In this document: positions 1 to 64,000 of the stretch, piece after piece | Numbering within the stretch: the first letter of the stretch is position 1 | How the letters are laid out: the number at the start of each line of letters is the position of its first letter | Source: Candidatus Korobacteraceae bacterium | GTDB taxonomy: Bacteria; Acidobacteriota; Terriglobia; Terriglobales; Acidobacteriaceae | Direction of reading: 5' to 3' | Length of the DNA stretch: 64,000 nucleotides | Assembly: GCA_049519595.1 (NCBI GenBank) | Contig: JBEKQP010000001.1 | Span: forward strand, 3,399 to 67,398 | Notes under the pieces: model-generated | Seen by the model: the letters and a program-made list of their open reading frames with translations, nothing else | Database searches by the model: none | What the model was told of the DNA's origin: nothing | Made by a program: the position numbers and the translations under genes

Positions 1-60
1 CATCGCAATGTGACCTAATGATGCCATCCCTATGGATTTCAAGGCATTAGACAAAGGCGT

Positions 61-75
61 TGTGACGATGTCACA
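61..75. promoter_or_regulatory. perfect 15-bp palindrome TGTGAC-GAT-GTCACA upstream of the FNR-like regulator gene (candidate operator)
   Basis: Read directly as tgtgacgatgtcaca. Extra TGTGA half-sites lie at 9..13 and 82..86. The TGA/TCA spacing is 5 rather than the canonical 6 of CRP/FNR boxes, so the assignment is tentative. Confidence 0.3.
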
Positions 76-321
76 CCGGAATGTGATGGATGTACTTGTT
101 CTTGGTACATGGATACGCGACTTTAACGATAAGGCGAGTTAGATCGTGGGCGGTTGATCTGTGTCCTGCCATGGCACGCTCAAACGAGTGCGGTCGGACC
201 CGTCGCAAACAGCCGGTCAACCTCGCGCGAAGTCCATCGCGGGGTCGCCCGCAAAGTTGCGGGAGCGATTTGCCGTTCATCCGGGCACGAAACATTCCCG
301 GATGGGGACTACAGGGGGTGC

Positions 322-1044
322 GTGGTGCTTTCACCGTACGGTTTAGACATCATCGAAAGCTGCCTGAGCTGCAAGATGAAGACGGATCGCTTATTCTGCG
401 ATCTGCCTGCATCGGCGCTCCAATCATTCGAAGCCATTAAATATGCTACCGCTTATCCGAAGGGTGCCGTGCTGTTTGTCGAAGGACAGGCTCCGCGCGG
501 TATTTTTGTTCTTTGTAAGGGACGCGTAAAGTTGTCCATTTGCTCAACCGACGGCAAGACGCTCATTCTCAAGATCGCCGAATCAGGCGAAGTGCTGGGT
601 CTGAGCGCCACAATCTCCGGAAAACCTTATGAGCTAACGGCGGAAACCGTCGATCCTTGCCAGATCAATTTCGTCAAGCGCGAAGATTTCTTGCGCTTCC
701 TGCGCGAACACAGTGAAGCCTGCCTGCGTGTCGCGGAACAATTGAGCGAGAAGTACAACACTGCCTGCCGCGAGATTCGCTCGCTCGGTTTGTCGCACTC
801 GGCTGCCGAAAAGTTGGCCCGGCTGTTGCTGGACTGGAGTGCTCGCAACGGCGAGGCTAACAAGCAGGAGCCGCGCGTGAAATTGGCGCTCACCCACGAA
901 GAAATCGCGCAGATGATCGGCACTTCGCGCGAGACCGTGACGCGCCTCTTTGCCGAATTGAAGAAGCGGCAGATCGTGCAGGCCAAAGGTTCAACGCTGG
1001 TGATCCGCAACAAGGCGGCGTTGAAATCCCTGGCTACGGTCTGA
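322..1044 (+). CDS. Crp/Fnr-family transcriptional regulator, FNR-like (N-terminal Cys cluster, cNMP-type effector fold, C-terminal HTH)
   Basis: ORF 154..1044. Effector domain (GQAPRGIFVLCKGRVKLS, GEVLGL) and C-terminal HTH (LTHEEIAQMIGTSRETVTRLFAELKK). Start placed at GTG 322/325 because the motif SCLSC-x7-C, upstream of ATG 376, is conserved in the paralogue at 1255. The exact start is uncertain. Confidence 0.85.
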   Translation: MVLSPYGLDIIESCLSCKMKTDRLFCDLPASALQSFEAIKYATAYPKGAVLFVEGQAPRGIFVLCKGRVKLSICSTDGKTLILKIAESGEVLGLSATISGKPYELTAETVDPCQINFVKREDFLRFLREHSEACLRVAEQLSEKYNTACREIRSLGLSHSAAEKLARLLLDWSARNGEANKQEPRVKLALTHEEIAQMIGTSRETVTRLFAELKKRQIVQAKGSTLVIRNKAALKSLATV

Positions 1045-1094
1045 GCCGTCTGGCGGAGCATTCACCGGGAGAGGTTCCGGCATTTTCCTAATTA

Positions 1095-1122
1095 GCCCCG
1101 CAAATCTGCGGGGCATTTTTTT
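1095..1122 (+). terminator. rho-independent terminator after the first FNR-like gene
   Basis: gccccgca-aatc-tgcggggc forms an 8-bp GC-rich stem, followed by a T7 run. Confidence 0.75.
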
Positions 1123-1204
1123 CTGAGGCAACCCATGCCGGCGGAGAAATGTCACGCCTTCCCCGCTATTTATGCGGGGTTTGTAACCGGGGTCACGGTA
1201 ACGG

Positions 1205-1218
1205 GTGATAGTTATCAC
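1205..1218. promoter_or_regulatory. CRP/FNR-type palindrome GTGATA-GT-TATCAC (TGA-N6-TCA core)
   Basis: Read directly. Sits about 40 bp upstream of ATG 1255 of the second FNR-like gene. Confidence 0.4.
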
Positions 1219-1254
1219 TGCGGGTCGAGTCTGACTCTTATAAACCAGAATGTC

Positions 1255-1749
1255 ATGGAGAGCGCCACTCAACCGAGCTGTTATTACTGTGAGTTCCGGC
1301 CCGACCGGCTCTTCTGCGACATGCCGGTCGACGCGTTGCAATTGCTGGATACGGTTAAGTCGCTGGCCATTCACCCGAAGGGCTCCGTATTATTTGCCGA
1401 AGGCCGGCCCGCGAGAGGGATCTTCGTCCTCTGTGACGGACGTGCCAAGCTCTCCATCTGCTCGGAGACAGGCAAGCGTCTTATGCTGCGCATCGCCGGG
1501 CCCGGTGAGGTTCTCGGCCTCGGCGCCGCAATGTCCGGAACGCCTTATGAAATTTCGGCCGAATTGCTGGATACGTCGCAAGTGATGTTCATCCGCCGCA
1601 AAGACCTGTTGAAGTTCCTGCGCGATCACAGCGATCTTTGCATCCGGGTGGTGCAAATGCTAAGCCAGGATTTGCATGCGGCTTACGAGCGCGTGCGCTC
1701 GATTGGCCTTGCCAGAACGCGGCGGCCGCGCGCAGCGCAGGCGGATTAG
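1255..1749 (+). CDS. FNR-like paralogue with effector domain only; the HTH domain is missing (truncated gene, possible pseudogene)
   Basis: Within ORF 1135..1749, ATG 1255 gives MESATQPSCYYCEFRPDRLFCDMP..., colinear with gene 1 up to ...RVRSIGL. It then diverges and stops after 164 aa. A REP hairpin starts 28 nt after the stop. Confidence 0.6.
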   Translation: MESATQPSCYYCEFRPDRLFCDMPVDALQLLDTVKSLAIHPKGSVLFAEGRPARGIFVLCDGRAKLSICSETGKRLMLRIAGPGEVLGLGAAMSGTPYEISAELLDTSQVMFIRRKDLLKFLRDHSDLCIRVVQMLSQDLHAAYERVRSIGLARTRRPRAAQAD

Positions 1750-1776
1750 ACCAGTTTCGTCCCAAGGTATTGATAA

Positions 1777-1820
1777 GGTGCCCCACGTTCCGCCCCGTTT
1801 TTGGGCTAATGTCGGGTACT
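1777..1820. repeat. REP-A hairpin element (degenerate copy)
   Basis: ggtgccccacgtt...aatgtcgggtac belongs to the same family as more than 20 other copies in this window. Confidence 0.6.
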
Positions 1821-1958
1821 TTTTGCCGCGAGTTTCGTCGCCACCCCCCGAAGCTGACGCACCTCTCGTTTTCCCCGCGACGCCCATTTCCGCCCGTACA
1901 CCCTCCGTGTGATCCCGGATACAGGAGGCTATGCGTTTCCCAAGGCAAACATTTTCAA

Positions 1959-1974
1959 AGTGATTAAGGTCACA
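1959..1974. promoter_or_regulatory. CRP/FNR-type box AGTGA-TTAAGG-TCACA upstream of the first cytochrome gene
   Basis: 9/10 match to TGTGA-N6-TCACA, about 90 bp upstream of GTG 2055. A second weaker box, TGTGC-TTATTC-TCACT, lies at 1981..1996 (22 bp centre to centre). Confidence 0.4.
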
Positions 1975-2054
1975 CCCGCATGTGCTTATTCTCACTGCGA
2001 GTGCGGGCATGTGAATGCGAAAAACAGAGAGTCCCTATTTGTAGTTGAGGTCCC

Positions 2055-4058
2055 GTGAATCGCCACGCCAAACTCTTACTGATATTCGTACTGCTGACCG
2101 GGTTAGCCGAAGCCAAGCAACCGCTGAAAGCGCAGAAGTTCACCAATGCGGATTGCCTCGCCTGCCATGCCGACGCATCGTTGACCAAAGACGAGAACGG
2201 CAAACAAGTGAGCCTGCAAGTGAAGGAGGAGCAATTCAAGAACTCCATTCACGGCAGCATGTTCAGTTGCACGGATTGCCACAAGGATGTCACTTCCGTT
2301 CCGCATGAATCCACGCCCGCCAAATTATCGTGCGCGCAGTGCCATGCCGACGAGCAGAAGGCGTACGATAACGGGCTGCATGCCAAGGCGCGTGCGGCCG
2401 GTGACCAGCAAGCCGCGCGTTGCGTTGACTGCCATGGCGATCTCCATGAGATTCTTCCCGCAAGCGATCCAGCCTCCAAGGTCAGCCACAAAAACATCGC
2501 GGCCACCTGTGGCAGTTGCCATGGCCGGCAATCGGTGATGCAGCAGGCGGGAGAGACCACGCGGCCTTTCAACTCCTACCAGGACAGCGTTCACGCCAAG
2601 CTGGTGGCTGCCGGCAACGAGAAGGCAGCGGTTTGCAGCGACTGCCACGGCACCCATGACATGCGCCGCGTTTCCGATCCGCAGTCGCCCGTTTACAAGA
2701 CCAACGTGCCCGCCACCTGCGCCAAGTGTCACGCGGCCCAGAGCGCGGAGTTCATGACGAGCATTCATGGGCAGGCGATCAGCAAGGGCAATTTACATGC
2801 GCCGGTCTGTACCGATTGTCACAGCTCGCACATGATCAAGGACGCCAAGGACCCGAGTTCGACCGTTTCGTCGGAAAATCTGGCAACCAACACCTGCGCG
2901 CAGTGTCACGAGAACGTGAAGATGTCGCAGGACTTCGGAATCGTAGGCGGTCGTGAGAGCAGCTACCTGGCCAGCTACCATGGATTAGCCACAGCCCGCG
3001 GATCGAAGGTTGCGGCCAACTGCGCCAGTTGTCACGGCGTGCACAACATCCTGCCTTCGATCGATCCCAACTCGACCATCAACCCGGCGCATATCGTGCA
3101 GACCTGCGGCAAGTGCCATCCTGGCGCGAACGCTAATTTCGCGGCCAGCAAGATGCACCTGGATGCGCACGCCGCCGATATCGGCAGCAAGGCCGTAGCT
3201 CTCATCCGCCGCTTCTACCTGTTGATGATCATGGCCACCATCGGCGGCATGCTTTTGCATAACGTTCTACTCATGCGGCGCAAGCTGGCCGACATTCGCA
3301 ATGGGCACGCGCACATCGCGGGTGGTCCCAGAATCGTGCTGCGCATGACCTTCAACCAGCGCATGCAACACATGACTTTGTTCGTCAGCTTCTTCGTATT
3401 GGTGGCTACGGGCTTTGCGCTGAAGTACCCTGAATCGTGGCTTGGAATGCTATTCCTGGGCGAGACCGTTCGCGGCGTGCTGCACCGGATCGCGGGCGTG
3501 GTCCTGATCATGGTTGGCATCTATCACGCCTGGTACGTCTCGGCGACAAGGGAAGGCCGCAAACTGGTCGTTGATTTCCTGCCCGAGTGGAAGGATGTCA
3601 CCGATGTCAAGGACGTGTTGTTCTACTACCTGCGCCTGAGCGCAAACAAACCTCAGTTCAAGCGCTTCAACTACGCCGAGAAGATGGAGTATTGGGCACT
3701 GGTGTGGGGAACGATTGTCATGGCTTTGACCGGCGTCATGATCTGGGCCAAGGTGGAGTTTGGCAATCACCTGCCGCGATGGGTCATCGATGCGGCCACG
3801 GCTATTCACTTCTATGAAGCCATCCTCGCCTCGTTGGCAATTCTGGTGTGGCACTTCTACATGATCATCTTCGATCCGGAGGTCTACCCCATGAATTGGG
3901 CGTGGTACGACGGCAAGGTGACCTACGAGCTCTATGAATCAGAGCATGCGCTCGATGTGGAAACGCTGAATCAGGCTGTGGAGGCCGATACCCGCGCCGA
4001 AGGCCAACCGGAAGGGCCCGTCGAGGAGGCCGAAGAAAATCTTCCGGATCGTAAATGA
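2055..4058 (+). CDS. multihaem cytochrome c (11 CXXCH) fused to a C-terminal FdnI/HydC-type dihaem cytochrome b membrane domain (CbcL-like quinol dehydrogenase)
   Basis: Signal peptide MNRHAKLLLIFVLLTGLAEA. Eleven CXXCH motifs: CLACH, CTDCH, CAQCH, CVDCH, CGSCH, CSDCH, CAKCH, CTDCH, CAQCH, CASCH, CGKCH. These are followed by about 5 TM helices with conserved His (QHMTLF, LHRIAG, YHAWY, IHFYEA, WHFY). Confidence 0.9.
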   Translation: MNRHAKLLLIFVLLTGLAEAKQPLKAQKFTNADCLACHADASLTKDENGKQVSLQVKEEQFKNSIHGSMFSCTDCHKDVTSVPHESTPAKLSCAQCHADEQKAYDNGLHAKARAAGDQQAARCVDCHGDLHEILPASDPASKVSHKNIAATCGSCHGRQSVMQQAGETTRPFNSYQDSVHAKLVAAGNEKAAVCSDCHGTHDMRRVSDPQSPVYKTNVPATCAKCHAAQSAEFMTSIHGQAISKGNLHAPVCTDCHSSHMIKDAKDPSSTVSSENLATNTCAQCHENVKMSQDFGIVGGRESSYLASYHGLATARGSKVAANCASCHGVHNILPSIDPNSTINPAHIVQTCGKCHPGANANFAASKMHLDAHAADIGSKAVALIRRFYLLMIMATIGGMLLHNVLLMRRKLADIRNGHAHIAGGPRIVLRMTFNQRMQHMTLFVSFFVLVATGFALKYPESWLGMLFLGETVRGVLHRIAGVVLIMVGIYHAWYVSATREGRKLVVDFLPEWKDVTDVKDVLFYYLRLSANKPQFKRFNYAEKMEYWALVWGTIVMALTGVMIWAKVEFGNHLPRWVIDAATAIHFYEAILASLAILVWHFYMIIFDPEVYPMNWAWYDGKVTYELYESEHALDVETLNQAVEADTRAEGQPEGPVEEAEENLPDRK

Positions 4059-4238
4059 TTTTGCCCGCTCCTAGAGAAAGCTCTGAGTTACTGGAAGAGC
4101 TCTGGTAAGATCCTGGAATGATGTGAGCTGATTCTCGTGGGGAGAATCACGTGGGGAATCAATAGTTGTGGATAGCACTAATGTTTTGATTTTGGATGGC
4201 ACTACAGCACGTATTCCTGGTTTTGCCGTAAGTTTTGG

Positions 4239-6338
4239 ATGGCATTCATGAAGAGCAAGTATCAGCATAGCCGCGCTTGTGGCTCAAGGATGGCGCGTGC
4301 AACGGAGTGGGCTTGCCGCTACCGCGCAGTGACGCGTGCGGTTGTCATGGCGGCAATTCTTCTGGCGCTCGGTGTGAGTCTGCCGGTTGGCCGCGCCCAG
4401 GCCGCCGAAGCCTCGGGCCAAAACGATCTCTGCTTCGGCTGCCACAGTGATAAGAGCATGAGCACCAAGCGGGCCGGCCGGACGGTCTCGCTTTTTGTGG
4501 ATGGGAAGAAGTTTTCCGCTTCGGTGCACGGCAGCCTGGCTTGCACCAACTGCCATGCCGATCTCGAAGGCGCCGATATTCCACACTCCACGCCCAAAAA
4601 GGTGCAGTGTGGCACCTGCCATGCAGAGCAGCAGGGACTGCTTGCCAAGTCGCTGCACGGCAAAGCCGCTGCGCGCGGCGATGCGCTGGCTCCACGCTGC
4701 GTCAGTTGCCACGGCAATCATGACATCCTGCCGGTAAAGGACAAGAATTCGGCTGTGGCGCCGATGAAGGTGCCATTCGTCTGCGGAAGCTGTCATCGCG
4801 AGGGCACGCCGGTTCAGACGCAACGTCACATTGATCAGCACAACATCATCGAGAATTACACCGAAAGCATCCACGGCGAAGGATTGCTGAAGAAGGGTTT
4901 GATCGTCGCGGCCAACTGTGCTTCGTGTCACACCGCGCACTCGATTCTGCCGCACACCGATCCCAACTCCTCCATCGCCCGGCGTAACATCGCGGCGACC
5001 TGTACCAAGTGCCATGCCGAGATCGAAGCGGTACACCGCAAGACCATCCGCGGCGAACTGTGGGAAAAGGAAGCGAACGTTCTGCCCGCCTGCGTGGACT
5101 GCCACCAACCGCACAAAGTGCGAAATATCTTCTACAGCCAGGGCATGGCCGATGCCGATTGCATGCGTTGCCACAACAACCAGGCTTTGAAGTCGGCGGA
5201 TGGCCGCTCCATGTTCGTCAAGGCGGCGGAGCTCTCCGGTTCGCGTCATGTCAAGGTCGCTTGCAGCCAGTGCCACTCGGAGGTAAACGCCTCGAAGGTT
5301 CGTCCCTGCGAGACCATTACCAAGCCGGTGGATTGCAGCAAATGTCACGAAGCCGTGGGGCAACAATACCAGCGGAGCACTCACGGGCAACTATTTGCGA
5401 AGCAGGACCGTAATGCTCCGACCTGTCGGGAGTGCCATGGCACGCACGGCATTCTTGGCAAGCAGGATTCGCAGTCGGCGACATTTCCGCCTAATGTTCC
5501 AAATCTTTGTGCACGGTGCCATCGCGAAGGCCAGCGCGCCGCCGTGCGCTACACCGGCACGCAGCATGACATCACCACGCACTACAGCGAAAGCATTCAC
5601 GGCAAGGGTCTGCTGAAGAGCGGCCTGACCGTGACTGCCACTTGCTCCAGTTGCCACACCGCGCACGGCGAATTGCCGGCCAGCGATCCCGAGTCGACGG
5701 TCAATAGTAAGAATCTTCCGGCAACCTGCGGCAAGTGCCATCACGGCATCGAAGAGCAGTTTGTGCAGAGCGTTCACTCCGCGACGGTCACCAAGACCGA
5801 CAAGCCATTGCCGGTTTGCAGCGATTGCCATACCGCACACTCCATTCGTCGAGCCGATGAAGATGGGTTCAAGCTCGAAATCATGGACAGGTGCGGCAAG
5901 TGCCATGCCGAAATTGCCAAAACCTACTTCGATACCTATCACGGAAAGGTATCGCGGCTCGGCTACACCAAGACCGCCAAGTGTTACGACTGCCACGGCG
6001 CCCACGATATCCAGAAGGTGACGGACCCGAGGTCGCACCTGAGCCGTGCCAACGTAGTCGCCACTTGCCAGAAGTGCCACGTCGCCGCCACACGTCGCTT
6101 TGCCGGATATTTGACGCACGCAACGCATCACGACCCTAAAAAGTATCCCTTCTTGTTCTGGGTGTTCTGGGGCATGACGTCGCTGCTGGTTGGAACCTTT
6201 ATCGTCGGTGGCGTGCATACGCTGTTGTGGCTGCCACGTGCCTTCGAGATGCGCCGCGAGTTGCTCGCGGAGGAAGCTGCGCTCGAAGACAAGCCGGAAA
6301 GTCCCGCCGCGGAGGATAAGCAGAATGGTGACAAGTAG
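4239..6338 (+). CDS. multihaem cytochrome c, 19 CXXCH motifs, with a C-terminal membrane anchor
   Basis: 19 CXXCH counted, from CFGCH to CQKCH. Signal-like N-terminus (AVVMAAILLALGVSLPVGRAQA) and a single C-terminal TM (YPFLFWVFWGMTSLLVGTFIVGGV). Alternative starts are ATG 4248 and 4290. Confidence 0.9.
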   Translation: MAFMKSKYQHSRACGSRMARATEWACRYRAVTRAVVMAAILLALGVSLPVGRAQAAEASGQNDLCFGCHSDKSMSTKRAGRTVSLFVDGKKFSASVHGSLACTNCHADLEGADIPHSTPKKVQCGTCHAEQQGLLAKSLHGKAAARGDALAPRCVSCHGNHDILPVKDKNSAVAPMKVPFVCGSCHREGTPVQTQRHIDQHNIIENYTESIHGEGLLKKGLIVAANCASCHTAHSILPHTDPNSSIARRNIAATCTKCHAEIEAVHRKTIRGELWEKEANVLPACVDCHQPHKVRNIFYSQGMADADCMRCHNNQALKSADGRSMFVKAAELSGSRHVKVACSQCHSEVNASKVRPCETITKPVDCSKCHEAVGQQYQRSTHGQLFAKQDRNAPTCRECHGTHGILGKQDSQSATFPPNVPNLCARCHREGQRAAVRYTGTQHDITTHYSESIHGKGLLKSGLTVTATCSSCHTAHGELPASDPESTVNSKNLPATCGKCHHGIEEQFVQSVHSATVTKTDKPLPVCSDCHTAHSIRRADEDGFKLEIMDRCGKCHAEIAKTYFDTYHGKVSRLGYTKTAKCYDCHGAHDIQKVTDPRSHLSRANVVATCQKCHVAATRRFAGYLTHATHHDPKKYPFLFWVFWGMTSLLVGTFIVGGVHTLLWLPRAFEMRRELLAEEAALEDKPESPAAEDKQNGDK

Positions 6339-6339
6339 T

Positions 6340-7263
6340 ATGGACAAGCGCACAGAAGAACCGCCCGCGCCTGACAATTCGCGCAACAGCCCAACCGCGA
6401 ATGAACTCGCCACGTATATGAAACCCGCCGGTGCGGTGCGGCGTGAATTCGTCCGCTTCACCCGCCTGCAGCGCACGCTTCATGGGTGCATGGTCATCAG
6501 CTTCCTCAGCCTGGCCACGACCGGCTTGACGCTGAAGTTTTCTTACACCAGGTGGGCCTCTTTCGTGTCGCGACTGCTGGGCGGATTCCAAACCGCCGGT
6601 TATATCCACCGCTTCGCCGCGCTGGTGATGTTTGCCGCTTTCGTGACGCATCTCGTGGATCTCTGCAAGCTGAAAAAGAGGAAGTACGGCTCATGGCGAT
6701 CGTTGTTGTTCGGGCCAAATTCGATGATCCCGATGAAGCGCGATCTGGATGAGTTCATCGTCACCCTGAAGTGGTTCCTGCACCTTGGTCCGAAGCCGGA
6801 GTACGGGCGCTGGACATACTGGGAAAAATTCGACTATTTCGCCGTGTTCTGGGGGGTCTTCATCATCGGCTCCACCGGCCTGACTCTCTGGTTTCCGGTT
6901 TTCTTCACTCGCTTCCTGCCGGGAGCATTCATCAACGTAGCCACCATCATTCACAGCGACGAAGCGCTGCTTGCCACCGGATTCATATTCACCGTGCACT
7001 TCTTCAATACACATTTGCGGCCGGAGAAGTTCCCGATGGATACCACGGTTTTCACCGGGCGCATGGCGCTCGCGGAATTGAAACGGGACAAGCGCAAGGA
7101 ATACGACGCGCTGGTTGCGAGCGGCGAACTGGAGCAGCATCTGGCTGAGCCGCACCCGGAAATCGTCGTCAAAACCATCCGGGCCTTTGCCTGGGTTGCG
7201 CTCGCCATCGGTTTCAGCATCGTGGTGTGGATCGTGTATGCCATGCTGTTCGCCTATCGCTAG
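6340..7263 (+). CDS. FdnI/HydC-type cytochrome b membrane subunit
   Basis: In frame within ORF 6190..7263. ATG 6340 lies 1 nt after the stop of the 19-haem gene. TM helices with His ([38 protein letters not shown]) are colinear with the C-terminal domain of the 2055..4058 product. Confidence 0.85.
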
Positions 7264-7291
7264 CAGGTTGCTGAAAAACTGTTCTCTGAGG

Positions 7292-7390
7292 GTGCCATCC
7301 TGAGCGTAGTGAAGGATCTGCTGTTTGTGCGTGCTGAAAGCAAAGCATGCTGGGTGGTCCATTCAAGCTTCTTTTGCTTGAGTGGGGCGG
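7292..7390. repeat. composite intergenic repeat: REP-B box plus REP-A hairpin
   Basis: gtgccatcctgagcgtagtgaaggatctgctg (7292..7323) followed by ggtggtccattcaagcttcttttgcttgagtggggcgg (7353..7390). Confidence 0.8.
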
Positions 7391-7454
7391 TTTGCGGCTT
7401 GGCTGCTGCTCGGGCCTCCGGCTCGGAATGACATTTCCATTGAGATATTCAGCT

Positions 7455-7470
7455 TGTGACGCACTACACT
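7455..7470. promoter_or_regulatory. CRP/FNR-like box TGTGA-CGCACT-ACACT upstream of the ImcH-like gene
   Basis: The left half and the first spacer bases (TGTGACGC) are identical to the box at 17059. The right half has one mismatch. It lies about 55 bp upstream of ATG 7520. Confidence 0.3.
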
Positions 7471-7519
7471 AGGTAGTCTCGTTTTCCGATATGATTAAGG
7501 TCGTGGGAGACAACGTACG

Positions 7520-9052
7520 ATGAGCGACGAGGGAACGCCTCTTCCGCCGACTCCACTGGCGGAGGACCTTTCGCTGAAGGGTCTACTTCGCAACTACATC
7601 AGCTTGATCGGACTCGCGTTGGCGGTCGTATCGCTGGCGAACATCATCTTCTTGTTTCTGATCGATGTCGTTTCCAGCCAGCCCAGTCCCTACATCGGCA
7701 TTTTTGCCTACATGGTGATGCCCGCATTCCTGGTGACGGGCTTGTTCCTGGTGCCTGTCGGGATGTGGATTGAGCGTCATCGGCACCGCCGCAGGATTGC
7801 AACTCTGCACCGCTTCCCGATCCTGGATCTGAATAGCGCCTCGCAGCGCGGTACGATCGCATTCTTTCTGTCCTCCGTGATCCTGTTCATTCTGCTCACG
7901 GCCGCTGGCAGTTATCGTGCCTACGAGTACACCGATTCCGTCCAGTTCTGCGGTCAACTCTGCCACACGGTGATGCATCCGGAATTCACCGCGCACCAAG
8001 CCTCGCCGCACGCTCGGGTTACGTGCGTCGACTGTCACGTGGGAGCTGGCGCGAACTGGTACGTCCGCTCCAAGCTGTCGGGCGCGCGGCAGGTCGTCAA
8101 GACCGTGTTGAACACCTATCCCCGTCCGATCGAAACGCCCGTGGCCAACCTGCGTCCGCCTCAGGAAACCTGCGAGCAGTGTCACTGGCCGAGAAAGTTC
8201 TGGGGAGCGCAATTAAAGGTCATCAATCATTTTTCCAGCGACGAGCAGAACACTCCCCGGCAGTTGCAGTTGCTGATCAAAACCGGTGGCGGCGATCCGA
8301 ATGCCGGCCAGGCAAGTGGAATCCACTGGCACATGAACATCGCCAACATCATCACCTACGCCTCCGATCCCAAGCGGCAGAACATTCCCTACGTGCGCAT
8401 TCAGGACATGAAAGGCAATGTCACCGAGTATTTCGCGCGCGATGCTAAATCCGAAGAGATCGCCAAGATGAGCAGCCGGCGCATGGATTGCGTCGATTGC
8501 CATAACCGCCCCACCCACATTTATCTCGCCCCCGATCGCTCGGTAGATGACTCGCTCGCAGCCAATCGGATTGATCCGAGTTTGCCATACGTGAAGCAGC
8601 AATCGGTCCAGGTGCTGACGGCGGCTTATAAGACGACACCCGAAGCGATGCAGGCTATTGCCGCTGCAATTCCGGCGTTCTATCGCGAAAAATATCCGCA
8701 GGTTGCCGCCGCCAAGCAGGCGCAGATACAAGCTGCGGTCGCCGAGCTACAGCGTGTTTTCCGCACCACCATCTTTCCGGAGATGAAGGTCGACTGGCGT
8801 ACTCACCCGAACAATGTCGGTCACTATTATTTCCAGGGATGCTTCCGTTGCCACGATGGCAACCATGTGAGCAAGGACGGCAAGACGATTAGCAAGGATT
8901 GCAACTCCTGCCATACCGTGCTGTCGCAGCAGGAAGGCGCGAAGTCGCTCATTGCCTCCACCACCGGAATCGTCTTCAAGCATCCGGTGGACTTGGGCGA
9001 TCTTACGGCCGTCAACTGCTCCGACTGTCACAACGGCGGCGTCGGCCCATAA
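7520..9052 (+). CDS. membrane-anchored multihaem cytochrome c, NapC/NirT-related and ImcH-like (3 TM; 6 CXXCH plus 1 CX3CH)
   Basis: Three N-terminal hydrophobic helices. Then FCGQLCH (CX3CH), followed by CVDCH, CEQCH, CVDCH, CFRCH, CNSCH and CSDCH. Confidence 0.85.
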   Translation: MSDEGTPLPPTPLAEDLSLKGLLRNYISLIGLALAVVSLANIIFLFLIDVVSSQPSPYIGIFAYMVMPAFLVTGLFLVPVGMWIERHRHRRRIATLHRFPILDLNSASQRGTIAFFLSSVILFILLTAAGSYRAYEYTDSVQFCGQLCHTVMHPEFTAHQASPHARVTCVDCHVGAGANWYVRSKLSGARQVVKTVLNTYPRPIETPVANLRPPQETCEQCHWPRKFWGAQLKVINHFSSDEQNTPRQLQLLIKTGGGDPNAGQASGIHWHMNIANIITYASDPKRQNIPYVRIQDMKGNVTEYFARDAKSEEIAKMSSRRMDCVDCHNRPTHIYLAPDRSVDDSLAANRIDPSLPYVKQQSVQVLTAAYKTTPEAMQAIAAAIPAFYREKYPQVAAAKQAQIQAAVAELQRVFRTTIFPEMKVDWRTHPNNVGHYYFQGCFRCHDGNHVSKDGKTISKDCNSCHTVLSQQEGAKSLIASTTGIVFKHPVDLGDLTAVNCSDCHNGGVGP

Positions 9053-9082
9053 CCTCAGTTTCGGAAGAAGTAACCTGAATGC

Positions 9083-9183
9083 GGGTGCCCCATTCAAGCG
9101 AAGCTTGGGTGGGGCTTTTATTTGTAATCGCAGCCAGAGCTGCTGGTGCCCCCCACATCTGCCGTAGTAAGCAAGGGTGGGGC
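9083..9183. repeat. two REP-A hairpin elements
   Basis: gggtgccccattcaagcgaagcttgggtggggc (9083..9115) and ggtgccccccacatctgccgtagtaagcaagggtggggc (9145..9183). Confidence 0.75.
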
Positions 9184-9256
9184 TTCATTTCTCCCCGCCC
9201 ACTACCCGTTTTCGCTTCCTCTTTACACCGTAGGGGTGATTCTGCGAAATTAGAAC

Positions 9257-10816
9257 GTGGAACATCCCCCGATTGAATCCATCGTCATCCTCGATTTCGG
9301 CTCGCAATATACCCAATTGATTGCGCGCCGCGTCCGTGAGCAGAACGTTTTCTCCGCCGTTCTGCCGTGTACCGCGGCACTGCCGGAAATCCAAAATTAC
9401 AACCCCGTCGGCATCATTCTTTCGGGCGGCCCATGCTCGGTTTACGACGCTGATGCGCCGCCGGCTGACGCTCGCGTCCTTGCCCTTGGTGTGCCCGTGC
9501 TCGGCATTTGCTATGGCTTGCAATTCATCGCTCACAAACTCGGCGGCAAAGTGAGTCCCGGCGTAAAGCGTGAATACGGCCACGCTGAGGTATCTCTCAT
9601 CGACAAGTCTCCATTGTTTGAGGGTTTGCCCTCGCAGATGAGCGTCTGGATGTCGCACGGCGACGAAGCCTTGGAGTTGCCGGCGGGCTTTCAACTTGTC
9701 GCCAGATCCGCCACTGCGGTGGCTGCCATCGAAGACCGTGCCAGGCGCATCTTTGCCGTACAGTTCCACCCTGAGGTCCACCACACCAGTCACGGCACCG
9801 ATATCCTGCGCAATTTTGTCTTTCGAATCTGCGGAGCCAAGCCGAACTGGACCGCGCAGCGTTTTATCGAATCCACGGTCGAAAGTGTGCGCCAGACAGT
9901 TGGGCCCTCCGGACGCGCCATCTGCGCCATTTCCGGCGGCGTAGACTCATCGGTGGCGGCCACGCTGGTTTCCCGTGCGCTGGGCGAGCGCCTGACCTGC
10001 ATTTTCGTCAACAATGGGGTGCTTCGCAAGCATGAGTTCGAAAAGGTGCAACGGAATCTGCGCAGCAATCTCGGACTCAACGTGGACGCCGTGGACGCCA
10101 GTGAGCGCTTTTTATCGAAACTTGCCGGTGTTTCGGACCCCGAGCGCAAGCGCAAGATTATCGGCAACGAGTTTATCGAGGTGTTCGAGCACGAAGCGCT
10201 CCGCCTCAAGCAGACTTCCGGTCACGTCGAGTGGTTGGTGCAAGGCACGCTTTACCCGGACGTAATCGAATCGCGCTCTGTGCGTGGCCCCTCGCAAACC
10301 ATCAAGAGCCATCACAACGTGGGCGGGCTTCCCGAAAAGATGAACCTCAAGCTCATCGAACCCTTGAAAGATCTTTTCAAGGATGAAGTGCGCCGCATTG
10401 GTCGCGATCTCGGCATGCCCGAGGAAATGGTGCAACGGCAGCCGTTCCCCGGCCCCGGCCTGGCCGTCCGCATCTTAGGCGAAGTTACTCCTGAACGCAT
10501 TGCCTTGTTGCAGGAGGCTGACGATATCGTTGTGTCCGAGATCAGGCGGGCGGGCCTGTACACGCAGATTTGGCAATCATTTGCCGTCCTGCTCCCAGTG
10601 ATGTCCGTCGGCGTGATGGGCGACCAGCGTACTTACGCTTATACCTGCGCCATCCGCGCCGTAAACTCCGAAGACGGCATGACCGCCGATTGGGTTCCGC
10701 TCCCATACGAGGTGCTGAAGACAATCTCCAGCCGCATCGTGAACGAAATCAGAGGCATCAATCGCGTCGTCTACGACGTGACCTCGAAGCCGCCCGGAAC
10801 CATCGAGTGGGAGTGA
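9257..10816 (+). CDS. guaA: GMP synthase (glutamine-hydrolysing)
   Basis: GATase-1 N-domain ([24 protein letters not shown]), PP-loop SGGVDSS, and the canonical C-terminus ...[12 protein letters not shown] start. Confidence 0.97.
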
Positions 10817-10850
10817 CTTCGGGCGCCAGTATAGTTGGCCCACATTTGCG

Positions 10851-11123
10851 GGTGCCCCACGCTCGCGCTCCGTTGGTTAACGTGGGGTGGTTGTCTTGAA
10901 AATATAGGCGGATCGGGTGGCCCATTCTAGCCCGCTGTTGGCTAGAGTGGGGTAGTTTCCTCGTGTGGGCCAGTGAGAAGCCTGTCTCGTGTGGGTCCGT
11001 TCTTTCGCAATTTGAACCGCTCCGTGAACAGTGCTGAAGGGAAAGCAAGATTTGCCCGGAGGAAACGACCTTGGCCGGGGTGCCCCACGTCCCGCCCGTC
11101 CTTCGGGCTGACGTGGGGGTAGC
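10851..11123. repeat. three REP-A hairpin elements in the guaA-SDR intergenic region
   Basis: Copies at 10851..10890, 10917..10955 and 11078..11123. Each has a GGTGSCCCA arm and a TGGGGTAG arm. Confidence 0.8.
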
Positions 11124-11166
11124 TTCCCGGTTTTTTGAGAATCAAGATTTGTCCGGAGGGACGACC

Positions 11167-11919
11167 GTGGGAAATCAAGGGACATTGATTGTAACTGGCG
11201 GCAGCAGAGGTATTGGCGCTGCCGTGGCCAAATTGGGTGCAGCCCGGGGGTATTCGGTTGCGGTGAATTACCAGAGCAACCAAGCCGCTGCGCTGGCGGT
11301 GGTCCGCGAGATCGAGGTGGCGGGAGGCCGCGCCATAGCCATTGGCGGCGATGTTGCCAAAGAGCAAGACGTGCTGCGCTTGTTCACCACGGCCACGCGC
11401 GATCTGGGGCCCATCACAGCGTTGGTGAACAATGCTGGCATCACGGGCAAGGCCGGTCGCGTGGAGGCACTTGAGCTTCAAGTTCTGGAACGCGTCCTTG
11501 CTGTGAATGTCGTGGGGGCGGTGCTGTGCGCGCGTGAGGCCGTGCGGTGCATGTCCACTCGTAAGGGCGGCCAGGGTGGCGCTATCGTGAATATCGGCTC
11601 CCGCGCCTCTGAACTGGGTGGCGCCGGCGAGTGGGTCCACTACGGCTTGAGCAAGGGCGCGATTGATACCTTCACCGTAGGCTTGGCCAGAGAAGTCGCT
11701 GCCGAGGGGATTCGGGTGAACGCAGTTTCTCCCGGCTTGATTGATACCGAGTTGCATGCTGCCGCTGGAGTCGCGGATCGTTTGCCCCGGCTTGCCGCTA
11801 CTGTCCCAATACCTCGAATCGGTGAGGCTGCTGAAGTTGCCGAGGGTGTGCTCTGGCTGCTCTCGCCGGCGGCTTCCTACATTACAGGCGCAATTATCCC
11901 CATCAGCGGCGGGCGGTGA
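11167..11919 (+). CDS. short-chain dehydrogenase/reductase (SDR) family oxidoreductase
   Basis: TGGSRGIGAAVA (TGxxxGxG) and the YGLSK catalytic motif. Start moved to GTG 11167, behind GGAGG at 11155, because the N-terminus of ORF 11071 is read through a REP element. Confidence 0.9.
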   Translation: MGNQGTLIVTGGSRGIGAAVAKLGAARGYSVAVNYQSNQAAALAVVREIEVAGGRAIAIGGDVAKEQDVLRLFTTATRDLGPITALVNNAGITGKAGRVEALELQVLERVLAVNVVGAVLCAREAVRCMSTRKGGQGGAIVNIGSRASELGGAGEWVHYGLSKGAIDTFTVGLAREVAAEGIRVNAVSPGLIDTELHAAAGVADRLPRLAATVPIPRIGEAAEVAEGVLWLLSPAASYITGAIIPISGGR

Positions 11920-11987
11920 GTAGTTTCCCGTACACGAAGGGCCATCGCACTTAGGGACATACCACTTAGGTTATCTCCTATATTTCC

Positions 11988-12395
11988 TTGCCTAACAGTA
12001 CTCTTCCGCGAACAGCAATGAACCGGGACATCAAAATCGTTCCGCCGGAAAATGGCTATCCGGCATTGCGCCGGTGGGCGCGCTATCAAGCACACTTGGT
12101 CACCTGCCTCATCGCCCAAAAGCCAAAGAAAGCGGTTATTGTTCCAGGCCGTGGCTCGGAGCTGAACCACGGCGGGATGACTGTTTATGCCGGCGTCGAG
12201 CTGGCGGTCAATGAGCATGTCAGGGTCTCATTCACCCCGCCTTACAGTGGAGAGTCGATGACACTCCAGTGTGTGATTCGCGATCGCAACGGCTATACCT
12301 ATGGCGTCGAATTCATCCACGACGAAATCGCCTGCGACCAAAGCAACCAGATGCAACGCATTCTGGACGCCATTGAAGAGTTGAAGCGCAAGTGA
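11988..12395 (+). CDS. small PilZ-like domain protein (tentative)
   Basis: RRWAR resembles the RxxxR motif and SELNHGGMTV resembles the DxSxxG region of PilZ. Alternative start is ATG 12018. Confidence 0.5.
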   Translation: MPNSTLPRTAMNRDIKIVPPENGYPALRRWARYQAHLVTCLIAQKPKKAVIVPGRGSELNHGGMTVYAGVELAVNEHVRVSFTPPYSGESMTLQCVIRDRNGYTYGVEFIHDEIACDQSNQMQRILDAIEELKRK

Positions 12396-12460
12396 GCGAC
12401 GGGCCCCCGCGCGGGTACACCTCAAAAATTCTCCAATATGCCAATGAATCAAGCGGGGTG

Positions 12461-12500
12461 GGTGGCCCATTCAAGCCGTCTGTTGGCTTGAGTGGGGCAG
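12461..12500. repeat. REP-A hairpin element
   Basis: ggtggcccattcaagccgtctgttggcttgagtggggcag. Confidence 0.85.
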
Positions 12501-12540
12501 TTACTTTCTGAGCGTTCCAGAAAAAGTCTTTCTGAACCAC

Positions 12541-13056
12541 TCAAGCCAATCTGGCCGCTAATCCTATCACTGCCGCGCCCAGGATCGCCCAAGCCGTCGA
12601 GCGTTTGGTGATCACCAGGAAGAGAAAGCTTCCAATGGCGATCACAATCGGAACGATCCCTGTCAGCGAATCGCGAGCGAGCGGGACGGTGGCGCTCACC
12701 AGCAAGCCTGCCGCGGCAAATGTCACGGCCCGTATCGCACTCCTCACGGCTGGCTTGTCGGCCTTGCGGCCCAGGTATTGCAGCAATGGGATGATCAGGA
12801 ACGCCGGCGTGATTACGGCCAGCAACCCGGCGAGGCCCCCTGGAACGCCGCCGACAAAATATCCCACGCTCACGACGAAAAGGCCATTGGGACCTGGTGC
12901 GGTTTGCCCGGCAGCCACCGCCGCGTTCAGTTGCCGGTCCGTCAGCACGTGACGCACCTCGATCAGGTCGTGCCGGATAACTGGAATCGAGGTCACTCCA
13001 CTGAAAGAAGTCAGCGTCGCCTTGGCAAGCAGCAGGTAAAGCACCAGTAGGCTCAT
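12541..13056 (-). CDS. chrA: chromate transporter (CHR family), second half-size subunit
   Basis: MSLLVLYLLLAKATLTSFSGVTSIPVIRHDL...GPNGLFVVSVGYF. The ATGA overlap with the upstream half-gene suggests translational coupling. Confidence 0.85.
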   Translation of the reverse strand: MSLLVLYLLLAKATLTSFSGVTSIPVIRHDLIEVRHVLTDRQLNAAVAAGQTAPGPNGLFVVSVGYFVGGVPGGLAGLLAVITPAFLIIPLLQYLGRKADKPAVRSAIRAVTFAAAGLLVSATVPLARDSLTGIVPIVIAIGSFLFLVITKRSTAWAILGAAVIGLAARLA

Positions 13057-13598
13057 TCCGGTACCCGCCAGACTGTACCAACTACGGCCGCCAGGCCGAG
13101 AACCGCGATCGGCGCCATGTCGAGTGTGAGTGTGAGCAATACCGCACCCCCGGCGAGCACCACAACGTGAATCCAACGCTTGCGGTCGAGGTATGGCTGA
13201 AGTAATTGCCAGGAAGCCATTGCCATGATTCCCACTGCCGCCGCCAGGGTACCGGCGACCGCGGCCATGGCGTTGGAATTCGATCGCACCACGTCATAGC
13301 TGCCGGTGAGCACCATCACAATGATGCCGGTCGGCACGCTCGCCGCCGCCACGCTCGCGATAGCCCCCGGCCAGCCGAGCAACTCCCAGGCGGTTCCCGC
13401 GCAGAAGGCCAGCATGTTCGTTCCCGGCGTAATCCGCGCCAGCGCATAAACCGTGGCGTACTGTTCCTGCGTCAGCCACTTGCGCAGCGACACCAGTTCC
13501 GTGTGCAGCGCCGCCATAGTGATGGTGCCGCCGCCAAACGTTAGATTCGTCACTCGCAGATACGACAAGAAAAGCTTCAGAAGAGACGGACGCTTCAC
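13053..13598 (-). CDS. chrA: chromate transporter (CHR family), first half-size subunit
   Basis: LKLFLSYLRVTNLTFGGGTITMAALHTELV...ARITPGTNMLAF is the typical ChrA signature. Confidence 0.88.
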   Translation of the reverse strand: MKRPSLLKLFLSYLRVTNLTFGGGTITMAALHTELVSLRKWLTQEQYATVYALARITPGTNMLAFCAGTAWELLGWPGAIASVAAASVPTGIIVMVLTGSYDVVRSNSNAMAAVAGTLAAAVGIMAMASWQLLQPYLDRKRWIHVVVLAGGAVLLTLTLDMAPIAVLGLAAVVGTVWRVPE

Positions 13599-13657
13599 AT
13601 TTGTAATGTAACACTAGCGCTTTAGCTTGCCCGCGATCTCAGCTTTCGTGGCTGCGC

Positions 13658-13754
13658 GAGCCCGCGCAGCGGGCATTAGACGATAGCCCCATGGCGCAAG
13701 CCTGGGGTAGGCATGGACGTTTGCAGTCCCAGCCCGCGCGGCGGGCGTAAGACG
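13658..13754. repeat. two copies of a short GC hairpin repeat (AGCCCGCGCRGCGGGCRTWAGACG, family C) flanking a mini REP hairpin
   Basis: Copies at 13658..13682 and 13730..13754, with a third related copy at 18710..18735. The mini hairpin ccccatggcgcaagcctgggg lies between the first two. Confidence 0.6.
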
Positions 13755-13935
13755 GCATGCAAGGTCGGGACAGCAGTTCCGTTTTGGGGCTAGATGTTGA
13801 GAACACCTGTTCACGCCAATATAGGAGCAGCTACAATGTGGCTGCTGGAGGCTGGCTACTGACTCTCAAAAGAAACAGTCTCAATGACCTCCGGCGAGTT
13901 AATTCCTCGGCTCTAATGCGAAAGCGAGTTGAGTT

Positions 13936-15282
13936 ATGACCTACCCTGATGAGCAGTCATCCTCGAAAGCTCTGTATCAGCGTGCAAGGCGCAGTTTACC
14001 GGGAGGGAACACCCGCAGCATCGTCTACATGAGCCCATATCCCATTTATGCCGTTCGCGGCTGCGGCTGCCGTGTCTGGGACCGGGATAACGTGTCGCGG
14101 ATCGACTGTCTTAATAACTTCACTTCCCTTATTCATGGTCACGCCCACCCTGAAGTGACCCGAGCCGTCTGCGAGCAGGTGAGCATGGGTTCGGCGTTTG
14201 GATTACCCACGGAATCCGAAGTCGAACTCGCGGAATTGCTATGCCAGCGCGTCGCATCCATCGAGAAACTTGTCTTCAATAACTCGGGCACAGAAGCCGT
14301 AATGATGGCCATCAGGGCAGCACGCGCCTTCACGGGCAGGCAAAAGATTGCAAAGGTCGAAGGCGCATATCACGGATCATACGATTATGCGGAGGTGAGC
14401 CTCGATCCCAGTCCAGAGACTTGGGGCGATCCGCCGTCCTCGTTGCCATACGCACGCGGCATACCCACGCCAGTACTGAACGATGTTGTCACGATCCCGT
14501 TTAACAACTGTGCCAAGAGCGAAGGGCTCATCAGAAAGCAAGGTTCAGAACTTGCGGCTGTGCTCATTGACCCAATGCCAAATCGCGTGGGTCTGATACC
14601 TGCCGATCAGGATTATTTGCGAATGCTTCGTCGCGTTACCACCGACATTGGTGCCGTGCTTGTTTTTGACGAAGTTATCAGCTTTCGACTCGGGTACAAC
14701 GGAACTCAAGCAATCTGGGGCACGCAGGCTGACATCACTGCCATGGGGAAAGTCATTGGCGGAGGATTTCCGGTTGGAGCAGTTGGCGGGCGTAGTGAGA
14801 TCATGGCCTTGTTCGACGCCAGTAAAGCAAAGCCGGCAATTCCCGTCGAGGGTACTTACTGTGGCAATCCCGTAACGATGCGGGCAGGGCTGGCCACGAT
14901 GCGCCTGCTGGATCAATCGGCATTCACAAAGCTCAATAAAATGGGTGATCAGGTCCGCAGCGGAATAGCCGAGGCGTTCCGCCATTTAGGTGTGGTTGGT
15001 CAGGTGGTTGGTGCTGGGTCACTGCTGAGGGTGCATTTTACCGATCGCTCACTGCGGGATTATCGTTCCGCTTTCCCGAGCAAAGAAGAAGCAGACATGC
15101 TTGCCACATTTCATCGCAATCTTCTGAACCGAGGCATCTTGGCTGCGCGATCTGGGATGATGGCGCTCTCAACAGCAATGACCGACGACGAGATTGCGGA
15201 GATCGTCGAAGCCGCCAGTGGTGCGATCCAAGCGGTTGCTGGACGGCATTTGACGAGGCACGTTACGGCGCAATCATCGTAG
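13936..15282 (+). CDS. class-III PLP aminotransferase, glutamate-1-semialdehyde aminomutase-like paralogue
   Basis: NSGTEAVMMAIRAARAFTGR, VFDEVISFRLGY, and the PLP-Lys region TAMGKVIGGGFPVGAVGG. LPGGNTRS replaces the HemL-type PGGVNSPVR, so I do not call it hemL. Confidence 0.85.
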   Translation: MTYPDEQSSSKALYQRARRSLPGGNTRSIVYMSPYPIYAVRGCGCRVWDRDNVSRIDCLNNFTSLIHGHAHPEVTRAVCEQVSMGSAFGLPTESEVELAELLCQRVASIEKLVFNNSGTEAVMMAIRAARAFTGRQKIAKVEGAYHGSYDYAEVSLDPSPETWGDPPSSLPYARGIPTPVLNDVVTIPFNNCAKSEGLIRKQGSELAAVLIDPMPNRVGLIPADQDYLRMLRRVTTDIGAVLVFDEVISFRLGYNGTQAIWGTQADITAMGKVIGGGFPVGAVGGRSEIMALFDASKAKPAIPVEGTYCGNPVTMRAGLATMRLLDQSAFTKLNKMGDQVRSGIAEAFRHLGVVGQVVGAGSLLRVHFTDRSLRDYRSAFPSKEEADMLATFHRNLLNRGILAARSGMMALSTAMTDDEIAEIVEAASGAIQAVAGRHLTRHVTAQSS

Positions 15283-15394
15283 TCGGGTGCCGCCCGGTGG
15301 AGATGGACTGTTGATAAATCGCCTTATCAACAGTTACGGTCGAGGCGGGTTGGCTAGTCCACCCCGCGAGCCTTTGCGCAGGGTGGGCGTCGAT

Positions 15395-16069
15395 CTACTC
15401 CGTATGTTTCTTTGCGTCTTCCAGGATGCGCTCAGCCCGCGCCGGATTGTAAATGCCGCAAGAGCAGAAGTGAGTCAGATACTTCGCCGCCTGTTCCGGT
15501 GTACGGCGGCCTTCCTTCACCCAATCGACCATCTTGTGCGCCAGATTAGCGCTGACCATGCCGTGACCGCACATAGTCGTCAGCATCAGCACCTGCGTAT
15601 TCGGCAGCTTCTCGGTCTGACCCTCGAAACCGAGTGAGTAGGAGAGACTATGCCGCGGTTGGCCGGCAGCGCAGGAACATGCCATCGCGTTTTCCAGCGA
15701 GGTCGACATGTTGACGCACAGCCCAAGGTCGGCTTCCTTGACCTCTTTGAGAAACTTCTCGGCTGCTTCCAGGTTATTGAGCACGACCACGGCATTGGTC
15801 GGAGCATCGATGCCGTCAATCACGGTGCGGTATTCCAGCTCCATGCCGCGACTCCAGTGCGCGCTGGGCGTCAGTTCTTTGGGCCGCAGCGCTCCGCCGT
15901 GCGCGGAATCGCCCAGGTTCACGGGATTGTATTTGAGCGCCATTTCCAGGAAGCGCTTTAGTTTGGGCACGCAGTTCTTGTCGTTCTTGCCCCGGCTCGT
16001 ACGGGCAAAGATCACGATATCGTCGCGGAAGCTTTCGCTGCTGCCAAAGCGATGAAGTGTATTAGTCAT
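15395..16069 (-). CDS. Cys-rich hypothetical protein (no family recognised)
   Basis: 224-aa ORF with ACSCAAG, TTMCGHGM and HFCSCG motifs. It overlaps the upstream ferredoxin-like gene by 8 nt. Confidence 0.7.
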   Translation of the reverse strand: MTNTLHRFGSSESFRDDIVIFARTSRGKNDKNCVPKLKRFLEMALKYNPVNLGDSAHGGALRPKELTPSAHWSRGMELEYRTVIDGIDAPTNAVVVLNNLEAAEKFLKEVKEADLGLCVNMSTSLENAMACSCAAGQPRHSLSYSLGFEGQTEKLPNTQVLMLTTMCGHGMVSANLAHKMVDWVKEGRRTPEQAAKYLTHFCSCGIYNPARAERILEDAKKHTE

Positions 16070-16898
16070 GGGCTGCTCCTGCCTTTAGTGCCTCGGGGTT
16101 CGTTATGCGGCCAAGTCCGAAGTTTGTCTTGGCGCGGATCAATTTGAAACCTAGTCGCTGCAGGATGGGTGCCACGTCATTCTCTTCGCCATTGTCGTCG
16201 CAGCGCACCCCGGTCGCGATTGCGACCACGGTCTTCACCTGCTTCTCGACCTCGCGAACCACCCCGAGAATCTCTTCCAGGCGGTCGATCTTAACCAGAA
16301 CTTCAATGATGGCCGAGAGTATCTTCTCATTGAGAATCTCCGGCTGAAGGGCGCCAGTCGAAGGGTCTGGCATGAGCGTGGTGACGGGATTGTTCTTCTC
16401 GAAAGCCACGCCAATCTTGGCCAGCGCCATCGTCATCTTCTGGATGTCGTACATGCGAACCCCAACGCCGGGGCGGCCGAGTTCGATGGTGAAGTTAACC
16501 TCACCGCGTTTCACCCGTCCGGTCAGGTCGTTGGTCTTGACTTCTTCTGTCCCGCGGCCGCGGACCCCGGTCGATTCGTGCGGCACCAGCGGGTCAGAGA
16601 ACGCGCGCCGTATCTGGCGCGGCCATGTCAGCTCGTCGGGCGTCAGCGCAGAAGTTGGACAAACGTCGGGTTCGGGATCGAAGCGCAGACGCGCCATCTT
16701 GAACAAGCGGCGCACCAGCCTCACTACCGTGGGGTTGAGGTGCTCCTTGCTCATGCCGTTGTAACAGCTATAGCATTCCACGCATTCGTCACTCTCCACG
16801 GTCGCCCGGTTAATCGCCTGGTCGACGTAGATCGCGCCCATTGGACACACATAAGTGCAGTTGCCGCAGGCCACGCATTTTTTCTGGTCTATGATCAC
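16062..16898 (-). CDS. 2x[4Fe-4S] ferredoxin-domain protein with an unrecognised 170-aa C-terminal domain
   Basis: CVACGNCTYVCP and CVECYSC...DVCP cluster motifs at the N-terminus. Confidence 0.8.
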   Translation of the reverse strand: MIIDQKKCVACGNCTYVCPMGAIYVDQAINRATVESDECVECYSCYNGMSKEHLNPTVVRLVRRLFKMARLRFDPEPDVCPTSALTPDELTWPRQIRRAFSDPLVPHESTGVRGRGTEEVKTNDLTGRVKRGEVNFTIELGRPGVGVRMYDIQKMTMALAKIGVAFEKNNPVTTLMPDPSTGALQPEILNEKILSAIIEVLVKIDRLEEILGVVREVEKQVKTVVAIATGVRCDDNGEENDVAPILQRLGFKLIRAKTNFGLGRITNPEALKAGAAHD

Positions 16899-17058
16899 AA
16901 TTGGACCTCACACACTACCAACCACTTGTTCCTTGACACTCCAGTATCGACGACAATCTAGCGGATGGAACTTTATAAAATTGTCGCAAATACCACACCA
17001 AAGTACAAGCTGAAACCGCCTTCGCAAGCCATCTCCGCAGCCATCGATCACGTCAAGG

Positions 17059-17074
17059 TGTGACGCCGATCACT
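17059..17074. promoter_or_regulatory. near-consensus CRP/FNR-family box TGTGA-CGCCGA-TCACT
   Basis: Read directly. Lies in the divergent region between the ferredoxin operon (start 16898, minus strand) and the Crp-family gene (start 17373, plus strand). Confidence 0.45.
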
Positions 17075-17123
17075 AGCGAATGTGTCATCCAGCCGGTCGC
17101 CCATCATGCGTCGAGGCTCGGAC

Positions 17124-17333
17124 GGGTGCCCCACTCTTTCGCCTGCTCTTGGCGAAGGGTGGGGTAGTCTTCTTTGGCGGAACAAATATGACCGCTCAGA
17201 ATTTCATGCGACCAATTCATGACTGTCATTCCGAGCGAGCGGCGCTTCGCCGCGAGTCGAGGAACCTTGTGTTTTCCGTTGTCATTCTGGCCCGGTGCTC
17301 CACGTTCGCCCGAGGTTCGCTAACGTGGGGTAG
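17124..17333. repeat. REP-A / REP-B / REP-A cluster
   Basis: REP-A at 17124..17166, REP-B variant ctgtcattccgagcgagcgg... at 17223..17266, and REP-A at 17294..17333. Confidence 0.75.
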
Positions 17334-17372
17334 CTTTTTCCGACGCAACCCCCGCCGCGCTACAATCGTTCC

Positions 17373-18074
17373 ATGCCGACCAGCACGCGCGATTTCGAAA
17401 AGACGCTAAGAGGCGCTCCGCTGTTTGCGGGGCTTACGGATGCGCAGTTCAATGTACTGGCATCGCGGCTCGTCGAGCGCAACTTCAACGCCGGAGAGAT
17501 GATCTTTCAAGAGGGCCAGCCTTGCGCCGGAATGTTTATCATCCAGTCGGGGAGCGTGAGAATCTTCAAGAATTCTTCTACTGGCCGCGAACAGGTACTC
17601 TCGATCGAAGGTGCGGGAGCATCAATTGCCGAACTCCCCGTGTTCGACGGCGGCGCCTATCCTGCCTCCTCGCAGACGCTCGTCAGGAGCAGCCTGCTCT
17701 TTCTCAGCAAGCAAGATTTTCACGCTCTTTGCATGCGACACCCGGAAGTCTCGCTCAAGGTTTTAGCCAAAGTCGGTGCAAGGCTGCGGCAGTTGGTTGG
17801 CATCATCGAGGATCTCTCGTTCACCACCGTGCGCCATCGTCTTGCCGCGCTGCTCTTGCGGATGGCGCGCGCGGAGGGCCGCCAGACGCCCGCCGGAACC
17901 GAAATCGTTCTTGCTGCCTCCAATCAGGATATCGCCGCGCAAATCGGAACCGTTCGCGAACTTGTCTCGCGCAATCTCAGCCGCTTCCAAAGTGAAGGCC
18001 TGCTTCACCTCGACGGAAGAACCGTGCTCATTCCCAACCTCGACCGCCTTGAACAGGAGATCGGCGAACCGTAG
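17373..18074 (+). CDS. Crp/Fnr-family transcriptional regulator (no N-terminal Cys cluster)
   Basis: cNMP-binding fold (GEMIFQEGQPCAGMFIIQSGSVRI) and HTH (SNQDIAAQIGTVRELVSRNLSRFQSEG). Confidence 0.9.
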   Translation: MPTSTRDFEKTLRGAPLFAGLTDAQFNVLASRLVERNFNAGEMIFQEGQPCAGMFIIQSGSVRIFKNSSTGREQVLSIEGAGASIAELPVFDGGAYPASSQTLVRSSLLFLSKQDFHALCMRHPEVSLKVLAKVGARLRQLVGIIEDLSFTTVRHRLAALLLRMARAEGRQTPAGTEIVLAASNQDIAAQIGTVRELVSRNLSRFQSEGLLHLDGRTVLIPNLDRLEQEIGEP

Positions 18075-18090
18075 AGCCAGTGTGCCCCAG

Positions 18091-18130
18091 GGTGGTCCAT
18101 TCAAGCCGTCTGTTGGCTTGAGTGGGGCGG
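18091..18130. repeat. REP-A hairpin element
   Basis: ggtggtccattcaagccgtctgttggcttgagtggggcgg. Confidence 0.85.
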
Positions 18131-18194
18131 CTCCGTTGCCGCTCGATGTCCCGCCATGTGGGGTGTACAATCCGGCTGTTGTGCTACCGCCTTT

Positions 18195-18701
18195 ATGAGC
18201 GACCTCTCCAGTTTGCCGCCCGACTTCACGCCGCCGCACGCAACTGAACCAACGCCGCCTCCCGTGCTTTTGCCGGAGCCTACGCGCGATGAGCGCACGC
18301 TGGGCATGCTGGCTCATGTGCTGCAGATTGTTTCCTGGCTGATCGCTCCGCTCATCATCTTTTTTCTGGTGCGCAAAGATTCTCGTTTTGTGCGCTATCA
18401 CGCGCTGCAGGCGGTGTTTTTCCAGTTGCTGGTGATGCTGGTCTGGGGCGCAACCTTGCTGGCTCTTTTCGCCGGATTCTTTGCCGCCCTCGCGCACCAC
18501 AGAGGAGCCGTTGGGCCGGCTGCCATCGCTTTCCCCATTCTTTTTTTTGTGATCTTCTGGGGCGGCGGCGCCCTCACTTGGTTCCTGAACCTGGTGCTCG
18601 GCATTGTCTATGGCTTGCGGGCAAACAATGGCGAGTGGGCAGGCTATCCCGGCATCAAGTATCTGGCGGCGAAGGTCGCCGGCGTGGAACTGCCTCACTA
18701 A
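18195..18701 (+). CDS. DUF4870-like small membrane protein
   Basis: ERTLGMLAHVLQIVSWLIAPLIIFFLVRKDSRFVRYHALQAVFFQL. Start taken as ATG 18195 (the ORF opens at 18156). Confidence 0.7.
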   Translation: MSDLSSLPPDFTPPHATEPTPPPVLLPEPTRDERTLGMLAHVLQIVSWLIAPLIIFFLVRKDSRFVRYHALQAVFFQLLVMLVWGATLLALFAGFFAALAHHRGAVGPAAIAFPILFFVIFWGGGALTWFLNLVLGIVYGLRANNGEWAGYPGIKYLAAKVAGVELPH

Positions 18702-18800
18702 CCTTCGCCCAGCCCGGGTTGCGGGCTTAAGACGGTCCGGCGACGCATCCCACGCCGTTGCCCAATAGGCCAGGGTATTGGATCGGCATCTGCCCGCAGC

Positions 18801-19865
18801 TCAATCGCCCGCCGCCTGAAACAGCGATAACTGAACCGCAGATACGTCCTGCATGTGCGTCACGCGTGGGCGCGGCTCCCGCTCAAAGGCGATTCCGTAT
18901 TTCTCCCGCAGCTTCGCCATGCGCTTCGAAATGTCGCGATGGTAGGCTTCGGAGACGAAAGCGCGGCTGGCATACCGCTCCTGATATTGCTTGACCAGGG
19001 CAGGGAACTCCTTTTCGAGAAAGGGCAGAAAGACCGCGGCCGAGCATGGCTTAAGGAACAGCGGGTTGGCGAATATGTTCTTTCCGCCCGCCGCTTTGGT
19101 GGCCGCGACCAGCGCTTCCAGCGATTCCTCTGAATCGGTTATGCCCGGCAACACCGGCGCGCAGATTACGCCTGCGTCAATCCCTGCCCGGTTCAGCTCC
19201 TTTACTGCATCCATGCGCAGATCAGGCCTCGGGGCGCGCGGCTCAAGCAGGCGGGCCAGCCTGGCATCCAGCGTCGTAATCGTCACGTTGACATAGAGGC
19301 GGTTCTGCTCCGCCACCCGCTGCAACACCTCGCAATCGCGCAGAATCAGGTCTGACTTGGTGACGATGCCGATCTCGAACCCCTTGTGCTGGGCCAGCTC
19401 CTCCAGTATCTCCCGCGTGACGCGTTGGTGGCGCTCGGCGGGCTGGTAGGGATCAGTCGCGGTGCCGATAGCGATGGCTTCGCCGCGTTTCACCCGTCGC
19501 AGCTCTCGGCGCAGCAACCACGCTGCCTGCTGCTTGATGTAAATCTTGCGTTCAAAGTCGAGGCCGTCGCGCATCTCCATGAACTCGTGCGTGTAGCGCG
19601 CATAGCAGTATTTGCAGGCGAATTCGCAGCCTCTATAGGGATTGATCGTCCACTTGAACGGCATGCGAGGCGCGTCGCAACGGTTCAGCAACGAGCGCGA
19701 CTCCAGCGTGAAATATTGCACGTTGTGCCCGGGACGCACGAACTCTCCCTGAGCGGCCAGCCGGGCAATTCCAACCAAGCCGCTGCCCGGCTGCAGGGTC
19801 TGTTCTTCCTCGTCAACCAAGTGGAAGAGGTACGAATTGTGGAGGGCGGGCATCGAGGGTTTCAT
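18801..19865 (-). CDS. radical SAM protein, SplB/COG1533-like (DNA photolyase-like family)
   Basis: The CEFACKYCYAR CxxxCxxC motif sits in the expected N-terminal position. Confidence 0.8.
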   Translation of the reverse strand: MKPSMPALHNSYLFHLVDEEEQTLQPGSGLVGIARLAAQGEFVRPGHNVQYFTLESRSLLNRCDAPRMPFKWTINPYRGCEFACKYCYARYTHEFMEMRDGLDFERKIYIKQQAAWLLRRELRRVKRGEAIAIGTATDPYQPAERHQRVTREILEELAQHKGFEIGIVTKSDLILRDCEVLQRVAEQNRLYVNVTITTLDARLARLLEPRAPRPDLRMDAVKELNRAGIDAGVICAPVLPGITDSEESLEALVAATKAAGGKNIFANPLFLKPCSAAVFLPFLEKEFPALVKQYQERYASRAFVSEAYHRDISKRMAKLREKYGIAFEREPRPRVTHMQDVSAVQLSLFQAAGD

Positions 19866-20007
19866 CTTCGCTTTTTATTCGCTATCAGAGCTTAGCCTCG
19901 GCGCATAGCCGTGTCAAGTGGCGGAAGGTAACCGGCAAGGTTCCGGACCTTATTTCTTTGCAGCACCAGCCACCTGCAAGCCCTTTAGAACTGCCTCAGT
20001 TTACGGT

Positions 20008-20226
20008 TGTCATCCTGAGCGCAGCGAAGGATCCCAGTGGGCTGTCCTAATTCGCGCCACGTCAGGCTTTCTGACCTGAACGCCGAACCCTCCCGAGTGT
20101 CATCCCGACGGCAGCGAAATCAAAAAACTTCGCGAGTGTCATCCTGAGCGCAGCGAAGGATCTGCTGTTCGGCCGATCCAGCGTGCTGGCCGGTGGCCCC
20201 TTCCGTTTTGTTGGCTGAGTGGGGCA
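20008..20226. repeat. REP-B x3 plus a REP-A array
   Basis: REP-B at 20008..20034, 20097..20121 and 20136..20167. REP-A at 20192..20226. Confidence 0.8.
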
Positions 20227-20578
20227 ATATTGCACCCCGGTCGCTCACCTGGGTGGGAAATGCGACGTCGCCGACTGCTGACGCACAGCTTCCAGAGCGG
20301 GACCGTGCAGGGTAGCAGATTGCATTTGGAGGTAAAGCGGTTGCGGTTGTTGGGGAGGGGTGTGGGGCAACACCCCTCGATGTTCGTTACCGCAGTTCCC
20401 CTGGCAACGGGAGTACACACCCAGCTCCTATGCCGAACTGATTATCGACCAAGCATGTTGCGGCCTGCACATTACTTTGGTGCCATAAGGTCCATCTCAA
20501 GTTGAGCCTGGTTCTGCAAGCGAAGATGCCCTTCTTCGACGCCACGCCGTCCCGCCCCACGCTTTTCATCTACTGGGG

Positions 20579-21595
20579 CTACTTCGCTCTGGGATGCGTC
20601 TTGTCGTAGACGTCCATCACCTTGCGCGTGGAGAGCTGCGTATAGCGTTGCGTGGTGGCCAGCCGTTCGTGTCCAAGCAACTCCTGGATCGAGCGCAGGT
20701 CCGCGCCTTCCTCCAGCAGATGCGTCCCAAACGCGTGCCGCAGTGTGTGCGGATGCACCTCGGGCGATAATCCATTGGCAACCGCGATGGACTTCACGAT
20801 GCGCCCGACGCTGCGCGTTGTCAGGCGCTTGCCCCGCAGATTGAGGATCAGTGCCGGCGTCTTTGTTGGCCACTCCTGCAGCACCCGTTGACGCGCGTGC
20901 AGATAATTGCGCAATACCCAATCGGCCTTGTCTCCGAACGGCACCAGGCGCTCTTTCTTGCCTTTGCCCCGCACCATGATCCCCTGCTGGCTCCAATAGA
21001 TGTGTTCGACGTTGATGCCGGTCAGCTCCGAGTTCCGGATTCCGCACCCGTAGAGCAGTTCGAGAATCAGTTTGTCGCGCTCGGGAAACGCTGCCTCTTC
21101 AGGCTGTGGCGTATCGAGCACGCGGTTCATCTCTTCGATGGTGGGCACGCGCGGCAATTTTTTCGGAAGCTTCGGCGTGGACACCAGCAGCGCCGGATTC
21201 TGCTTCACCAATTTTTCACGCGCCAGAAATTTGAACAGCGAACGCACTGCGGCAAGCGCCCGCGCCACCGAGGGCTTGGTCAGTCCGTGGTCATAAAGAT
21301 GAGAGAGAAAACCGCGAATCCGAACGTGGTCGACCGCCTCCCACGCGTTCCGGCCAGAATCAGGATCAAGATCACGATGAAGATAAGCCGAAAACTGGTC
21401 CAGATTCGTCTTGTACGCCTTGATCGTGTGCGGCGAGGCATTCTTCTCGCGCAGTGAACGCAGAAACTGAGCCACGTCGCGCGCCACCCTCGACTGCTTA
21501 CCCGCCTTCACCGGCGCGTTCTCGGCCGCCGCTGATCCTTTCACCGTAGCGCCCGCCTTTTTGGCCGTTGACTCTTTCCCCAAAACTTCCTTCAT
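20579..21595 (-). CDS. xerC: tyrosine site-specific recombinase, XerC-like
   Basis: SAM-like N-domain ([25 protein letters not shown]) and catalytic [37 protein letters not shown]. Confidence 0.8.
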
Positions 21596-21610
21596 CGATG
21601 CGCCTGCTTC

Positions 21611-21929
21611 CTGTCATTCCGAGCGTAACAAAATCAAAAACCTCCCGGCGGGTGCCCCATTCAAGCCTTCTGTTGGCTTGAGTGGGGTAGTTCCTTCTGC
21701 CGCCGTTACCATCCAGTTCGACACTCACCGCTCTGTTTACGGCTGTCATCGCTGAGCGTAATGAAATCAAAAAATCTCCCGACTGTCATCCCGAGCGCAG
21801 CGAAGGATCCCAGGGGGCTGTCCTAATCCGCGCCACGTCAGGCTTTCTGACCAACCGCCGAACCTTCGCGAGTGTCATCCTGAGCGGCGGGTGGCCCATT
21901 CAAGCCTTCTTTTGGCTTGAGTGGGGTAG
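21611..21929. repeat. REP-B x4 / REP-A x2 array between the two recombinase genes
   Basis: REP-B at 21611..21635, 21743..21768, 21783..21810 and 21871..21887. REP-A at 21651..21690 and 21890..21929. Confidence 0.8.
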
Positions 21930-22060
21930 TTTCACCGCTGGCATTCACGCAGCCACCCGCCCAATCAACATCTCAGTCTCATCGGATAATTGTCACTAAC
22001 AGGCCATATCCCAGTTCCAATCCCCATGCTCTGCTCAAATTTCTCTTGCGGTACTAGCCC

Positions 22061-23011
22061 TCACTTCACCACTGGCCCCTTCGCCCGCGGATGAAACTCG
22101 CGATACACATTCTTCAACCGATCTATCGCCAGGTGCGTGTATATCTGCGTGGTCGAGATGTCGGCGTGTCCCAGGATGGTCTGCACTGTACGCAGGTCCG
22201 CTCCATTCTCGACCATGTGGGTTGCGGCGCTGTGTCGCAGCATGTGCGGACTCGCATGCGGCCCGGTTTGCGCCGAGCTGGCTGAGACGATCTGCCAGAC
22301 GCGCTCCCGCGTCAGCCGTCGCGCACCGCGGCCAATGAACAGAAACGCTGATTGCTTCTCACCTGCCAGCGTCGAACGCGCGGTCAGATAGCTGGAAATC
22401 GCGCCCAATGCGGCCTGGCCAAGCGGCACGATGCGTTCCTTGTCTCCCTTGCCGCGCACCAGAACATAGCCAAGATCAAGTTTCACGTCTTCCATGCGCA
22501 GACCAACCACTTCGGAAGCGCGCAGGCCGCCTGCGTAGAGCACTTCCAGCATGGCGCGGTTGCGTAGATTCAGTTCGTGCCCGCACTTCGCCTTCGGAGC
22601 GGTGATGTCGCTCCGTTCCAGCAGATGCTCAACCTCCGCGCGGCCCAGCGACTTGGGCAGAACCTTCCACTGCCGGGGCGAATCGATATCGAGGGTCGGG
22701 TCGTGCTTGGTGTGCCGGTCCAGCAGCAGAAACCTGTAGCACTGCCGCAAGCTGGAAAGTTTGCGCGCAACCGTGCGTCCGTCGGCCCCTTCGGCAAACA
22801 GCCAGTCGAGAAAGTCCCTGACATCCTGGCGCTGCGCCTGAGCCAGCCCGCGCTTGCGGCTCTCGAGAAACGCAATCCACTTTTTCAGATCGCCGGCATA
22901 GGACTCAATCGACAGACGGGCGAGGCCGCGTTCAACTTTGAGGTATTCGCAGAATGACGAAAGCAGTTGCGTATCTTCCCGTGCGCGGCCCATGCAATCC
23001 AGTATGCGCAT
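22061..23011 (-). CDS. xerD: tyrosine site-specific recombinase, XerD-like
   Basis: FCEYLKVERGLARLSIESYAGDLKKW and HMLRHSAATHMVENGADLRTVQTILGHADISTTQIYTHL. Confidence 0.8.
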   Translation of the reverse strand: MRILDCMGRAREDTQLLSSFCEYLKVERGLARLSIESYAGDLKKWIAFLESRKRGLAQAQRQDVRDFLDWLFAEGADGRTVARKLSSLRQCYRFLLLDRHTKHDPTLDIDSPRQWKVLPKSLGRAEVEHLLERSDITAPKAKCGHELNLRNRAMLEVLYAGGLRASEVVGLRMEDVKLDLGYVLVRGKGDKERIVPLGQAALGAISSYLTARSTLAGEKQSAFLFIGRGARRLTRERVWQIVSASSAQTGPHASPHMLRHSAATHMVENGADLRTVQTILGHADISTTQIYTHLAIDRLKNVYREFHPRAKGPVVK

Positions 23012-23046
23012 TATCGGACATAGCTGCGATAACCAGAAGGGTGCTT

Positions 23047-23775
23047 TTAGCCCACCTTTTGAGCCACCAGGCTCAACTTGCGCAGCACATCCACCGCATG
23101 CAGCGGGCTCTCGGGACTCTCTAAATGCTTGAAAAAGCCGTAGATCTCGTCGGTGTGTCCGGAAATCCTTGCCAAGTCCGTGACGATCGACGCGCGCTCG
23201 CTGGAGTTGTAATCGGGTTTCCGGTAACGAAAGTAAACAAACTTCGCGGTGATCACTTCAGGTGTGGCGAGCGTCTCGCTTTCGGCAATGCAGAGGGCCG
23301 CGCGATACGCGCGCAAAACTTTGTAAACGCTGTCCTGAAACCACGACTCGTCGCGAAATTCGAAGGCGGCTTTCAAACTTCGCGGCAGCATCGCGAGAAA
23401 CGAACCGAGCCCCTCCGGGTCCGCCTTGAAGAGCCCGGGAAGCTGGAATAGCACCGGCCCGAGGCGGCGTGCGGCCGCCAGTGGTTGGATCGAAGAGAGA
23501 AAGCGCAGCAGCGGCTCATCTACGTTTCTAAGGCGATGAAAGTGTGTGATTGACTGGTGCGCCTTGAGAACGAAGCGGAAGCTTTCGGGAGTTTCGGCCA
23601 GCCAGTTCGCAATGGTCTTTTCCGAAAGCAGATGGCGAAAGGTGTAATTAACCTCAACCGCGTTGAGCTGCGTCGCGTAATAGTGCAAGAACTGCTTCTG
23701 AGGCAGCTTGGGAGGGAAGAAGTCGGGCTGCCAAGCCTTGTAGGCCCAACCGGAAGTACCGATGTAAATCTCCAT
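23047..23775 (-). CDS. DUF72 (YecE-like) family protein
   Basis: MEIYIGTSGWAYKAWQPDFFP...VEVNYTFRHL. Start moved to ATG 23775 (GGAGG upstream). The ORF opens at 23826. Confidence 0.85.
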   Translation of the reverse strand: MEIYIGTSGWAYKAWQPDFFPPKLPQKQFLHYYATQLNAVEVNYTFRHLLSEKTIANWLAETPESFRFVLKAHQSITHFHRLRNVDEPLLRFLSSIQPLAAARRLGPVLFQLPGLFKADPEGLGSFLAMLPRSLKAAFEFRDESWFQDSVYKVLRAYRAALCIAESETLATPEVITAKFVYFRYRKPDYNSSERASIVTDLARISGHTDEIYGFFKHLESPESPLHAVDVLRKLSLVAQKVG

Positions 23776-23822
23776 AGATTTGATTTGCCTCCGATTGAGA
23801 TTCGCCGCGTGACCCTGGGCGC

Positions 23823-24965
23823 TCACGCCGGACGACGCTTGCTTGTGGTCGAGCGGCCTCGCGGTTTAGCGCTCTTCACGCCCTTGCTCGCGAGCCGCAG
23901 CTTACCCGCAATGGGCGCGTCCCGCTTTGCTTGCGTTAGTTGCTCAGGAACGGCGCCGCGTCGCTCGCCTGCCGTCGCGCTTTTTTTCGATGCAGCTCGC
24001 GATCTTGGGATGAGCCCGGCGGCGTCGCCAGCGGCGGACAGTTTGCGCAACTCGTCGAGCGCGGGAAGCTTCTGCCGCAGCTTCAAGATCGGCGCAAATA
24101 AGTCCCCTAGTTTTTCGCTGCGTGAAAGAACCTGGCCAGAGTCAAAGACGAGCAGCTCCGGATCACGTTTTTGCAAGCAGCGTTCCACTTCATCCCATTT
24201 CACAGGGGCCGATACGGTAGGGCGCGCCTTGGCGCGCAAGGAGTAAACGCAAACCGTCGTCTTGTGGTCGTCGTTCTGACTCCAATCGACAAAGACCTTT
24301 CCACCCCTGAGGTTTTTCTTCATCTCGCTCACCACCAGGTCCGGGTGCTGCCGTTCAAGTGTGCGCGCCAACTCATGCGCCAGGGGCTTGGTCTCATCGT
24401 AAGTAACCGCGCTGTTCAGGGGAACGTAGACCTGCAATCCTTTGGAGCCGGAAGTCTTGGGGAAACTCTCGAGTCCAAGCCGGTCAAAAATCGCTCGCAC
24501 CCAAAGCGCGACTTGGCAGCACTGCACGATGTCGGCCGGCTCTCCCGGATCGAGATCGAACACAATCATGGTGGGGCGCAAGATGTCGGCGGCCCGTGAC
24601 AAGGACGTGTGCAGCTCGATGTCTGCCAAGTTCGCGCACCACACCAGCGTGGCGAGATCCTGGACCAAGCAGTACTTCATCCACGTGTTGTTTCCCTCGC
24701 TCCAAACGGGGGCCGTCTGCACCCACTCGGGACGATGACGAGGACAGTTCTTTTCGTAGAAGTACATTCCCGTAACGCCATTCGGGTAGCGTTTGAGCGT
24801 CAGCGGTCGCCCCTCCAGGTGCGGCAGAAGCACGGGCGCAATGCGCGCGTAATAGTCAATGATCTGCCCCTTCGTGAACCCGGCTTCGGGATAAAGTACC
24901 TTCCCGAGGTTTGAAAGGCGCACCGTTCGTCCTTCGATTTCGACTACTGTTTCGTCTTGTGCCAC
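23823..24965 (-). CDS. stand-alone LigD-type primase-polymerase (NHEJ polymerase domain) with a basic C-terminal tail
   Basis: VEIEGRTVRLSNLGKVLYPEAGFTKGQIIDYYARIAPVLLPHLEGRPLTLKRYPNGV...FYEKN. The last 90 or so aa are rich in K, R, A and S. No ligase or Ku gene is present in the window. Confidence 0.85.
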   Translation of the reverse strand: MAQDETVVEIEGRTVRLSNLGKVLYPEAGFTKGQIIDYYARIAPVLLPHLEGRPLTLKRYPNGVTGMYFYEKNCPRHRPEWVQTAPVWSEGNNTWMKYCLVQDLATLVWCANLADIELHTSLSRAADILRPTMIVFDLDPGEPADIVQCCQVALWVRAIFDRLGLESFPKTSGSKGLQVYVPLNSAVTYDETKPLAHELARTLERQHPDLVVSEMKKNLRGGKVFVDWSQNDDHKTTVCVYSLRAKARPTVSAPVKWDEVERCLQKRDPELLVFDSGQVLSRSEKLGDLFAPILKLRQKLPALDELRKLSAAGDAAGLIPRSRAASKKSATAGERRGAVPEQLTQAKRDAPIAGKLRLASKGVKSAKPRGRSTTSKRRPA

Positions 24966-25136
24966 GAAGACATTAGATGCGATCCAGATGTGCGCTTACC
25001 AGCTGGCGAGGCCAAAAACCAGAGATGGCCTGTTACTCTGCGATGCGGATACCAGGCGAAACCGACCTACTGTAGTGGCGTGCAATTACCCTGCGATTTT
25101 CGCAACTCGTCGTATCCGGTGGCCATCCAAGCGCTT

Positions 25137-25958
25137 GTGGCGAACGACCAGCAAAAACCGCTTCCGATCAGTTCATCGCAGCAGCCGCCGTTTCCCGATG
25201 AGCAGCGGCAACTGTTCCGCGAAGTGCTGGAACTGTTCAACCACCATCGCATTCCTTACGCAGTCTCCGGCGCCTTCGCCTTGCAAAAACATACGGGCAT
25301 ATGGCGCGACACCAAGGATCTCGATCTGTTTCTTCCTGCCGACGATGTGCCCTCGGCTTTGCGCGGCCTGCATAACGCGGGCTTCGAGACGACGATCTGC
25401 GATCCGGTCTGGCTGGCGAAGGCGCACCGCGGCGAGTACTTCGTGGACCTGATCACGGGGATGAGCAACGCCGTGATTACGGTTGATCGTTCCTGGATCT
25501 CGCAGGCCATTCCTTCTGAAGTGTTTGGCGTGCCCACCCGCGTTCTGGCGCCGGAGGAACTGATTGCGTCGAAGCTATTCGTAACCCGCCGCGAACGCTT
25601 CGACGGAGCCGACATTGTTCACGTCATCCATGGCACTCACGGTAGCCTCGACTGGAGCCGCATCCTGGCTCTGGCCGGCGAGCACTGGGGGGTCGTGTTC
25701 TGGGCGATCGTACTTTTTCAATACGTGTATCCCGCCCAAGCCGGCTACGTCCCATCAGCAGTCTGGAACGATTTGCTGACTCGTTTTCGCTCGGAAGTGG
25801 AGCGCCCCGACCGCAATGCACAATTTCGCGGCAGTCTCATTGATGAGAATATGTTCGCCATCGACGTCAGCGAATGGGGTCTCGACAATCTGGTGGAACA
25901 ATATCGCCTGATGCGCGAGAAGAGAATTCCGGTCGCTCGGGACGACAGCGCCGCCTGA
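25137..25958 (+). CDS. Pol-beta-superfamily nucleotidyltransferase family protein (NTP_transf_5-like)
   Basis: YAVSGAFALQKHTGIWRDTKDLDLFLPADD matches G[SA]-x(n)-DxD. The ORF opens at 24957. There is no ATG before residue 150, so the start is guessed at GTG 25137. Confidence 0.6.
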   Translation: MANDQQKPLPISSSQQPPFPDEQRQLFREVLELFNHHRIPYAVSGAFALQKHTGIWRDTKDLDLFLPADDVPSALRGLHNAGFETTICDPVWLAKAHRGEYFVDLITGMSNAVITVDRSWISQAIPSEVFGVPTRVLAPEELIASKLFVTRRERFDGADIVHVIHGTHGSLDWSRILALAGEHWGVVFWAIVLFQYVYPAQAGYVPSAVWNDLLTRFRSEVERPDRNAQFRGSLIDENMFAIDVSEWGLDNLVEQYRLMREKRIPVARDDSAA

Positions 25959-26010
25959 CCGCCGGCAACGCGGGCCAATGTTTATGATTGAGCAGTAAGA
26001 GGAACGCCGG

Positions 26011-26718
26011 ATGAGAATTGCCGCCACTGCGGACCTTCATTTCACGCCCCAGATGTATGACAAGATTCGAGACCAGATGAACCGCGTGCGCGATGATGCC
26101 GACGTGCTTGTGCTCGCCGGCGACCTGACGAATTACGGCCGGCCTCCGGAAATGGAGTCGCTGCTGACGGCGCTGGTGCGGTTGCGGATTCCGATTGTCG
26201 CGGTGTTGGGCAATCACGATTACGAAAGCGGCAAGCAGGAAGAATTGATCAACATGATGACGGCTGAAGGCGTCAAGGTCCTGGATGGTACAGCTTACGA
26301 GCGCGATGGGGTAGGCTTTGCCGGAACGAAGGGGTTTCTTGGTGGATTTGGCCGCGGAATTCTGACCGCTTTTGGCGAGCCCGAGGTGAAGACCTTTGTC
26401 CAGAGCTCCATCGACGAAGCTCTCAAACTGGAGCGCGCCCTCTCGCTGCTGCGCACGGAGAGGCGGGTTGTCGTCATTCATTACGCGCCGATTGGCGACA
26501 CCGTGAAGGGCGAACCGGTGGAGATTTATCCCTACCTCGGCAACTCACGTTTCGCCGAGGTGGTGGACCGGCATGGCGCGTCCCTTGTAGTTCATGGCCA
26601 TGCCCACCACGGGGCGTCCGATGGCAAAACGACGGCCGGCATTCCGGTCTACAACGTTGCACTGTCCATTTTGCAGCGTCGGGACCCACCGCTGCCTTAC
26701 CGCGTATTCGACGTCTGA
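26011..26718 (+). CDS. metallophosphoesterase (calcineurin-like)
   Basis: ADLH, LAGDLTNYG, LGNHDYE and VVHGHAHHG motifs appear in the canonical order. Confidence 0.9.
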   Translation: MRIAATADLHFTPQMYDKIRDQMNRVRDDADVLVLAGDLTNYGRPPEMESLLTALVRLRIPIVAVLGNHDYESGKQEELINMMTAEGVKVLDGTAYERDGVGFAGTKGFLGGFGRGILTAFGEPEVKTFVQSSIDEALKLERALSLLRTERRVVVIHYAPIGDTVKGEPVEIYPYLGNSRFAEVVDRHGASLVVHGHAHHGASDGKTTAGIPVYNVALSILQRRDPPLPYRVFDV

Positions 26719-26903
26719 CCGGTTGCGTGGAGAGTCGCAGAGGGCGATGTCTTCCTTTCGCCGCTAATTGTGAAAGCGACCCAGCCCTGGCGCATTTGAC
26801 AGCAGCTATTTCGCATCTGTAACTTCGAAAAGTTCGGGCGAATCGCCCGGGGATGCTGGGTATCGGCTATTCCCATGCTGATGAGGCGCCCGACGGAGGC
26901 AGG

Positions 26904-28424
26904 ATGAAGCGCCTAAAGACTGGCTTCCCCTTGTTGCTGCTCGTGCTCTGCTGGATTCCGGCGTTCGCCCAGGATCTGGCTTCATTCGAGAAGCGGGTAA
27001 CGGTAAACAAACTTCCCAACGGGCTGACGGTCGTTCTCTGCAGGCGGCCCGAGGCTCCCGTTTTTTCGTTCGCGACGTGGGTTGATTCAGGGTCGTCGCA
27101 AGACCCGCTGCACATGACAGGCCTGGCGCACATGATGGAGCACATGGCGTTCAAAGGTACGGACAAGATTGGTACAGCCGACTATTCAGCCGAGAAGGCG
27201 GCTTTGGCCGAGGTTGAAACCGCGTATGCTGCCTATCGTTCCGAGCGCATCAAGCCTGCCGGCGGCGATCCCAAGAAGGTCGCGGAGCTCGAAAAGGCGT
27301 GGAAGGATGCAATCGCCCGGGCAGACAAGTATGTCGTCAAGGGTGCTTTCGACGAGATTGTGCAGCGCGAGGGTGGTGTCGGGCTGAACGCGTTCACCAC
27401 CTACGACGAAACGGTTTACTTTTACTCGATGCCGGTCAATCGCCTTGAACTGTGGGCTTATCTGGAATCCGAACGCTTTACGCATCCCGTGATGCGCGAG
27501 TTTTACAAGGAGCGCGATGTGGTGATGGAAGAGCGCCGCATGCGGACGGATTCCGACCCAACCCAGCGGATGATCGAACAATTCCTGGGGATTGCGTTCG
27601 ACGCGAATCCCTACCATCGTCCGACGATTGGGTACATGAGTGATCTGCAGTATTTTTCGGCGACGGACGCGATGAACTTTTTCAAGTCGTATTATGTCCC
27701 GAGCAATCTTGTAGTGGCCGTCGTGGGTGACCTCGACCCTGCAACTGCCATGCCGATGATTTCGAGATACTTCGGCCGCATTCCCTCCGGCAGCAAGCCT
27801 GAGGAGTTTGTCAGCACGCAACCTCCACAGGATTCGGAGCGCTCGATCCTGGTGAAAGACCCGTCGCAGCCGATTTACATCGAGGGATATCACCGACCCA
27901 GCTATCGCGATCCCGATGACGCAGTCTACGACGCCATCAGCGATCTGCTTTCCACCGGGCGCACCTCGCGTCTGTACCGCTCCATGGTGCGCGACCAGAA
28001 GATTGCGGCTGCGGCCGGCGGTTTTTCACCCTTTCCCGGAAACAAATATCCGCACCTGTTTGCCTTTTATGCCGTGCCGCTGCCTGGACATACGCCCGAG
28101 GAAATGGAAAAGGCGATTCACGGCGAGATCGAACGCCTCAAGACGCAGGACGTCTCCGACGACGAATTAAAGATGGTCAAGACGCGATCCAAGGCTACTT
28201 TGATTCGTGGGCTGGCCAGCAATTCAGGCTTGGCGCAGCAACTGGCAGTTGCGCAGACCCGTTACGGAGACTGGCGCGAACTGTTCCGGCAGGTGGACCG
28301 CATCGACAAGGTGACAAAGCAAGACATCCGCCGGATTGCGAACAGCACCTTCGTAGAGGCTAACCGCACCGTCGGCTCCATTGAAACGATCGAGCCCGTA
28401 GAGGGTAGCAAGGAGAACAAATAA
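26904..28424 (+). CDS. M16-family zinc peptidase (active subunit, HxxEH)
   Basis: HMMEHMAFKGT motif. Signal peptide MKRLKTGFPLLLLVLCWIPAFA. GGAGG lies before ATG 26904. Confidence 0.9.
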   Translation: MKRLKTGFPLLLLVLCWIPAFAQDLASFEKRVTVNKLPNGLTVVLCRRPEAPVFSFATWVDSGSSQDPLHMTGLAHMMEHMAFKGTDKIGTADYSAEKAALAEVETAYAAYRSERIKPAGGDPKKVAELEKAWKDAIARADKYVVKGAFDEIVQREGGVGLNAFTTYDETVYFYSMPVNRLELWAYLESERFTHPVMREFYKERDVVMEERRMRTDSDPTQRMIEQFLGIAFDANPYHRPTIGYMSDLQYFSATDAMNFFKSYYVPSNLVVAVVGDLDPATAMPMISRYFGRIPSGSKPEEFVSTQPPQDSERSILVKDPSQPIYIEGYHRPSYRDPDDAVYDAISDLLSTGRTSRLYRSMVRDQKIAAAAGGFSPFPGNKYPHLFAFYAVPLPGHTPEEMEKAIHGEIERLKTQDVSDDELKMVKTRSKATLIRGLASNSGLAQQLAVAQTRYGDWRELFRQVDRIDKVTKQDIRRIANSTFVEANRTVGSIETIEPVEGSKENK

Positions 28425-29905
28425 TGAGCAGCATCAGGCGTTTGCTTATCTCGCTGACCTTGCTGTTCTTTATTTCCACCGTGGTTTCCACCGTGGTTGC
28501 TCAGCAACCCACAACAAGCGCCGCGGATGGAGTCCCTTCCAGTTGGCAGCAGATTCCCATTCCGCCATTGCCTAAATGGAGCGCCGCGCAGCCCAAGCGA
28601 ATCGAATTGGCCAACGGGATGATCCTCTTTTTGCAGGAAGATCACGAGCTTCCGTTGATCAGCGGCGAGGCAACCGTTCGCGGGGGTTCGCAATCGGAGC
28701 CGCCTAACAAGGTCGGGATGCTCGACATCTATGGCGACGTGTGGCGAACCGGCGGAACCGGCAAGATGACCGGCGACCAGATGGACGACTTCCTTGAAGC
28801 ACGCGCCGCCAAGCTTGAAACCGATGACAGCAAGGAGAGCACCACGGTCACGTTTGACTGTCTGAAGGGTGATTTCGACGACGTCTTTCGCCTGTTCCTC
28901 GATCTCTTACGCGACCCCGCATTCCGCGAAGATAAGATCGAACTCGCAAAAAATGAATTGAACACCACCATCGCGCGCCGCAATGACAGCAGCCAAGGCA
29001 TTGCTGATCGCGAAGCCGCGAAGCTTGTCTATGGCAAGGACAGTCCTTATGCCCGCAATCCCGAGTTTGCCACCGTGGCGGCAGTGACGCGCGACGACCT
29101 GGTCGCCTGGTTCAAACAGCACGTTGCTCCCAACAACATTATTCTCGGCATCGTTGGCGACTTTAATTCCGCCGAGATGGAGAAGCGGTTGCGGGCTGCT
29201 TTTGAAGGCTGGAGTCGCGGGCCGCAGGCTGCTAAGCCCGACATTTCGCTCATGCCCGCCAAGCCCGGCCTGTACGCCGTGGATAAGTCTGACGTCAACC
29301 AGAGCCAAATCCGCTTCGTTACGCTCGGGATCGAGCGTAGTAACCCGGATTATTTTGCCGTGCAGGTGATGAACCATGTATTGAGCGGCGGATTCGCGTC
29401 GCGGCTGATGGCCGACCTGCGCACCAAGCGCGGCTTGGCTTATTCGGTCGGCGGCGGCCTCGGCGCCGGATGGGATCATCGCGGAATGTTCTGGCTGACC
29501 ATCGCAACCAAAAGTGTCTCGACGGTCGACGCCATCGAGGGAATGCGCGAAGACCTGGCGAAGTTCAAAACCGATCCTCCCACGCAGGTTGAATTGAAAT
29601 TCGCCAAAGATTCGATTCTGAATTCATTCATCTTCCGTTTGGATACGCCGGAAAAAGTTCTGCACGAGCGCATGTCGTATGAGTTCCACGGGTTCCCGCT
29701 CGATTATCTGGAAAAATTCCGGGCAGGCATCGAAAAGGTCACCGCCGCCGACGTGAACCGCGTGGTTCAAAAATACGTTCACCCCGAAGAATTTGCGGTG
29801 CTGGTCGTGGGCAATACGGGCCAGTTCGGAAAACCGCTCACGGGGCTGGGACCGGTAACGAAGATCAACATCTCCATCCCAACTCCCGCCGCTGCGGCCC
29901 GGTGA
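28424..29905 (+). CDS. M16-family peptidase-like protein (no HxxEH; partner subunit)
   Basis: Overlaps the stop of the upstream M16 gene by 1 nt. M16 fold-like sequence lacking the zinc motif. Signal peptide present. Confidence 0.85.
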   Translation: MSSIRRLLISLTLLFFISTVVSTVVAQQPTTSAADGVPSSWQQIPIPPLPKWSAAQPKRIELANGMILFLQEDHELPLISGEATVRGGSQSEPPNKVGMLDIYGDVWRTGGTGKMTGDQMDDFLEARAAKLETDDSKESTTVTFDCLKGDFDDVFRLFLDLLRDPAFREDKIELAKNELNTTIARRNDSSQGIADREAAKLVYGKDSPYARNPEFATVAAVTRDDLVAWFKQHVAPNNIILGIVGDFNSAEMEKRLRAAFEGWSRGPQAAKPDISLMPAKPGLYAVDKSDVNQSQIRFVTLGIERSNPDYFAVQVMNHVLSGGFASRLMADLRTKRGLAYSVGGGLGAGWDHRGMFWLTIATKSVSTVDAIEGMREDLAKFKTDPPTQVELKFAKDSILNSFIFRLDTPEKVLHERMSYEFHGFPLDYLEKFRAGIEKVTAADVNRVVQKYVHPEEFAVLVVGNTGQFGKPLTGLGPVTKINISIPTPAAAAR

Positions 29906-29934
29906 TCGGGCGCGGCGAGTACGACGAATCAGCC

Positions 29935-29993
29935 ATTCCCAGGTTAGCGTTGCGAAAGCCAAAGGTCTCTCGGCAGCGCGAAACCTGGGGTAT
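29935..29993. repeat. REP-A variant hairpin (CCCAGGTTAGCG...CGCGAAACCTGGGG)
   Basis: Long inverted repeat read directly. Related copies lie at 45492..45537 and 55235..55272. Confidence 0.7.
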
Positions 29994-30162
29994 CCAGCTA
30001 TCTAGAGCTTGTTCATAAACCGATGCTGGAGGAAACAGCTAATCCCCTCAGAGGCTAAAGCCAAGCATTCTTATCGGTTCTGGACGGCGCGGCTGAAGCC
30101 GCGCCCCTTCAAAGAACCTTTTATGAAACATGCTCTAGTAATTTGTAGACCACCACGGTTCC

Positions 30163-32979
30163 TCAAGGGTGTGTGGCGTGATGCTTTTCTGCGGCGCTGT
30201 CCGAGGCAGGTGGTTTGGCCTGTGGTTGCGGAGAGTGCAGTTCTTCCCACATGGATACGATCCGCTGGCGCGCCTCAGCCGTGAGCCGATTGTAGGCCGC
30301 TTCGGGTGGCTCGGCGGGATCGGGATAAATGGGATCTCCGATTTGGATTCGCAGTGGCGCGAAACGCTGAAAGCTGCCGCCGCGCGGCCACGCCTCGAAA
30401 AAGCCATCCTGGGCGACAGGCACAATGGGCACGTTGAGATGACGCGAGAGGATTGCGGCTCCCTTCTTGAAACTCCTGGGAATACCGTCGATGCTGCGCT
30501 CGCCCTCGGGATAGAGAACCAGGATTTTGCCGTGCCGCAAGCCGTAGGCGCCTGCACGCATGGCGGGCACAAGGTTCGCGTCCGGGTCGACCGGGATGAG
30601 CCGCAGGAAGCGTGCGATGGTCCGCGCCGGACCGGTGCCGAATTTCTCGCTGTCTCCAACGTAGAACAGATCGCGGAAGATGTGCCATGGCATCGCCGCC
30701 GTGAGCACGGGAGCATCAAGATAACTCTGGTGATTGGCGCAGAGGATGAAAGGTCCGTTCGGAGGCAGTTTTTCGATTCCGCTGATCTTGAGATGAAACA
30801 CATCTTTGGCGAGCAGATTGACGGTTCTGCCGAACAGGTACCAGAGCCGGCCAGTGATGGGCCGTTCTTTTGCGATCGCCAAAACCTCGGGATCGGTCGA
30901 CTCAGTGGCGAGTAGCGTCTCCCATCCGACTGCCTGGGTCGCCCCCTTTCCCATGTTGCCGCGGACAAGGTCGATCAACTCGCGGACGGTGTAGACCTCG
31001 GATGCGGCGGAATCGTCAACATCGGCTGCGAGATGGTGCTCAAGTTGAACGAGCAGTTCGACCCGCTCCATGGAGTCGAGGCCAAGATCCAGTTCGAGAT
31101 TGTCGCGTGGATGCACCTTCACGACGGAGTTCTTCGCCGCCGCCCGAACGATGGCGACGGCCTGTTGGACCTCGGACTGAGACATCCAGTCGCTTTCTTC
31201 GTCGGTCAGTTCGCGGGCAAGTTGTCCCTCGGAATCGCGCGCGCCGCTGGCCTGCATCTGGCGAACCCGCGATTCGATCTCGAAGCGGCGTAGCTTGCGC
31301 GTAGTGGTGCGCGGCAGGTCTTCCTGCCAGATGTCGTAGCTCAGGATGCGCTTGGTGGCCGGCAGGTGCGACGAGATGTTTTCCACGTCGTAGCGGATGA
31401 CCTCGCGCATGTTCACGACCTTCTTCTGCCGCAGCACGTCGAGATTCGGCACGATGACCGCGTGCAGGCGCTCGGAAACCGGATCGCCCGGTGCGCCCTC
31501 CAGCCCCATGACGCAGGCTTCTTTGATCCACGGACTTTTAAGGTAGTAGCTCTCGATCTCCTCGGGGTAAATGTTCTTGCCGGAGCTAAGGACAATAATT
31601 TCCTTCTGGCGCCCGGCGATGAAGATATTGCCGCCCGGGTCGGAGTAGCCAAGATCTCCCGTGTGCAACCAGCCGTTGCGAATGACCTCCGCGGTTGCTT
31701 CGGGGCGGTTGTAATAGCCCTTCATGACAATCGGCCCTCGAATCGCGATCTCGCCGACCATGTGACCGGAGCCGTCTTCCGCAGGTTTGGCGTCGACAAT
31801 CTTGGCTTCATTCCCGGGGAGCGGCTTGCCGACCGAGCCGATCACGTTCGACTCCGGCGGCGTGACCAAGGCTCCGCCTGTAGTCTCGGTCAGCCCATAG
31901 GCCTGCAAGATATCGAAGCCAAGGGCGTGGAAATCGCGACCTATGGCCACGTCGAAGCGCGAGCCGCCGGTGACCAGATAGCGCATCTTGGGGCCGAGCA
32001 GGGTGTGAACCTGTTTGAAGAAGATCTTGCCCGGGTTCAGCCCTATTGTGCGGCCTATGCGCGAGAGCGCCAACATCATCCGGAACGCGGTCCAGACGAT
32101 GGTCCCGCGCTTGCGTGCTTCCTGAAACACACGTTCGTGGATGAGGTAGAAGAACTGCGGCACGCAGCAGAATAGCGTTATGTTGCGCTCCGTCAGGGCG
32201 CGGAGAAGTTCGGTGGTGTTCAACGCCTCAAGAAAAACCACGCGAGCGCCGCACGCCAGCGGGATCATCAGGTTTGCCATCTGCGCCAACGCGTGAAACA
32301 GCGGCAGCACGCCAAGAATCGCGTCCGTGTAGTCGAAGCGTACGAAGCGAAAGACCGATTCCATCTCGCCACGCAGGTTGGCGTGCGAGAGCATTACGCC
32401 CTTCGGATCGCTGGTGGTTCCGGAGGTGTAGAGGATGCAGGCAACATCATCAGGCCGTGCCGAACTGGGGGTGAATCCACCGGCTCCCGCCTGGTACATC
32501 TCCCGCAGGCCAGGCAACTCGGGCTGCGGCGGGACATCAGGGCCGTCGATCAATGCAACTTTTAATTGCTGGCTGGTGTTTGCGTGCCGCGCGATGGGGA
32601 GGTGCTTGGCGTCGGCAAAGATCAGGCTTGCGCCGCAATCGTGCAGCAGCTTCTCGACCTGCTCGCAGTTAAAGGCGGTGTCCAGAGGTACGGCCGTGTG
32701 TCCGGCGGCTACTATGCCCAGGTAAACCGCAACCCAATCGGGACTATTGTTGGCAAGTATCGCGCAACGGGCGCCTGGCTGGAGTCCAGAGCGTTGCAAC
32801 CAAGCACCAACCGACTCGGCCCGCTGTCGAAGCTGCCGGTAGGTGTAGCTGTCACGCGAATCCTCGGAACAGCAGGCAGCGCCCGGAGTCTGGCCGGAGA
32901 CTACAGGCTGGCGCTGAATCTCCACGGCGACAGCGTCCGGCCACAGCTCCACTGATTGCAGGAATCGGCTATAGAACAT
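30163..32979 (-). CDS. tri-domain acyl-AMP ligase / carrier protein / 1-acyl-glycerol-3-phosphate acyltransferase (PlsC-like) fusion
   Basis: ILYTSGTTSDPKGVMLSH, AYGLTETTGG, HTGDLGY and GRQKEII are adenylation cores. LGLDSMERVELL is the phosphopantetheine Ser site. CANHQSYLDAP (HX4D) and YPEGERS are acyltransferase motifs. Confidence 0.9.
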   Translation of the reverse strand: MFYSRFLQSVELWPDAVAVEIQRQPVVSGQTPGAACCSEDSRDSYTYRQLRQRAESVGAWLQRSGLQPGARCAILANNSPDWVAVYLGIVAAGHTAVPLDTAFNCEQVEKLLHDCGASLIFADAKHLPIARHANTSQQLKVALIDGPDVPPQPELPGLREMYQAGAGGFTPSSARPDDVACILYTSGTTSDPKGVMLSHANLRGEMESVFRFVRFDYTDAILGVLPLFHALAQMANLMIPLACGARVVFLEALNTTELLRALTERNITLFCCVPQFFYLIHERVFQEARKRGTIVWTAFRMMLALSRIGRTIGLNPGKIFFKQVHTLLGPKMRYLVTGGSRFDVAIGRDFHALGFDILQAYGLTETTGGALVTPPESNVIGSVGKPLPGNEAKIVDAKPAEDGSGHMVGEIAIRGPIVMKGYYNRPEATAEVIRNGWLHTGDLGYSDPGGNIFIAGRQKEIIVLSSGKNIYPEEIESYYLKSPWIKEACVMGLEGAPGDPVSERLHAVIVPNLDVLRQKKVVNMREVIRYDVENISSHLPATKRILSYDIWQEDLPRTTTRKLRRFEIESRVRQMQASGARDSEGQLARELTDEESDWMSQSEVQQAVAIVRAAAKNSVVKVHPRDNLELDLGLDSMERVELLVQLEHHLAADVDDSAASEVYTVRELIDLVRGNMGKGATQAVGWETLLATESTDPEVLAIAKERPITGRLWYLFGRTVNLLAKDVFHLKISGIEKLPPNGPFILCANHQSYLDAPVLTAAMPWHIFRDLFYVGDSEKFGTGPARTIARFLRLIPVDPDANLVPAMRAGAYGLRHGKILVLYPEGERSIDGIPRSFKKGAAILSRHLNVPIVPVAQDGFFEAWPRGGSFQRFAPLRIQIGDPIYPDPAEPPEAAYNRLTAEARQRIVSMWEELHSPQPQAKPPASDSAAEKHHATHP

Positions 32980-33212
32980 AACTGACCAGTCGCCTTGTTT
33001 GTATGCCCGGAGCGATCGATGCGGGGCTGACCCTCACGCCCACAAACGCCAAAGCGTTTGCGCGGGACCCCGTGGACCGGCCCGTTTTCCGGGATGTACC
33101 TTCCGCGAAACCGGTCACTCGCGATGATACAAGGCCGACGGCGGATTCGCATCTGGTTTTCCTGAAGCAAATTGTGCAGAGCCGTCCCACGCTGGGGCTC
33201 TGCGGTCCCGGT

Positions 33213-33977
33213 CTAGAAGTTCGCCGGCCTGAAGCAAGAAAATAATAGGGCCGGCACGGCGACAGCAGCCAGAGTGGCGAAGACGAAGCAAAGGCCCGTG
33301 GCTGTACTTCCCAGGGCGGATGCCACAATGAGAAAGAAAACCGCGGCTCCGAATGCCCCGGTAATCACTCCCTTCAGCACCGCGCGCGCCAGAATGCTGC
33401 TCTTCGTGTGGTTGAAGACCGCCAAAATGCTGGTGTAGACAGGAAAAATTGAGACCAGACCGCTGGACATCGGACCGATCAGGCTGGCGAAGGAAGTCAG
33501 TAGAAACACAATGGCTGCCGCCATTGCCATCCTCAGGCTGATTTCGCGCGCGCTGGATATCTTGAATTCCGGCGTAAGCGACGGCTCGCGAGGAAGACAC
33601 AACAGCACCAGTGAGAGCGCGCCGCATGCAATCGGGAAGGCCCAGCCCATCGACAGGGAAGGCAGTTTCATCAACAGAATCGAGGTGACAATGTAGGCTC
33701 CCGTGGCGGCAAGCAGGCTAGGTTGCCAGCCATGCGCCTGGGAAATGCGGGCATAGACCATTGCGAAGGCGGATAACGCCACCAGTCCCATCATGCTGCC
33801 GACGGAAGTTCTGGCGGAGAATGATTTGCCTTGCTCCAAAGTAACGAAAAAGAGAACCGGGCCGCCGGTCAGCGGCAAGCCAACCAGCAGACCGGAGACG
33901 CTGGCGCCCCATTTGCGTTCGGCCATGGAAACCAGCCCGATCAGCACGGGTGCCATGGTGAGCTTCAGAAGGATCAT
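33213..33977 (-). CDS. polytopic membrane protein, family not recognised
   Basis: Highly hydrophobic throughout. Start taken at MILLKLTMAPVLIGL (ATG 33977), while the ORF opens at 34079. Confidence 0.6.
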   Translation of the reverse strand: MILLKLTMAPVLIGLVSMAERKWGASVSGLLVGLPLTGGPVLFFVTLEQGKSFSARTSVGSMMGLVALSAFAMVYARISQAHGWQPSLLAATGAYIVTSILLMKLPSLSMGWAFPIACGALSLVLLCLPREPSLTPEFKISSAREISLRMAMAAAIVFLLTSFASLIGPMSSGLVSIFPVYTSILAVFNHTKSSILARAVLKGVITGAFGAAVFFLIVASALGSTATGLCFVFATLAAVAVPALLFSCFRPANF

Positions 33978-34331
33978 GATGTCGTGACTAGATGTTACAA
34001 GGTTTTTTGCCGCTGGCGGCGAGAATGTTCCTCGCCAGCAGCCCGGGGCATCCAGGGTACTTACGCAGTCGATATGCACTAAATGTCATCGCCGGGCTTG
34101 GATGGCGCCCACTAAACGCCGGGGCTCGTATGGCTGGCTTTCTCGCAGGCTAATGCCTTGCGCCAATCGGGTCTAAAATAGATAGGACAGGTTCGCAGGC
34201 GAGATTCGCCCTGGCGGTGCCGCGAATGAATACATCGCCCTGCCTGGTCGGGAAAAATGCTTCCGGGCTGCGCAAAGACGCCCGAGTCTTTCGACCTGGT
34301 AAGTTACAGCTTGTCATAAAGGAATACTGGT

Positions 34332-37300
34332 TTGATCAATAAGCTGATGGCCAAAGTGTTTGGGACTGCCAACGAGCGCGAAATTAAGCGCATGCAGCCA
34401 AGAGTGGAGCGCATCAATGCGCTCGAACCGGAAATACGCAAGCTGAGTGACGCAGAGCTGGCTGCCAAGTCGGTAGAATTTCGCGCTCGTATCCAGGAGA
34501 GGCTGGCCAAAGTTGACGACGAGAACGCCAACGGCGGCAGCGAGCCCGCCAAAAGCGAGCCCGCCAAGAGCGAGCCCGCCAAGGATGAAGTTGCCGTTCG
34601 CGACCGCGTCAAGGAGGCGGAGGGCGTTCGCGATCGCGCGCTGGCCGAAGCACTGGACGAGATTCTGGAAGAGGCTTTCGCCGTAGTCCGCGAAGCGAGC
34701 CGGCGCGTGCTCGACATGCGGCATTTCGACGTGCAATTGATCGGTGGAATGGTGCTGCATCAGGGCAGAATCGCCGAGATGAAAACCGGTGAGGGCAAAA
34801 CTCTGGTGGCGACTTTGCCGGTGTATCTGAATGCGCTCTCCGGCCGCGGCGTGCATGTGGTCACGGTGAACGACTACCTGGCCAAGCGCGACTCCGAGTG
34901 GATGGGGAAACTTTACAGTTTCCTGGGCCTGTCGGTAGGCGTAATCGTTCACGACCTCGATGACGAGCAGCGTCGTGCGGCCTACGCGTCCGACGTCACC
35001 TACGGCACGAACAACGAGTTCGGATTCGACTATTTGCGCGACAACATGAAGTTCGACGTGCGCGACTGCGTGCAGCGTTCACACAACTACGCGATTGTCG
35101 ACGAGGTGGATTCGATTCTCATCGACGAAGCGCGGACGCCGCTGATCATCAGCGGTTCCAGCGAGGAATCGACCGACAAATATTACAAGGTGAACGGAAT
35201 CATTCCCAAGCTGAAGAGAGGCGAAGAGCTGCCTGGACCGGAGCCGGGAATCAAGATCTACACGGGCGACTACACCATCGACGAAAAGCACAAGACGATT
35301 ACCGTCACCGAAGATGGCTGGGAAAAAGTTGAAAAGATGCTTGGGATAGGTAACATCGCCGATCCCGAGAATTGGGAACTCAAGCACCACGTCGAGACCG
35401 CGCTCAAGGCGCACAACCATTACCGGCGAGACGTGGAATACGTGGTGAAAGACGGCGAGGTGCTGATCGTCGACGAGTTCACCGGACGACTCATGCCGGG
35501 ACGCCGCTGGTCTGATGGTTTGCACCAGGCGGTAGAGGCCAAAGAAGGGGTGAAGATCGAGCGTGAAAACCAGACGCTGGCGACCATCACCTTCCAGAAT
35601 TACTTTCGCATGTTCAAGAAGCTGGCCGGCATGACCGGCACGGCGGAGACGGAAGCGGCCGAGTTCGACAAGATTTATCGGCTGGACGTGGTCGTCATCC
35701 CGACGAACCGGGATTTGATCAGGGTCGAGAATGCCGACACCGTCTACCGTACCGAAAAGGAAAAGTACTTTGCCGCTGCCGACGAAGTGCAGCGTCTGCA
35801 CGAGACGGGGCAGCCGGTGCTGGTGGGTACGACTTCCATCGAGAAATCCGAGCGGCTTTCCGATCTGCTGAAGAAGAAGGGCATCAAGCATGTCGTCCTG
35901 AACGCCAAGCATCACGAGCAGGAAGCCGAGATTGTGGCGCAGGCTGGACGTTTTGGAAGGGTGACGATTGCCACCAATATGGCAGGCCGCGGTACGGACA
36001 TCCTGTTGGGTGGCAATGCCGAGTTTATAGCCAAGCAGGAATGCCTCAAGAAAGGCTTGGCCCAACCGGTCCAGATCACCGCGGGTGCCGTGCAGGCGAG
36101 GCCGGACGATCCAACGACAACCTACTGGTATTACCAGGGCGCCGAGTATCGCGTGCCTACCGAGCAGTGGCAGGAACTGGTTAGCCGGTACAAGTCCGAG
36201 ACCGAGGCTGAGCACAAACAAGTGATTGCCAGCGGAGGGCTGTTCATCCTGGGCACGGAGCGGCACGAAGCGCGGCGTATCGATAACCAGCTTCGCGGAC
36301 GCGCCGGCCGTCAGGGTGATCCGGGTGCTTCACGTTTCTATCTTTCGCTGGAAGACGACTTGATGCGGATCTTTGCGAAGGAGTGGGTGAGCACGCTGCT
36401 GCAACGCCTGGGCATGGAAGAGGGCGTTCCCATCGAGTCGCGAATGATTACGCGGCGGATTGAAGCGGCGCAGAAGGCGGTGGAAGCCCAGCATTTCGAG
36501 GCCCGCAAACACCTGCTGGAATACGACGACGTAATGAACAAGCAGCGCGAGGCGGTCTACGGATTGCGCCGCCAACTGCTTGAAGGGCTGGAACAGAAAG
36601 AAATGATCCAGCAGGACTACGTGCGCGACATTCTCGGCGGCTTGCTCGAAAAGTATGCGGGAGAGCACGTACACCTCGAGGATTGGGACATCGGCGGGCT
36701 GAAGAACGAAGTGTTTACCCGTTTTGGAGTGGACATCCTCGCCGAAGGGGTGCAACCGGAGAAGCTGAACCGTCAGGAATTGGGCGATGCCATTTTCGCC
36801 AAGCTGCTGGAGCGCTACGACGCTAAAGAGCAGCTGATCGGCCCGGATGCCATGCGCCATCACGAGCGCATCGTCATGCTCAGCGTACTCGACCAGCTTT
36901 GGAAGGATCATCTGCTGGGAATGGATCACCTGAAAGAGGGCATTGGTCTTCGCGGCTACGGGCAGAAAGATCCCTTGGTCGAGTACAAGCGCGAGTCATT
37001 CGATATGTTCGAGGCGATGATGGAGCGCTTCGAGGAAGAGACCATCCGTTTTCTCTACTTGATGCAGGTAGTCGATGCCGCCGAAGCGGATCGCGTGCGC
37101 CAGCAGCAGGAAGCGGCGGATGAGCAGGCACAGTTTGCGGTTGCGGCCGATTCGCGCGGCGGAAACGGCGATCATCCCAGGAAGCGCCGGGCGCAAACTT
37201 CGATTGACGATATGGAAGAAGCCTTCCAGCGCAAGAAGAAGCGCGAACTGGAACAGGCGCGAATGGCCGGCTCCGGCGACGCGCAGCAGGTACAGCAGGT

Positions 37301-37385
37301 GGTGCGCTCGGGAGAGAAAATCGGGCGCAACGACCCCTGTCCCTGCGGCTCAGGCAAGAAATATAAGAAGTGCTGCGGGGCGTAG
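34332..37385 (+). CDS. secA: preprotein translocase ATPase SecA
   Basis: [43 protein letters not shown], and the C-terminal zinc motif [14 protein letters not shown]. Start is TTG 34332, or possibly ATG 34347. Confidence 0.97.
34539..34583 (+). repeat. 15-bp tandem repeat x3 inside secA (encodes SEPAK x3)
   Basis: agcgagcccgccaaa / agcgagcccgccaag / agcgagcccgccaag. Confidence 0.95.
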
Positions 37386-38044
37386 CTGCTCCCATAGGGA
37401 CCAGCCCAACCGAAGGAAACTACCCAGGTTACCCAATCCCGACGAGCGTTGCTCGCCGGAGGCCCGATGCGGCGAACTTTGGGACGCCCCGCCGGAAAAC
37501 TCTCTGATTCAACATCTTACGGCTACACTAGGTTGGGCACTCATCCAAAAGATAAAGGCACGGCGAGCCGTATCTTTTCGTTTTACACTCTACGGAAGAA
37601 TTTACGGATTCGATGGCTTTTGCCTTAACGGAGTTCTTTTTTAAGGCTGCGAAACGGGCTTGTGGAAGCAGGGTTAATGAAGATTCGAAGGCTAGAGTGC
37701 AGGTGGGCTGTAACGACAGGAAATTCGTCGAGCTACGGCGACCGGGTGAATGCGTCTGCCGGGTCTGTTCCAGCGCGTTTCGGCGGACAGAGTTCTCATG
37801 GCGGCTCGGGCGTCCACGCTGGGGGACCTAGAGGATAGGGCCAAATCGGATTCAAAGGAGAGATTCGGGATTCAAAAAGTCAGGGGCGGCGATGCTGCCC
37901 CTTTGCCGTTCTGCCGGAATCGAGAGCGTAATTCGTAGAGGCGTTCCTGATGCGGCTGGTGCACTTAGCGCTTTGCAGGCCAGGCACTCAAAACTTCTGA
38001 ATAGATATCCGCATCTTGTTGTTCAGGATGGGAGGGAGGCAGGT

Positions 38045-38491
38045 ATGCTGGGAATCAAATTCGCGCGGCTGGTCGAAAAGCATAGTGAAGCGCTGGGCAA
38101 ATCCCTGGTTGACAAACTCAGGAATTCAGGCCGGACGGATTCTTTCCGCGCCATCTCAGAGCACGAACTGCTGCACGACGTCCAAGTGCTCTACCGCAAC
38201 CTGAGCGATTGGCTGATGACCAGGACGGAACTCGACGTCCAGCAGTATTACACCAAAATTGGGATGCGCCGGGCCGGACAGGGGGTTCCGATCAACCAGT
38301 TTGTCTGGGCGCTGGTGCTCGCCAAGGAGCAGTTATGGCTGTTCATGCAGCGCGAGGCTATGGCTGAAGGCGCTCTGGAACTCGTGAGCGAACTGGAGTT
38401 CGTGCTGGCGCTGGAACAATTCTTCGATCGCGCCATGTACTACGCCTTGATGGGCTACACCGAAGGCAAGAAGAGCATCATCGCGGCGTGA
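38045..38491 (+). CDS. hypothetical all-alpha protein (possibly RsbR-N / sensor-globin-like; weak)
   Basis: Strong RBS gggagggagg before ATG 38045. The ORF opens at 37892. Confidence 0.6.
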   Translation: MLGIKFARLVEKHSEALGKSLVDKLRNSGRTDSFRAISEHELLHDVQVLYRNLSDWLMTRTELDVQQYYTKIGMRRAGQGVPINQFVWALVLAKEQLWLFMQREAMAEGALELVSELEFVLALEQFFDRAMYYALMGYTEGKKSIIAA

Positions 38492-38547
38492 GCATTTGCC
38501 CTCGTTTCGGCACGCGTTAGAGGCTGCTGAAGAACTCTTCTCCGAGA

Positions 38548-38642
38548 GCGTCATCCTGAGCGCAGTGAAGGATCTGCTGCGCGGGTTAAAAGTGAAGCAA
38601 ATTCTTCGGCCTCGCAAAACCGGCGCGGCCTCAGGATGACAC
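38548..38642. repeat. REP-B box with an inverted partial partner
   Basis: gcgtcatcctgagcgcagtgaaggatctgctg (38548..38579) and cctcaggatgacac (38629..38642). Confidence 0.75.
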
Positions 38643-38670
38643 TCAGGTTCAGATGGCACACGTGCCAGGT

Positions 38671-39303
38671 TCAGAAACGCGGCTTTCTGCGGCCGCATTC
38701 GCGGAAGGTCATATTGTTGGCAGGGCTTCCGGTTGCCTTTTTCCACTCCAGAAAGAGTTCGCCGTACGACTTGGTGATGTAGTCGCTGGGATCGACGTCG
38801 AGAGCGCGGGCGGTGCGATCGATCCAGCGGGGCGCGCCCTCGATTTCGGCGACAACCCCGATCGGCGTATGGTCTACCACTACCTCACCCTTGCCGTCGC
38901 TCCATTCGGAACGGAATTTTTCGTAGACAAAGACCGGCGCGTGGCCGAGTGCGCGCAAAATGGCGTCGAGTTCAGGGCCGTTCTCGACGGCGGTCTCGTG
39001 CTCCTCGCGAGTTTTATATTTCCCAGGCGTGCCTTTTGCCTTATGGGTGAGCCGCCAGCGTTCGCCGTACTTGCGCAGACGCAAAATGGCACCCTGGCGG
39101 CGCAAGGGATTGCCCGGGCGGTCGTAAAGCGAATTAACCTCATGCGTTGGAGGAGTCTTTAGCTGAAAACCGGCATCCGTCAGGGATTGCTCAAGCCGGC
39201 GGACGTCCGCCACGCGAAATTTGATTTCGACTTCCGAGTTCTTAGGCAACGTCTTCTCCTTGCCATCCTGCAGTGTACTCTGCGCGATTTCGGCCGTCTC
39301 CAC
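38671..39303 (-). CDS. CYTH-domain protein (class IV adenylate cyclase / triphosphatase family)
   Basis: The EVEIKFRV ExExK motif, then LRLRKYG...RLTHK and EEHET. Confidence 0.85.
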   Translation of the reverse strand: METAEIAQSTLQDGKEKTLPKNSEVEIKFRVADVRRLEQSLTDAGFQLKTPPTHEVNSLYDRPGNPLRRQGAILRLRKYGERWRLTHKAKGTPGKYKTREEHETAVENGPELDAILRALGHAPVFVYEKFRSEWSDGKGEVVVDHTPIGVVAEIEGAPRWIDRTARALDVDPSDYITKSYGELFLEWKKATGSPANNMTFRECGRRKPRF

Positions 39304-39317
39304 GTTAGAATAAACTT

Positions 39318-40193
39318 GTGTCCCTCTCTCGTAACATAGGAACTACGCTGGAAATGATCAAGTGGGAGCACTCCGTGCTGACGCTTCCGTTTGGCCTTAC
39401 CGGCGCGGTGCTGGCGGCGCGCGGCCTTCCCAGCGTGCGACAGGCGGTCTGGCTGGTGGTGGCGCTGGTCTCCGCCCGGTCAGCGGCCATGGCCTTCAAC
39501 CGCCTGGCAGACGCGGCCATCGATGCCGAAAACCCGCGAACAGCATCGCGCGCCATTCCCGCCGGACTTCTCTCGCGGCAATTCGTCTTCTGGTTTGTCG
39601 TGGTGTTCTCGCTGATCCTGATTTTCGCAGCGAGGATGCTGAGCCAGCTTGCATTCTATCTCTCGCCCGTGGCGCTGGTCATCCTCTTCGGCTACTCATA
39701 CACCAAACGCTTCACGCGCTGGGCGCATGTGTTCCTGGGTCTGGCCATGGGGATCGCCCCAGCCGCCGCGTGGGTGGCGATCCGGGGCACGCTGGACCCG
39801 AAAATCTTCATCGTGACCGGCGCGGTCATGTTCTGGGGGGGCGGCTTCGATATTTTGTATAGCTGCCAGGACTACGAGCATGATTGCCGCGCCGGATTGT
39901 ACTCCGTCCCCCGGGCCTTTGGCATCGCGAGGGCGCTGGTGCTGGCGCGCATCTTCCACGTCGTCGCCTTTGGACTGTTTCTGTGGATGGTGTTCGCGTT
40001 TGCGCTAGGTCCGGTGGCACTGGTGGGAGTGCTGCTGGTGGGAGCGCTGCTGATTTATGAGCACTCGCTGGTGCGGGCGAACGACCTGAGCAGACTCAAC
40101 GCGGCGTTTTTCACCACCAACGGCTTTATTTCCATGCTGCTGCTGGGCTTTATTGCCGCCGATCTGCTGATCCGGCACGGCTCCAGCCTTTAG
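39318..40193 (+). CDS. UbiA-family aromatic prenyltransferase (likely menaquinone/futalosine-pathway prenyltransferase)
   Basis: NRLADAAIDAENPRT (NxxxDxxxD motif), a polytopic membrane profile, and adjacency to an Mqn-type radical SAM gene. Confidence 0.85.
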   Translation: MSLSRNIGTTLEMIKWEHSVLTLPFGLTGAVLAARGLPSVRQAVWLVVALVSARSAAMAFNRLADAAIDAENPRTASRAIPAGLLSRQFVFWFVVVFSLILIFAARMLSQLAFYLSPVALVILFGYSYTKRFTRWAHVFLGLAMGIAPAAAWVAIRGTLDPKIFIVTGAVMFWGGGFDILYSCQDYEHDCRAGLYSVPRAFGIARALVLARIFHVVAFGLFLWMVFAFALGPVALVGVLLVGALLIYEHSLVRANDLSRLNAAFFTTNGFISMLLLGFIAADLLIRHGSSL

Positions 40194-40224
40194 AAATGGT
40201 TCTTTGTGCGTTATCATCGAAAAG

Positions 40225-41367
40225 ATGTTTGGCTCGGAGAATAAACACCGCCCATTTCAAACAGACGATCCCAGGCTGCTGCCAATCGCCGACAAGGTGG
40301 CGCGGCAGGAACGTCTGACGTCTGAAGATGGCCTCGCCCTCTACCAGACGAGCGATATCCTCGCTGTCGGCTGGCTGGCTAACCAGGTGCGCGAACGCAT
40401 GCATGGCGATGTCGCGTACTTCAATGTCAACCGTCACATCAACCCAACCAACGTCTGCGTAGCGGCTTGCCGGCTGTGTGCCTTTGGCCGCAGAAAAGAC
40501 GTCCCCGGGGCCTACACAATGGCTTTGGAGGAGGCTTGGCGCGCGGCGGCTTCGGGCTACACGGAAGCGGTGACGGAGTTTCACATCGTCGGTGGCCTGC
40601 ACCCTGACTTGCCGCTAGAATATTTCTTAGATCTGTTTCGCGGTCTCAGGGAGCGGTTTCCGAAGGTGCACCTCAAGGCGTTCACCATGGTGGAGGTTGC
40701 GTTCTTCGCCAAGCGTGCCAAGCTCTCGATACGCGAGACGCTGCTGAAAATGAAAGAGGCAGGCGTGCAATCGATGCCCGGTGGAGGAGCGGAAATCTTC
40801 GCCGAACGGGTGCGCTCAATCATCTGCGACCACAAGATCGATGGAAACGAGTGGCTGGAAACGGCGCGTATCGCTCACGAGGTCGGGCTGAAGTCGAACG
40901 CCACCATGCTCTACGGGCACATCGAGAACGACGAGGACAGGGTGGATCATCTGGTGAAGCTGCGAGCCCTGCAGGACGAGACCCATGGGTTCCAGTGTTT
41001 TATTCCGCTCTCGTTCCATCCCGCCAATACCATGCTCGAACACCTGCCTACCACCACCGGCATGCAGGACATCAAGCAAATAGCGGTCTCGCGGTTGGTG
41101 CTGGACAACTTCCCGCACATCAAGTCCTACTGGCAAATGATGACTCCTAAGGTGGCACAGATTTCGCTGTGCTTTGGAGCTGACGATATCGATGGCACGG
41201 TGGTGGAAGAAAAGATCTACCACGACGCGGGAGCGACGACGCCCCAGGGTCTTCGCCGCCATGACTTGATCAGGTTGATCAAGGAAGCTGGGCGGGAGCC
41301 GTTGGAGCGAGACACGCTGTATCGGCGGGTGACTCGGGACGAAACTTCGTTCACGGTTGCCGTCTAG
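40225..41367 (+). CDS. futalosine-pathway radical SAM enzyme (MqnE/MqnC family; MqnE-like by eye)
   Basis: NVNRHINPTNVCVAACRLCAF (CxxxCxxC), HIVGGLHPD, and GGGAEIF. The ORF opens at TTG 40204. Confidence 0.8.
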   Translation: MFGSENKHRPFQTDDPRLLPIADKVARQERLTSEDGLALYQTSDILAVGWLANQVRERMHGDVAYFNVNRHINPTNVCVAACRLCAFGRRKDVPGAYTMALEEAWRAAASGYTEAVTEFHIVGGLHPDLPLEYFLDLFRGLRERFPKVHLKAFTMVEVAFFAKRAKLSIRETLLKMKEAGVQSMPGGGAEIFAERVRSIICDHKIDGNEWLETARIAHEVGLKSNATMLYGHIENDEDRVDHLVKLRALQDETHGFQCFIPLSFHPANTMLEHLPTTTGMQDIKQIAVSRLVLDNFPHIKSYWQMMTPKVAQISLCFGADDIDGTVVEEKIYHDAGATTPQGLRRHDLIRLIKEAGREPLERDTLYRRVTRDETSFTVAV

Positions 41368-41766
41368 GCGGGCTGCGGAAGGTAGTCTGTAGGGCCCAAC
41401 TCGAAGCTTCGCCATATCCGCTTCGCCTGCAGCTCCGCAAATATAGCCGCCAGCGAGAATGCATGCTCCCCACTCCGCAGGGGCTCTTTTGTGCCCTGGA
41501 AACGTTCCTAGGGGCGCGCTGATGGGGCGGTGGAGTAACGGGCCCTAGTTCGATCATACTTTCACCCCGAATGCTTGCAATTCTGATTGGCATTGCCGTC
41601 CGCAGGTCAGATTCCTGAGTGGCAGGCCCCGTGCAAGTCCGCGCCTGTTAGAGGGTTTCATTCATTGGTGAAGCAACTGTCTTTTGTCTGCACGCTTCAG
41701 TAACAGCAGGTGTACAATTCCCGGACACAGGGACTTTGGGAGCCACTCCTGTAACGGAGCCCATGA

Positions 41767-42813
41767 ATGAACGTCCATTTCACGTACAAACTTTCAAAAA
41801 CTGCCGATCTCGAAAATCTGATCACACAACGAATTGAAAAACTACAAAAGCGCCTTCAGGTGTTTCGGCCCGACATGATTTCGCTGTATGGTTCGGTCGA
41901 TGAGCATCCGAAGATGGGCTTCAACGTAGCGCTGAATCTGCGCTTGCCGTCCGGGCAACTGGCTGCGCGCGAAGTCGGCGACACGGCACCGAGCGCGATT
42001 AAGAGTTGCTTTGAGAGCCTGAAGGAGCAACTCGCGAAGCACATGGATCACCTGCGGGCCGCGTACAAGTGGCCACGCAGAAGGCGCCCGGCGGGACGTA
42101 CCCGCGCGGAAACGCAGGTGCCCTTCGAAGAGACACTTGCGTCCGTGCAGGCCGACGTCGTTTCCGCCCAGGATGTTAATGGCTGGCTGAATGCGAATCT
42201 CGACAAATTGCAGCGATTCGTCGAGCGGGAACTTCGCTACCGCAGCAACAGCGGGCAGCTGCGTGCGCAACAGATAACACCAGAGGAGGTAATCAGCGAG
42301 GCCATCGCGAACGCGCTGGACGGCCGCACGGAAAAACCCGAGAAATTTACGCTGGAGCCCTGGCTGTACTTTCTTTCACGGGCCGCCATCGATCGTCTGG
42401 CGGAGCAAGCTCGCGGCGCAGAGGGTGAAGTCGGATTGGACTCTAGCGTGCGGGCAGAGGAGGCCACCGGAAGCGACGAGGCCATGCTCCAGTTCCATCA
42501 TCCCGACGAAATGCTTACCAACGAGAATGTCATTCCCGATGGTGCAACCGCGACGCCGGAGGAGATCGCCGCTAGCGACGAAGTGATGGGAATGATCGAG
42601 ACGGTTTTGCGCAACGCGCATCACGAAGACCGGGAGGCTTTCATCCTGTTCACGATGGAAGGGTTCACCGTGCAGGAAATAGCCGTGATTACCGAGCGCA
42701 AGCCGGAAGAGGTCCGAACGTCGATTGCAAAAGCACGCGAACAACTGCGGAAAGCACTGCCGGTTGCCGAGCAGTTGAGGAACAAGCTGATCGAGCATTC
42801 CAAATCCGCCTAA
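41767..42813 (+). CDS. fusion protein: N-terminal RaiA/HPF (S30AE) ribosome-hibernation-factor domain plus C-terminal ECF-like sigma-70 regions 2 and 4
   Basis: The N-terminal 100 or so aa are colinear with HPF/YfiA (MNVHFTYK...ITQRIEKLQKRL...AIKSCFESLKEQLAKHMDHL). A basic linker KWPRRRRPAGRTR follows. Then come the region-2-like EEVISEAIANAL...PWLYFLSRAAIDRL and the region-4-like DREAFILFTMEGFTVQEIAVITERKPEEVRTSIAKAREQLRKAL. Confidence 0.8.
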   Translation: MNVHFTYKLSKTADLENLITQRIEKLQKRLQVFRPDMISLYGSVDEHPKMGFNVALNLRLPSGQLAAREVGDTAPSAIKSCFESLKEQLAKHMDHLRAAYKWPRRRRPAGRTRAETQVPFEETLASVQADVVSAQDVNGWLNANLDKLQRFVERELRYRSNSGQLRAQQITPEEVISEAIANALDGRTEKPEKFTLEPWLYFLSRAAIDRLAEQARGAEGEVGLDSSVRAEEATGSDEAMLQFHHPDEMLTNENVIPDGATATPEEIAASDEVMGMIETVLRNAHHEDREAFILFTMEGFTVQEIAVITERKPEEVRTSIAKAREQLRKALPVAEQLRNKLIEHSKSA

Positions 42814-42853
42814 ACAACCAGAACGAGTCCAAGAGTATTGAGGAGAGGTGTCG

Positions 42854-44014
42854 ATGATTACGCGAAGAGAAATCCGCGCTCTGGCCGAATTTCAATCGGC
42901 CCGAGGATGTGCAGTCACGTTTTACTATCAGCCCGACACACCGGCGAACCAGTCTCATCGGGAGGAAGCAATCCTGGTGAAGGATTTGGGGCGTGCGGCG
43001 CTTCGCGAAGCCGAGAAAGAGGGTCGCAACGATTATGCGCGCGCCGACCTGAGCCGAATTCTCGAGCTGGCGGAGCGTCTCCACGGGAATGCCGGGAAGG
43101 CGAAGGCGGTCTTTGCCGACTCGTCACAGAACGTCTGGCGTGAGTTTGACATTCCGGCATGGCTGGACAAGACGCGGGTGTTGATCGATCGTCGGTTTCA
43201 TCTCAGACCGCTGGCGCCGCTGCTGGAGGTGAATCCGCGGGTATGCGTTTGCGTCGTGGATCGCAGCAAAGCGCGACTTTTCGACTACCAGAATGAAATC
43301 TGCAAGGAGGTTATCGGATTTTTCACCGAGTCGCCGCGAGTGGGCGAGAGCACGGGAGGGGGAGGCTACGATGCCGGACACATCTCCCGGCGCGTTTCCG
43401 AATTTGCCAAGCAGCACTATAAAAAGGTGGCGGATACGATTCTGAAATTCTTTGAACGCGGCAGTTGCGAGAGTCTGGCGGTGGGAATCCGCGACGAGAA
43501 TTGGCTCGAATTCGAATCTGTGCTGCACCCTTACCTCAAAAAGAATCTGGTCGGCCGCTTCCATGCCGATCCCGATACAGCGACTCCTCAGCAACTGAAA
43601 GGAAAGCTCGAACGGCTGCTGGATGAGTACGAACTGAATCGGCACCGAGGGCTCGTCCGCGAGGTGCTGGGGGAAGCGCAGCGGAAGGCTCGCGGGGCAG
43701 TCGGCTTGCGGCGCGTGCTGCGCTCGCTGGAAACCGGAGAGATTCAGACACTGCTGCTGGGAGAGCACTTTCAGGCCCCTGGCGTCGAGTGCCGCCATTG
43801 TGGGCATGTAGACCTGAAAGTCTATCCCAACTGCGCAATCTGCTCGCATCCTGTCGCTGCCGTAGAGGATATCAGCGACGCGATCCTGGGAGCGGCACTG
43901 CGTGGCGGCATAGAGGTGGTCTACGTGAGAGACGATTCCGAATTGGAAGCGGCAGGAAATATCGCCGCGCTGCTACGCTTCCGGGCGGACCAACGGAGAG
44001 CGGTTGCCTCATAG
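42854..44014 (+). CDS. bacterial eRF1/Pelota-fold (archaeo-eukaryotic release-factor-like) protein with a Zn-ribbon insert
   Basis: Central domain VCVCVVDRSKARLF...ESTGGGGYDAGHISRRV. C-domain GAVGLRRVLRSLETGEIQTLLL...IEVVYVRDDSE...GNIAALLRF. CRHC-x10-CAIC is inserted in the C-domain. ATG 42854 follows GGAG (the ORF opens at GTG 42848). Confidence 0.8.
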   Translation: MITRREIRALAEFQSARGCAVTFYYQPDTPANQSHREEAILVKDLGRAALREAEKEGRNDYARADLSRILELAERLHGNAGKAKAVFADSSQNVWREFDIPAWLDKTRVLIDRRFHLRPLAPLLEVNPRVCVCVVDRSKARLFDYQNEICKEVIGFFTESPRVGESTGGGGYDAGHISRRVSEFAKQHYKKVADTILKFFERGSCESLAVGIRDENWLEFESVLHPYLKKNLVGRFHADPDTATPQQLKGKLERLLDEYELNRHRGLVREVLGEAQRKARGAVGLRRVLRSLETGEIQTLLLGEHFQAPGVECRHCGHVDLKVYPNCAICSHPVAAVEDISDAILGAALRGGIEVVYVRDDSELEAAGNIAALLRFRADQRRAVAS

Positions 44015-44045
44015 ACTTGTAGGGTGCGAAACATGGGCGTGGCCT

Positions 44046-44083
44046 TTTGGCTGCGCCTTTTTTGTTGTTTTTTACGGTTGCGC
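44046..44083 (+). terminator. strong rho-independent terminator after the eRF1-like gene
   Basis: ggcgtggcc-tttt-ggctgcgcc forms a 9-bp stem with two G-U pairs, followed by ttttttgttgtttttt. Confidence 0.8.
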
Positions 44084-44140
44084 TACGATACGTTGGGTCG
44101 GTTAGCAACCTATGAGCAGCGTTGGGTCGGAGGCTGATCC

Positions 44141-44818
44141 ATGTCATTGCCGCAAGCATCACAGATACACTCCTTTTTCTCTTCCTTTGGCACTTTTTCG
44201 GTTGTGGCATTGAGTTCGGTGTTCTTTCTCGTCGATCCATTCGCCGCCATCCCGGCATTCCTGGCGATGACCGCGAACCATGAAGCTACGGTCAGACGCC
44301 GAATGGCGAAGCGCGCTGCCTGGACGTGTTTCGGAGTGCTGTCGGTGTTTGCATTGTCGGGCGGGATGATCTTCCGCATGTTTGGCATCACGCTGGCAGC
44401 TTTTGAAATCGCAGGTGGGTTGATTCTGTTGTTGATAGGGCTTGAGATGATTCAGGCGCGTCGCTCCGCCACCCAGGAACACACCAGTGAAACCCTGGAA
44501 GGAGCCATGAAGGAAGACATAGGAATTACACCGCTCGGCGTGCCGATGTTGGCCGGGCCGGGGGCAATTTCAACCGTGATGGTGCTGACCGGAGCTTCTC
44601 CGCGTTGGCTTCACATCTCGGTGGTGTGGTTGGCCATCGTGGTGACGTCCTTCGCCTCTTACGTGATCCTGGCGGGTGCGGACCGCATTCGCCGACGGCT
44701 TGGCGAAACGGGAATCCGCATCATGATGCGCATGATGGGCTTGCTGCTGACCGCCATCGCAGTCCAGTTCGTGATCAACGGGTTGGTTTTGATTGGCGTG
44801 ATTCAGGGTGGTGGGTAA
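44141..44818 (+). CDS. MarC-family (UPF0056) membrane protein
   Basis: FFLVDPFAAIPAFLAMT...FGITLAAFEIAGGLILLLIGLEMI. Confidence 0.85.
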   Translation: MSLPQASQIHSFFSSFGTFSVVALSSVFFLVDPFAAIPAFLAMTANHEATVRRRMAKRAAWTCFGVLSVFALSGGMIFRMFGITLAAFEIAGGLILLLIGLEMIQARRSATQEHTSETLEGAMKEDIGITPLGVPMLAGPGAISTVMVLTGASPRWLHISVVWLAIVVTSFASYVILAGADRIRRRLGETGIRIMMRMMGLLLTAIAVQFVINGLVLIGVIQGGG

Positions 44819-44940
44819 GGCCGCGACGCTGAGAGCTGACGGCGGGAACCTGGCTTTTTTTCAGGCGCGATGGTTCCGTTTGGGGCGAGGTGGTTTTTGG
44901 GCGTAAGTTACGATAAACCTGTTTACAACAATGAACTGGA

Positions 44941-45396
44941 ATGTTCGCGCCATTTCAGCGTAAATTGCTGCAAGTGAAACGCCTTCAGCAGGACAAACCG
45001 AGCCTCCTAGAAGGACAGCTAAGCAAGCGTGGGACAGCTATCCTTGTCGTGATATTCCTCGCGATTGCCATCGCAGCCGACCAATTACGACCGGGGTGGG
45101 GGCGTTCCGCAGGAACAACCGCTGGCGTCTTTGCCGCCGCTTCAGTCATGTGGCCACAGTTCCGAAGAGAATGGTGGTTTTGGTTCACACTGTTGCCGCT
45201 GTTCGCTCTGCAAGTGATCGTCTTTGTGCGCTTTCAGGGATTCCGATTGTTTGTCGAGCAGGCAGCCCCCGCTGTGTGGTTCCTGCTCGGCCTAGCAGAC
45301 TTCGTGTGCGTTGCAACGGCAGTGGTTCTTATAGCTCAATTTGCAAGACGAAGGAAGGGCACTGGATGCGAGAAGAACGAACACAGTTCATCGTAA
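44941..45396 (+). CDS. hypothetical membrane protein
   Basis: Four hydrophobic segments and no recognised family. Confidence 0.45.
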   Translation: MFAPFQRKLLQVKRLQQDKPSLLEGQLSKRGTAILVVIFLAIAIAADQLRPGWGRSAGTTAGVFAAASVMWPQFRREWWFWFTLLPLFALQVIVFVRFQGFRLFVEQAAPAVWFLLGLADFVCVATAVVLIAQFARRRKGTGCEKNEHSSS

Positions 45397-45491
45397 TTGT
45401 TGTGAAATCGTCTTCTCAACAATTAGGGGCGAGATGAGCGCGAGTGGGAGATAAAGCGCAAATTGGGTCAACCGGCGACACCAGAAGAAAT

Positions 45492-45643
45492 TACCCCAGG
45501 TTAGCGTCGAAGAGCGCGGCGCGGAACCTGGGGCACCTGGCTGGTGGCCCACTCAACGCGTTGTTCGTTGAGTGGGGTAGTTAAGGAGTATGTTCAATGA
45601 TCACTACCCCACTCAAGCCAACAGAAGGCTTGAATGGGGCACC
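45492..45643. repeat. three REP-A hairpins (one variant, one forward, one reverse)
   Basis: Copies at 45492..45537, 45543..45580 and 45604..45643. Confidence 0.8.
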
Positions 45644-45671
45644 CAAACCTGCACACTCCTACACAAACAGC

Positions 45672-46850
45672 TCAGAAGGCGTCAATCCCGGTGATGGCCG
45701 TGCCCAGGATAAGGGTGTGGACATCGTGGGTTCCTTCATAGGTCTTGACCGACTCCAGATTCGCCATGTGGCGGAAGACCGGGTATTCGTCGGCGATGCC
45801 GTTGGCGCCCAGAATATCGCGCGCCAAACGTGCGCACTCCAGCGCCATCCAGACGTTATTCCGCTTGGCCATGGAGATGTGCTGGTGTCCAGCTTTTCCC
45901 TCATCCTTAAGACGGCCGACTTGCAGGACGAGGAGTTGTCCCTTGGTGATCTCGCTCAACATCCAAACCAGCTTCTCCTGCACCAGTTGATGCGATGCGA
46001 TCGGCTTGTCATGGAACTGCTTGCGGAATAACGCATACTGAAGCGCCGTGTCGTAGCACGCCATAGCGGCGCCGAGCGCTCCCCACGCAATCCCGTACCG
46101 GGCCTGGTTCAAACACATGAGCGCCGACTTAAGCCCATCGGATTTCGGCAGGATGTTCTGACAGGGAATGCGGACGTCCTGCAACGAGAGGGAAGAGGTG
46201 ACCGAGGCGCGCAGCGACCATTTCCCGTGCACGTCCTGTGCACTGAAGCCGGGCCGATCGGTCTCGACCAGAAAACCGCGGACTTTGCCGTCTTGTTCCT
46301 CGTTCTTTGCCCAGATCACGGCAACGTCGGCAATGGAGCCAGAGGTGATCCACATTTTCTCGCCGCTCAGCACGTACTCGTGGCCCTCGCGGCGCGCACG
46401 CGTGCGCATGGCCCCGGGATTGGAGCCCGCATCGGGTTCGGTGAGGCCGAAGCAGCCGAGTTTATCTCCCGCAGCCATCGGTGGAAGCCACTGTTCTTTC
46501 TGTTCTTCGCTGCCGAAGGCGTGAATGGGATACATGCAGAGCGCCGATTGTACGCTGACGAAGGAGCGCACGCCGCTATCTCCGCGTTCCATCTCCTGCA
46601 TGATGAGGCCGTACTCGACGTTGTTCATCTCGGCGCAGCCATAACCCCGCAAGGTGGCGCCGAAGAATCCGAGTTCGGCCATGGGTTGCACCAGTTCCCG
46701 CGGGAAGCGGCCGTCCCGGTTGCACTCTTCGATGATGGGAATCAGATTGTCTTCGATGAACTGGCGCGAAGTGTCACGCACCATGATTTCTTCGTCGGAA
46801 AGTAGCGAATCGAATTGGATGAAATCGAAGCCCTTAAATTTGATTGCCAT
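45672..46850 (-). CDS. acyl-CoA dehydrogenase, glutaryl-CoA dehydrogenase-like
   Basis: GCFGLTEPDAGSNPGAM, EKMWITSG, and the C-terminal YEGTHDVHTLILG. Confidence 0.88.
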   Translation of the reverse strand: MAIKFKGFDFIQFDSLLSDEEIMVRDTSRQFIEDNLIPIIEECNRDGRFPRELVQPMAELGFFGATLRGYGCAEMNNVEYGLIMQEMERGDSGVRSFVSVQSALCMYPIHAFGSEEQKEQWLPPMAAGDKLGCFGLTEPDAGSNPGAMRTRARREGHEYVLSGEKMWITSGSIADVAVIWAKNEEQDGKVRGFLVETDRPGFSAQDVHGKWSLRASVTSSLSLQDVRIPCQNILPKSDGLKSALMCLNQARYGIAWGALGAAMACYDTALQYALFRKQFHDKPIASHQLVQEKLVWMLSEITKGQLLVLQVGRLKDEGKAGHQHISMAKRNNVWMALECARLARDILGANGIADEYPVFRHMANLESVKTYEGTHDVHTLILGTAITGIDAF

Positions 46851-47071
46851 AAGCCCTCAGGGCAGACGCCTGTTCGGCCCTGCCGCATATGAATTGAATT
46901 TGTAAAGCGAACCTAGCCAACCTTAGCACAACAGCCGGGAAAATGAAGGGGCATGGGCAATCCTGAGGGCTGAGAACCCCGGGAGAATGAACCTTGGGGC
47001 AAGCAATGAGCGATAATCTGACAAGAGCGGCACAGGCGATTTTTCCACCGCGCAAGCACCTGCGATGGCGC

Positions 47072-47100
47072 AAAAAATAGGGGAGTCGATGAGACTCCCC
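47072..47100 (-). terminator. orphan intrinsic-terminator-like hairpin on the minus strand
   Basis: The minus strand reads ggggagtc-tcatc-gactcccc-ta-tttttt, with a perfect 8-bp stem. It lies in the divergent intergenic region upstream of the acyl-CoA dehydrogenase gene. Confidence 0.4.
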
Positions 47101-47155
47101 ACAGAAGCGACAGAGGCGATATCAGTTGGTGAGATTCAGGTAGGGAGCGCTCTGG

Positions 47156-48244
47156 TTGCATCCTGTCCAGGCGAAAAGGGTGAAAGTATTGGCAGCGATT
47201 CAATCGCAGCGGTGGTCTCTGGGTGAGGAGCTATGGCACTCGTTCGGCGGTCATCGCATGCGGTATCTGCGGCTTACACCCCAGCAAGCCAGCAGGATTC
47301 CAGCCCAGCGCTTCAAAAGCCAAAGCGCCGGGGACCCCAGGCTTGCCTGGGATCCGGGGCTGGGGCCGTGCCTTCATTCTTCGCTTTCACCGTTGGTTCT
47401 GATTCATGGACTTTTGGGCTATTCGTTTTCCTGGCGCCACAATCTTGAAGCTTTGGCGCATGCGCGTGAGGTATACGCGGTTGATCTGCTCGGCATCGGT
47501 TACTCGGACCGCCTGCGTCCAGGCACTGTGGACTTCGGTTTGCACGCGACGGCCGTGCGCATGCTCGAATGGCTTAAGGCGCTTGGGCTGAGAAATGTGG
47601 ATCTGCTGGGCACATCGCACGGAGGCGCCGTGGCGATGATGATGGCCGCGCTGGAGCGCGAGCAGCAGGGTAGCGGCATGGCTGTTGGAAAGCTTGTGCT
47701 GGCCGCGCCGGCGAATCCGTGGTCGCACTTGGGAGCAATGCGTCTTGCTTTTTTGGGTTCCAACGTCGGACGGTGGACGGCCGGAGTGGCGACGCGGACC
47801 TTTGAGAGGCAGCTTCGGGCCGTACGCTCGCTGGGGCTGAGGCGCATGTACGGCGATGCAACGAAAATCACGCTCGATACCCTGGATGGCTATGGCCGGA
47901 TGATGGATTTGCCGGGGACGATCGAATATGCGCTGGAGATCGTGGGCTCGTGGAAACAAGACATGCGCGAGCTGAAATCGCGAGTTGATGCTCTGGCCAA
48001 TGTGCCCACTTTGCTGCTGTGGGGTAGCCTGGATGGCGCTGTTGCCCCGGAAAGCGCTTGCGTACTGGCGGCCAATCTGAAGAATGCGCGGTTGATCGTC
48101 ATGAACGGCATCGGCCATATGCCTTATGAGGAGGCACCGGAGCAGTTCAACAGTCTGGTGCTGGATTTTCTTGATTGTGGTGATTCTCTTGCCGAACAGG
48201 GTGAACGTTCGAGTTCGCCGGATTCGGGCGATCTGCTAATGTAG
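47156..48244 (+). CDS. alpha/beta-fold hydrolase
   Basis: LVLIHGLLGYSFSW, the nucleophile elbow LLGTSHGGAVA, and GIGHMPYEE. The start (TTG 47156) is uncertain. Confidence 0.8.
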   Translation: MHPVQAKRVKVLAAIQSQRWSLGEELWHSFGGHRMRYLRLTPQQASRIPAQRFKSQSAGDPRLAWDPGLGPCLHSSLSPLVLIHGLLGYSFSWRHNLEALAHAREVYAVDLLGIGYSDRLRPGTVDFGLHATAVRMLEWLKALGLRNVDLLGTSHGGAVAMMMAALEREQQGSGMAVGKLVLAAPANPWSHLGAMRLAFLGSNVGRWTAGVATRTFERQLRAVRSLGLRRMYGDATKITLDTLDGYGRMMDLPGTIEYALEIVGSWKQDMRELKSRVDALANVPTLLLWGSLDGAVAPESACVLAANLKNARLIVMNGIGHMPYEEAPEQFNSLVLDFLDCGDSLAEQGERSSSPDSGDLLM

Positions 48245-48272
48245 GGAGTTCACCCGACACACGAAATTCCGA

Positions 48273-49040
48273 TTGACGAACGCGCGGAGTTTTGCGGTGA
48301 TACTTGATTGGGCTCACCAAGCCCAGGCGGCGGTGCGCTTGCACGGATTAGGCAGTCACATTTTCGAGATTCTCCGCGGGTACTTTGCCGCCTACGGATA
48401 CTGGACGTTGTTTTTCGCCCTGTTGCTCGAAAATGCCGGTCTTCCGTTGCCGGGCGAAACGATACTGCTGTTTGCAAGTTTTCTTGCTTTTTCTGAGCAG
48501 CAGCTCCAGTTGCCGTGGATCATTCTGGCCGGAACTTTAGCCGCAACCATTGGCGACAACCTAGGCTACTCGATTGGACGGCGGGGCGGGCGTCTTTTGC
48601 TTGACCGCTATCTGCATGTGCTTCGGATTCGCCGGCAAACCATCGAGCACGGTATCAAGAAGGGTGAAGAATTGTTCCGGCGGCATGGCGATCTGACCAT
48701 CTTCTTTGCCCGCTTCATTTTTGGAATGCGCATTATTGCCGGGCCGCTGGCCGGCATCTTGAGGATGCCGTGGGGCAAGTTCGTGCTGTTTAACTTTCTT
48801 GGCGCCGTTACATGGGTTACTGTTATCGCAGTTGCAGGCTATCAGTTCGGGGAGCACTGGACAGAGCTCATCAAGATGATGGGCAGGGTGCATCTGGCGA
48901 TTACAGTGCTCGCGGGATATGTCGCTTTGTTGATGTGGCGCCGCTACCGAGCCGCACGGCAAAAAACGAAGGGCGTCGCTGGCGAAAGTGTCGAGAAGCA
49001 ATCGGGGGAGGAGATTGAGACTGGCTCGCGTCCGCGATGA
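48273..49040 (+). CDS. DedA-family membrane protein
   Basis: YGYWTLFFALLLENAGLPLPGETILLFASFLA and FIFGMRIIAGPLAG. Confidence 0.85.
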   Translation: MTNARSFAVILDWAHQAQAAVRLHGLGSHIFEILRGYFAAYGYWTLFFALLLENAGLPLPGETILLFASFLAFSEQQLQLPWIILAGTLAATIGDNLGYSIGRRGGRLLLDRYLHVLRIRRQTIEHGIKKGEELFRRHGDLTIFFARFIFGMRIIAGPLAGILRMPWGKFVLFNFLGAVTWVTVIAVAGYQFGEHWTELIKMMGRVHLAITVLAGYVALLMWRRYRAARQKTKGVAGESVEKQSGEEIETGSRPR

Positions 49041-49089
49041 TCGGCGCGGATGCGGGCGGGGAACGCCTCGAACCAGTTCTTACAGGTGA

Positions 49090-50457
49090 ATGCAATCATT
49101 CAGCGTACATAGAGAAACGATTATCCGCTCGGTGATCGCGGTGTTTGGACTCGCCATGGCGTTTGCGGCGGCGGTCCTTTCGTCGGCGGCCCGCGAGACG
49201 GGAAACCTGGTGGCTACAGCTGTTCTCGCCTCTGCTGCACTGCTGCTCTCAGCCGTGGTTGCCATTGCCACCGTGCCTTACCTGACAAAGCGCATTGTTG
49301 CCGAACGCGTGCGTGATGCGCTCGATTACCAGATCACGAAAGAGGGGATGGTCTATCTCGGCTTTGTGCTGGTGATTGCCATTGCGGCCCTGAACACCGG
49401 GAACAATCTGCTGTTCCTGATCGTGTCCGCGCTGTTGGCCGCAATTGCGGTCAGCGGAGCGGCTTCGGCCGCGGAACTGCGCGCCCTCGACCTGACGGCC
49501 AATTTCCCCGAACATGCATTTGCGAAGAAGGCGTGTCCGGCCCACATCACGGTCAGGAACCACAGCCGCTGGTTGCCCGCATTATCCATCGCCGTCGTCT
49601 CGCCTCGCCAAAAAGGGTCCAAGACGGTCTGGCATTGGCAGCCAACCAAGTTTGAGTTTCCCAAACCCTCCACTGGACGCCAGCCGTGGCTGCGCTTGCG
49701 AGATTTGAAGCTGGAACGCACTCAGAAAATTGAGCCGCCTTCCATTCTGCGGCAACCGATGTACTTTCCCTACATCGGCCCGAGAGGCTCGGCCGGAGCT
49801 GAGTTAGCGCTGTTCTTTGACCGCCGCGGACGGTATGTGCAGAACGCGTTCGGCATTTCGACTCGATTTCCTTTTTCGTTTCTGCTTAAGACTCGCAAGG
49901 TGGTTCTGAACCGCGAGTTGATCGTTTATCCAAAGGTCGAACAGACTGAAGAATTTTATGAGATGTTGCCGCTGATTACAGGAGAGTTTGAGAACCACAT
50001 CCGGGGCCGCGGGCACGACCTCTATCGCATTCGTGATTACGAACCGGAGGACTCAGCCCGCCATGTGGATTGGAAATCGAGCGCAAAAACGGGTGTTCTG
50101 AAGATTCGAGAATTTGCCAGGGAAGATGAGCACCGGCTTCGAATCGTATTCGACAACGCCTCTCCCGGAATGGCTTCGGCTGAGCGCTATGAACGCGGCG
50201 TGAGCCTGTGCGCTTCGCTTGCCTTCTACCTGGCGGAGCAGAGCGCGTCGCTGACCTTTGCGGCACAAAGTCTTGGCGAGCCCACGCTTTGGGGCTTTTT
50301 ACATCATTTGGCGCTGGTTGAGCCCGCAGCCGATCCTTCGATCCTCGATTCGCTACCGCTTGGGGCCGACTTCAACCTGGTACTCACCTGGAGACCACGC
50401 GGGACGGTAGTCACTTCAGTGTGGCAGTCCTCCTATGTGGTGTTTCTCAATTCATAA
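49090..50457 (+). CDS. DUF58-domain protein with an N-terminal membrane region
   Basis: IRDYEPEDSARHVDWKSSAKTGVLKIREF is the DUF58 signature. No MoxR-type ATPase gene is adjacent. Confidence 0.8.
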   Translation: MQSFSVHRETIIRSVIAVFGLAMAFAAAVLSSAARETGNLVATAVLASAALLLSAVVAIATVPYLTKRIVAERVRDALDYQITKEGMVYLGFVLVIAIAALNTGNNLLFLIVSALLAAIAVSGAASAAELRALDLTANFPEHAFAKKACPAHITVRNHSRWLPALSIAVVSPRQKGSKTVWHWQPTKFEFPKPSTGRQPWLRLRDLKLERTQKIEPPSILRQPMYFPYIGPRGSAGAELALFFDRRGRYVQNAFGISTRFPFSFLLKTRKVVLNRELIVYPKVEQTEEFYEMLPLITGEFENHIRGRGHDLYRIRDYEPEDSARHVDWKSSAKTGVLKIREFAREDEHRLRIVFDNASPGMASAERYERGVSLCASLAFYLAEQSASLTFAAQSLGEPTLWGFLHHLALVEPAADPSILDSLPLGADFNLVLTWRPRGTVVTSVWQSSYVVFLNS

Positions 50458-50602
50458 AAAATTTCGAAAAATTTAGTTGTGATCCAGAGCCGGATTGCGA
50501 CATATACTGTGCCTCTTCAGGCTGCGTGGGGCAGCCACACACAATCAGCTATTTGTGATTTGCGTTTGAGATGGGCGCAGCAGCGTTCACGGAGGCCGTT
50601 CC

Positions 50603-51028
50603 ATGAGCACCATTCGTGATCTGATTCAAGGTCGCAAAGTCCACAGCTTGCAGGCAACCGAGTCCGTCATGAGCGCCGCGCTCTACATGACACAGTGCAA
50701 TATCGGCGCCATCCCGGTAATGGACGGGGAGCGATTGGCCGGCGTGTTCTCCGAGCGTGACATCCTGATGCGGGTGGTGGCCGCAAAGCGCAGCCCGGAG
50801 ACGACGCTTTTGCATGAAGTGATGACCACGGAGCCGTTCATCGTCGGCCCCGATGACCCGGTCGAGCGCTGCATGATCGCCATGAAGCAGCATGGCTTCC
50901 GCCACCTTCCCGTATGTGAAGGCGAAAGACTCGTGGGTTTCATCTCGCTGCGAGATTTGCTGCTGCACGATCTGGACGAAAAAGAAGTGGACCTTCGGAT
51001 GATGCGCGCTTATCTCAATGCGAGTTGA
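50603..51028 (+). CDS. CBS-pair domain protein
   Basis: Two CBS repeats (IGAIPVMDGERLAGVFSERDIL and FRHLPVCEGERLVGFISLRDLL). Confidence 0.88.
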   Translation: MSTIRDLIQGRKVHSLQATESVMSAALYMTQCNIGAIPVMDGERLAGVFSERDILMRVVAAKRSPETTLLHEVMTTEPFIVGPDDPVERCMIAMKQHGFRHLPVCEGERLVGFISLRDLLLHDLDEKEVDLRMMRAYLNAS

Positions 51029-51080
51029 AAGCTAGACTTCTGGCTGGGTACGAATCTCGAAAGCGCACATCATATCCAAT

Positions 51081-51141
51081 TGTCATGGCGAGCGAAGTCG
51101 AGCCACCTTTTGTTCCTGCCGCCGAAAACATAGGGTGGCTC
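51081..51141. repeat. REP-B variant plus hairpin
   Basis: tgtcatggcgagcgaagtcgagccacc, then the gagccacc...ggtggctc inverted repeat. Confidence 0.6.
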
Positions 51142-51280
51142 CGCGCCGCGCCTGAATAGCTTTTTGCTGATCGAGTGCAATGTGCGGGTAAGCAGCATCG
51201 CTGCTCCGGCCACAGGCGTTCGGCGCTTTGGTCACCATGACATTCCCTGACAATTCTTGAAGGCATCAATAAGGGACTGC

Positions 51281-51775
51281 CTATTCGCGGGATTTCAACT
51301 TCAATGAGCCGATCACTTGGGCTCCGGTTCGAGCTTCTCTCGAAACCAGAGGCGCGCTGGTGTTGCAGGTTGCCAGCAGCAGCGTCTTTCCATTGCTGAG
51401 AAACGTGACGAGCCAGTGGTCGCCTTCAGGGTCACGAAATCTTGCACACGCTTTTTGCCGGGTTCCTTTCTCTGGCTTGCCGCGTCCAACGCTGGGCGCT
51501 GTCTGCATAAACCTTTTGAGAAAGTCGCGCGCATCGAGTGCCCCGGTTGTTTTGTCCTGCTTGAAAGCAGTCACGATCACCGATGTAGTTTCCGAGGGAG
51601 CTTCAATCTCGAGATCGTCGTTGGTTTGCCGCAGCGTCCAGAACGGAGGTACGGCGATGCTGACGTGTCCTCGGGGAACGGTGTAGATTCCAGGCTTGCT
51701 TTGACCATTACGGCTGTGCTTGGCGATCTTTTTGGAAGTTTTTTTCGATGTTGCCATGGGGTCCTCGTGATTCAA
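51281..51775 (-). CDS. hypothetical protein
   Basis: 164-aa ORF with a lysine-rich N-terminus and no recognised family. Confidence 0.5.
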   Translation of the reverse strand: MNHEDPMATSKKTSKKIAKHSRNGQSKPGIYTVPRGHVSIAVPPFWTLRQTNDDLEIEAPSETTSVIVTAFKQDKTTGALDARDFLKRFMQTAPSVGRGKPEKGTRQKACARFRDPEGDHWLVTFLSNGKTLLLATCNTSAPLVSREARTGAQVIGSLKLKSRE

Positions 51776-51891
51776 CTTGGGAAAGAATCTGGGCTGCGCC
51801 GGCGTAGTGTTTTCCCAGAAGTTCTACAGAATGAACTTATCGGAGCCATATTAGCGTCATGCGCCCAGTCCTACGCGTGGACATGGGGAAT

Positions 51892-54081
51892 TCACTTCTG
51901 TCGAATGGAGCCATAGATCAATCGCGTAAGCTCTTCTGGATCGCTGACCGGAGGTTGACAGGTGAAGCCGCTGCACACGATCGCCACGGCCCGTCCCTTT
52001 GCCAAGTCAGCCAGATGCGGCACGGAATCGGCGAGAGCTGGCGGAAGATAGGCGGCAACGGCTTCCTCCTCAGTGACGTGAATGAGCGTCTTGTTGACCG
52101 CAAACGGTCTGGCTGCAGCGGCATGCAGGGCATCGGGCGCAGGCCCGTCGCCTACCAGCACGACCTGCGTGTAGGGGCGCGCCAGCCAGATCGCGGCAAG
52201 GCCATAGGTGCCGGCATAAATGCCGAACTGCTCGGCCACGCCGGCGAATATCTCCAGCGTTTTCGTCGCGAGTTCACGGTAATGATTCTCGTTGGTCAGT
52301 GAGTAAAGCCGGAGCATCACAATCGCGGCGGCGGAATCCCCGGCCGGAGTTGGCGAATCCTGAAATGGCTTGCGTCGGGCGGTGAGTGCGCCGATAGCGG
52401 TCGCGTTGCTGTCGCTGGCCGTATCGAAGAAGCCGCCATCCTGCTGGTCGTAGAAATGAGCAACCATAAAGTCGGCGATCGATTTACCAAAGCGGAAATA
52501 GCTGAGGTCAGCGGTGCTTTCATACGCCTCGAAGCAGGCGAGTGCGGTGAAGGCGTAGTCGTCGAGCAGACCCGCAACCGGACGCCTCCGAGCGCCGGTG
52601 GGCTCCGCGCCAGGAGCATTGTCAGACCTCTCGGCCGGGGAGCCCTGCTCGGAGTAGGCGATCACGTGAAGCAAGCCGCGCTCGGGGTTCCACGCTTCAC
52701 TCAGTATGCGGTCCAGAGAGCGCAGGGCGAAGCTACGCGCTTCCGTCATGCCGGTTTCAGGACCAAGCACCCTCGCCGCCTGCAAATAAGCGGAAATGCA
52801 GAGCGCGTTCCAGCTTACGTAGACAGTCTTGTCAATGTAGGGAATGGGACGGCGAAGGCGAGCTGCGTACATTTTCTTTTTTGCCGAGTTGATCAGCGCA
52901 TCGATCTGTTGGCGCGAACGGCCGGTGCGGGATGCAATCTCCTCGGCCTGGGTCTTTACCCAAAGTACATTCTTGGCGTGGTTGTGGTGCATCTCGCCAA
53001 CTTCTTCAATGTCATAGTGGAGGCTGGCAACTTCAAATTCGTCGTCATCGAGAATCGCGCGCGCCTCGTCACGGGTCCATGTGAAGTGATCGCCATCGTC
53101 ATCCATGTCGATGTCGGCATCTTGCGAAGCATAAAATCCGCCGCGTTCACGGTCGCTCAGGCACTCATCCATCCAGCGCATGATGTCGCGGGCAACGCTG
53201 GCGAAGAACAGATTGCCTGTCGCCTGATAGCCATGGACGTAATTCTTCAGCAGCTCCGAATTGTCATAGGCCATCTTCTCGAAATGTGGAACGCACCAGC
53301 GCTCATCGACCGAATAGCGATGAAAGCCGCCCGCAAGCTGATCGTAGACGCCGCCGCGCGCCATCTTTTCCAGCGTTGTCGTAACGACGGTTCCTACTTG
53401 CTCTTCTCCGGTGCGTACATACCAGTCGATGAGCAAATCGAGCGCGGACGGATGAGGAAACTTAGGAGCAGCGCCGAAGCCGCCATTTTGTTTATCAAAA
53501 ATGCCGAGCCCGGACTGTACCATCTGCTCGACAATGCGCGGCGAAAATGCGCCTGAACGTCCCAACAGGCCCTCGGCGTGAGAGAGTGCGTGCATGAGTT
53601 TGCCGGCTTCCTCTTCCACGTCGTTGCGGCGCTCGCGAAAAGCCTCGGCAATGGCCAGCAGAATCTTGCGGAAGCTCGGACGGCCCATGGCATCCTGAGG
53701 AGGGAAGTAGGTTCCGCCGTAGAAAGGCTTGCCCTCGGGCGTCAGGAATGCCGTTAGCGGCCAGCCGCCCTGTCCGCTGATGGCCGCCACCGCCGTCTGG
53801 TAGCGTGAATCCACGTCGGGGCGCTCGTCGCGATCAACCTTAACCGGCACGAAGTGCGTGTTGATGATCTCGGCCACCTCGGGCGACTCATAGGATTCGC
53901 GATCCATGACGTGGCACCAGTGGCACCAGACAGCCCCTATGTCGAGCAGGATGGGCTTGTTTTCGCGCTGCGCTTCGGCAAAGGCTTCGTCGCTCCACTC
54001 CCGCCAGCGTACGGGCTGATGCATGGCGGAGCGAAGGTAGGGAGAAGATGACTGCGCCAACAGATTTTGGCTCGTGCTCAT
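51892..54081 (-). CDS. thioredoxin-domain protein, YyaL/DUF255 family (thioredoxin-like N-domain plus alpha/alpha-toroid)
   Basis: PVRWREWSDEAFAEAQRENKPILLDIGAVWCHWCHVMDRESY. Confidence 0.9.
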   Translation of the reverse strand: MSTSQNLLAQSSSPYLRSAMHQPVRWREWSDEAFAEAQRENKPILLDIGAVWCHWCHVMDRESYESPEVAEIINTHFVPVKVDRDERPDVDSRYQTAVAAISGQGGWPLTAFLTPEGKPFYGGTYFPPQDAMGRPSFRKILLAIAEAFRERRNDVEEEAGKLMHALSHAEGLLGRSGAFSPRIVEQMVQSGLGIFDKQNGGFGAAPKFPHPSALDLLIDWYVRTGEEQVGTVVTTTLEKMARGGVYDQLAGGFHRYSVDERWCVPHFEKMAYDNSELLKNYVHGYQATGNLFFASVARDIMRWMDECLSDRERGGFYASQDADIDMDDDGDHFTWTRDEARAILDDDEFEVASLHYDIEEVGEMHHNHAKNVLWVKTQAEEIASRTGRSRQQIDALINSAKKKMYAARLRRPIPYIDKTVYVSWNALCISAYLQAARVLGPETGMTEARSFALRSLDRILSEAWNPERGLLHVIAYSEQGSPAERSDNAPGAEPTGARRRPVAGLLDDYAFTALACFEAYESTADLSYFRFGKSIADFMVAHFYDQQDGGFFDTASDSNATAIGALTARRKPFQDSPTPAGDSAAAIVMLRLYSLTNENHYRELATKTLEIFAGVAEQFGIYAGTYGLAAIWLARPYTQVVLVGDGPAPDALHAAAARPFAVNKTLIHVTEEEAVAAYLPPALADSVPHLADLAKGRAVAIVCSGFTCQPPVSDPEELTRLIYGSIRQK

Positions 54082-54180
54082 GGCAGTTAAAGTGTACCGC
54101 TAGAGGGAGGTCCTGTGTTCAGTTTGAACATATGCGTCCGAGCGTGGCGTGTGCGCCTTTTCGGCCATCCGGACCTGGGC

Positions 54181-55215
54181 TCAGCGCAACAGCTCGTGTG
54201 CAATCAGCATGTATCGCTCTACGGCTTCCAGCAGCTCGCGCTTTTCAAGGTACTCGCGTTCGGTGTGGGCCACCAGAATGTCCCCCGGCCCCAGCAGCAC
54301 CGGTTCACCCCAGTTCGAGAGAGCCGGAATGTCAGTGGTGAACGAGGCGGTCATGGTCGGTATCTTGGGAATGGTGCGGAATCGCATGTAGGGAATATCA
54401 AGCACGAAATCGACCTGCGCGCGCTCGCCAACGGCGGCGACGATCTGCTCGCGAAGAGGTTGCGACGGAGTCACCAGGCGAAACAGCAGCTGTGCCTTGG
54501 CGAAGTCGGCGATCACGTTGGTTGCCCGTCCACCCTCGATGATTCCGATATTCATCGTAGTCGGGCCAATCTCCGAATTGGTGGGCAGGGGCAGGGAACG
54601 AAGCGCTTGCAGCGCATCGAGCAGCTTGTCAATGGCGGATGCACCAAGTTCGGGATAGGCCGAGTGAGCCATCTTGCCGCTGGCGACGACTTCCACGCGC
54701 AACGCGCCCTTAGCGGCGAGCGCAATGCGGTTGCCCGTCGGTTCTCCGTTGACCAGGAAGCGTGAGCCGCGCGCGTTCTGGTTGGCAACCTTGGCCCCAA
54801 GCGAGTCGCGCTCCTCGCCCACCAAAAAAAGCAATCCGACACAGGTGCCCTCATGATGCAGGCGCAGCGCGGCCTCAACCTGGGCGGCAAGAATGCCCTT
54901 GGCGTCGCACGAACCGCGTCCGGAAATGCGCGTCGAATCCTCGCTGGAGGGAATGAAAGGTGGCACGCAGTCGGTGTGCGTTGAAAACACCAGGGCGGGC
55001 GAGGGATCTTCCGGCCAATTGGCAAAGAGGTTGAAACGATTACGCTCGACCGGCATGCGCTCGACCGTCAAGCCCGTGGTGGACAGGTAATCTCCGAGGA
55101 ACTCAACGACCGCAGCTTCGTTGCCGGTAGTGCTTTCGATATCGACCAGTTGCCGGGTCAGAGCGACGGGGTCCATGGGGGAGAGAATACCAGAAGGGAA
55201 TGTTTCGAGTTTCAA
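54181..55215 (-). CDS. M20-family metallopeptidase (ArgE/DapE-like deacylase)
   Basis: FSTHTDCVPP and GRGSCDAKG motifs. Start is either TTG 55215 or ATG 55176. Confidence 0.85.
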   Translation of the reverse strand: MKLETFPSGILSPMDPVALTRQLVDIESTTGNEAAVVEFLGDYLSTTGLTVERMPVERNRFNLFANWPEDPSPALVFSTHTDCVPPFIPSSEDSTRISGRGSCDAKGILAAQVEAALRLHHEGTCVGLLFLVGEERDSLGAKVANQNARGSRFLVNGEPTGNRIALAAKGALRVEVVASGKMAHSAYPELGASAIDKLLDALQALRSLPLPTNSEIGPTTMNIGIIEGGRATNVIADFAKAQLLFRLVTPSQPLREQIVAAVGERAQVDFVLDIPYMRFRTIPKIPTMTASFTTDIPALSNWGEPVLLGPGDILVAHTEREYLEKRELLEAVERYMLIAHELLR

Positions 55216-55229
55216 GTTTCAAGTTTCAA
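55208..55229. repeat. 7-bp tandem repeat (agtttca x3)
   Basis: Read directly. Overlaps the putative TTG start of the M20 gene. Confidence 0.9.
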
Positions 55230-55234
55230 GAAAA

Positions 55235-55272
55235 TACCCCACGTTAGCCAAAAGCGGCGAACGTGGGGCACC
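55235..55272. repeat. REP-A hairpin (reverse orientation)
   Basis: taccccacgttagccaaaagcggcgaacgtggggcacc. Confidence 0.8.
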
Positions 55273-55300
55273 ATCGAACTTACTATTTATACGAACAGCT

Positions 55301-57853
55301 CTAATCGGCAGCACCTTGTTTGGCAGCCTTCTCACTTGTGAGCGTGCCGATCCTCATGCCATAGAACGAGCGGTACACGAAGCTCATGGAGATCAGCAGG
55401 AAGATCGCCGCCAGCACGTGGGTCAGCATCGCGCTATGGGCGGTGAGTGAAACCGCAAGTTCCACTGCCAGCAACCCGAACAGGGTGGTGAACTTGATGA
55501 CCGGGTTCATGGCGACCGAAGAAGTGTCCTTGTAGGGATCGCCTACCGTGTCGCCGACCACACAGGCCGCGTGCAGGTCAGTGCCCTTGGCCTTCAGTTC
55601 CACTTCAACGACCTTTTTCGCGTTATCCCAGGCTCCGCCGGCGTTGGCCATGAAGATGGCTTGGTAGAGTCCGAAAATGGCGATTGAGATCAGGTAGCCG
55701 ATAAAGAAAAACGGCTCGGTGAAGGCGAAAGCAAGGGTTCCGAAGAAGACGGCGAGGAAGATGTTGAACATGCCCTTCTGCGCGTACTTTGTGCAGATTT
55801 CGACCACGTTCTTGCTGTCCGTAACCGAAGCTTTTTCGGAGCCTTCCAACTTGATGTTCGCCTTGATGTACTCCACTGCGCGGTAGGCCCCGGTGCTGAC
55901 CGCCTGAATTGAAGCCCCGGTAAACCAGTAAATCATCGCGCCGCCAGTGATAAGACCCAGAAGGAATGGCGCGTGCAGGAGGGAGAGTTTGTCAATGTTT
56001 TCGGTCAGCCGGTTCGTAAGAGCCATGATGATCGAGAAGATCATCGTGGTGGAACCCACAACGGCGGTACCGATAAGCACGGGTTTAGCTGACGCCTTGA
56101 AGGTGTTGCCGGCGCCATCGTTGGCCTCCAGCAGATCCTTGGCGCGATCAAAGTTGACGTCGAAGCCGAAGTCTCGCTTGATTTCAGCCTTGACGTTGGG
56201 GACTTGCTCGATCAACGAAAGCTCATATACCGATTGGGCATTATCGGTGACCGGGCCGTAGGAATCGACCGCAATCGTGACCGGGCCCATGCCGAGAAAT
56301 CCAAAAGCCACCAGCCCGAAAGCGAACACCGGGGCGGCGATCATCAGGTTCGATAACCCGTACAAGGAAAACTGGTAGGCAATGGACATGAGGACGACCA
56401 TGGAGCCACCCAGCCAGTAGCACGAGAAATTGCCCGCGACCAGACCCGAGAGAATGTTGAGCGAAGCGCCGCCCTCCTCGGAGGAGGTCACGATTTCCTT
56501 GACGTGGCGCGATTCAACCGAGGTGAAGACCTTGACGAATTCGGGGATGACCGCTCCGGCCAAAGTGCCGCAAGAAATAATCGAGGCCAGTTTCCACCAC
56601 AGAGTGTCGTCGCCTCCGAGCGTCGGAACAATCAGGTACGAGGAAATGTAAGTGAGGATAATGGAGACAAACGAAGTGATCCAGACCAGAGAGGTCAAGG
56701 GCGCTTCGAAGTTCATCTCATCGGCGTCGCGGTACTTGGCCCGCGCGATCGCGCCATTCAGGAAGTAAGCTCCCGAGCTGGCAACCAGCATCATGATACG
56801 CATGATGAAGATCCAGACGAGAAGCTGAACTTGTACTGCGGGATTTTTTACTCCGAGCAGGATGAAAGTGATGAGCGCAACGCCGGTCACGCCGTAGGTT
56901 TCAAAGCCGTCGGCACTGGGTCCCACGGAATCGCCCGCATTGTCACCGGTGCAATCTGCGATGACACCCGGATTACGCGCATCGTCTTCCTTGATCTTGA
57001 AGACGATCTTCATCAGGTCAGACCCAATGTCGGCAATCTTGGTAAAAATTCCGCCGGCAATACGTAGAGCTGCCGCGCCAAGCGATTCGCCGATTGCGAA
57101 GCCGATAAAGCAAGGGCCAGCGTAGTCACCGGGAATGAACAGAAGAATGAGGAGCATGATCAACAGCTCGACGCTGATCAGCATCATGCCGATGCTCATT
57201 CCGGCCCGGAGCGGGATGTCATAGATCTCATACGGCTTGCCTTTTAATCCGGCAAACGCCGTACGGGAGTTGGCAAAGGTGTTGACGCGGATTCCAAACC
57301 ACGCCACGCCGTAGCTGCCGGCAATGCCAACCAGGCTGAAGAACAGAATAATGGGAAGCGTCACGCCGACCGGTTTATCCGGTACGGGCGATAGCCAGCC
57401 AAAATACATCGCGATGATCACCGCGATGAACGCCCATAGCACCAGGATGAACTTGCCCTGGGTAATCAGATAAGTTTTGCACGTCTCGTAAATCAGCTCG
57501 GAAATCTCGAGCATGGCGCGATGCACCGGCAGATTCTTGAGCTGCATGTAAATGACAAGCCCAAACAGCAGCCCGAGGAGACAGAAGAGTAGCCCAATCA
57601 TCAGGATGTTGTGGCCACTCATTCCCAGGAAGTTGACACTGGACAGGTCGGGAAGCTTCAAACTCGCTTCACCGCCTTCCCTGCGTTGCGCCATGGCTGA
57701 AGCGGTAGCCAAAAGCAGGACCGAGACAATCGAGCCAAGCCGCTTACCACTGGCGAAAGCAAAAGCTCGATGAAGGATGTTTAACGAACGGAATTGCTGG
57801 GCCGCAATCATCGCACAAGTGGCGATGAGGCTCAGGAAGAGCCAAGTTTGCAT
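55301..57853 (-). CDS. hppA: membrane-bound proton/sodium-translocating pyrophosphatase
   Basis: SELIYETCKTYL, GDNAGDSVGPSADGFETY, DNAKK and GDTVGDPYKDT motifs. Start at ATG 57853 behind GGAGG (the ORF opens at 57973). Confidence 0.95.
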   Translation of the reverse strand: MQTWLFLSLIATCAMIAAQQFRSLNILHRAFAFASGKRLGSIVSVLLLATASAMAQRREGGEASLKLPDLSSVNFLGMSGHNILMIGLLFCLLGLLFGLVIYMQLKNLPVHRAMLEISELIYETCKTYLITQGKFILVLWAFIAVIIAMYFGWLSPVPDKPVGVTLPIILFFSLVGIAGSYGVAWFGIRVNTFANSRTAFAGLKGKPYEIYDIPLRAGMSIGMMLISVELLIMLLILLFIPGDYAGPCFIGFAIGESLGAAALRIAGGIFTKIADIGSDLMKIVFKIKEDDARNPGVIADCTGDNAGDSVGPSADGFETYGVTGVALITFILLGVKNPAVQVQLLVWIFIMRIMMLVASSGAYFLNGAIARAKYRDADEMNFEAPLTSLVWITSFVSIILTYISSYLIVPTLGGDDTLWWKLASIISCGTLAGAVIPEFVKVFTSVESRHVKEIVTSSEEGGASLNILSGLVAGNFSCYWLGGSMVVLMSIAYQFSLYGLSNLMIAAPVFAFGLVAFGFLGMGPVTIAVDSYGPVTDNAQSVYELSLIEQVPNVKAEIKRDFGFDVNFDRAKDLLEANDGAGNTFKASAKPVLIGTAVVGSTTMIFSIIMALTNRLTENIDKLSLLHAPFLLGLITGGAMIYWFTGASIQAVSTGAYRAVEYIKANIKLEGSEKASVTDSKNVVEICTKYAQKGMFNIFLAVFFGTLAFAFTEPFFFIGYLISIAIFGLYQAIFMANAGGAWDNAKKVVEVELKAKGTDLHAACVVGDTVGDPYKDTSSVAMNPVIKFTTLFGLLAVELAVSLTAHSAMLTHVLAAIFLLISMSFVYRSFYGMRIGTLTSEKAAKQGAAD

Positions 57854-58388
57854 GAGTTCCTCCGAAGTTCCAAATTGTCGTGGCGGAGGTTCGGCTGAAT
57901 CAGGAAGCCAAACCGAGCCAACCAATCCGGTCAAACACACAGGCGCACGGCACCGGACAGCGTGCCCGCGCAAATCACCGGAAACCCGGAACGCGCTTCC
58001 ACATCACGAAATGTTGAGCTTGGCCGCGTTGGGACCTGTGCAGCCAGCCTTGCATTTCTCCAGAGCAGCTGCACACGAAGGCGAACCATGCTACCACGCT
58101 GACCGACCTCGGTTCAACGGCGGTAGTCTCTCTGGAATGGGTTCAGGTGCCGGTCTGAAATTCTGCCCCGACACGCGCAAACACACCCGTGCCGGGAGAC
58201 CCAACTATAAAATTCCACTTCCAGACTAATCCTTACGTGGAGCAGATTTCCAGAAGATAATCTTCTACATTCATGCCATTCCGTTCTATTCAGGAAGAGC
58301 AAAGCTCCGTCCCGAATGCGTATTGCACGGAAGTGCCGCATAAACGTGCTTCGCCCACATTGCCGACGCTGCATGACGCCGTGGGTTT

Positions 58389-59720
58389 TTACTTACCCAC
58401 GTAGTGAATGCGCCAGATGGACTTCGAGGCGTCGTCGCTGACGAACAGCGACCCATCTTTAGCGACCGCAACGCCAACGGGGCGTCCCCAGACTTGCCCC
58501 TCGGGCGTTGTGAAGCCGGTCAGGAAATCCTGGTACTCACCCGAGGCTCTACCCGAATGGTGCATGGGAACGCGAATGACTTCATAGCCCGTGCGCGCGC
58601 TTCGGTTCCAGGAGCCATGCTCGGCGGCGAAAATGTCTCCGCGATATTCCTGGGGGAACTGCTGTCCCTCGTAGAACGTCATTTCCAGTGAAGCATCGTG
58701 GGGTTGGATGAGTACGTCGGGAGTGATCACCTTTGACTCCAGCTCCGGATGCTTGCCTTTGTGGCGCGGATCCTGATGTCCCCCCATGTACCACCAGGGC
58801 CAGCCGTAGAAACCGTCTTCGGTGACATGGGTGATGTAGTCAGGGACCAGATTGTCGCCGAGGCGGTCGCGCTCGTTCGTAGAGCACCACAGTTCGCCAG
58901 TGTTGGGATGAATGGCAATACCCACGGCGTTCCGAATACCCGAGGCATATACGCGCGGTGCGGAGCCGTCAGGGTTAAATTCCAGAATGTCAGCGCGATG
59001 ATATTCCGCAGGGTTGCCGTCCGTGTCGTCATCGTTTGAGTGTGAGCCGACGGAGACAAACATCCTGCTGCCATCGTTGGCAAAAGCTATATCGCGAGTC
59101 CAGTGGCCTCCGCCGCGTAAGAGTCCGCCTCCGGGAAGTTCTTTTACCACTGTCTCCGCACTGGCACGTGCCTTCAAATCGCCATTCTGATACGGGAAGC
59201 GTACTACCGAATTAGTGTTCGCCACGTAAACCCATTTCGGGTCCGCGCCAGGTGGATAGAAATTAATCCCGAAAGGTTGGTGAAGTCCTACGGCGAAAAC
59301 TTGTGTCTGCTGCGCGCGGCCATCCGGAGTGACGCCACGGAAGACCTTGATCTTACCGGCACGGCTTTCGGCCAGGAATAGATCGCCATTTGGCGCCGTC
59401 CGTATCAGCCGCGGAAAGTCGAGGCCGCCGGCATAAAGTTCCACTTTGAATCCCGCTGGGGCCTGCGGCCACGCGTTCGGCGGGCGCGTTACGATGTGCG
59501 GACCATTATCAGCCGAATCGGTGGCATAGGGCTCAGGCAGGTCGGAGATGGTGATCTTATGCACTACTCCGGGCTGTTCCGATCGGTAGTCCATAAAGAC
59601 GGAGTTCCGTGCAGTTGGCGCGGCTTTCAAGACCGGTGTTGCCGAGCCGCGAGATTGATAAATCCACGCCAACGCAATAGCGGCTACCAGCACGATAGCG
59701 GTGACGATTCCACGCTTCAT
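58389..59720 (-). CDS. PQQ-dependent sugar (glucose/sorbosone) dehydrogenase family beta-propeller protein
   Basis: N-terminal anchor or signal, then GLDFPRLIRTAPNGDLFLAE and later GWPWWY. Confidence 0.8.
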   Translation of the reverse strand: MKRGIVTAIVLVAAIALAWIYQSRGSATPVLKAAPTARNSVFMDYRSEQPGVVHKITISDLPEPYATDSADNGPHIVTRPPNAWPQAPAGFKVELYAGGLDFPRLIRTAPNGDLFLAESRAGKIKVFRGVTPDGRAQQTQVFAVGLHQPFGINFYPPGADPKWVYVANTNSVVRFPYQNGDLKARASAETVVKELPGGGLLRGGGHWTRDIAFANDGSRMFVSVGSHSNDDDTDGNPAEYHRADILEFNPDGSAPRVYASGIRNAVGIAIHPNTGELWCSTNERDRLGDNLVPDYITHVTEDGFYGWPWWYMGGHQDPRHKGKHPELESKVITPDVLIQPHDASLEMTFYEGQQFPQEYRGDIFAAEHGSWNRSARTGYEVIRVPMHHSGRASGEYQDFLTGFTTPEGQVWGRPVGVAVAKDGSLFVSDDASKSIWRIHYVGK

Positions 59721-59838
59721 TGGTCTACTCCACTGCTCGACTCCATCATGAGACCCCCACAGGGTTTCGATGCGTCATCTGGCTGTTGCAGCAAGGCAGT
59801 TCGCGCTTGAGATCTGCTTTGCTTTCAGCCCGCACAGA

Positions 59839-59870
59839 CAGCAGATCCTTCGTTTCGCTCAGGATGACAC
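59839..59870. repeat. REP-B box (reverse orientation)
   Basis: cagcagatccttcgtttcgctcaggatgacac. Confidence 0.8.
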
Positions 59871-60400
59871 CCTCAGAAGATCGTTTTCAGCAGCCTGACG
59901 AATTCGCTTGCGGGCGAACAGCGCTTAGCGATTCAGAAGAAATTAAGAAAAGAAATTATCGGCATATCGGGTGGCAAATAGCGGCGACATTGTGCCATGA
60001 CAATGGGTTGCCACAGGCAAACATCAATAGTGCGCAACTTAGAAAAAGAAATTTCGCGAAAAGTTTTTGAAAAAGCTTAGGTGGCAATTTTTGTGCCGGA
60101 TAGTTAATCGTTACGTTTTCCTTGCGAAACGCCAGATATTTTTACAACTTGTTTACAAATGCAGAGATAGGCAGAACCCCAATAAACATAGCCGCAACAA
60201 CTACGGATGATTGATAGCAGTGAGAAGAATTTTTTATTGATGGTGACGTCCCGATCGGCATCGTCGCTTGGACCAGCGCATCCAATACGAATGACGATCA
60301 CCTTTGAAAAGATTCGGGGCGGTGTCATGAGGGTCGACCTTGAAAGGCAATTTCAGCTAAAGGAAACCTGGAAAAAGGAAATAGGAGGAACGCTACACCG

Positions 60401-60754
60401 ATGAAGGATTTTCGAATTCTCGCGCTGGTTACATTCTTGGCGCTTGCTCTTACCGTGAGTTTGCAGGCGCAAACCGATACCCAAACCGACACAACGACGA
60501 CTTCGACGCAATCCGCTGAGACGCAGTCGACTGATCAAACTGCTCCGACTGTGGATCAGCAGGCACCGACCGTTTCGCCTGATACGTCGATGGAGGATCA
60601 GAGCACTACATCGAACACCGACACGAATATGAGTTCGGATCCCAACCAGTTCTCGGACCCTGGAGTACAGTCGAACCAACAGGATGACTACAGTCAGAAT
60701 CCGTACTGGATCCAGCGAGACCAGGTCGACATCAACGATTCTGGCGCCAATTAA
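60401..60754 (+). CDS. small secreted acidic T/S/Q/D-rich low-complexity protein
   Basis: AGGAGG RBS at 60384. Signal peptide MKDFRILALVTFLALALTVSLQA. The mature part is largely T, S, Q and D. Confidence 0.6.
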   Translation: MKDFRILALVTFLALALTVSLQAQTDTQTDTTTTSTQSAETQSTDQTAPTVDQQAPTVSPDTSMEDQSTTSNTDTNMSSDPNQFSDPGVQSNQQDDYSQNPYWIQRDQVDINDSGAN

Positions 60755-60781
60755 GCGATTAACAAGTGAAAGTACGCTTTG

Positions 60782-60816
60782 GGGGCAGGCCGCTGAAGGC
60801 CTGCTCCAAATTTTTT
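60782..60816. terminator. hairpin terminator between convergent genes
   Basis: ggggcaggcc-gctgaa-ggcctgctcc forms a 10-bp stem, followed by aaatttttt. Confidence 0.7.
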
Positions 60817-60855
60817 GGGTGCTTTTTTCTTGTCGCTTCGTTCGCTGTGCGGTTC

Positions 60856-61491
60856 TTATCCCGCAACTTGCTTTGACTGGTGAAGGTTGGCGCTGCGAGT
60901 GTACTCCATGCCGCCGGCGATTTGAGCGGACCGTTGCGCACCCCAGATTCGCTCGACCAGCCAGAGCGCAAGATCAATAGAAGAAGTCACGCCTCCGCAA
61001 GTTACTATGTCGCCGTCATCGACGACTCGTGCATCCACAATCTGCGCGCCGGTCGAACGGAGTTCCTGAAGAGCGGAATGGTGAGTCACGGCGGGGCGGT
61101 TCTTCAGCAGTCCAGCAGCGGCCAGGGCCATGGCTCCGGTGCAAACTGCCGCCAGAATCGTGCACCGCGGACGCAAGGCGGCAAGTTTTTGCGGCAGCAG
61201 GCCGCGTTGCACCTCTGCGTACACACTGCGTGGAGAGCGGTCAGCCCATCCGCCTCCGGGGACGACGATCAGGTCGGCTGAATCTTCGATTACTCCGTCC
61301 GCGAGGAAGCGCAAGCCATTCGCGGCTATGACCTGCTCTTGCGGTTCCAGGGTGACAAGGCGAACGTCCACCTCGGTGGAGTCGCCTGCGGAGTTCAATC
61401 GGGCCAATTTAGCAGCGCGACGGAAAACCTCATAAGGCCCGATAAAATCAATTTCGTCGACTCCATCAAAGACAATAATGTGGATCTTCAT
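60856..61491 (-). CDS. DJ-1/PfpI-family protein
   Basis: MKIHIIVFDGVDEIDFIGPYEVF and the nucleophile-elbow region AAVCTGAMALAAAGLL. Confidence 0.88.
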   Translation of the reverse strand: MKIHIIVFDGVDEIDFIGPYEVFRRAAKLARLNSAGDSTEVDVRLVTLEPQEQVIAANGLRFLADGVIEDSADLIVVPGGGWADRSPRSVYAEVQRGLLPQKLAALRPRCTILAAVCTGAMALAAAGLLKNRPAVTHHSALQELRSTGAQIVDARVVDDGDIVTCGGVTSSIDLALWLVERIWGAQRSAQIAGGMEYTRSANLHQSKQVAG

Positions 61492-61674
61492 GTGGCTCTC
61501 CCGAGCATCGAGACTACGGCCAAGATCGATTTAGCACACGCCTGAATACCGCAGGTCTCTGCGGTGCAAAGCAATTCCAAAAGACAGTAACTGTTTAATA
61601 GTATGACTTTCTTCCCGCACGAGTTGATTGTAGGATTACTATTTCACATTGCGCAGCCACTGGAGGTGTTTGTG

Positions 61675-63351
61675 ATGGATGCAGCTCTCATGAGTTCCAT
61701 AGCTGTTGGTTCAGCTCCGCCCAAGCCGGGGCGTTCGGTGATCGCTACTCGATTCGGCATTGTCGCCAGCAGTCAACCCTTGGCATCGATGGCTGGAGTG
61801 CAAATTTTGCAGCGTGGCGGAAACGCCGTCGACGCGGCCATTGGAGCGAACGCAGTGGTTGGCGTGATGGAGCCGACAGGTAATGGCATCGGCGGAGATC
61901 TGTTCGCGATCATCCATGAATCGAAGTCGGGCAAGCTCCACGGGCTGAATTCGAGCGGATGGGCGCCGGAGCGGATGACGCCCGAATTTCTGAAGGCTAA
62001 GGGGATCGAGAAGCTGCCGGTACGCGGCGTGTATAGCGTGACAGTGCCGGGCGTCGTTGCCGGCTGGGCAGCGCTCCGCGAGCGCTTTGGGAGCCTGCCA
62101 TTTTCCACTTTGCTGGCGCCGGCCATTTACTATGCGGACAAGGGGTATCCGGTGAACGAGGTGACCGCCGGGCTATGGAACAATGCGTTGGAGTTGCTGC
62201 AATCGGAGCCAAACGCGACCGCGACGTACCTGATCGACGGCCGCACGCCGAAAGCGGGTGAAGTGTTTCGCAATCCCGATCTGGCGGCGAGTCTCCGCCT
62301 GATCACGAATTACGGCCGCGATGGCTACTACAAAGGGCGCACGGCCGAAGCCATCGTTGCCATCTCGCGCGAAAAGGGCGGGGCCATGGCGATGGAAGAC
62401 CTCGCCGGGTTCGAACCCGAGTGGGTCACTCCGATTGCGACCGATTATCGCGGCTGGACTGTCTATGAGATACCACCTAACACCCAGGGAATTGCCGCGC
62501 TGATGATGCTGAATCTCATGGAACAATTCCCGATGAGCGACTACGGCTTCCACAGCGCACGGGCATTGCACGTGATGATAGAGGCGAAGAAGCTCGCCTA
62601 TGCAGACATGCTGCGCTATACGGGCGATATGCGCATGGCGAAGGTGCCGGTCGAGCAGATGCTGAGCAAGAGGAATGCTGCCGAGCGGGCTGGGCTTATC
62701 GGCGAACGTGCCCTTGCCTCCGTGCAGCCCTCGCGTCTTGCGGGGGTGACCGACGGCAAGGGAAACGACACGATCTACTTGACCGTGATTGACACAGCCG
62801 GCGACATCGTCTCGCTGATTCAGAGCAACTACATGGGCTTCGGTTCCGGGCTGGTTCCGCGTGGGGCGGGCTTCATGCTGCAAAACCGCGGTTCGCTATT
62901 CTCGCTCGACAAAAGCAGTCCAAATCTGCTGGCCGGGCACAAGCGTCCGCTGCACACGATTATTCCCGGCTTTATGCAGAAGGGCGATGTACGCATCGGG
63001 TTCGGCATCATGGGCGGCTGGAACCAAGCGCAGGCGCACGCACAGTTCGTGGCCAACATCGTCGATTACGGCATGAGCCTTCAGCAGGCCCTGGAGGCCG
63101 GTCGTTTTACCAAGTCGACTTTTGAAGGCTGCGACGTGCAGATCGAAGAACTCGTGCCGCAAGCAGTTCGCGACGAGCTTACGCGGATGGGACACGAACT
63201 CGAGGTCAAGCCCGTCCGCACCAATACGTTTGGCTTCGGCCAGGCGGTGATGAGCAACGGCACTGGCGTACATTTTGGCGCGAGCGATCCGCGCCACGAC
63301 GGCGCGGCGATCCCAGAGCCGGGCCCGGTATTCTCCGATGCCAAGCCGTGA
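61675..63351 (+). CDS. ggt: gamma-glutamyltransferase family protein
   Basis: GGNAVDAAI, DTIYLTVIDTAGDIVSLIQSN (autoprocessing Thr region), and GSGLVP...GFMLQNR. Start ATG 61675 or GTG 61672 behind GGAGG (the ORF opens at 61603). Confidence 0.9.
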   Translation: MDAALMSSIAVGSAPPKPGRSVIATRFGIVASSQPLASMAGVQILQRGGNAVDAAIGANAVVGVMEPTGNGIGGDLFAIIHESKSGKLHGLNSSGWAPERMTPEFLKAKGIEKLPVRGVYSVTVPGVVAGWAALRERFGSLPFSTLLAPAIYYADKGYPVNEVTAGLWNNALELLQSEPNATATYLIDGRTPKAGEVFRNPDLAASLRLITNYGRDGYYKGRTAEAIVAISREKGGAMAMEDLAGFEPEWVTPIATDYRGWTVYEIPPNTQGIAALMMLNLMEQFPMSDYGFHSARALHVMIEAKKLAYADMLRYTGDMRMAKVPVEQMLSKRNAAERAGLIGERALASVQPSRLAGVTDGKGNDTIYLTVIDTAGDIVSLIQSNYMGFGSGLVPRGAGFMLQNRGSLFSLDKSSPNLLAGHKRPLHTIIPGFMQKGDVRIGFGIMGGWNQAQAHAQFVANIVDYGMSLQQALEAGRFTKSTFEGCDVQIEELVPQAVRDELTRMGHELEVKPVRTNTFGFGQAVMSNGTGVHFGASDPRHDGAAIPEPGPVFSDAKP

Positions 63352-63648
63352 TCGGCTAGCGAGCTCATTTCATGTTCATCCGCGGGCGATGCGGCGAAAC
63401 ACGCTTGCACCGCCAACCGGCCTAGAAGAGTGTCTTGTTGCACGGACCTGATTGCAGCAGGGCGGTGCAATCGGACCCCCGGCTACCGGATTGGAACTTT
63501 CATTCGCGTGGCATTTCCCGTGCGAGGGTTTCTTTGTTACAATTCTCGGGCCGTTTGCATCCTGAGGTTTTCTTCTCAAACAGCAACCCTGCCTAAGATT
63601 CGCCACTGTCTTCCCAGCGAGAACGGCAGATTCATCAGCGAGGATAAA

Positions 63649-64000
63649 GTGAAAAACATCTACGTAGGCAATTTGAAGTTCGACGCCAATGAAGAACAAG
63701 TGCGCGCACTGTTCGAGCCTTACGGACAGGTTGACAGGGTAAGTATCGTGACCGACCGCGATACCGGGCAGCCGCGAGGATTTGCCTTCGTCGAGATGTC
63801 TGACGATGACGCAGCAGCCAAGGCCATGGAAGCCTTGAACGGAATGAGCATGGGCGGCCGTAACCTGACGGTGAATGAGGCGCGCCCGAAAGAAGATCGT
63901 CCCCGACGCGGCGGAAGTGGTGGTGGTGGTGGCGGCAGAGGCGGACACGGCGGAGGCGGAGGCTTCGGGCGCGGCGGCGGTGGTGGCCGTTCCGGCGGCG
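63649..64000 (+). CDS. RRM-type RNA-binding protein with a glycine-rich tail (partial; runs off the window end)
   Basis: Absent from the ORF track because it has no stop in the window. GTG 63649 behind GAGGA. Translates as VKNIYVGNLKFDANEEQVRALFEPYGQVDRVSIVTDRDTGQPRGFAFVEM...GRNLTVNEARPKEDRPRRGGSGGGGGG, containing the RNP2 motif IYVGNL and the RNP1 motif RGFAFVEM. Confidence 0.85.
   Translation, partial: MKNIYVGNLKFDANEEQVRALFEPYGQVDRVSIVTDRDTGQPRGFAFVEMSDDDAAAKAMEALNGMSMGGRNLTVNEARPKEDRPRRGGSGGGGGGRGGHGGGGGFGRGGGGGRSGG

Follow-up and report, generated by a model that had tools for sequence, protein, structure and literature searches.

In Geobacter, the inner-membrane cytochromes ImcH and CbcL are menaquinol oxidases that are needed for extracellular electron transfer (PMC4251993; bioRxiv 2023.05.03.539133; bioRxiv 2021.04.15.440034), and homologues of both have previously been reported in Acidobacteria (PMC4251993, PMC6295460). 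CbcL itself is reported to have a pattern of five conserved transmembrane (TM) histidines. The cytochromes CbcBA (GSU0593-0594) are reported to be regulated by sigma-54 and BccR, and CbcB is described as a four-TM relative of the [NiFe] hydrogenase b-type subunit, without sequence homology to CbcL.

Here we compare these systems with a cluster of four plus-strand genes in a 64 kb stretch of DNA (the window) from a soil Terriglobales acidobacterium (Table 1). The initial annotation had described 37 haem-c motifs across an 11-haem cytochrome c fused to an FdnI-type cytochrome b, a 19-haem cytochrome c with a C-terminal anchor, a separate FdnI-type cytochrome b, and an ImcH-like, NapC/NirT-related protein with three TM helices, six CXXCH motifs, and one CX3CH motif. 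All of this anatomy held up: our ORF and motif scans gave 11 motifs in ORF1, 19 in ORF2, none in ORF3 (counted from the start that is called on identical metagenome contigs), and 7 in ORF4. As a six-frame scan of the 64 kb found no further ORF with two or more CXXCH motifs, the density of haem motifs in the cluster is far beyond chance. It had also been noted that the window lacks a catalytic terminal reductase, CXXCK motifs, and an outer-membrane conduit, and we agree. CXXCK is absent from the four cluster ORFs, the remaining large ORFs of the window gave no terminal reductase in Pfam and NCBIfam scans, and neither these scans nor tblastn with the MtrA-like and MtrB-like proteins of sister loci found porin-cytochrome genes in the window. 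The spacers between ORF1 and ORF2 and between ORF3 and ORF4 contain no site comparable to the hairpin that follows the cluster. The repeats in the ORF1-ORF2 spacer are the only three occurrences of TGGAT(A/G)GCA on either strand of the 64 kb; they are not kept in other ORF2-bearing loci, and they are possibly a local regulatory site.

Table 1. Predicted features of the cluster and its upstream region (window coordinates)
Feature	Coordinates	Strand	Basis or detail
CRP1, full-length FNR/CRP-family regulator, 240 aa	322..1044	+	start from sister gene calls
Terminator-like hairpin 3' of CRP1	1095..1114	+	8-bp stem, 7 GC pairs, then T run
CRP2, FNR paralogue, 164 aa, cNMP-binding/sensor domain only	1255..1749	+	gene call on identical contig L001
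CRP/FNR-type palindromic box AGTGATTAAGGTCACA	1959..1974		81 nt upstream of ORF1 start codon
ORF1, 667 aa, 11 CXXCH then membrane domain	2055-4058	+	ORF and motif scan
ORF1 periplasmic domain, signal peptide and 11 CXXCH	2055..3179	+	
ORF1 membrane domain, FdnI-type dihaem cytochrome b, 5 TM helices	3180..4058	+	Pfam, structure match, alignment, hydropathy
Three direct repeats TGGAT(A/G)GCA, ORF1-ORF2 spacer	4169..4244	+	repeat search
ORF2, 19-haem c-type cytochrome, 682 aa from 4290 or 699 aa from 4239	4290..6338	+	
ORF3, FdnI/CbcL-type cytochrome b subunit, 307 aa, 5 TM helices	6340..7263	+	
ORF4, ImcH-family inner-membrane heptahaem cytochrome, 510 aa, 3 TM helices	7520..9052	+	
Terminator-like hairpin after cluster, strong, intrinsic type	9087..9115	+	13-bp stem, 8 GC pairs, T-rich tail (TTTTATTTGT)

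ORF4 has all of the sequence-level features of ImcH and, on these, is a member of that family. A CX3CH motif at residue 144 is followed by the six CXXCH motifs, and the protein matches the Pfam model Cytochrom_NNT (NapC/NirT) with 44.5 bits (cut-off 24.1). The distal Gln is conserved: Gln191 lies 42 residues past the haem-1 histidine; the counterparts in G. sulfurreducens ImcH are Q179 and H137 (bioRxiv 2023.05.03.539133). ORF4 is at least 43% identical to a machine-read sequence of G. sulfurreducens ImcH over 268 aa of the N-terminal half and at least 60% identical to a homologue from Koribacter.

By alignment, ORF2 and ORF3 together make up a CbcL/MtrH/MtoC-family protein with 19 haems that is split between two genes. 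In this family, a multihaem c domain is fused to a dihaem b domain of the FdnI type, and the proteins are quinol oxidases or quinone reductases. ORF2 begins with a signal peptide and ends with a single TM anchor helix that carries a conserved histidine (GGVHTLLW), and the best 120 of the 3738 matches to its family are all 573-711 aa long. ORF3 starts 1 nt past the ORF2 stop codon, and its TM helices, with four conserved histidines, correspond to TM2-TM6 of CbcL. ORF3 scores slightly under the cut-off of Ni_hydr_CYTB (27.7 vs 30.1 bits), but its assignment as a cytochrome b is secured by the alignment and by 1462 relatives at E ≤ 1e-10, most of which are c+b fusions with lengths of about 400-1126 aa. 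A fused protein of 957 aa with 19 haems (P0123) is 51% identical to ORF2 over 667 aa in its N-terminal part and 52% identical to ORF3 in its C-terminal part. Five TM histidines are invariant in an alignment of ORF1, ORF2+ORF3, and CbcL-pattern proteins (representatives with the motif spacing of GSU0274, which stand in for GSU0274 itself). Because the fifth b-haem histidine is on the ORF2 anchor and the other four are in ORF3, the two proteins would have to assemble.

ORF1 has the architecture of CbcL but belongs to a sister clade, with five TM helices instead of six. Its c domain is a repeated tetrahaem module (motif spacing of 30, 29, 42, and 28, twice), and the final four motifs of GSU0274 are spaced alike (29, 28, 43, and 28; Table S2, PMC6295460). 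Its membrane domain has conserved histidines at positions 402, 439, 477, 585, and 600, exceeds the cut-off of Ni_hydr_CYTB (56.4 vs 30.1 bits), and matches the FdnI chain 1kqf_C (E = 1.1e-8). Identity to the CbcL-pattern proteins is only 28-31%, vs 42-47% for ORF3, which places ORF2+ORF3 closer to CbcL. So, the initial comparison of ORF1 to CbcL was right about the design and the five histidines, but the closest relative of CbcL in the cluster is ORF2+ORF3.

The FNR-like regulators that had been noted immediately upstream are indeed there: CRP1 and CRP2 lie directly upstream of the cluster. CRP1 (85-90% identical across 26 sister loci) has an N-terminal CX2CX8C, a Cys that aligns with C122 of E. 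coli FNR, and a CRP-like recognition helix, RETVTR; in NCBIfam it matches FtrB, CRP, and Fnr, each with a score under the cut-off. These cysteine positions suggest that CRP1 may sense oxygen. CRP2 (58-81% identical in 29 sister loci) has neither a helix-turn-helix domain nor an equivalent of C122, and PF00027 is its sole domain match on the identical contig. In addition, we found a conserved, predicted CRP/FNR-type box: 51 of 66 loci have TGTGA-N6-TCACA, with at most one mismatch, in the 800 nt upstream of their ORF1-like gene, whereas 2000 trials with random windows gave 8.5 on average and never more than 21.

The best reading, which we consider probable but far from certain, is that the cluster encodes FNR/CRP-controlled menaquinol oxidases that feed extracellular electron transfer. 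It would be an operon, or a tight gene array, for three parallel menaquinol:periplasmic-cytochrome oxidoreductases. ORF4, as an NrfH-like heptahaem orthologue of ImcH, would oxidize menaquinol at the periplasmic face in an electroneutral reaction, with protons released outside. ORF2+ORF3, as a bc cytochrome of the CbcL/MtoC type, would move electrons across the membrane via two b haems to the 19-haem periplasmic chain, and ORF1 would be a fused, 11-haem, five-TM sister version of this design. If the three exits work as in Geobacter, each may lead to acceptors of a different redox potential and give a different energy yield; low oxygen would switch them on. Periplasmic cytochromes would relay the electrons to an outer-membrane conduit of the MtrAB type, encoded elsewhere in the genome, with extracellular Fe(III), Mn(IV), or humic or particulate organic matter as the final acceptors. 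Menaquinone as the quinone is supported by the presence of MqnE in the window (Pfam/NCBIfam scan). The window contains no outer-membrane conduit, periplasmic shuttle, or extracellular cytochrome, which counts against outward export.

The neighborhoods of related genes bear on this proposal. Among 82 related loci, nearly all of which come from MAGs of Acidobacteriota, 70 have an ORF1-type gene near imcH, and in 63 of these it is within 300 nt upstream; in 25 loci the two genes overlap or are within 20 nt of each other. (The ORF2/ORF3 pair was found in just 6 of the 82.) Such tight linkage could mean that the ORF1-type and ImcH-type proteins are the two arms of a redox loop that conserves energy as electrons move from one periplasmic or extracellular pool to another, especially as imcH is monocistronic in Geobacter, with cbcL elsewhere in the genome (PMC4251993). 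As in FdnI, ORF1 would take electrons from the periplasmic haems and reduce menaquinone on the cytoplasmic side, and ImcH, which has been described as releasing protons periplasmically (bioRxiv 2023.05.03.539133), would re-oxidize the menaquinol at the periplasmic face. The b domain of ORF1 is nearer to FdnI than ORF3 is, as its Pfam and structure matches indicate. We consider such a loop very unlikely: it is purely inferential, co-regulation of two alternative exits would explain the adjacency equally well, both Geobacter proteins act as quinol oxidases, and an enzyme that might be a low-potential periplasmic donor is not encoded nearby.

Outward export of electrons from quinol to the periplasm, as originally suggested, is supported by what adjoins the ORF1-type/imcH pair in some sister loci, namely inserted MtrA-like and MtrB-like genes or a full MtrCAB. 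In locus L004, a decahaem cytochrome matches the DmsE family (267 bits) and the MtrA chain 6r2q_A (E = 9e-40). The adjoining 870-aa protein has no detectable sequence similarity to MtrB, but it is a predicted beta-barrel (pLDDT 82) whose best fold match is MtrB (6r2q_B, E = 9e-17, TM-score 0.69). Loci L076 and L079 encode OmcA/MtrC-family decahaems (448 and 445 bits), and relatives in Thermoanaerobaculia pair the same genes with reductase cytochromes of the OmcA/MtrC type. In locus L086, all of the modules form a single same-strand array.

Other neighborhoods raise the possibility of inward flow. In sister loci from Terriglobia, the genes run MtrA-like, MtrB-like, small monohaem cytochrome c, and CbcL-like, without an MtrC partner. 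This counts against outward export, as does the resemblance to the mtoAB-mtoD-mtoC genes of Fe(II) oxidisers; the CbcL/MtrH/MtoC family includes MtoC of these bacteria, encoded with mtoA, mtoB, and mtoD (PMC6295460). Electrons from extracellular Fe(II) or reduced humics would enter through an MtoAB-like conduit, and the CbcL/MtoC-type proteins would be quinone reductases. This seems improbable. The organism makes menaquinone, given MqnE, and because this quinone has a low potential, Fe(II) would have to reduce it against the thermodynamic gradient. A heterotroph would have little use for three or four parallel quinol modules if electrons ran in reverse, and a comparison with solved structures detected no match between the small cytochrome of the sister loci and MtoD. 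The pairing with OmcA/MtrC-type cytochromes in Thermoanaerobaculia also argues against inward flow, as do ImcH homologues, which have been linked only to reducers (PMC6295460).

This small class-I monohaem cytochrome c flanks the ImcH-like gene in 37 sister loci, mostly directly upstream of the ORF1-like gene, and its best PDB matches are to c552, c6, and CcoP-type domains. Cytochromes of this type usually serve oxidases, which counts against outward export. The cluster could instead encode quinol:cytochrome c oxidoreductases for periplasmic sinks, and so act in place of complex III or as a hub for electrons in the periplasm: at low oxygen, electrons would pass through a soluble class-I cytochrome c to cbb3- or aa3-type oxidases, or else to soluble reductases such as periplasmic peroxidases. 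The mainly aerobic lifestyle of Terriglobales fits with this and speaks against export. FNR-like control would suit micro-oxic respiration, the array in L086 includes a Rieske/cytochrome b complex, and CymA, a NapC/NirT relative, serves several periplasmic reductases (bioRxiv 2023.05.03.539133). Still, we think that periplasmic sinks are an unlikely explanation, because across 85 loci there is no conserved oxidase, peroxidase, or NrfA-type gene beside the pair (and no related locus has an NrfA-like ORF), because the recurrent inserts are of the MtrAB or MtrCAB type, and because chains of 11 and 19 haems are needless for reducing a soluble monohaem cytochrome. Also, tblastn did not find the small cytochrome gene in the window.

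Returning to outward export, ORF4 is a close match to a described protein, ImcH (GSU3259). The proteins are 510 and 507 aa long, both have three N-terminal TM helices, and the TM helices and all seven haem motifs of ORF4 are at the GSU3259 positions shifted by 12-14 residues, with the CX3CH directly after TM3. Unlike the monocistronic imcH of Geobacter (PMC4251993), the ORF4 gene is clustered with bc-type cytochromes behind FNR/CRP regulators, and in this acidobacterium a high-potential role is putative. ORF2+ORF3 shares with CbcL (GSU0274) the tetrahaem module that makes up its periplasmic multihaem domain, as well as a total of six TM helices, but its two genes divide the protein after TM1, and its haems number 19 instead of 9. 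ORF1 shares the fused layout and the histidines of CbcL but has 11 haems and no TM6. The ORF1 type appears to be absent from a 2018 survey, as its single acidobacterial entry is of another type, with 9 haems and 6 TM helices (PMC6295460, Table S2). CbcBA also combines a multihaem cytochrome c that has a C-terminal TM anchor with a separate dihaem b subunit, and in both systems one putative b-haem histidine is on the anchor helix. We rejected ORF2/ORF3 as CbcBA by sequence: only the layout is alike, as ORF3 is of the CbcL type, with five TM helices, and the genes are in the order c then b, behind CRP/FNR-type regulators.

The sister loci resemble the clusters mtoAB-mtoD-mtoC and mtrCAB-cymA-mtrH of Betaproteobacteria that oxidize Fe(II) or reduce Fe(III): a single array brings together a CbcL/MtoC-type gene, a small monohaem cytochrome, and genes for an MtrB-like porin and a decahaem of the MtrA family. 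In contrast, the window has no outer-membrane genes and adds an ImcH gene; imcH was reported never to be beside mtrAB or mtoAB (PMC6295460). Finally, the EET1 and EET2 porin-multihaem clusters of peat Acidobacteriota (Fiorito et al., bioRxiv 10.64898/2026.05.27.727921) come from the same phylum and from the same order, Terriglobales. In both cases, organic compounds or minerals are the proposed acceptors of extracellular electron transfer, and porin-cytochrome modules play a part. That study covers outer-membrane and extracellular parts and does not mention ImcH, CbcL, or an inner-membrane quinol module. The ORF1-ORF4 cluster would supply the inner-membrane link that is missing from the EET1/EET2 picture.

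An open-reading-frame scan confirmed every detail of the four consecutive plus-strand genes that the initial annotation had described (ORF1 to ORF4), and their haem-c motifs do total 37. Across the whole 64-kb window, a six-frame scan found two or more CXXCH motifs only within these ORFs. The four ORFs are also free of CXXCK, as claimed, and the FNR-like regulators reported upstream are indeed there, as two CRP/FNR-family ORFs (CRP1 and CRP2) directly 5' of the cluster. The membrane domain of ORF1 matches Pfam Ni_hydr_CYTB (56.4 bits, cut-off 30.1), which together with its 11 CXXCH motifs bears out the proposed fusion of a multihaem cytochrome c to an FdnI-type cytochrome b. ORF3 scores slightly below the cut-off of the same model (27.7 bits), and ORF4 matches Cytochrom_NNT (NapC/NirT family, PF03264; 44.5 bits, cut-off 24.1). 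None of the four proteins reached the cut-off of an NCBIfam equivalog model. For ORF3, we dropped a start at 6190 (a 357-aa ORF) in favor of the one in the table, as the longer frame would overlap ORF2 and include a lone CXXCH out of context. The ORF4 protein is identical on three metagenome contigs (JGI 3300041809, JGI 3300038619, and ENA ERZ27249945), whose gene order agrees wherever they overlap the cluster. We consider the anatomy and the family assignments to be well supported and the physiology that we propose below to be plausible.

Features of the cluster and its surroundings (window coordinates)
Feature	Position	Strand	Description
CRP-like palindrome TGTGACGATGTCACA	61-75		5-nt instead of 6-nt spacer; about 250 nt upstream of CRP1
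CRP1	322-1044		CRP/FNR-family regulator; 85-90% identical in 26 sister loci
Terminator-like hairpin	1095-1114
CRP2	1255-1749		Truncated FNR paralogue, about 164 aa, with the sensor domain and N-terminal CX2CX8C but without the C122-equivalent Cys and the DNA-binding domain
CRP-type palindrome AGTGATTAAGGTCACA	1959-1974		81 nt upstream of ORF1
ORF1	2055-4058	+	667 aa
Three direct repeats, TGGAT(A/G)GCA	4169-4244		In the ORF1-ORF2 spacer; no other copies on either strand of the 64 kb; not conserved in the other loci that have ORF2
ORF2	4239 or 4290 to 6338	+	19 CXXCH; N-terminal signal sequence; one C-terminal TM helix
ORF3	6340-7263	+	307 aa, with the start as called on the identical metagenome contigs; without haem-c motifs
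ORF4	7520-9052	+	510 aa; three N-terminal TM helices; CGQLCH from residue 144; six CXXCH, at 169, 218, 324, 441, 461, and 500
Terminator-like hairpin	9087-9115
Third CRP/FNR-family regulator	17373-18074		64% identical to the regulator 3' of imcH in many sister loci
Two tandem tyrosine-recombinase (phage-integrase family) genes, then DUF72 and a LigD primase-polymerase gene	20579-24965	-	Possibly a hotspot of rearrangement or what is left of a mobile element
MqnE gene adjoining UbiA/MqnP-like prenyltransferase gene	39318-41367		MqnE: TIGR03700, 509.6 bits (cut-off 434.55)
ORF with ribosome-hibernation-like region and sigma-70 region 4 / PhyR sigma-like region, then baeRF family 10 protein	41767-44014
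Membrane H+-translocating pyrophosphatase	55301-57973	-	Pfam H_PPase, 602 bits

On sequence criteria, ORF4 is an ImcH-family protein. ImcH proteins have been described as having 495-519 amino acids, three N-terminal TM helices, an atypical CX3CH motif beside the membrane domain, six CXXCH motifs, and a NapC/NirT-like region (PMC6295460; PMC4251993). The resemblance to ImcH that the initial annotation proposed is borne out by the TM helices, the seven motifs, the NapC/NirT region, a conserved glutamine, and the overall identity. The hydropathy peaks of ORF4 are at residues 30-48, 59-77, and 111-129, and the TM helices of ImcH from Geobacter sulfurreducens (GSU3259, 507 aa) are at 13-35, 45-67, and 100-122, with haem motifs at 132, 156, 205, 311, 428, 448, and 486 (PMC6295460, Table S3). 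The ORF4 motifs are shifted by a constant 12-14 residues relative to these, with only one indel, of one residue. In G. sulfurreducens, haem 1 of ImcH is ligated by His137 and Gln179, and the glutamine is conserved (bioRxiv 2023.05.03.539133). His149 and Gln191 of ORF4 have the same 42-residue spacing, within an aligned KLSGxRQV stretch, and Gln191 is the predicted distal ligand of haem 1. In a machine-read version of the alignment from that study, usable for the first ~270 residues, ORF4 is at least 43% identical to G. sulfurreducens ImcH (268 columns) and at least 60% identical to the homologue from Koribacter versatilis; both values are lower bounds because letters were dropped in the machine reading. 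The former falls inside the range reported among ImcH homologues (31.5-49%). ORF4 has more than 7,988 relatives, and the nearest (65-89% identical) are named as Terriglobales or Acidobacteriota where they are named at all.

The best sequence match to ORF4 in the PDB is an NrfH chain (2j7a_C, E = 1.1e-6). Searches of PDB sequences with ORF4, ORF1, and one representative with the CbcL haem pattern found no solved ImcH or CbcL; the matches were to NrfH, FdnI, NrfB, and MtrA only. An NrfHA-type nitrite reductase can be ruled out: CXXCK is absent from the cluster, and in 85 loci no ORF combines CXXCK with at least three CXXCH motifs.

ORF2 and ORF3 together are, judging from their alignments, a split protein of the CbcL/MtrH/MtoC family. 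Members of this family carry their c and b domains on a single polypeptide, and here these domains are not fused but encoded by two genes. An exhaustive search of 1.84 billion cluster representatives with ORF3 found 2,260 relatives, and the best 150 that bear haem c are mostly fused proteins of ~400-1126 aa, with a C-terminal b domain after 2-22 CXXCH motifs. One of these representatives (P0123, 957 aa, 19 CXXCH) matches both genes, with 51% identity to ORF2 over 667 aa and 52% identity to ORF3 over 299 aa, so ORF2 and ORF3 correspond to a single ancestral polypeptide, cut after TM1. An assembly error does not explain the cut, because the ORF2 stop codon (TAG, 6336-6338) is 1 nt from the ORF3 start codon, because the split recurs in six GTDB loci (L019, L024, L051, L057, L068, and L080) and in L086, and because the best 120 homologues of ORF2 are all unfused (573-711 aa). 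Many of the ORF2 homologues (P0271-P0390) are labelled "uncharacterized protein with PIN domain" by JGI, which looks like a misannotation of a family of 19-haem cytochromes.

To compare ORF3 with CbcL itself, we used seven representatives (P0140, P0152, P0171, P0177, P0190, P0193, and P0196) that stand in for G. sulfurreducens CbcL (GSU0274) and were recognized by its published motif coordinates: they have nine motifs at the GSU0274 spacing of 23, 25, 23, 24, 29, 28, 43, and 28 (PMC6295460, Table S2). They are 42-47% identical to ORF3, which is inside the range of 28.6-100% reported within the CbcL family. (A machine-read CbcL alignment from PMC9129911 was unreliable and served merely as a hint.) We also aligned ORF1 and ORF1-type proteins from four loci with fused relatives and with the C-terminus of ORF2 plus ORF3. 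Five TM histidines are invariant (one each in TM1, TM2, and TM3 and two in TM5), and exactly the same arrangement has been described for CbcL (bioRxiv 2021.04.15.440034). The split protein has six TM helices in all, one from ORF2 and five from ORF3, and its invariant histidines are His643 of ORF2 (682-aa numbering) and His48, His90, His205, and His220 of ORF3. Since the ORF2 anchor (GGVHTLLW) supplies the TM1 histidine and ORF3 the remaining four, the two proteins should form an obligate complex. A natural split variant of CbcL would be useful for dissecting the assembly of the c and b domains. An AlphaFold2 model of ORF2 (43 homologues) was too poor for judging its shape or for a fold search (mean pLDDT 58.6, pTM 0.34).

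By the same comparisons, ORF1 probably belongs to a sister clade of the CbcL-type proteins. It has the five invariant histidines (His402, His439, His477, His585, and His600), but it has five TM helices rather than CbcL's six, and an acidic tail where the CbcL clade, like ORF3, has a sixth, C-terminal helix. Its b domain is 28-31% identical to those of the CbcL-pattern representatives, at the lower edge of the family range. A tetrahaem module is common to the haem domains of ORF1 (spacing 30, 29, 42, 28, twice), ORF2 (30, 28, 45, 28, twice, plus a partial copy), and CbcL, whose terminal spacing is 29, 28, 43, 28 (PMC6295460, Table S2). A 2018 survey noted a few members of the CbcL family with five TM helices (PMC6295460). 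The ORF1 type appears to be absent from that survey, because its sole acidobacterial CbcL homologue is a protein of another type, with nine haems and six TM helices (PMC6295460, Table S2). The sister clade, which has 11 haems and five TM helices and always accompanies ImcH, is a distinct group to work with.

Given these relationships, the proteins of the cluster are very probably quinol/quinone:cytochrome c oxidoreductases. The quinone is most likely menaquinone made by the futalosine route, because the window encodes MqnE and a UbiA/MqnP-like prenyltransferase. By homology to NrfH and ImcH, ORF4 would oxidize menaquinol at the periplasmic face of the membrane and release the protons there. 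By homology to FdnI and CbcL, ORF1 and ORF2:ORF3 would each link a quinone site near the cytoplasmic-side b haem (a placement taken from the structure of FdnI), via two b haems, to the periplasmic chain of c haems. If they act as quinol oxidases, then electrons would move outward and membrane potential would be spent, which fits the lower growth yields that have been reported for CbcL-dependent respiration. The cluster would then provide one energy-neutral exit and two potential-assisted exits from the menaquinol pool, made under oxygen limitation. We favor outward extracellular electron transfer as the main role, with somewhat better than even confidence.

A scan of GTDB species genomes identified 80 related loci ("sister loci"), at best 70% identical, all of them in metagenome-assembled genomes (MAGs) and nearly all bearing the labels Terriglobia, Blastocatellia, or Thermoanaerobaculia; labels such as Saccharimonadales or Heliobacteriaceae probably reflect mis-binning. 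Of 82 loci with ImcH-like genes, 70 also carry an ORF1-type gene, whose b domain is 44% or more identical. It ends within 300 nt of the start of imcH in 63 of these 70, and in 25 loci it overlaps that start or sits within 20 nt of it. The ORF2/ORF3 pair is found in only 6 of the 82. These counts indicate that the ORF1-type protein and ImcH form the conserved core and that the split 19-haem protein is an accessory module. The pair lies between the core genes in the window, L019, and L080 and upstream of them in L024, L051, L057, L068 (the peat MAG SbA1), and L086. Other cytochrome genes can also adjoin imcH: a fused gene with an ORF3-type b domain in L072 and L073 (from MAGs with the labels Heliobacteriaceae and Nitrospirota), and a split 13-haem gene with a separate cytochrome b gene in L066 (labelled Methylomirabilota).

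The tight linkage of the ORF1-type and imcH genes, which are adjacent in most lineages and often overlap, is the one observation that favors another possibility, that the two proteins are obligate partners in Acidobacteriota and form a Mitchell redox loop made only of cytochromes. ORF1 would bring electrons from a low-potential periplasmic or extracellular pool in to menaquinone at the cytoplasmic face, and ImcH would reoxidize the menaquinol at the periplasmic face and pass the electrons to a higher-potential extracellular acceptor. If so, the cell would obtain proton-motive force by bridging two external redox pools, such as reduced and oxidized humics or Fe(II) and Mn(IV). We consider this to be very improbable. 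A related idea is that ORF2, with its 19 haems and inner-membrane anchor, may extend far enough to contact an outer-membrane conduit directly.

The regulators are conserved as well. FNR, an oxygen sensor, binds its cluster through three N-terminal cysteines and C122. CRP1 has an N-terminal CX2CX8C and a central cysteine that aligns with C122 of E. coli FNR, and its recognition helix, RETVTR, is CRP-like. The truncated CRP2 is conserved beside the full-length regulator in 29 related loci, and because of this it may modulate CRP1. We dropped the E. coli FNR box (TTGAT-N4-ATCAA) as the operator because it has one match in the 64 kb, remote from the cluster and at chance level. The conserved box is instead CRP-like: in 51 of 66 loci, TGTGA-N6-TCACA with up to one mismatch lies in the 800 nt before the ORF1-type gene (mean 8.5 and maximum 21 in 2000 trials with random windows of the same loci). 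The boxes cluster just before the ORF1-type gene or the small-cytochrome gene and again just after imcH. This candidate motif is a handle for finding the rest of the regulon. The cluster is flanked by strong terminator-like hairpins and has none in its two internal spacers, and it is plausibly a single transcription unit; the promoter and terminator calls are consensus matches alone. The imperfect palindrome upstream of CRP1, TGTGACGATGTCACA, may reflect autoregulation.

In 47 sister loci, imcH is followed ~100-350 nt downstream by an AhbD-like radical-SAM/SPASM gene (469 bits with the haem b synthase model, cut-off 500). This gene has its own TGTGA-N6-TCACA box (for example, at 11693 in L004, where the gene is at 11819-13081), which hints that haem biosynthesis shares a regulon with imcH. 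The sister-locus regulator 3' of imcH sits after the AhbD-like and YwiC genes. In the window, its counterpart lies ~8 kb away from the cluster, and the gene after ORF4 is that of GMP synthase.

As had been claimed, the window holds no outer-membrane conduit: none of the outer-membrane genes of the sister loci is present. In the sister locus L004, three extra genes lie between the regulators and the ORF1-type gene (3668-7787). One encodes a decahaem cytochrome of the DmsE/MtrA family (TIGR03508, 266.9 bits, cut-off 192.2) that matches 6R2Q chain A (E = 9e-40), which is MtrA (333 aa) in the Mtr complex from Shewanella baltica. Another encodes an 870-aa protein with a signal peptide, no match in Pfam or in a profile search of PDB sequences, and an L-x-Y/F-x-F C-terminus in 10 of 11 homologues. 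Its model (51 homologues, mean pLDDT 82, pTM 0.72) is an all-beta barrel whose best fold match is MtrB (6R2Q chain B, E = 9.2e-17, TM-score 0.69 on the target, 9% identity), with TonB-dependent transporters far behind (~0.4). The third encodes an 88-aa class-I cytochrome c. An MtrA-family decahaem gene with a gene for a 780-900-aa porin of predicted MtrB-like fold is also seen in L007, L015, L020, L029, L032, L033, L070, L075, and L086; the set, which in most of these loci includes a class-I cytochrome c, has the regulators on one side and the ORF1-type gene on the other. The porin has homologues in 13 loci and the small cytochrome in 37. (Identification of the latter as MtoD was not supported.) In two loci from Thermoanaerobaculia (L076, 5488-8779; L079, 4006-7163), decahaems of the OmcA/MtrC family are beside the ORF1-like/ImcH-like pair (TIGR03507, 448 and 445 bits, cut-off 209). 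In L076 there is, in addition, a DmsE-family MtrA-like decahaem that exceeds its own cut-off, and in L079 a 10-haem homologue of the L004 decahaem.

The most complete array is on a 4.2-Mb contig (L086), where a single strand encodes, in order, a regulator, a truncated regulator, an MtrA-like protein, an 899-aa porin, a cytochrome c, a Rieske protein, a cytochrome b, a 443-aa multihaem cytochrome, and ORF2-, ORF3-, ORF1-, and ImcH-like proteins. The stretch from the Rieske protein through the split cytochrome b to the multihaem cytochrome (7048-9979) resembles a complex III whose c subunit is multihaem, and it would be a fourth quinol module in that genome.

These loci bear on two other explanations. 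First, the electron sinks could be periplasmic, with the class-I cytochrome and oxidases as the targets. The small cytochrome gene and the Rieske/b complex of L086 are in keeping with this, but it seems unlikely because Mtr-type genes recur and because the haem chains are long. Second, electrons could flow inward, as in mtoAB-mtoD-mtoC. The layout in Terriglobia lacks MtrC, and MtoC is in the same family as CbcL (PMC6295460). This is quite unlikely, however, given the energetics of menaquinone, the relatives that have MtrCAB, and the association of ImcH with reducers only (PMC6295460). Outward electron transfer remains our preferred explanation, and conserved, regulator-linked cytochromes that carry electrons from menaquinol to the periplasm point to a wider respiratory range for Terriglobales.

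Terriglobales are among the most abundant bacteria of soil and peat and are usually treated as aerobic heterotrophs. Because the cytochrome set adjoins MtrAB-like or MtrCAB genes in relatives, many Terriglobales may respire extracellular iron, manganese, or humic and particulate organic matter once oxygen runs out, with a bearing on anaerobic carbon turnover and on the suppression of methane in peat. That Acidobacteria have ImcH homologues was pointed out in 2014 (PMC4251993), and these were tabulated in 2018, including those of Koribacter versatilis and Acidobacterium capsulatum (PMC6295460). In the literature that we searched, we found no description of the ORF1-ImcH pairing, the split 19-haem CbcL, the truncated FNR paralogue, or the conserved box. 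Porin-multihaem clusters of peat Acidobacteriota are the subject of a 2026 preprint, which does not mention ImcH, CbcL, or inner-membrane parts (bioRxiv 10.64898/2026.05.27.727921); the cluster is a concrete candidate for the inner-membrane link to those outer-membrane components.

Our results differ from the 2018 survey in that mtrAB or mtoAB was never found next to imcH (PMC6295460), whereas the loci examined here do place mtrAB-type genes beside it. In architecture, ORF2 and ORF3 resemble CbcBA of G. sulfurreducens (GSU0593-0594), which also combines a c-type subunit with a C-terminal anchor and a separate b subunit. We rejected membership in that family on sequence grounds: CbcB, which we compared by its description, is reported to have four TM helices, to be related to the b subunit of [NiFe]-hydrogenase, and to lack sequence homology to CbcL (bioRxiv 2021.04.15.440034), whereas ORF3 has five TM helices and aligns throughout with CbcL-type domains. 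Also, CbcBA has a BccR/sigma-54 regulator nearby, as compared to the CRP/FNR-type regulators of this cluster. In Geobacter, ImcH is required for high-potential extracellular acceptors, and ImcH, CbcL, and CbcBA split the potential range among them (bioRxiv 2023.05.03.539133; bioRxiv 2021.04.15.440034). By analogy, ORF4 has a putative role with high-potential extracellular acceptors, and dividing the potential range as the Geobacter systems do is a candidate role for the three modules described here.

Follow-up and report, generated by a model that had tools for sequence, protein, structure and literature searches.

Two overlapping genes, A and B, carried by a 64,000-nucleotide stretch of DNA from a Candidatus Korobacteraceae bacterium (hereafter the window), may each encode one subunit of an undescribed cytoplasmic Fe-S oxidoreductase with an imported organic acid as its substrate, a reading that in our judgement stands an even chance of being correct. 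This would be a carboxylic acid, the probable type being a hydroxy-, oxo- or sugar acid. Apart from the ferredoxin domain of A, no described family or solved fold appears to include the pair, as judged from sequence searches and from comparisons of the predicted structures, and about 400 of its 500 residues lie outside every Pfam, NCBIfam and PDB family. A preliminary description of this DNA had proposed either a dedicated electron-transfer couple or a small redox enzyme; the second option fits better and the first less well, because such pairs occur in multiple, tandemly duplicated copies in anaerobes, are accompanied by their own carboxylate transporter and dehydrogenases and carry many invariant polar residues besides the cluster ligands.

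Table 1. Features of the A-B locus and of its upstream region (positions in the window)
Feature	Position	Strand	Description
Gene A	16062..16898	minus	ORF with GTG start, 278 aa, ferredoxin-fusion protein
Gene B	15395..16069	minus	ORF with ATG start, 224 aa
Overlap of A stop and B start	16062..16069	minus	8 nt, ATGACTAA
N-terminal 2x[4Fe-4S] ferredoxin domain of A	16644..16898	minus	aa 1 to ~85; Pfam match and Cys invariance
C-terminal domain of A	16065..16643	minus	aa ~86-278; Cys-free; predicted alpha/beta sandwich
Conserved upstream element	16946..16996	minus	TATTTGCGACAAT ... AGTTCC.CCGCTA.ATTGTCGT.GAT; kept in the window, L012 and L013
CRP/FNR-type palindrome	17059..17074		TGTGACGCCGATCACT; one mismatch; between A and the divergent Crp gene
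Crp/Fnr-family regulator	17373..18074	plus	cNMP_binding and HTH_Crp_2 (Pfam); divergent from A

The two ORFs that had been reported, with their lengths, their overlap and their coordinates, were all reproduced, on the minus strand (Table 1), as were the quoted motifs, i.e. CVACGNCTYVCP and CVECYSC (with its Cys-Pro 34 residues further on) in A, and ACSCAAG, TTMCGHGM and HFCSCG in B. The 8-nt overlap ATGACTAA is consistent with translational coupling of the two genes. A GAGG Shine-Dalgarno sequence is found about 8 nt 5' of the GTG start of A, and this start region is kept in the related loci L012 and L013.

The N-terminal domain of A carries eight cysteines (C8, C11, C14 and C18, then C39, C42, C45 and C80, with a proline after C18 and after C80) that are invariant in all 38 aligned sequences and are predicted to be the ligands of two [4Fe-4S] clusters. 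Pfam coverage of A is limited to residues 1-50 and to Fer4 families: Fer4_10 scores 35.8 bits for a gathering cut-off of 25.5, Fer4 34.8 for 21.1 and Fer4_7 33.5 for 27. With its two Cys4 motifs above Pfam thresholds, A resembles the clostridial-type ferredoxin fusions, such as LutB, PorD and AprB. The long insert that had been noticed before the final Cys-Pro does exist, but it is specific to the acidobacterial clade; it corresponds to a 29-aa helical segment preceding C80, and the gap within the second Cys motif is 34 residues here versus 5 in the clade from anaerobes.

The domain that follows the ferredoxin motifs had been considered unassignable, which holds for its whole length of about 190 aa, as it has no Pfam, NCBIfam or PDB relative. 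This Cys-free domain carries about 45 invariant residues, including the motifs WPR..R..FS.P...H..T...GRGTEE.K, E.GRPG.G, FE..NP and KTN.GLG, in a protein for which 5253 homologues were found. The AF2 model of A has a pLDDT of 80, and its best Foldseek match in the PDB is insignificant (E = 6e-3, TM about 0.2). A PDB profile search proposed 2b8n, a putative glycerate kinase, as a relative of this domain (E = 0.005, domain E = 0.014, 56 aa); because the invariant motifs of A fall outside the 56-aa alignment, this match is kept as a lead and not counted as evidence. Homology between the C-terminal domain of A and the N-terminal domain of B, i.e. an internal duplication, was rejected (hhalign probability 0.9%), as was a PADLOC match to BrxP that covers the ferredoxin motif alone.

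Protein B is modelled with higher confidence (AF2 pLDDT 93.8, pTM 0.91) as an N-terminal alpha/beta sandwich followed by a C-terminal helical domain that bears a site made of C167-G-H169 and C202-x-C204. The preliminary description had listed three Cys pairs in B. The three motifs are indeed present, but TTMCGHGM holds a single cysteine, and what is shared across the family is three cysteines and one histidine: C167, C202 and C204 are invariant (87/87 members) and H169, which could be a fourth ligand, is found in 86/87. The cysteines of ACSC are not universal, a Cys near position 131/132 being found in 62/87 members, and four members hold only three cysteines in total. R7, H6, H140, N208 and R211 are also conserved. 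The Cys3-His site could bind zinc instead of an Fe-S cluster.

No relative of B was found in Pfam, NCBIfam, PADLOC or the PDB by sequence or profile, and none of its model by Foldseek against the PDB at E <= 1e-3. A beyond its Fer4 motifs retrieved nothing from Pfam, NCBIfam, PADLOC or the PDB by sequence. The ferredoxin domain of A aside, the pair does not fall into well-characterised families in any of these searches. Scans of each of the 87 B and 38 A sequences against Pfam at E <= 1 were likewise negative beyond Fer4, except for a SHOCT-like match in 12/87 B members that we regard as noise (best E = 0.022). Neither protein matches Fer4_11 (PF13247), the CooF/HydN-type polyferredoxin family, and no fold that would bind a flavin, a nucleotide or any other cofactor can be recognised in A or B. 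A BFD-like [2Fe-2S] domain (PF04324) was considered for the helical half of B and rejected, as no member matches Fer2_BFD at E <= 1 (87 members); the ligand pattern of B is C-G-H ... C-x-C, versus CxC ... CxxC in BFD. One parallel of A is LutB from the LutABC lactate utilisation system, in which a ferredoxin domain is also fused to a larger domain, in an organic-acid context and with a Cys-rich partner. However, the C-terminal 190 residues of A match neither LUD, POR nor any other family, B harbours neither CCG nor another known Cys-rich domain, and A of the acidobacterial clade has the 29-aa insert; indeed, LUD_dom and CCG domains are absent from A, B and every aligned member according to Pfam.

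The sole fold resemblances concern PII, SbtB, ACT and PstA-type proteins, matched by the N-terminal half of B and the C-terminal domain of A (with SbtB, Foldseek probability of 0.8-0.9 and TM about 0.5 on target). As the pair persistently adjoins transporters, like PII/ACT/SbtB regulators, it might by analogy with GlnK-AmtB and SbtB-SbtA be a ligand- and redox-sensing regulator whose sandwiches bind a metabolite and gate an MFS, TTT or TRAP importer. This is very unlikely: the sandwich is a very common fold and its matches are insignificant (E > 0.005 in all cases, within 0.006-0.5, the best being E = 6e-3 for A and E = 0.2 for B; TM on query 0.2-0.25), none of the 87 + 38 members matches a P-II or ACT Pfam family, no output or T-loop-like feature was found, predicted Fe-S ligands are a feature of A-B only, and some contexts of the pair include mini-CooS but no transporter.

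Well beyond this genome, the two genes remain paired, and in the same order in Acidobacteria and anaerobes. At least 583 species genomes of Acidobacteria carry gene B. Of the 75 acidobacterial loci that could be tested, 66 have A directly upstream of it; among these 66 loci, the overlap is 4 nt in 44 and 8 nt in 2. The same order is found in 40 pairs from anaerobes. Anaerobic Bacillota and Thermodesulfobacteriota harbour paralogous pairs, as many as 7 in a single genome and often in tandem, four pairs lying within one 12-kb stretch. The pair is present in 24/28 genomes of one acidobacterial family and in 0/28 genomes of the family to which the window is assigned. Its presence in only 2/301 genomes of a sample of the phylum had first raised the suspicion of mis-binning or horizontal transfer, which was dropped; this figure mostly reflects sampling across classes, since a class-level sample gave 42/201. 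The apparent fusions P0301 and P0442 were discarded as frameshift artefacts.

The neighbourhood of the pairs points to the class of substrate. An ACS-type MFS transporter gene is found immediately 5' of A in 42/66 loci and TctC/TctA beside the pair in 13/20 regions from anaerobes, the carboxylate importers encoded near pairs being ACS-type MFS, TctABC and TRAP (DctP). Associated regulators are GntR-FCD, CitA-type kinases and PrpR_N sigma-54 activators, and associated enzymes, among which are NAD-dependent hydroxy-acid dehydrogenases, are Zn-ADH, Ldh_2, PdxA-like, beta-hydroxyacid-dehydrogenase, FAH and ApbA; lactonases and PQQ sugar dehydrogenases, together with FAH and the ACS-type MFS, give the context a flavour of hydroxy- and sugar-acid catabolism. 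All these neighbouring enzymes score below the NCBIfam equivalog cut-offs and, therefore, no known pathway can be named. In most copies, NAD-dependent dehydrogenases are the only adjacent redox enzymes, and no redox partner was found in the acidobacterial pair loci. The aminotransferase gene found in the window at 13936-15282 was dropped as a functional partner of A-B because it is absent beside the pair in L012, in L013 and in all 80 related loci.

According to the preliminary description, no catalytic partner was evident. This is correct for the locus in the window, but not for a second A-B copy found in the same genome (contig C17), which is accompanied by genes encoding CooF, mini-CooS and an FAD/NAD(P) oxidoreductase. 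The pair subclade that includes this copy lies inside CooF/mini-CooS/FNOR operons in 7/8 sampled contexts, which belong to four lineages and display variable gene orders, several operons having the pair between mini-CooS and FNOR. These operons encode a Fer4_11 CooF (the 179-aa protein of the paralogous operon matches Fer4_11 with E = 4e-19), a CooS-like protein of 412-521 aa and a Pyr_redox_2 reductase; the mini-CooS of this genome can be aligned with CODH-IV across the C-cluster motif blocks. Furthermore, B and a complete CooF are naturally joined in frame in one protein, P0294 (36% identity over 166 aa, E = 3e-30). This fusion, together with the embedding in CooF/mini-CooS/FNOR operons, links A-B to electron transfer. 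The mini-CooS is known from Thermosinus carboxydivorans, with cooF as the only neighbour given for it (PMC3328121, PMC8776680). A 2026 survey of genomic contexts left out clades G and H (PMC13056359), and A and B are therefore not described there.

Thus, the C17 pair and its relatives are embedded, as in CooS-CooF-FNOR modules, with CooF, a CooS-like protein and Pyr_redox_2, whereas the pair of the window is devoid of any such partner. Most pair copies from anaerobes are not near mini-CooS, and Prismane-family (CooS/HCP) genes are absent from five pair-bearing acidobacterial genomes (5.1-9.9 Mb) in searches that detected the positive controls, which indicates that the pair works on its own. 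A role of A-B in maturing, or as an accessory to, the Ni-Fe-S cluster of mini-CooS or of another metalloenzyme, as its presence in mini-CooS operons in 7/8 contexts of one subclade could suggest, is largely refuted by these five carriers; given also the many copies from anaerobes located away from mini-CooS and, in Pfam and NCBIfam searches, the lack of any NTPase motif and of any similarity of A or B to the Ni-CODH maturation proteins CooC, CooT and CooJ, it can be considered highly improbable.

The same operons might indicate that A-B is a pure electron-transfer adaptor devoid of a substrate of its own, relaying electrons between CooF/mini-CooS and FNOR, or between a dehydrogenase and the ferredoxin pool. 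The ferredoxin domain of A, the B-CooF fusion, the position of the genes between mini-CooS and FNOR and the lack of any recognisable cofactor or catalytic fold would all suit such an adaptor. However, the ferredoxin domain accounts for only about 85 of the 502 residues, the rest being strongly conserved and rich in invariant charged residues; the NAD-dependent dehydrogenases that alone adjoin most copies need no Fe-S relay; and it would be unusual for a carrier to be present as 4-7 paralogous pairs per genome, every one of them with a transporter of its own. The adaptor hypothesis is therefore improbable.

The ligands of B invite a comparison with enzymes whose [4Fe-4S] cluster is held by three cysteines, i.e. 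the aconitase-type and serine/tartrate dehydratase hydro-lyases and the reductive dehydroxylases IspG and IspH, the latter two with a ferredoxin-type electron input; in 4-hydroxybutyryl-CoA dehydratase, the cluster ligands are three Cys and one His. The three invariant Cys and the His of B, the hydroxy-acid context and the ferredoxin-type input are common to A-B and these enzymes, but A-B shows no sequence or structural likeness to them and the cluster of B is a predicted one. As three invariant cysteines suit non-redox chemistry as well as redox chemistry, B might be a non-redox Fe-S hydro-lyase or isomerase, in which the open iron of a [4Fe-4S] cluster would serve as the Lewis acid for a hydroxy-acid substrate, the ferredoxin domain of A merely keeping this cluster reduced or repaired. 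The presence of exactly three cysteines that are invariant family-wide, the hydroxy- and sugar-acid catabolic context and a two-subunit arrangement recalling TtdAB and SdaAA/AB agree with this view. It is nevertheless unlikely. Indeed, neither Pfam, NCBIfam and PDB sequence or profile searches nor Foldseek revealed any match to the Fe-S hydro-lyases (aconitase, class I fumarase/tartrate dehydratase, L-serine dehydratase, IlvD/Edd), H169, whose invariance matches that of the cysteines, may be a fourth ligand, and the strict eight-Cys domain, the B-CooF fusion and the embedding with mini-CooS and FNOR all argue for through-electron transfer.

In the favoured oxidoreductase, A and B would form a heterodimer, as the genetics suggests. 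The Cys3-His site of B would bind a redox-active Fe-S cluster located in the active site or beside it, and the substrate would be bound among invariant Arg, Lys, Glu, His and Asn residues of the C-terminal domain of A and the N-terminal region of B. The two [4Fe-4S] clusters of A would carry electrons between this active site and an external ferredoxin-type partner, which would be the CooF/mini-CooS/FNOR chain in anaerobes and a general carrier in Acidobacteria. More tentatively, and with a probability that we place clearly below even, the pair may define a new class of Fe-S enzymes combining a Cys3-His cluster, in a fold that resembles no solved structure, with a fused 2x[4Fe-4S] domain for the redox transformation of hydroxy- or oxo-carboxylates, wired through CooF to mini-CooS in anaerobes; examples of such chemistry would be reductive dehydroxylation driven by ferredoxin and dehydrogenation without a flavin. 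If this is true, mini-CooS, an orphan since 2012 on which the subclade association with CooF and FNOR gives a concrete handle, would gain a function in cell physiology, namely to couple the redox chemistry of CO/CO2 or NAD(P)H to the conversion of organic acids. As the pair is abundant among the Acidobacteria of soils, multi-copy in anaerobes and typically located by organic-acid importers, it probably represents a step of carboxylate turnover that has gone unrecognised and that matters quantitatively in soils and anoxic habitats. The small soluble subunits and the confident model of B make biochemical and structural tests straightforward.

The CRP-type box and the divergent Crp-family regulator that had been reported upstream of A are real, but confined to a lineage. 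Only 1 of 80 related loci (L012, the nearest relative) carries a Crp gene beside the pair, and Crp was therefore rejected as its general regulator. The box of the window is not by itself beyond chance: the window holds 4 CRP-type sites versus 1.5 expected, and 4/100 shuffles reach 4. A promoter and terminator scan gave nothing above the shuffled background. No box is found at the aligned position in L013, whereas L012 displays a perfect one, TGTGACGAAACTCACA, at the aligned position, next to the Crp gene that is divergent there too. Within this lineage, the Crp-family regulator would additionally control the operon through a TGTGA-N6-TCAC(A/T) box. The conserved element located closer to A contains an inverted repeat (CGACAAT/ATTGTCG) and is kept even in L013, which has no Crp gene, making it a candidate promoter, operator or 5' leader.

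The two genes, encoding a ferredoxin-fused protein (A) and its partner (B), lie on the minus strand exactly where the preliminary description had placed them (see table), and every cysteine motif that it quoted was found in their products. Its 8-nt overlap is present as well: the string ATGACTAA is common to the stop of A and the start of B, and a GGAG precedes the ATG of B by 8 nt.

Coordinates and contexts of the A-B pair, its flanking genes and its paralogue
Feature	Location	Strand	Remarks
Gene A	16062..16898	-	ORF, GTG start, 278 aa
Gene B	15395..16069	-	ORF, ATG start, 224 aa
Crp/Fnr-family regulator gene	17373..18074	+	divergent, flanking pair; Pfam/NCBIfam scans
Class-III aminotransferase gene	13936..15282	+	convergent, flanking pair; Pfam/NCBIfam scans
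Paralogous A'-B' operon	L010:6668-12602, contig C17, outside window	-	mini-CooS, 436 aa, keeps C-cluster motif blocks
Mini-CooS context	contig C17, window genome
Mini-CooS context	L148, close relative of window genome
Mini-CooS context	L092, Neomoorella
Mini-CooS context	L093, Desulfitibacter
Mini-CooS context	L094, Anaerosporomusa
Mini-CooS context	L146, Anaerotruncus MAG
Mini-CooS context	L147, Negativicutes MAG

The pairing is conserved outside this genome. Homologues of B and A number 4168 and 5253, respectively, in a collection of 5.8 billion proteins; the B family comprises 658 clusters at 50% identity, and a genome scan found a B orthologue in at least 583 species-representative genomes. 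Among the matches listed from these genomes, 80 loci, all from Acidobacteriota, were examined. The gene directly preceding B is A in 66 of the 75 loci that leave room for it, and the two overlap by 4 nt in 44 of these 66 and by 8 nt in 2, which shows that A and B are tightly coupled genetically. The nearest relatives of the window locus, L012 and L013, share 85–88% DNA identity and partial synteny with it. B is carried by 42 of the 201 sampled genomes of the window's class (24 of 28 in one family). In the family assigned to the window bin, however, none of the 28 other sampled genomes has it. Completeness of this bin is 83% and contamination 5%; given this distribution its placement, or that of contig C1, may merit checking.

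Beyond the ferredoxin part of A, neither protein belongs to a known family or fold. Pfam recognizes only residues 1–50 of A (4Fe-4S dicluster families, above gathering cut-offs) and nothing in B, and NCBIfam yields ferredoxin-domain matches for A, all sub-threshold, and nothing meaningful for B. Individual Pfam scans (E ≤ 1) of 87 aligned B and 38 A sequences give no consistent signal besides Fer4. In the PDB, A matches chains by sequence through its ferredoxin motif only, and no relative of B was found by sequence (E ≤ 10) or by profile search. A profile of the C-terminal domain of A alone gave one marginal 56-aa match (E = 0.005), to a putative glycerate kinase; as this match does not cover the invariant motifs of A, it was dropped as due to chance. 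The AlphaFold2 model of B is very confident (pLDDT 93.8, pTM 0.91) and that of A fair (pLDDT 80.1, pTM 0.76); for neither does Foldseek find a PDB match at E ≤ 1e-3, the best E-values being 0.02 (B) and 0.006 (A) with TM of 0.2–0.25 on the query. The sole fold resemblances are to generic beta-alpha-beta-beta-alpha-beta sandwiches, e.g. PII, SbtB, ACT and ZipA. A role as a PII-like transporter regulator, to which this resemblance and the importers beside the pair could point, is very improbable. No kinship is detectable between the C-terminal domain of A and B, and in public records all members checked from cultured Desulfitibacter, Anaerosporomusa and Neomoorella are labelled 'hypothetical' or 'uncharacterized'. 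The domain of about 170 aa that could not be assigned in A at first reading thus obtains no family from any of these searches, and outside the ferredoxin part neither protein falls into a well-characterized one.

The eight ferredoxin cysteines of A are invariant, and the 29-residue insert ahead of its last Cys-Pro is restricted to the acidobacterial clade. Its C-terminal domain is Cys-free and has about 45 invariant positions, with the motifs WPR..R..FS.P...H..T...GRGTEE.K, E.GRPG.G, FE..NP and KTN.GLG. In B, R7, C167, G168, C202 and C204 are invariant in 87 of 87 diverse sequences, H169, D17 and N208 occur in 86, and H6 and H140 in 83. A cysteine near position 131/132 is found in only 62, and four members hold just three cysteines in total. 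As only C167, C202 and C204 are universal among the cysteines, and H169 nearly so, the universal site of B is Cys3 + His; the three Cys pairs proposed earlier exist as motifs but do not correspond to this site. Such conservation shows that A carries the predicted ligands of two [4Fe-4S] clusters, and B a Cys3-His site. The three cysteines could also belong to a non-redox three-Cys hydro-lyase, here beside a partner that keeps all its ferredoxin cysteines, a reading that we consider unlikely.

In Acidobacteriota, 42 of 66 loci have a same-strand MFS gene immediately before A, its best match being the ACS/D-galactonate-type subfamily, below the curated cut-off. Downstream genes vary and include an amidohydrolase (16 loci), an O-methyltransferase (7) and a PQQ dehydrogenase (7). 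A second arrangement presumably comprises cupins, lactonases and a PQQ/cytochrome c sugar dehydrogenase, assigned by reading the sequences rather than by Pfam.

The preliminary description saw no catalytic partner, which holds for the flanks of the window pair but not for a second pair of the same genome, on contig C17 (A', 46% identity; B', 42%). There, a same-strand gene string encodes Ldh_2, A', B', a CooF-like Fer4_11 polyferredoxin, a Prismane/CODH-family protein and a Pyr_redox_2 oxidoreductase. The relatives of A' are found in strict anaerobes, and 7 of 8 contexts inspected combine the pair with CooF, a CooS-like protein of 412–521 aa and a FAD/NAD(P) oxidoreductase. The genes are arranged differently from one genome to the next, an argument in favour of a functional link over inherited synteny. 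The CooS-like protein, which in the window genome aligns to CODH-IV (6elq) via blocks bearing the C-cluster motifs, is the counterpart of the 'mini-CooS' of Techtmann et al. 2012 (PMC3328121) and Inoue et al. 2022 (PMC8776680), where only a neighbouring cooF is mentioned beside it; a 2026 genomic-context study left out clades G and H (PMC13056359). To judge from the searchable literature, the association of A and B with mini-CooS is so far undescribed. Furthermore, in one protein (P0294) B is fused in frame to a complete CooF (36% identity over 166 aa, E = 3e-30), so that in this subclade the pair is linked to the CooF electron wire both by operon and by fusion. That the pair would be a pure electron-transfer adaptor, as such wiring might suggest, is nonetheless decidedly unlikely. 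The A' of contig C17 is 79–80% identical to Negativicutes proteins, which suggests that the gene either moved between Negativicutes and Acidobacteriota fairly recently or lies on a mis-binned contig.

The pair is autonomous and can occur in several copies per genome. Five large pair-bearing acidobacterial genomes (5.1–9.9 Mb) contain no Prismane-family gene, the positive controls being detected; a CODH maturation factor, to which the mini-CooS contexts could point, is thereby largely excluded and hardly credible. B' occurs in 28 of 401 sampled genomes of Desulfitibacter's phylum, with up to 7 copies in some, often as tandem pairs. Among 20 anaerobe regions examined, mini-CooS occurs in none and TctC/TctA adjoin the pair in 13; other regions have Zn-ADH, GntR-FCD regulators, CitA-type kinases, TRAP DctP, FAH, PdxA-like enzymes, beta-hydroxyacid dehydrogenase, M20 peptidase or tungsten AOR. 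Genes for carboxylate importers and for NAD-dependent hydroxy-acid dehydrogenases are persistently linked to the pair. In a Thermodesulfobacteriota MAG (L145; JBFLWU010000052.1, 42-11294), four A-B pairs within 12 kb are interleaved with amidase, TctCBA, an ApbA-type reductase, a GntR-FCD regulator and a GAF-ANTAR regulator, the densest array of this family observed. Four further pairs in 40 kb (G326:C1:306000-346000, L125 and L126; G523:C11, L127 and L128) lie beside a tungsten aldehyde:ferredoxin oxidoreductase, with TRAP and TTT transporters and Zn-ADH; the neighbours of this oxidoreductase are presumably MoaD-type and ThiF/MobB-type, from reading of the sequences and not Pfam. There are hints that the pair is tied to ferredoxin-dependent reduction of acids to aldehydes.

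From the genetic coupling, the cluster ligands, the linkage to importers and dehydrogenases and that to CooF, we infer that A and B would form a heterodimeric Fe-S oxidoreductase. Its substrate would be an organic acid brought in by the importer, and the clusters of A would connect the site of B to external ferredoxin-type partners; we give this reading roughly an even chance. The initial choice between an electron-transfer couple and a small redox enzyme is upheld and shifts towards a catabolic Fe-S enzyme. The pair is predicted to belong with the ferredoxin-fused Fe-S enzymes of organic-acid metabolism, and it stands a substantial chance of representing a new enzyme class.

The aminotransferase flanking the pair in the window resembles glutamate-1-semialdehyde aminomutase, at 357 bits below the HemL cut-off of 398; it is absent from the corresponding position in L012, L013 and all 80 loci, and is therefore unlinked to the pair and was rejected as its partner. 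Its absence in both nearest relatives looks like a recent insertion in the window or a deletion in the relatives. Between this gene and B, a perfect 10-bp inverted repeat (CTGTTGATAA-ATCGCC-TTATCAACAG, 15308-15333), devoid of a T-run and not detected by a terminator scan, could act as a bidirectional terminator, form a hairpin that stabilizes RNA or bind a protein.

The CRP-type box and divergent Crp regulator described initially are present, but among the 80 loci the Crp gene adjoins the pair only in L012, which carries a perfect TGTGACGAAACTCACA box aligning with the TGTGACGCCGATCACT of the window; L013 has neither gene nor box. Crp control thus appears to be a recent addition limited to this lineage. 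Independently of the box, an element of roughly 50 nt upstream of A (16946-16996, minus strand), holding a 7-bp inverted repeat (CGACAAT/ATTGTCG), is conserved in all three loci (window, L012 and L013), where it may serve as promoter, operator or 5'-leader structure.

Follow-up and report, generated by a model that had tools for sequence, protein, structure and literature searches.

Organization of the two-gene unit

Gene 1 and gene 2 lie in tandem in the window, that is, the whole 64,000-nucleotide stretch of DNA that was analysed (Table 1). Both open reading frames are present, in the same direction and 40 nt apart as originally predicted; the gene 2 frame has two possible starts, 42848 and 42854, and the 40-nt gap follows from choosing the ATG at 42854, located 8 nt downstream of GAGGAG. 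The expected non-coding DNA of about 400 bp upstream of the pair measures 399 bp from the mqnE stop (41367) to the gene 1 ATG, and this stretch gave no Rfam match. Upstream regions were aligned or put in register for 31 loci from genomes and about 59 from metagenomes; a TTGnnn-15 nt-TAnAAT arrangement was found 56-75 nt upstream of the ATG in nearly all loci placeable in register, and at 105 nt in one (L007). Read against this consensus, the putative promoter of the window comprises a GCAAC box (41673-41677), which the alignment shows in some clades only, ACGCTT (41692-41697) at the -35 position, where relatives have TTGCTT, TTGCCT or TTGACA, and, after a spacer of 15 nt, TACAAT (41713-41718) as the -10 hexamer. 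It looks like a sigmaA-type promoter rather than an ECF-autoregulated one. In the 5' UTR, CUCC (41746-41749) could pair with the downstream GGAG; folding of this region in the window was no better than that of shuffles (z = -0.14) and a covariation test in one clade was not significant. Downstream of gene 2, the terminator stem (44035-44058; T-run to about 44073) has a dG of -19.3 kcal/mol (z = -4.5) and none of 200 shuffles folded as well, so the proposed terminator is real and strong, although it lies some 10 nt upstream of the 44046..44083 first assigned to it. With a terminator and, by consensus, a promoter of its own, the unit is the self-contained bicistron that had been suggested. A MarC gene lies downstream of gene 2 in the window.

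Table 1. Position and basis of the features of the unit in the window.
Feature	Positions	Strand	Basis
Putative conserved promoter region of the unit	41673..41718	+	consensus of aligned upstream regions
5' UTR with Shine-Dalgarno GGAG (41756-41759)	41719..41766	+	sequence reading
Gene 1, HPF-sigma chimera, 348 aa	41767..42813	+	ORF, Pfam, NCBIfam
HPF/RaiA (S30AE) domain, aa 1-99, beta-alpha-beta-beta-beta-alpha	41767..42063	+	Pfam PF02482, AF2, Foldseek
Disordered basic linker, aa 100-130, motifs W-P-R-R-R-R and QVPFEET	42064..42156	+	AF2, alignment
Sigma2-like three-helix region, aa 131-218	42157..42420	+	AF2, Foldseek
Long acidic sigma2-sigma4 linker, aa 219-263, motif F-QPDE-L--ED--PD-----PEE	42421..42555	+	AF2, alignment
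Sigma4 helix-turn-helix (aa 264-330) and C-terminal helix (aa 335-347)	42556..42810	+	Pfam, profile search
Gene 1-gene 2 spacer, 40 nt, with gene 2 Shine-Dalgarno GAGGAG (42840-42845)	42814..42853	+	
Gene 2, Balon-like, baeRF_family10, 386 aa, three aeRF1-like domains	42854..44014	+	ORF, Pfam
GGQ-position loop of gene 2, GGGGY; family G-W-G-G-[Y/F], without glutamine	43355..43369	+	alignment to eRF1
Four-cysteine zinc-ribbon insert in the C-terminal domain of gene 2 (C313, C316, C327, C330)	43790..43843	+	alignment
Intrinsic terminator, 10-bp G+C-rich stem, 4-nt loop, then T-run	44035..44073	+	folding

Gene 1 joins an HPF domain to a sigma-like unit

Over 100 homologs, full-length and 52-94% identical, were found for gene 1, whose family comprises 372 clusters at 50% identity in the representative library (E <= 1e-10). 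The RaiA/HPF domain ascribed to it was confirmed: Ribosomal_S30AE matched residues 9-96 with 32.0 bits (cutoff 23.7) and was found in 26 of 26 family members. The AF2 models of the two proteins are only of intermediate quality (mean pLDDT about 74, pTM 0.32 and 0.49); in that of gene 1, this domain is predicted with a pLDDT of about 80-90, and Foldseek superposed it on E. coli HPF (2rql; TM 0.85, rmsd 1.9 A), its fold being that of E. coli HPF/YfiA. Seven basic residues (K8, K11, K25, R29, K79, H92, R97) are invariant. The dimerisation domain of long HPF is absent and a sigma2-acidic linker-sigma4 unit takes its place. The intervening basic linker (residues 103-127 with pLDDT < 50) keeps W.R..R family-wide, and the acidobacterial members all share W102, P103, F120, E121 and T123.

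The two sigma regions fared differently in the searches. Sigma4 passed its Pfam cutoff (Sigma70_r4_2, residues 288-327, 30.1 bits against 25.7), and so did PhyR_sigma-like (31.4 bits, cutoff 27; 26 of 26 members); R289, F292, L294, E298-T301, R324, R328 and K329 are invariant in sigma4. Region 2, in contrast, was missed by Pfam Sigma70_r2 in gene 1 (2 of 26 family members, best E 0.011) and is visible only in the predicted structure, with helices at 134-161, 172-184 and 193-218, which Foldseek matched to ECF sigma factors, so that the ECF-like regions 2 and 4 first proposed hold by sequence profile for region 4 and structurally for region 2. Over about 200 columns, the sigma-like half matched ECF sigmaH, sigmaE, sigmaL and EcfG. 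TIGR02937 (ECF) reached 38.9 bits, under its cutoff of 42.9, and in a search of the PDB with the family profile AlgU/sigmaH/sigmaE-type ECF sigma factors were found at E of about 1e-6 and PhyR at 4e-6. Two motifs of the sigma2-like region, 'V.DEV...AL' and 'WL..LA', are kept family-wide, and we take them as similar to the helices of ECF sigma factors that bind the core and those of regions 2.3-2.4. The acidic linker (residues 220-263 with pLDDT < 50) is among the best-conserved segments across 50 representatives at 22-52% identity, and D237, D247, D258, P264 and E265 in this region are invariant among acidobacterial members. No anti-sigma gene was found in roughly 110 loci, and no receiver domain or NepR-like gene near the gene 1-gene 2 loci. 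A GCAAC-N16-GCYTC box had 4 matches in the window against 1.7 expected; since this box is clade-limited and not enriched, and the promoter elements are sigmaA-like, nothing points to autoregulation or a regulon.

Gene 2 codes for a Balon-like protein

Gene 2 matched Pfam baeRF_family10 (PF18854) with 61.2 bits (cutoff 27.1), which, like the S30AE score of gene 1, supports the fold originally assigned. The central and C-terminal aeRF1 domains had been correctly recognised in a description that was incomplete, as all three domains are present. When the family profile was searched against the PDB, the best sequences were the Balon proteins MSMEG_1130 and Rv2629 (E 5e-7, full-length alignment), and by sequence Balon is nearer to gene 2 than Pelota or eRF1 by a small margin only. 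The best structural match of the predicted model was ribosome-bound Balon (TM 0.73-0.76; Msmeg1130 8v9l_z, Foldseek E 1.7e-19, TM 0.73/0.75), with aRF1 and eRF1 at about 0.5. Besides aRF1, gene 2 matched only three 'ribosome hibernation factor' families in NCBIfam, and its scores against the curated Balon-type families (51, 42 and 42 bits) were far under the cutoffs of 330, 320 and 480.

Gene 2 aligns GGY under the GGQ of eRF1, with G168, G171 and Y172 at least 90% conserved in the family and F in a few members, and no NIKS motif was found in it. No HP dipeptide was seen in its N-terminal domain, where the conserved loop is QP..P..SHR. The four zinc-ribbon cysteines are invariant in 32 sequences; in their baeRF-1 study, Burroughs & Aravind (PMC6514570) locate at this insert site of aeRF1 and baeRF-1 proteins either a zinc ribbon or what remains of one, two beta-strands. 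This is probably also the site of Balon's EF-Tu-binding beta-hairpin, so that delivery or partner could differ in gene 2.

The pairing is ancestral

Synteny of the two genes, on which the original prediction hung, held throughout: of the 75 gene 2 loci whose upstream DNA could be read, all 75 had HPF-sigma immediately before gene 2, at distances of 23-123 nt and in differing flanking contexts. HPF-sigma genes without gene 2 were found at 17 loci, and the 14 full-length proteins from these that entered the tree form one nested clade, indicating a single loss of gene 2 and an ancestral pairing. The pair is carried vertically in Acidobacteriota (Korobacteraceae/Terriglobales). Furthermore, distant relatives of the same architecture occur in heat-resistance islands on proteobacterial plasmids, among the stress genes Hsp20, GroEL, DnaK, FtsH, ClpK and HdeD.

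Relation to known systems

Bacterial aeRF1-like families had been thought to be known only computationally, but in 2024 cryo-EM, a knockout and in vitro translation assays established Balon, a baeRF-1 protein, as a hibernation factor (Helena-Bueno et al., Nature 2024, PMC10901736). It lacks GGQ and NIKS and occupies the A site of ribosomes to which RaiA is also bound; raiA is the most frequent neighbour of its gene, and sigma70 factors and MarC are listed as further neighbours (PMC10901736). Gene 2 is like Balon (Psychrobacter urativorans Balon; Rv2629 and Msmeg1130 of mycobacteria) in being a three-domain aeRF1-fold protein without GGQ/NIKS beside an HPF/RaiA-family gene, in its superposition on the ribosome-bound form and in the downstream MarC gene. 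It is unlike Balon in belonging to baeRF_family10, below the Balon-type cutoffs, in its identity of only 15-20% in structural alignments, in its zinc ribbon and missing HP dipeptide, and in its partner, which is fused to a sigma-like unit and not a plain RaiA.

The pairing had also been held to be undescribed. However, the baeRF-1/HPF gene neighbourhood was documented in 2019 (PMC6514570), and a 2025 preprint reports HPF chimeras fused to 'SigE', with chimeric hpf genes often adjoining Balon (bioRxiv 10.1101/2025.11.04.686544), so the HPF-sigma/Balon-like pairing itself is already known. Gene 2 is a family 10 match and its operonic HPF link is exactly as described in 2019, although the available part of that paper's text does not mention a sigma fusion (PMC6514570). 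Gene 1 resembles the 'SigE-HPF fusion' in its HPF N-terminal domain, its sigma-E-like domain and its missing long-HPF dimerisation domain, and we reproduced the reported Balon adjacency and plasmid occurrence; the preprint is a catalogue without a functional test, and does not contain the 75/75 pairing, the single-loss phylogeny, the promoter, the acidic linker or acidobacterial baeRF family 10 (bioRxiv 10.1101/2025.11.04.686544). New here are the strict pairing in varied contexts, the single-loss clade and the plasmid heat-resistance-island relatives. The preprint's example, E. coli plasmid pEc78, is not among the matches listed (25 of 34 plasmid records), so its chimera may be a separate lineage. 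Compared with ECF sigma factors that carry fused extensions (C-terminal in ECF41/42, N-terminal in ECF121 BldN; Casas-Pastor et al. 2021, PMC7826278), gene 1 is similar in its sigma2-linker-sigma4 core, in having no anti-sigma gene beside it and in its additional domain, by which activity could be controlled. It differs in having a complete ribosome-binding domain as N-terminal extension, a sigma2 that fails the Pfam model and, between sigma2 and sigma4, an acidic linker of unusual length (about 45 aa). Nowhere in the main text of that classification does the word stem 'ribosom' appear (PMC7826278).

A putative ribosome-hibernation module and its alternatives

With a probability of about 0.6, the unit is in our view a ribosome-hibernation module made up of two proteins, of the HPF/RaiA and Balon type. 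Both folds are ribosome binders, as the original prediction held of the folds. Under stress, the sigmaA-like promoter of the unit would drive transcription of the pair, the HPF domain would bind the 30S decoding/mRNA-tRNA channel, and the Balon-like protein would enter the A site and reach the peptidyl-transferase centre without peptide release; the two could occupy one ribosome together, as has been observed for Balon and RaiA (PMC10901736). The sigma-like half would hang off the silenced 30S as a protein-interaction or regulatory appendage, most plausibly with its binding to core RNA polymerase or to a sigma partner retained, and idle-ribosome occupancy would thereby be coupled to sigma availability. 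The HPF fold, the Balon match, GG[Y/F] with no NIKS, the 75/75 pairing and the stress-gene context on plasmids speak for this module; the sub-cutoff Balon-family scores, the marginal closeness to Balon, the medium AF2 models and the zinc ribbon were counted against it. It leaves unexplained why a sigma-like unit, and not some other domain, is strictly retained. The baeRF-1 paper singles out family 10 as possibly catalytic, a further point counted against the module (PMC6514570).

In a more specific form of the link between ribosome state and transcription that had originally been suggested, gene 1 might instead be a working ECF-type sigma factor, parked through its HPF domain on vacant 30S decoding sites, in which case the idle versus translating ribosome pool would act as the anti-sigma, the Balon-like partner would shift the equilibrium, and release or capture of sigma would reprogram transcription entering or leaving dormancy. 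This is possible but rather unlikely. Sigma4 is above its cutoff, the two-domain fold resembles that of sigmaH, sigmaE and sigmaL in initiation complexes, basic residues of the putative -35 recognition helix (R317, S319, R324, R328, K329) are conserved within the acidobacterial family, the acidic linker is kept down to 22% identity as expected of a functional sigma finger, and the plasmid stress islands could use a dedicated sigma factor; moreover, ECF sigma factors without an anti-sigma gene are usually controlled by fused domains (PMC7826278). Against it, the sigma2 and TIGR02937 scores fail their cutoffs, phmmer against 1.84 billion representatives returned only 798 matches, a number that sets the sigma half well apart from mainstream ECF sigma factors, family-wide conservation is lacking after 'WL..LA' and in the sigma4 recognition helix, the universal operon promoter elements are sigmaA-like, and in PhyR the same fold serves as a non-sigma mimic. 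The sigma-like half of gene 1 could itself be such a mimic, a PhyR-style decoy that would bind not RNA polymerase or DNA but an anti-sigma or some other protein, for which the Balon-like partner and a ribosomal protein are candidates; or it could simply stand in for the lost long-HPF dimerisation domain as an oligomerisation/tethering unit. The sigma2 of PhyR, the sigma-like protein of the alphaproteobacterial general stress response, is likewise degenerate in sequence, PhyR_sigma-like scores as well as Sigma70_r4_2, and the profile search of the PDB has PhyR structures among its best matches. Fused domains are viewed in the preprint as replacements of the lost C-terminal dimerisation domain of HPF (bioRxiv 10.1101/2025.11.04.686544). 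We regard this as improbable: gene 1 has no receiver domain and its locus no NepR or EcfG partner genes, the basic recognition-helix residues conserved in the acidobacterial family would be superfluous for a decoy, and the conserved acidic linker would be unexplained. It is very improbable that the pair serves ribosome rescue, with gene 2 as a catalytically active release/rescue factor for stalled ribosomes and gene 1 as its regulator. Family 10 is flagged as a possible peptidyl hydrolase in the 2019 paper because it keeps a conserved glutamine (PMC6514570), and gene 2 keeps the ancestral zinc ribbon of classical aeRF1, but the gene 2 family has GG[Y/F] at the GGQ-equivalent position, gene 2 is devoid of NIKS, and its domain arrangement superposes better on Balon than on aRF1, eRF1 or Pelota.

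Domain architecture of the HPF-sigma fusion

The two genes most likely encode a ribosome-hibernation pair (a reading to which we give a probability of about 0.6), in which the HPF domain of gene 1 would occupy the decoding channel and the A site would receive the Balon-like protein encoded by gene 2. On this reading the sigma-like half of gene 1 would be an appendage, through which hibernation may be coupled to transcription. The Ribosomal_S30AE model (PF02482) matched residues 9-96 of gene 1 with 32.0 bits (cutoff 23.7) and was matched by all 26 of the 26 family members. In an AlphaFold2 prediction that used 26 homologs (mean pLDDT 73.6), residues 2-99 follow the E-H-E-E-E-H order of a beta-alpha-beta-beta-beta-alpha fold, delimiting a domain at residues 1-99. 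This domain was superimposed by Foldseek on E. coli HPF in the PDB (2rql; TM 0.85, rmsd 1.9 Å), and YfiA and many ribosome-bound HPFs were also matched. Both of its helices carry invariant basic residues (K8, K11, K25, R29, K79, H92 and R97), indirect evidence for binding to the decoding/mRNA channel of 30S in vacant ribosomes. The dimerisation domain of long HPF (Ribosom_S30AE_C) had no Pfam match in gene 1 at E <= 1; the C-terminal half, where long HPF has that domain, is sigma-like and follows a predicted disordered basic linker (residues 103-127) with a conserved W-P-R-R-R-R motif.

In this C-terminal half, Sigma70_r4_2 matched residues 288-327 (30.1 bits; cutoff 25.7) and the PhyR_sigma-like model reached 31.4 bits. 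TIGR02937 (ECF) aligned with residues 145-331 at 38.9 bits, under its cutoff of 42.9, and Sigma70_r2, the Pfam model of sigma region 2, gave a weak match in just 2 of the 26 family members (best E 0.011). The AlphaFold2 model has a helical bundle at residues 134-218, a disordered acidic linker at 220-263 and a helix-turn-helix bundle at 264-330, beyond which lies a terminal helix. Foldseek aligned this half with chains of the ECF factors sigmaH, sigmaE, sigmaL and EcfG over ~200 columns with a probability of 1.00, the global TM being low because the two domains are flexibly linked. Furthermore, the family profile searched against the PDB found sigma4 of AlgU/sigmaH/sigmaE-type ECF factors at E ~1e-6 and PhyR at 4e-6. 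The Pfam scores and structural matches thus make the S30AE and sigma4 assignments solid, and the backing for sigma region 2 comes solely from the predicted fold. Neither a receiver domain in gene 1 nor a NepR-like gene nearby, the marks of a PhyR-type protein, was found.

Although predicted to be disordered, the acidic linker between sigma2 and sigma4 contains a motif (F-QPDE-L--ED--PD-----PEE, kept down to 22% identity) that is among the best conserved in the entire family, which is unusual. Its possible roles include that of a sigma-finger analogue or of an rRNA mimic masking the basic HPF surface of the protein itself. Searched against 1.84 billion representative proteins, the fusion gave no more than 798 matches with E <= 1e-3, of which 372 reached E <= 1e-10; full-length matches at 22-52% identity were numerous. 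The HPF-sigma family is a small, distinct one, with a sigma half remote from mainstream ECF sigma factors.

The partner is a Balon-like protein

The gene 2 protein scored 61.2 bits against Pfam baeRF_family10 (cutoff 27.1) and therefore belongs to the baeRF-1 clade. Three NCBIfam 'ribosome hibernation factor' families, named after AOC03_06830 (Balon of P. urativorans), Rv2629 and MSMEG_1130, gave 50.9, 41.8 and 41.7 bits, far under their cutoffs of 330, 320 and 480, so the protein lies outside those curated families; the aRF1 model TIGR03676 gave 39 bits vs a cutoff of 235. With a profile of 32 homologs, MSMEG_1130 and Rv2629 were the best solved relatives (E 5e-7, nearly full length), just slightly ahead of Pelota and eRF1. 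The best 120 matches of a homolog search with the gene 2 profile all fell within the tight family of gene 2 itself and included no distant family-10 members. The best Foldseek match of the AlphaFold2 model (mean pLDDT 73.9) was MSMEG_1130 on the ribosome (8v9l_z; E 1.7e-19, TM 0.73-0.76), and TM values were 0.67-0.70 for Rv2629, 0.63-0.70 for P. urativorans Balon and ~0.5 for aRF1/eRF1. As modelled, gene 2 has the three-domain aeRF1-like architecture in the Balon conformation.

The loop that aligns with GGQ reads G-W-G-G-[Y/F] in the gene 2 family (GGGGY in the window), and NIKS was absent from the N-terminal domain in the directly read translation. The lack of both motifs separates gene 2 from classical aeRF1/Pelota, and it is also what sets Balon apart from aeRF1 (PMC10901736). 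With GG[Y/F] at the position equivalent to GGQ, a reading of gene 2 as a catalytic release factor is unlikely, and we consider catalytic rescue by this protein highly improbable.

Gene 2 differs from Balon in its C-terminal domain, where it has a zinc-ribbon insert with the invariant cysteines C313, C316, C327 and C330 (CxxC...CxxC), whereas Balon has a beta-hairpin that binds EF-Tu(GDP). The 2-strand insert that most baeRF-1 families have at the site of the zinc ribbon has been described as a degenerate version of it (Burroughs & Aravind, PMC6514570), and the gene 2 family may keep the ancestral aeRF1 state. It also appears to differ from P. urativorans Balon in having no obvious HP motif: no His-Pro dipeptide is seen in residues 1-125, and the conserved N-domain loop is Q26-P27..P30..H35.

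Organization of the locus

The features of the locus are collected in the table. The original prediction of a two-gene unit with a 40-nt gap held, as the two ORFs are co-directional and the ATG of gene 2 follows a GAGGAG by 8 nt. The strong terminator that it placed after gene 2 also proved real, with 0 of 200 shuffles folding equally well, but the hairpin lies about 10 nt away from the predicted position.

Features of the HPF-sigma/Balon-like locus (window positions)
Feature	Position	Strand	Remarks
UbiA-type prenyltransferase-like ORF	39318-40193		By-eye assignment only; upstream of mqnE
mqnE (aminofutalosine synthase MqnE)	40204-41367		TIGR03700, 510 bits; upstream of gene 1
GCAAC box	41673-41677		16 nt ahead of GCYTC
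Promoter element ACGCTT	41692-41697		Consensus across aligned upstream regions
Promoter element TACAAT	41713-41718		Consensus across aligned upstream regions
5' UTR	41719-41766
Gene 1 (HPF-sigma fusion)	41767-42813	+	ORF, 348 aa; GGAG at 41756-41759 ahead of start
Acidic sigma2-sigma4 linker	42421-42555		Gene 1 aa 219-263
Gene 2 (Balon-like protein)	42854-44014	+	386 aa from ATG 42854; ORF listed from GTG 42848; GAGGAG at 42840-42845
Zinc-ribbon insert	43790-43843		Gene 2 aa 313-330
Terminator hairpin 3' of gene 2	44035-44058, then T-run		dG -19.3 kcal/mol, z = -4.5
MarC/NAAT-family membrane protein gene	44141-44818		Beyond terminator of gene 2; profile matches

The UbiA-like ORF and MqnE (39318-41367) belong to the futalosine route to menaquinone. 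In 30 of the 31 genome loci mqnE directly precedes the HPF-sigma gene, an arrangement that is very stable but has no obvious functional link. Among the closest relatives marC follows gene 2 at a distance of ~115-870 nt, and in loci L009 and L010 it lies farther away. No second S30AE, sigma-like or baeRF gene was found within the window. No anti-sigma gene was recognised among the genes identified beside the fusion in the window and ~110 related loci; those identified were mqnE or glpX, the Balon-like gene, marC, asparaginase and a convergent sigma70-family gene. Involvement in anti-phage defence was also considered and set aside, PADLOC giving no significant match.

Conservation of the pairing

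A search based on gene 1 yielded 31 genome loci, almost all labelled as Acidobacteriota, Korobacteraceae or Terriglobales MAGs, with two under other labels that probably reflect mis-binning. Gene 2 was directly 3' of gene 1 in 14 of these loci, and the next gene in the other 17 was the convergent sigma70-family gene. Starting from gene 2, we obtained 82 loci (48-89% identity), and the HPF-sigma gene lay directly upstream in every one of the 75 with readable upstream DNA, at a gap of 23-123 nt and with variable flanks (mqnE, glpX, asparaginase). When 85 HPF-sigma proteins were placed in a neighbour-joining tree, the 14 that are full length and come from solo genes fell into one clade nested among the paired ones, which indicates that the pairing is ancestral and was lost once. 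On these comparative grounds, the conservation of the pairing argues strongly for a functional two-gene module.

The convergent gene of the 17 unpaired loci (L012-L015, L017-L025, L027, L028, L030 and L031) lies at ~6070-7050 on the minus strand and encodes a protein of ~265-310 aa, by eye a group-3 sigma factor of the FliA/SigB type (motif LIQAGSIGLIDAARRF) and without a homolog in the window. Several close homologs carry Clostridia, Saccharimonadales or Verrucomicrobiae MAG labels (loci L009 and L014 and proteins P0031, P0035, P0138 and P0278); these labels look mis-binned, since the flanking mqnE (76-84% identity) matches that of acidobacterial loci. In addition, gene 1 or gene 2 was split into several tblastn pieces in the MAG contigs of L011 and L027-L030, most likely through frameshift errors of long-read assembly and not because they are pseudogenes.

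The upstream region

The non-coding DNA between mqnE and gene 1 (399 bp) ends in a region 5' of gene 1 that is conserved in all clades. Nearly all loci put in register have TTG(C/A)(T/C)(T/A)-15 nt-TA(C/G/A)AAT 56-75 nt ahead of the ATG, and in one locus (L007) this pattern lies 105 nt ahead of it; the window has ACGCTT and TACAAT at the two positions. From their sequence, these elements read as a probable sigmaA-type promoter with a short spacer. The GCAAC box could be read, together with GCYTC, as an ECF-type promoter. GCAAC-N16-GCYTC was seen in several clades among the first 31 loci, was missing from other clades of the wider set, and was not enriched in the window (4 matches vs 1.7 expected). 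Given this patchy distribution and lack of enrichment, we rejected the box as a sign of autoregulation, and there is no evidence of ECF-style autoregulation.

In the 5' UTRs of three sequence-divergent clades, an inner hairpin and an outer pairing over the Shine-Dalgarno can be drawn (e.g. AGCUUC...GAGGCU), which suggests translational control or an RNA thermometer as an unproven lead. The 399-bp leader had no Rfam match. In the one clade used for the covariation test, 77% of cells were paired and covariation was no better than in shuffles; RNAalifold found no consensus structure in the leaders, and the 5' UTR of the window folded no better than shuffles (z = -0.14). A structured RNA in the leader was accordingly discarded, neither Rfam match, covariation nor consensus fold supporting it.

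Relation to known hibernation systems and role of the sigma-like half

The original prediction took the pairing to be undescribed, a claim that published work has overtaken. Burroughs & Aravind (2019; PMC6514570) defined the baeRF-1 families, described their persistent operonic link with HPF and proposed that they are non-catalytic A-site blockers working together with HPF. Balon was then seen by cryo-EM in the A site alongside RaiA and EF-Tu (Helena-Bueno et al., Nature 2024; PMC10901736); in the same study mycobacterial homologs inhibited in vitro translation and deletion of Balon impaired recovery from long-term stationary phase. Other gene neighbours of Balon reported there are alternative sigma70 factors, MarC, HdeD and Hsp20, and MarC, a recurrent Balon neighbour, is likewise encoded 3' of gene 2. 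Additionally, a preprint of November 2025 (10.1101/2025.11.04.686544) lists chimeras of HPF with Csp, 'SigE' or CBS domains, without a functional test. The main text of the ECF reclassification paper (PMC7826278) contains no ribosome-related fusions, and the EcfG paralogs of M. extorquens were rejected as a parallel because their N-terminal extensions are NepR-like and not HPF.

Since hibernation by HPF/RaiA and Balon is established, the two genes taken as a pair do not make up a novel type of system. Both the pairing and the fusion have been noted before, in catalogues only; what is so far uncharacterised is the partner from baeRF family 10, how strict the linkage is and what the sigma unit does. 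It is unusual that a domain of a hibernation factor is joined to a complete sigma-like unit and that this fusion is retained both on chromosomes of Acidobacteriota and on heat-resistance plasmids of proteobacteria. It is also unusual that in Acidobacteriota the fusion is strictly tied to a Balon-like protein of an experimentally unstudied baeRF-1 family. Dormancy is a central part of the ecology of Acidobacteriota, which are slow-growing bacteria abundant in soil.

The HPF-sigma protein might be a functional sigma factor, with the ribosome determining how much of it is available, which we regard as unlikely. The fusion would then be held on vacant 30S decoding sites, stabilised there by the Balon-like partner or in competition with it, and would be released to RNA polymerase once mRNA and tRNA fill the ribosomes, or the reverse; the ribosome pool would play the part of an anti-sigma factor and provide a protein-level link of translational status to promoter choice. 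Such a function is favoured by a fold that agrees with ECF sigma factors, a sigma4 score above cutoff, the conservation of the acidic linker motif down to remote homologs and the lack of an adjacent anti-sigma gene. Furthermore, the basic residues of the sigma4 recognition helix are kept within the acidobacterial family, and the motifs 'V.DEV...AL' and 'WL..LA' stand at what we take to be the ECF core-binding and 2.3/2.4 helices. However, the sigma2 profile models fail, the DNA-reading positions vary across the whole family, there is no evidence of an autoregulatory promoter and the model of the PhyR-type mimic scores equally high. That the sigma-like half is a decoy or tether seems less likely still. 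If the sigma half is active, the occupancy of ribosomes would be physically and directly coupled to the initiation of transcription; if it is inactive, a sigma fold would have been recruited to a hibernation factor as a structural add-on.

Distant relatives on plasmids

Searching plasmids by tblastn revealed proteins built like the HPF-sigma fusion (24-29% identity), with S30AE and sigma4 both above cutoff, in hosts that include Paraburkholderia, Brucella anthropi, Paracoccus yeei, Shinella and Methylorubrum. The annotated neighbours of these relatives suggested no Balon-like gene, and the one hypothetical protein that was scanned had no Pfam match. The HPF-sigma gene is unmentioned in the tLST/LHR review. 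Five of the proteobacterial plasmid loci (L032, L033, L034, L117 and L119) place the relative inside heat/proteotoxic-stress islands. The Paraburkholderia island has three Hsp20 genes and groES-groEL-dnaK, and the arrangement in Brucella anthropi (pOANT01), Paracoccus yeei and Shinella is MarR-FtsH-ClpK-like AAA ATPase-HPF-sigma-HdeD, followed farther on by YfdX1/2-TrxC-cation antiporter.
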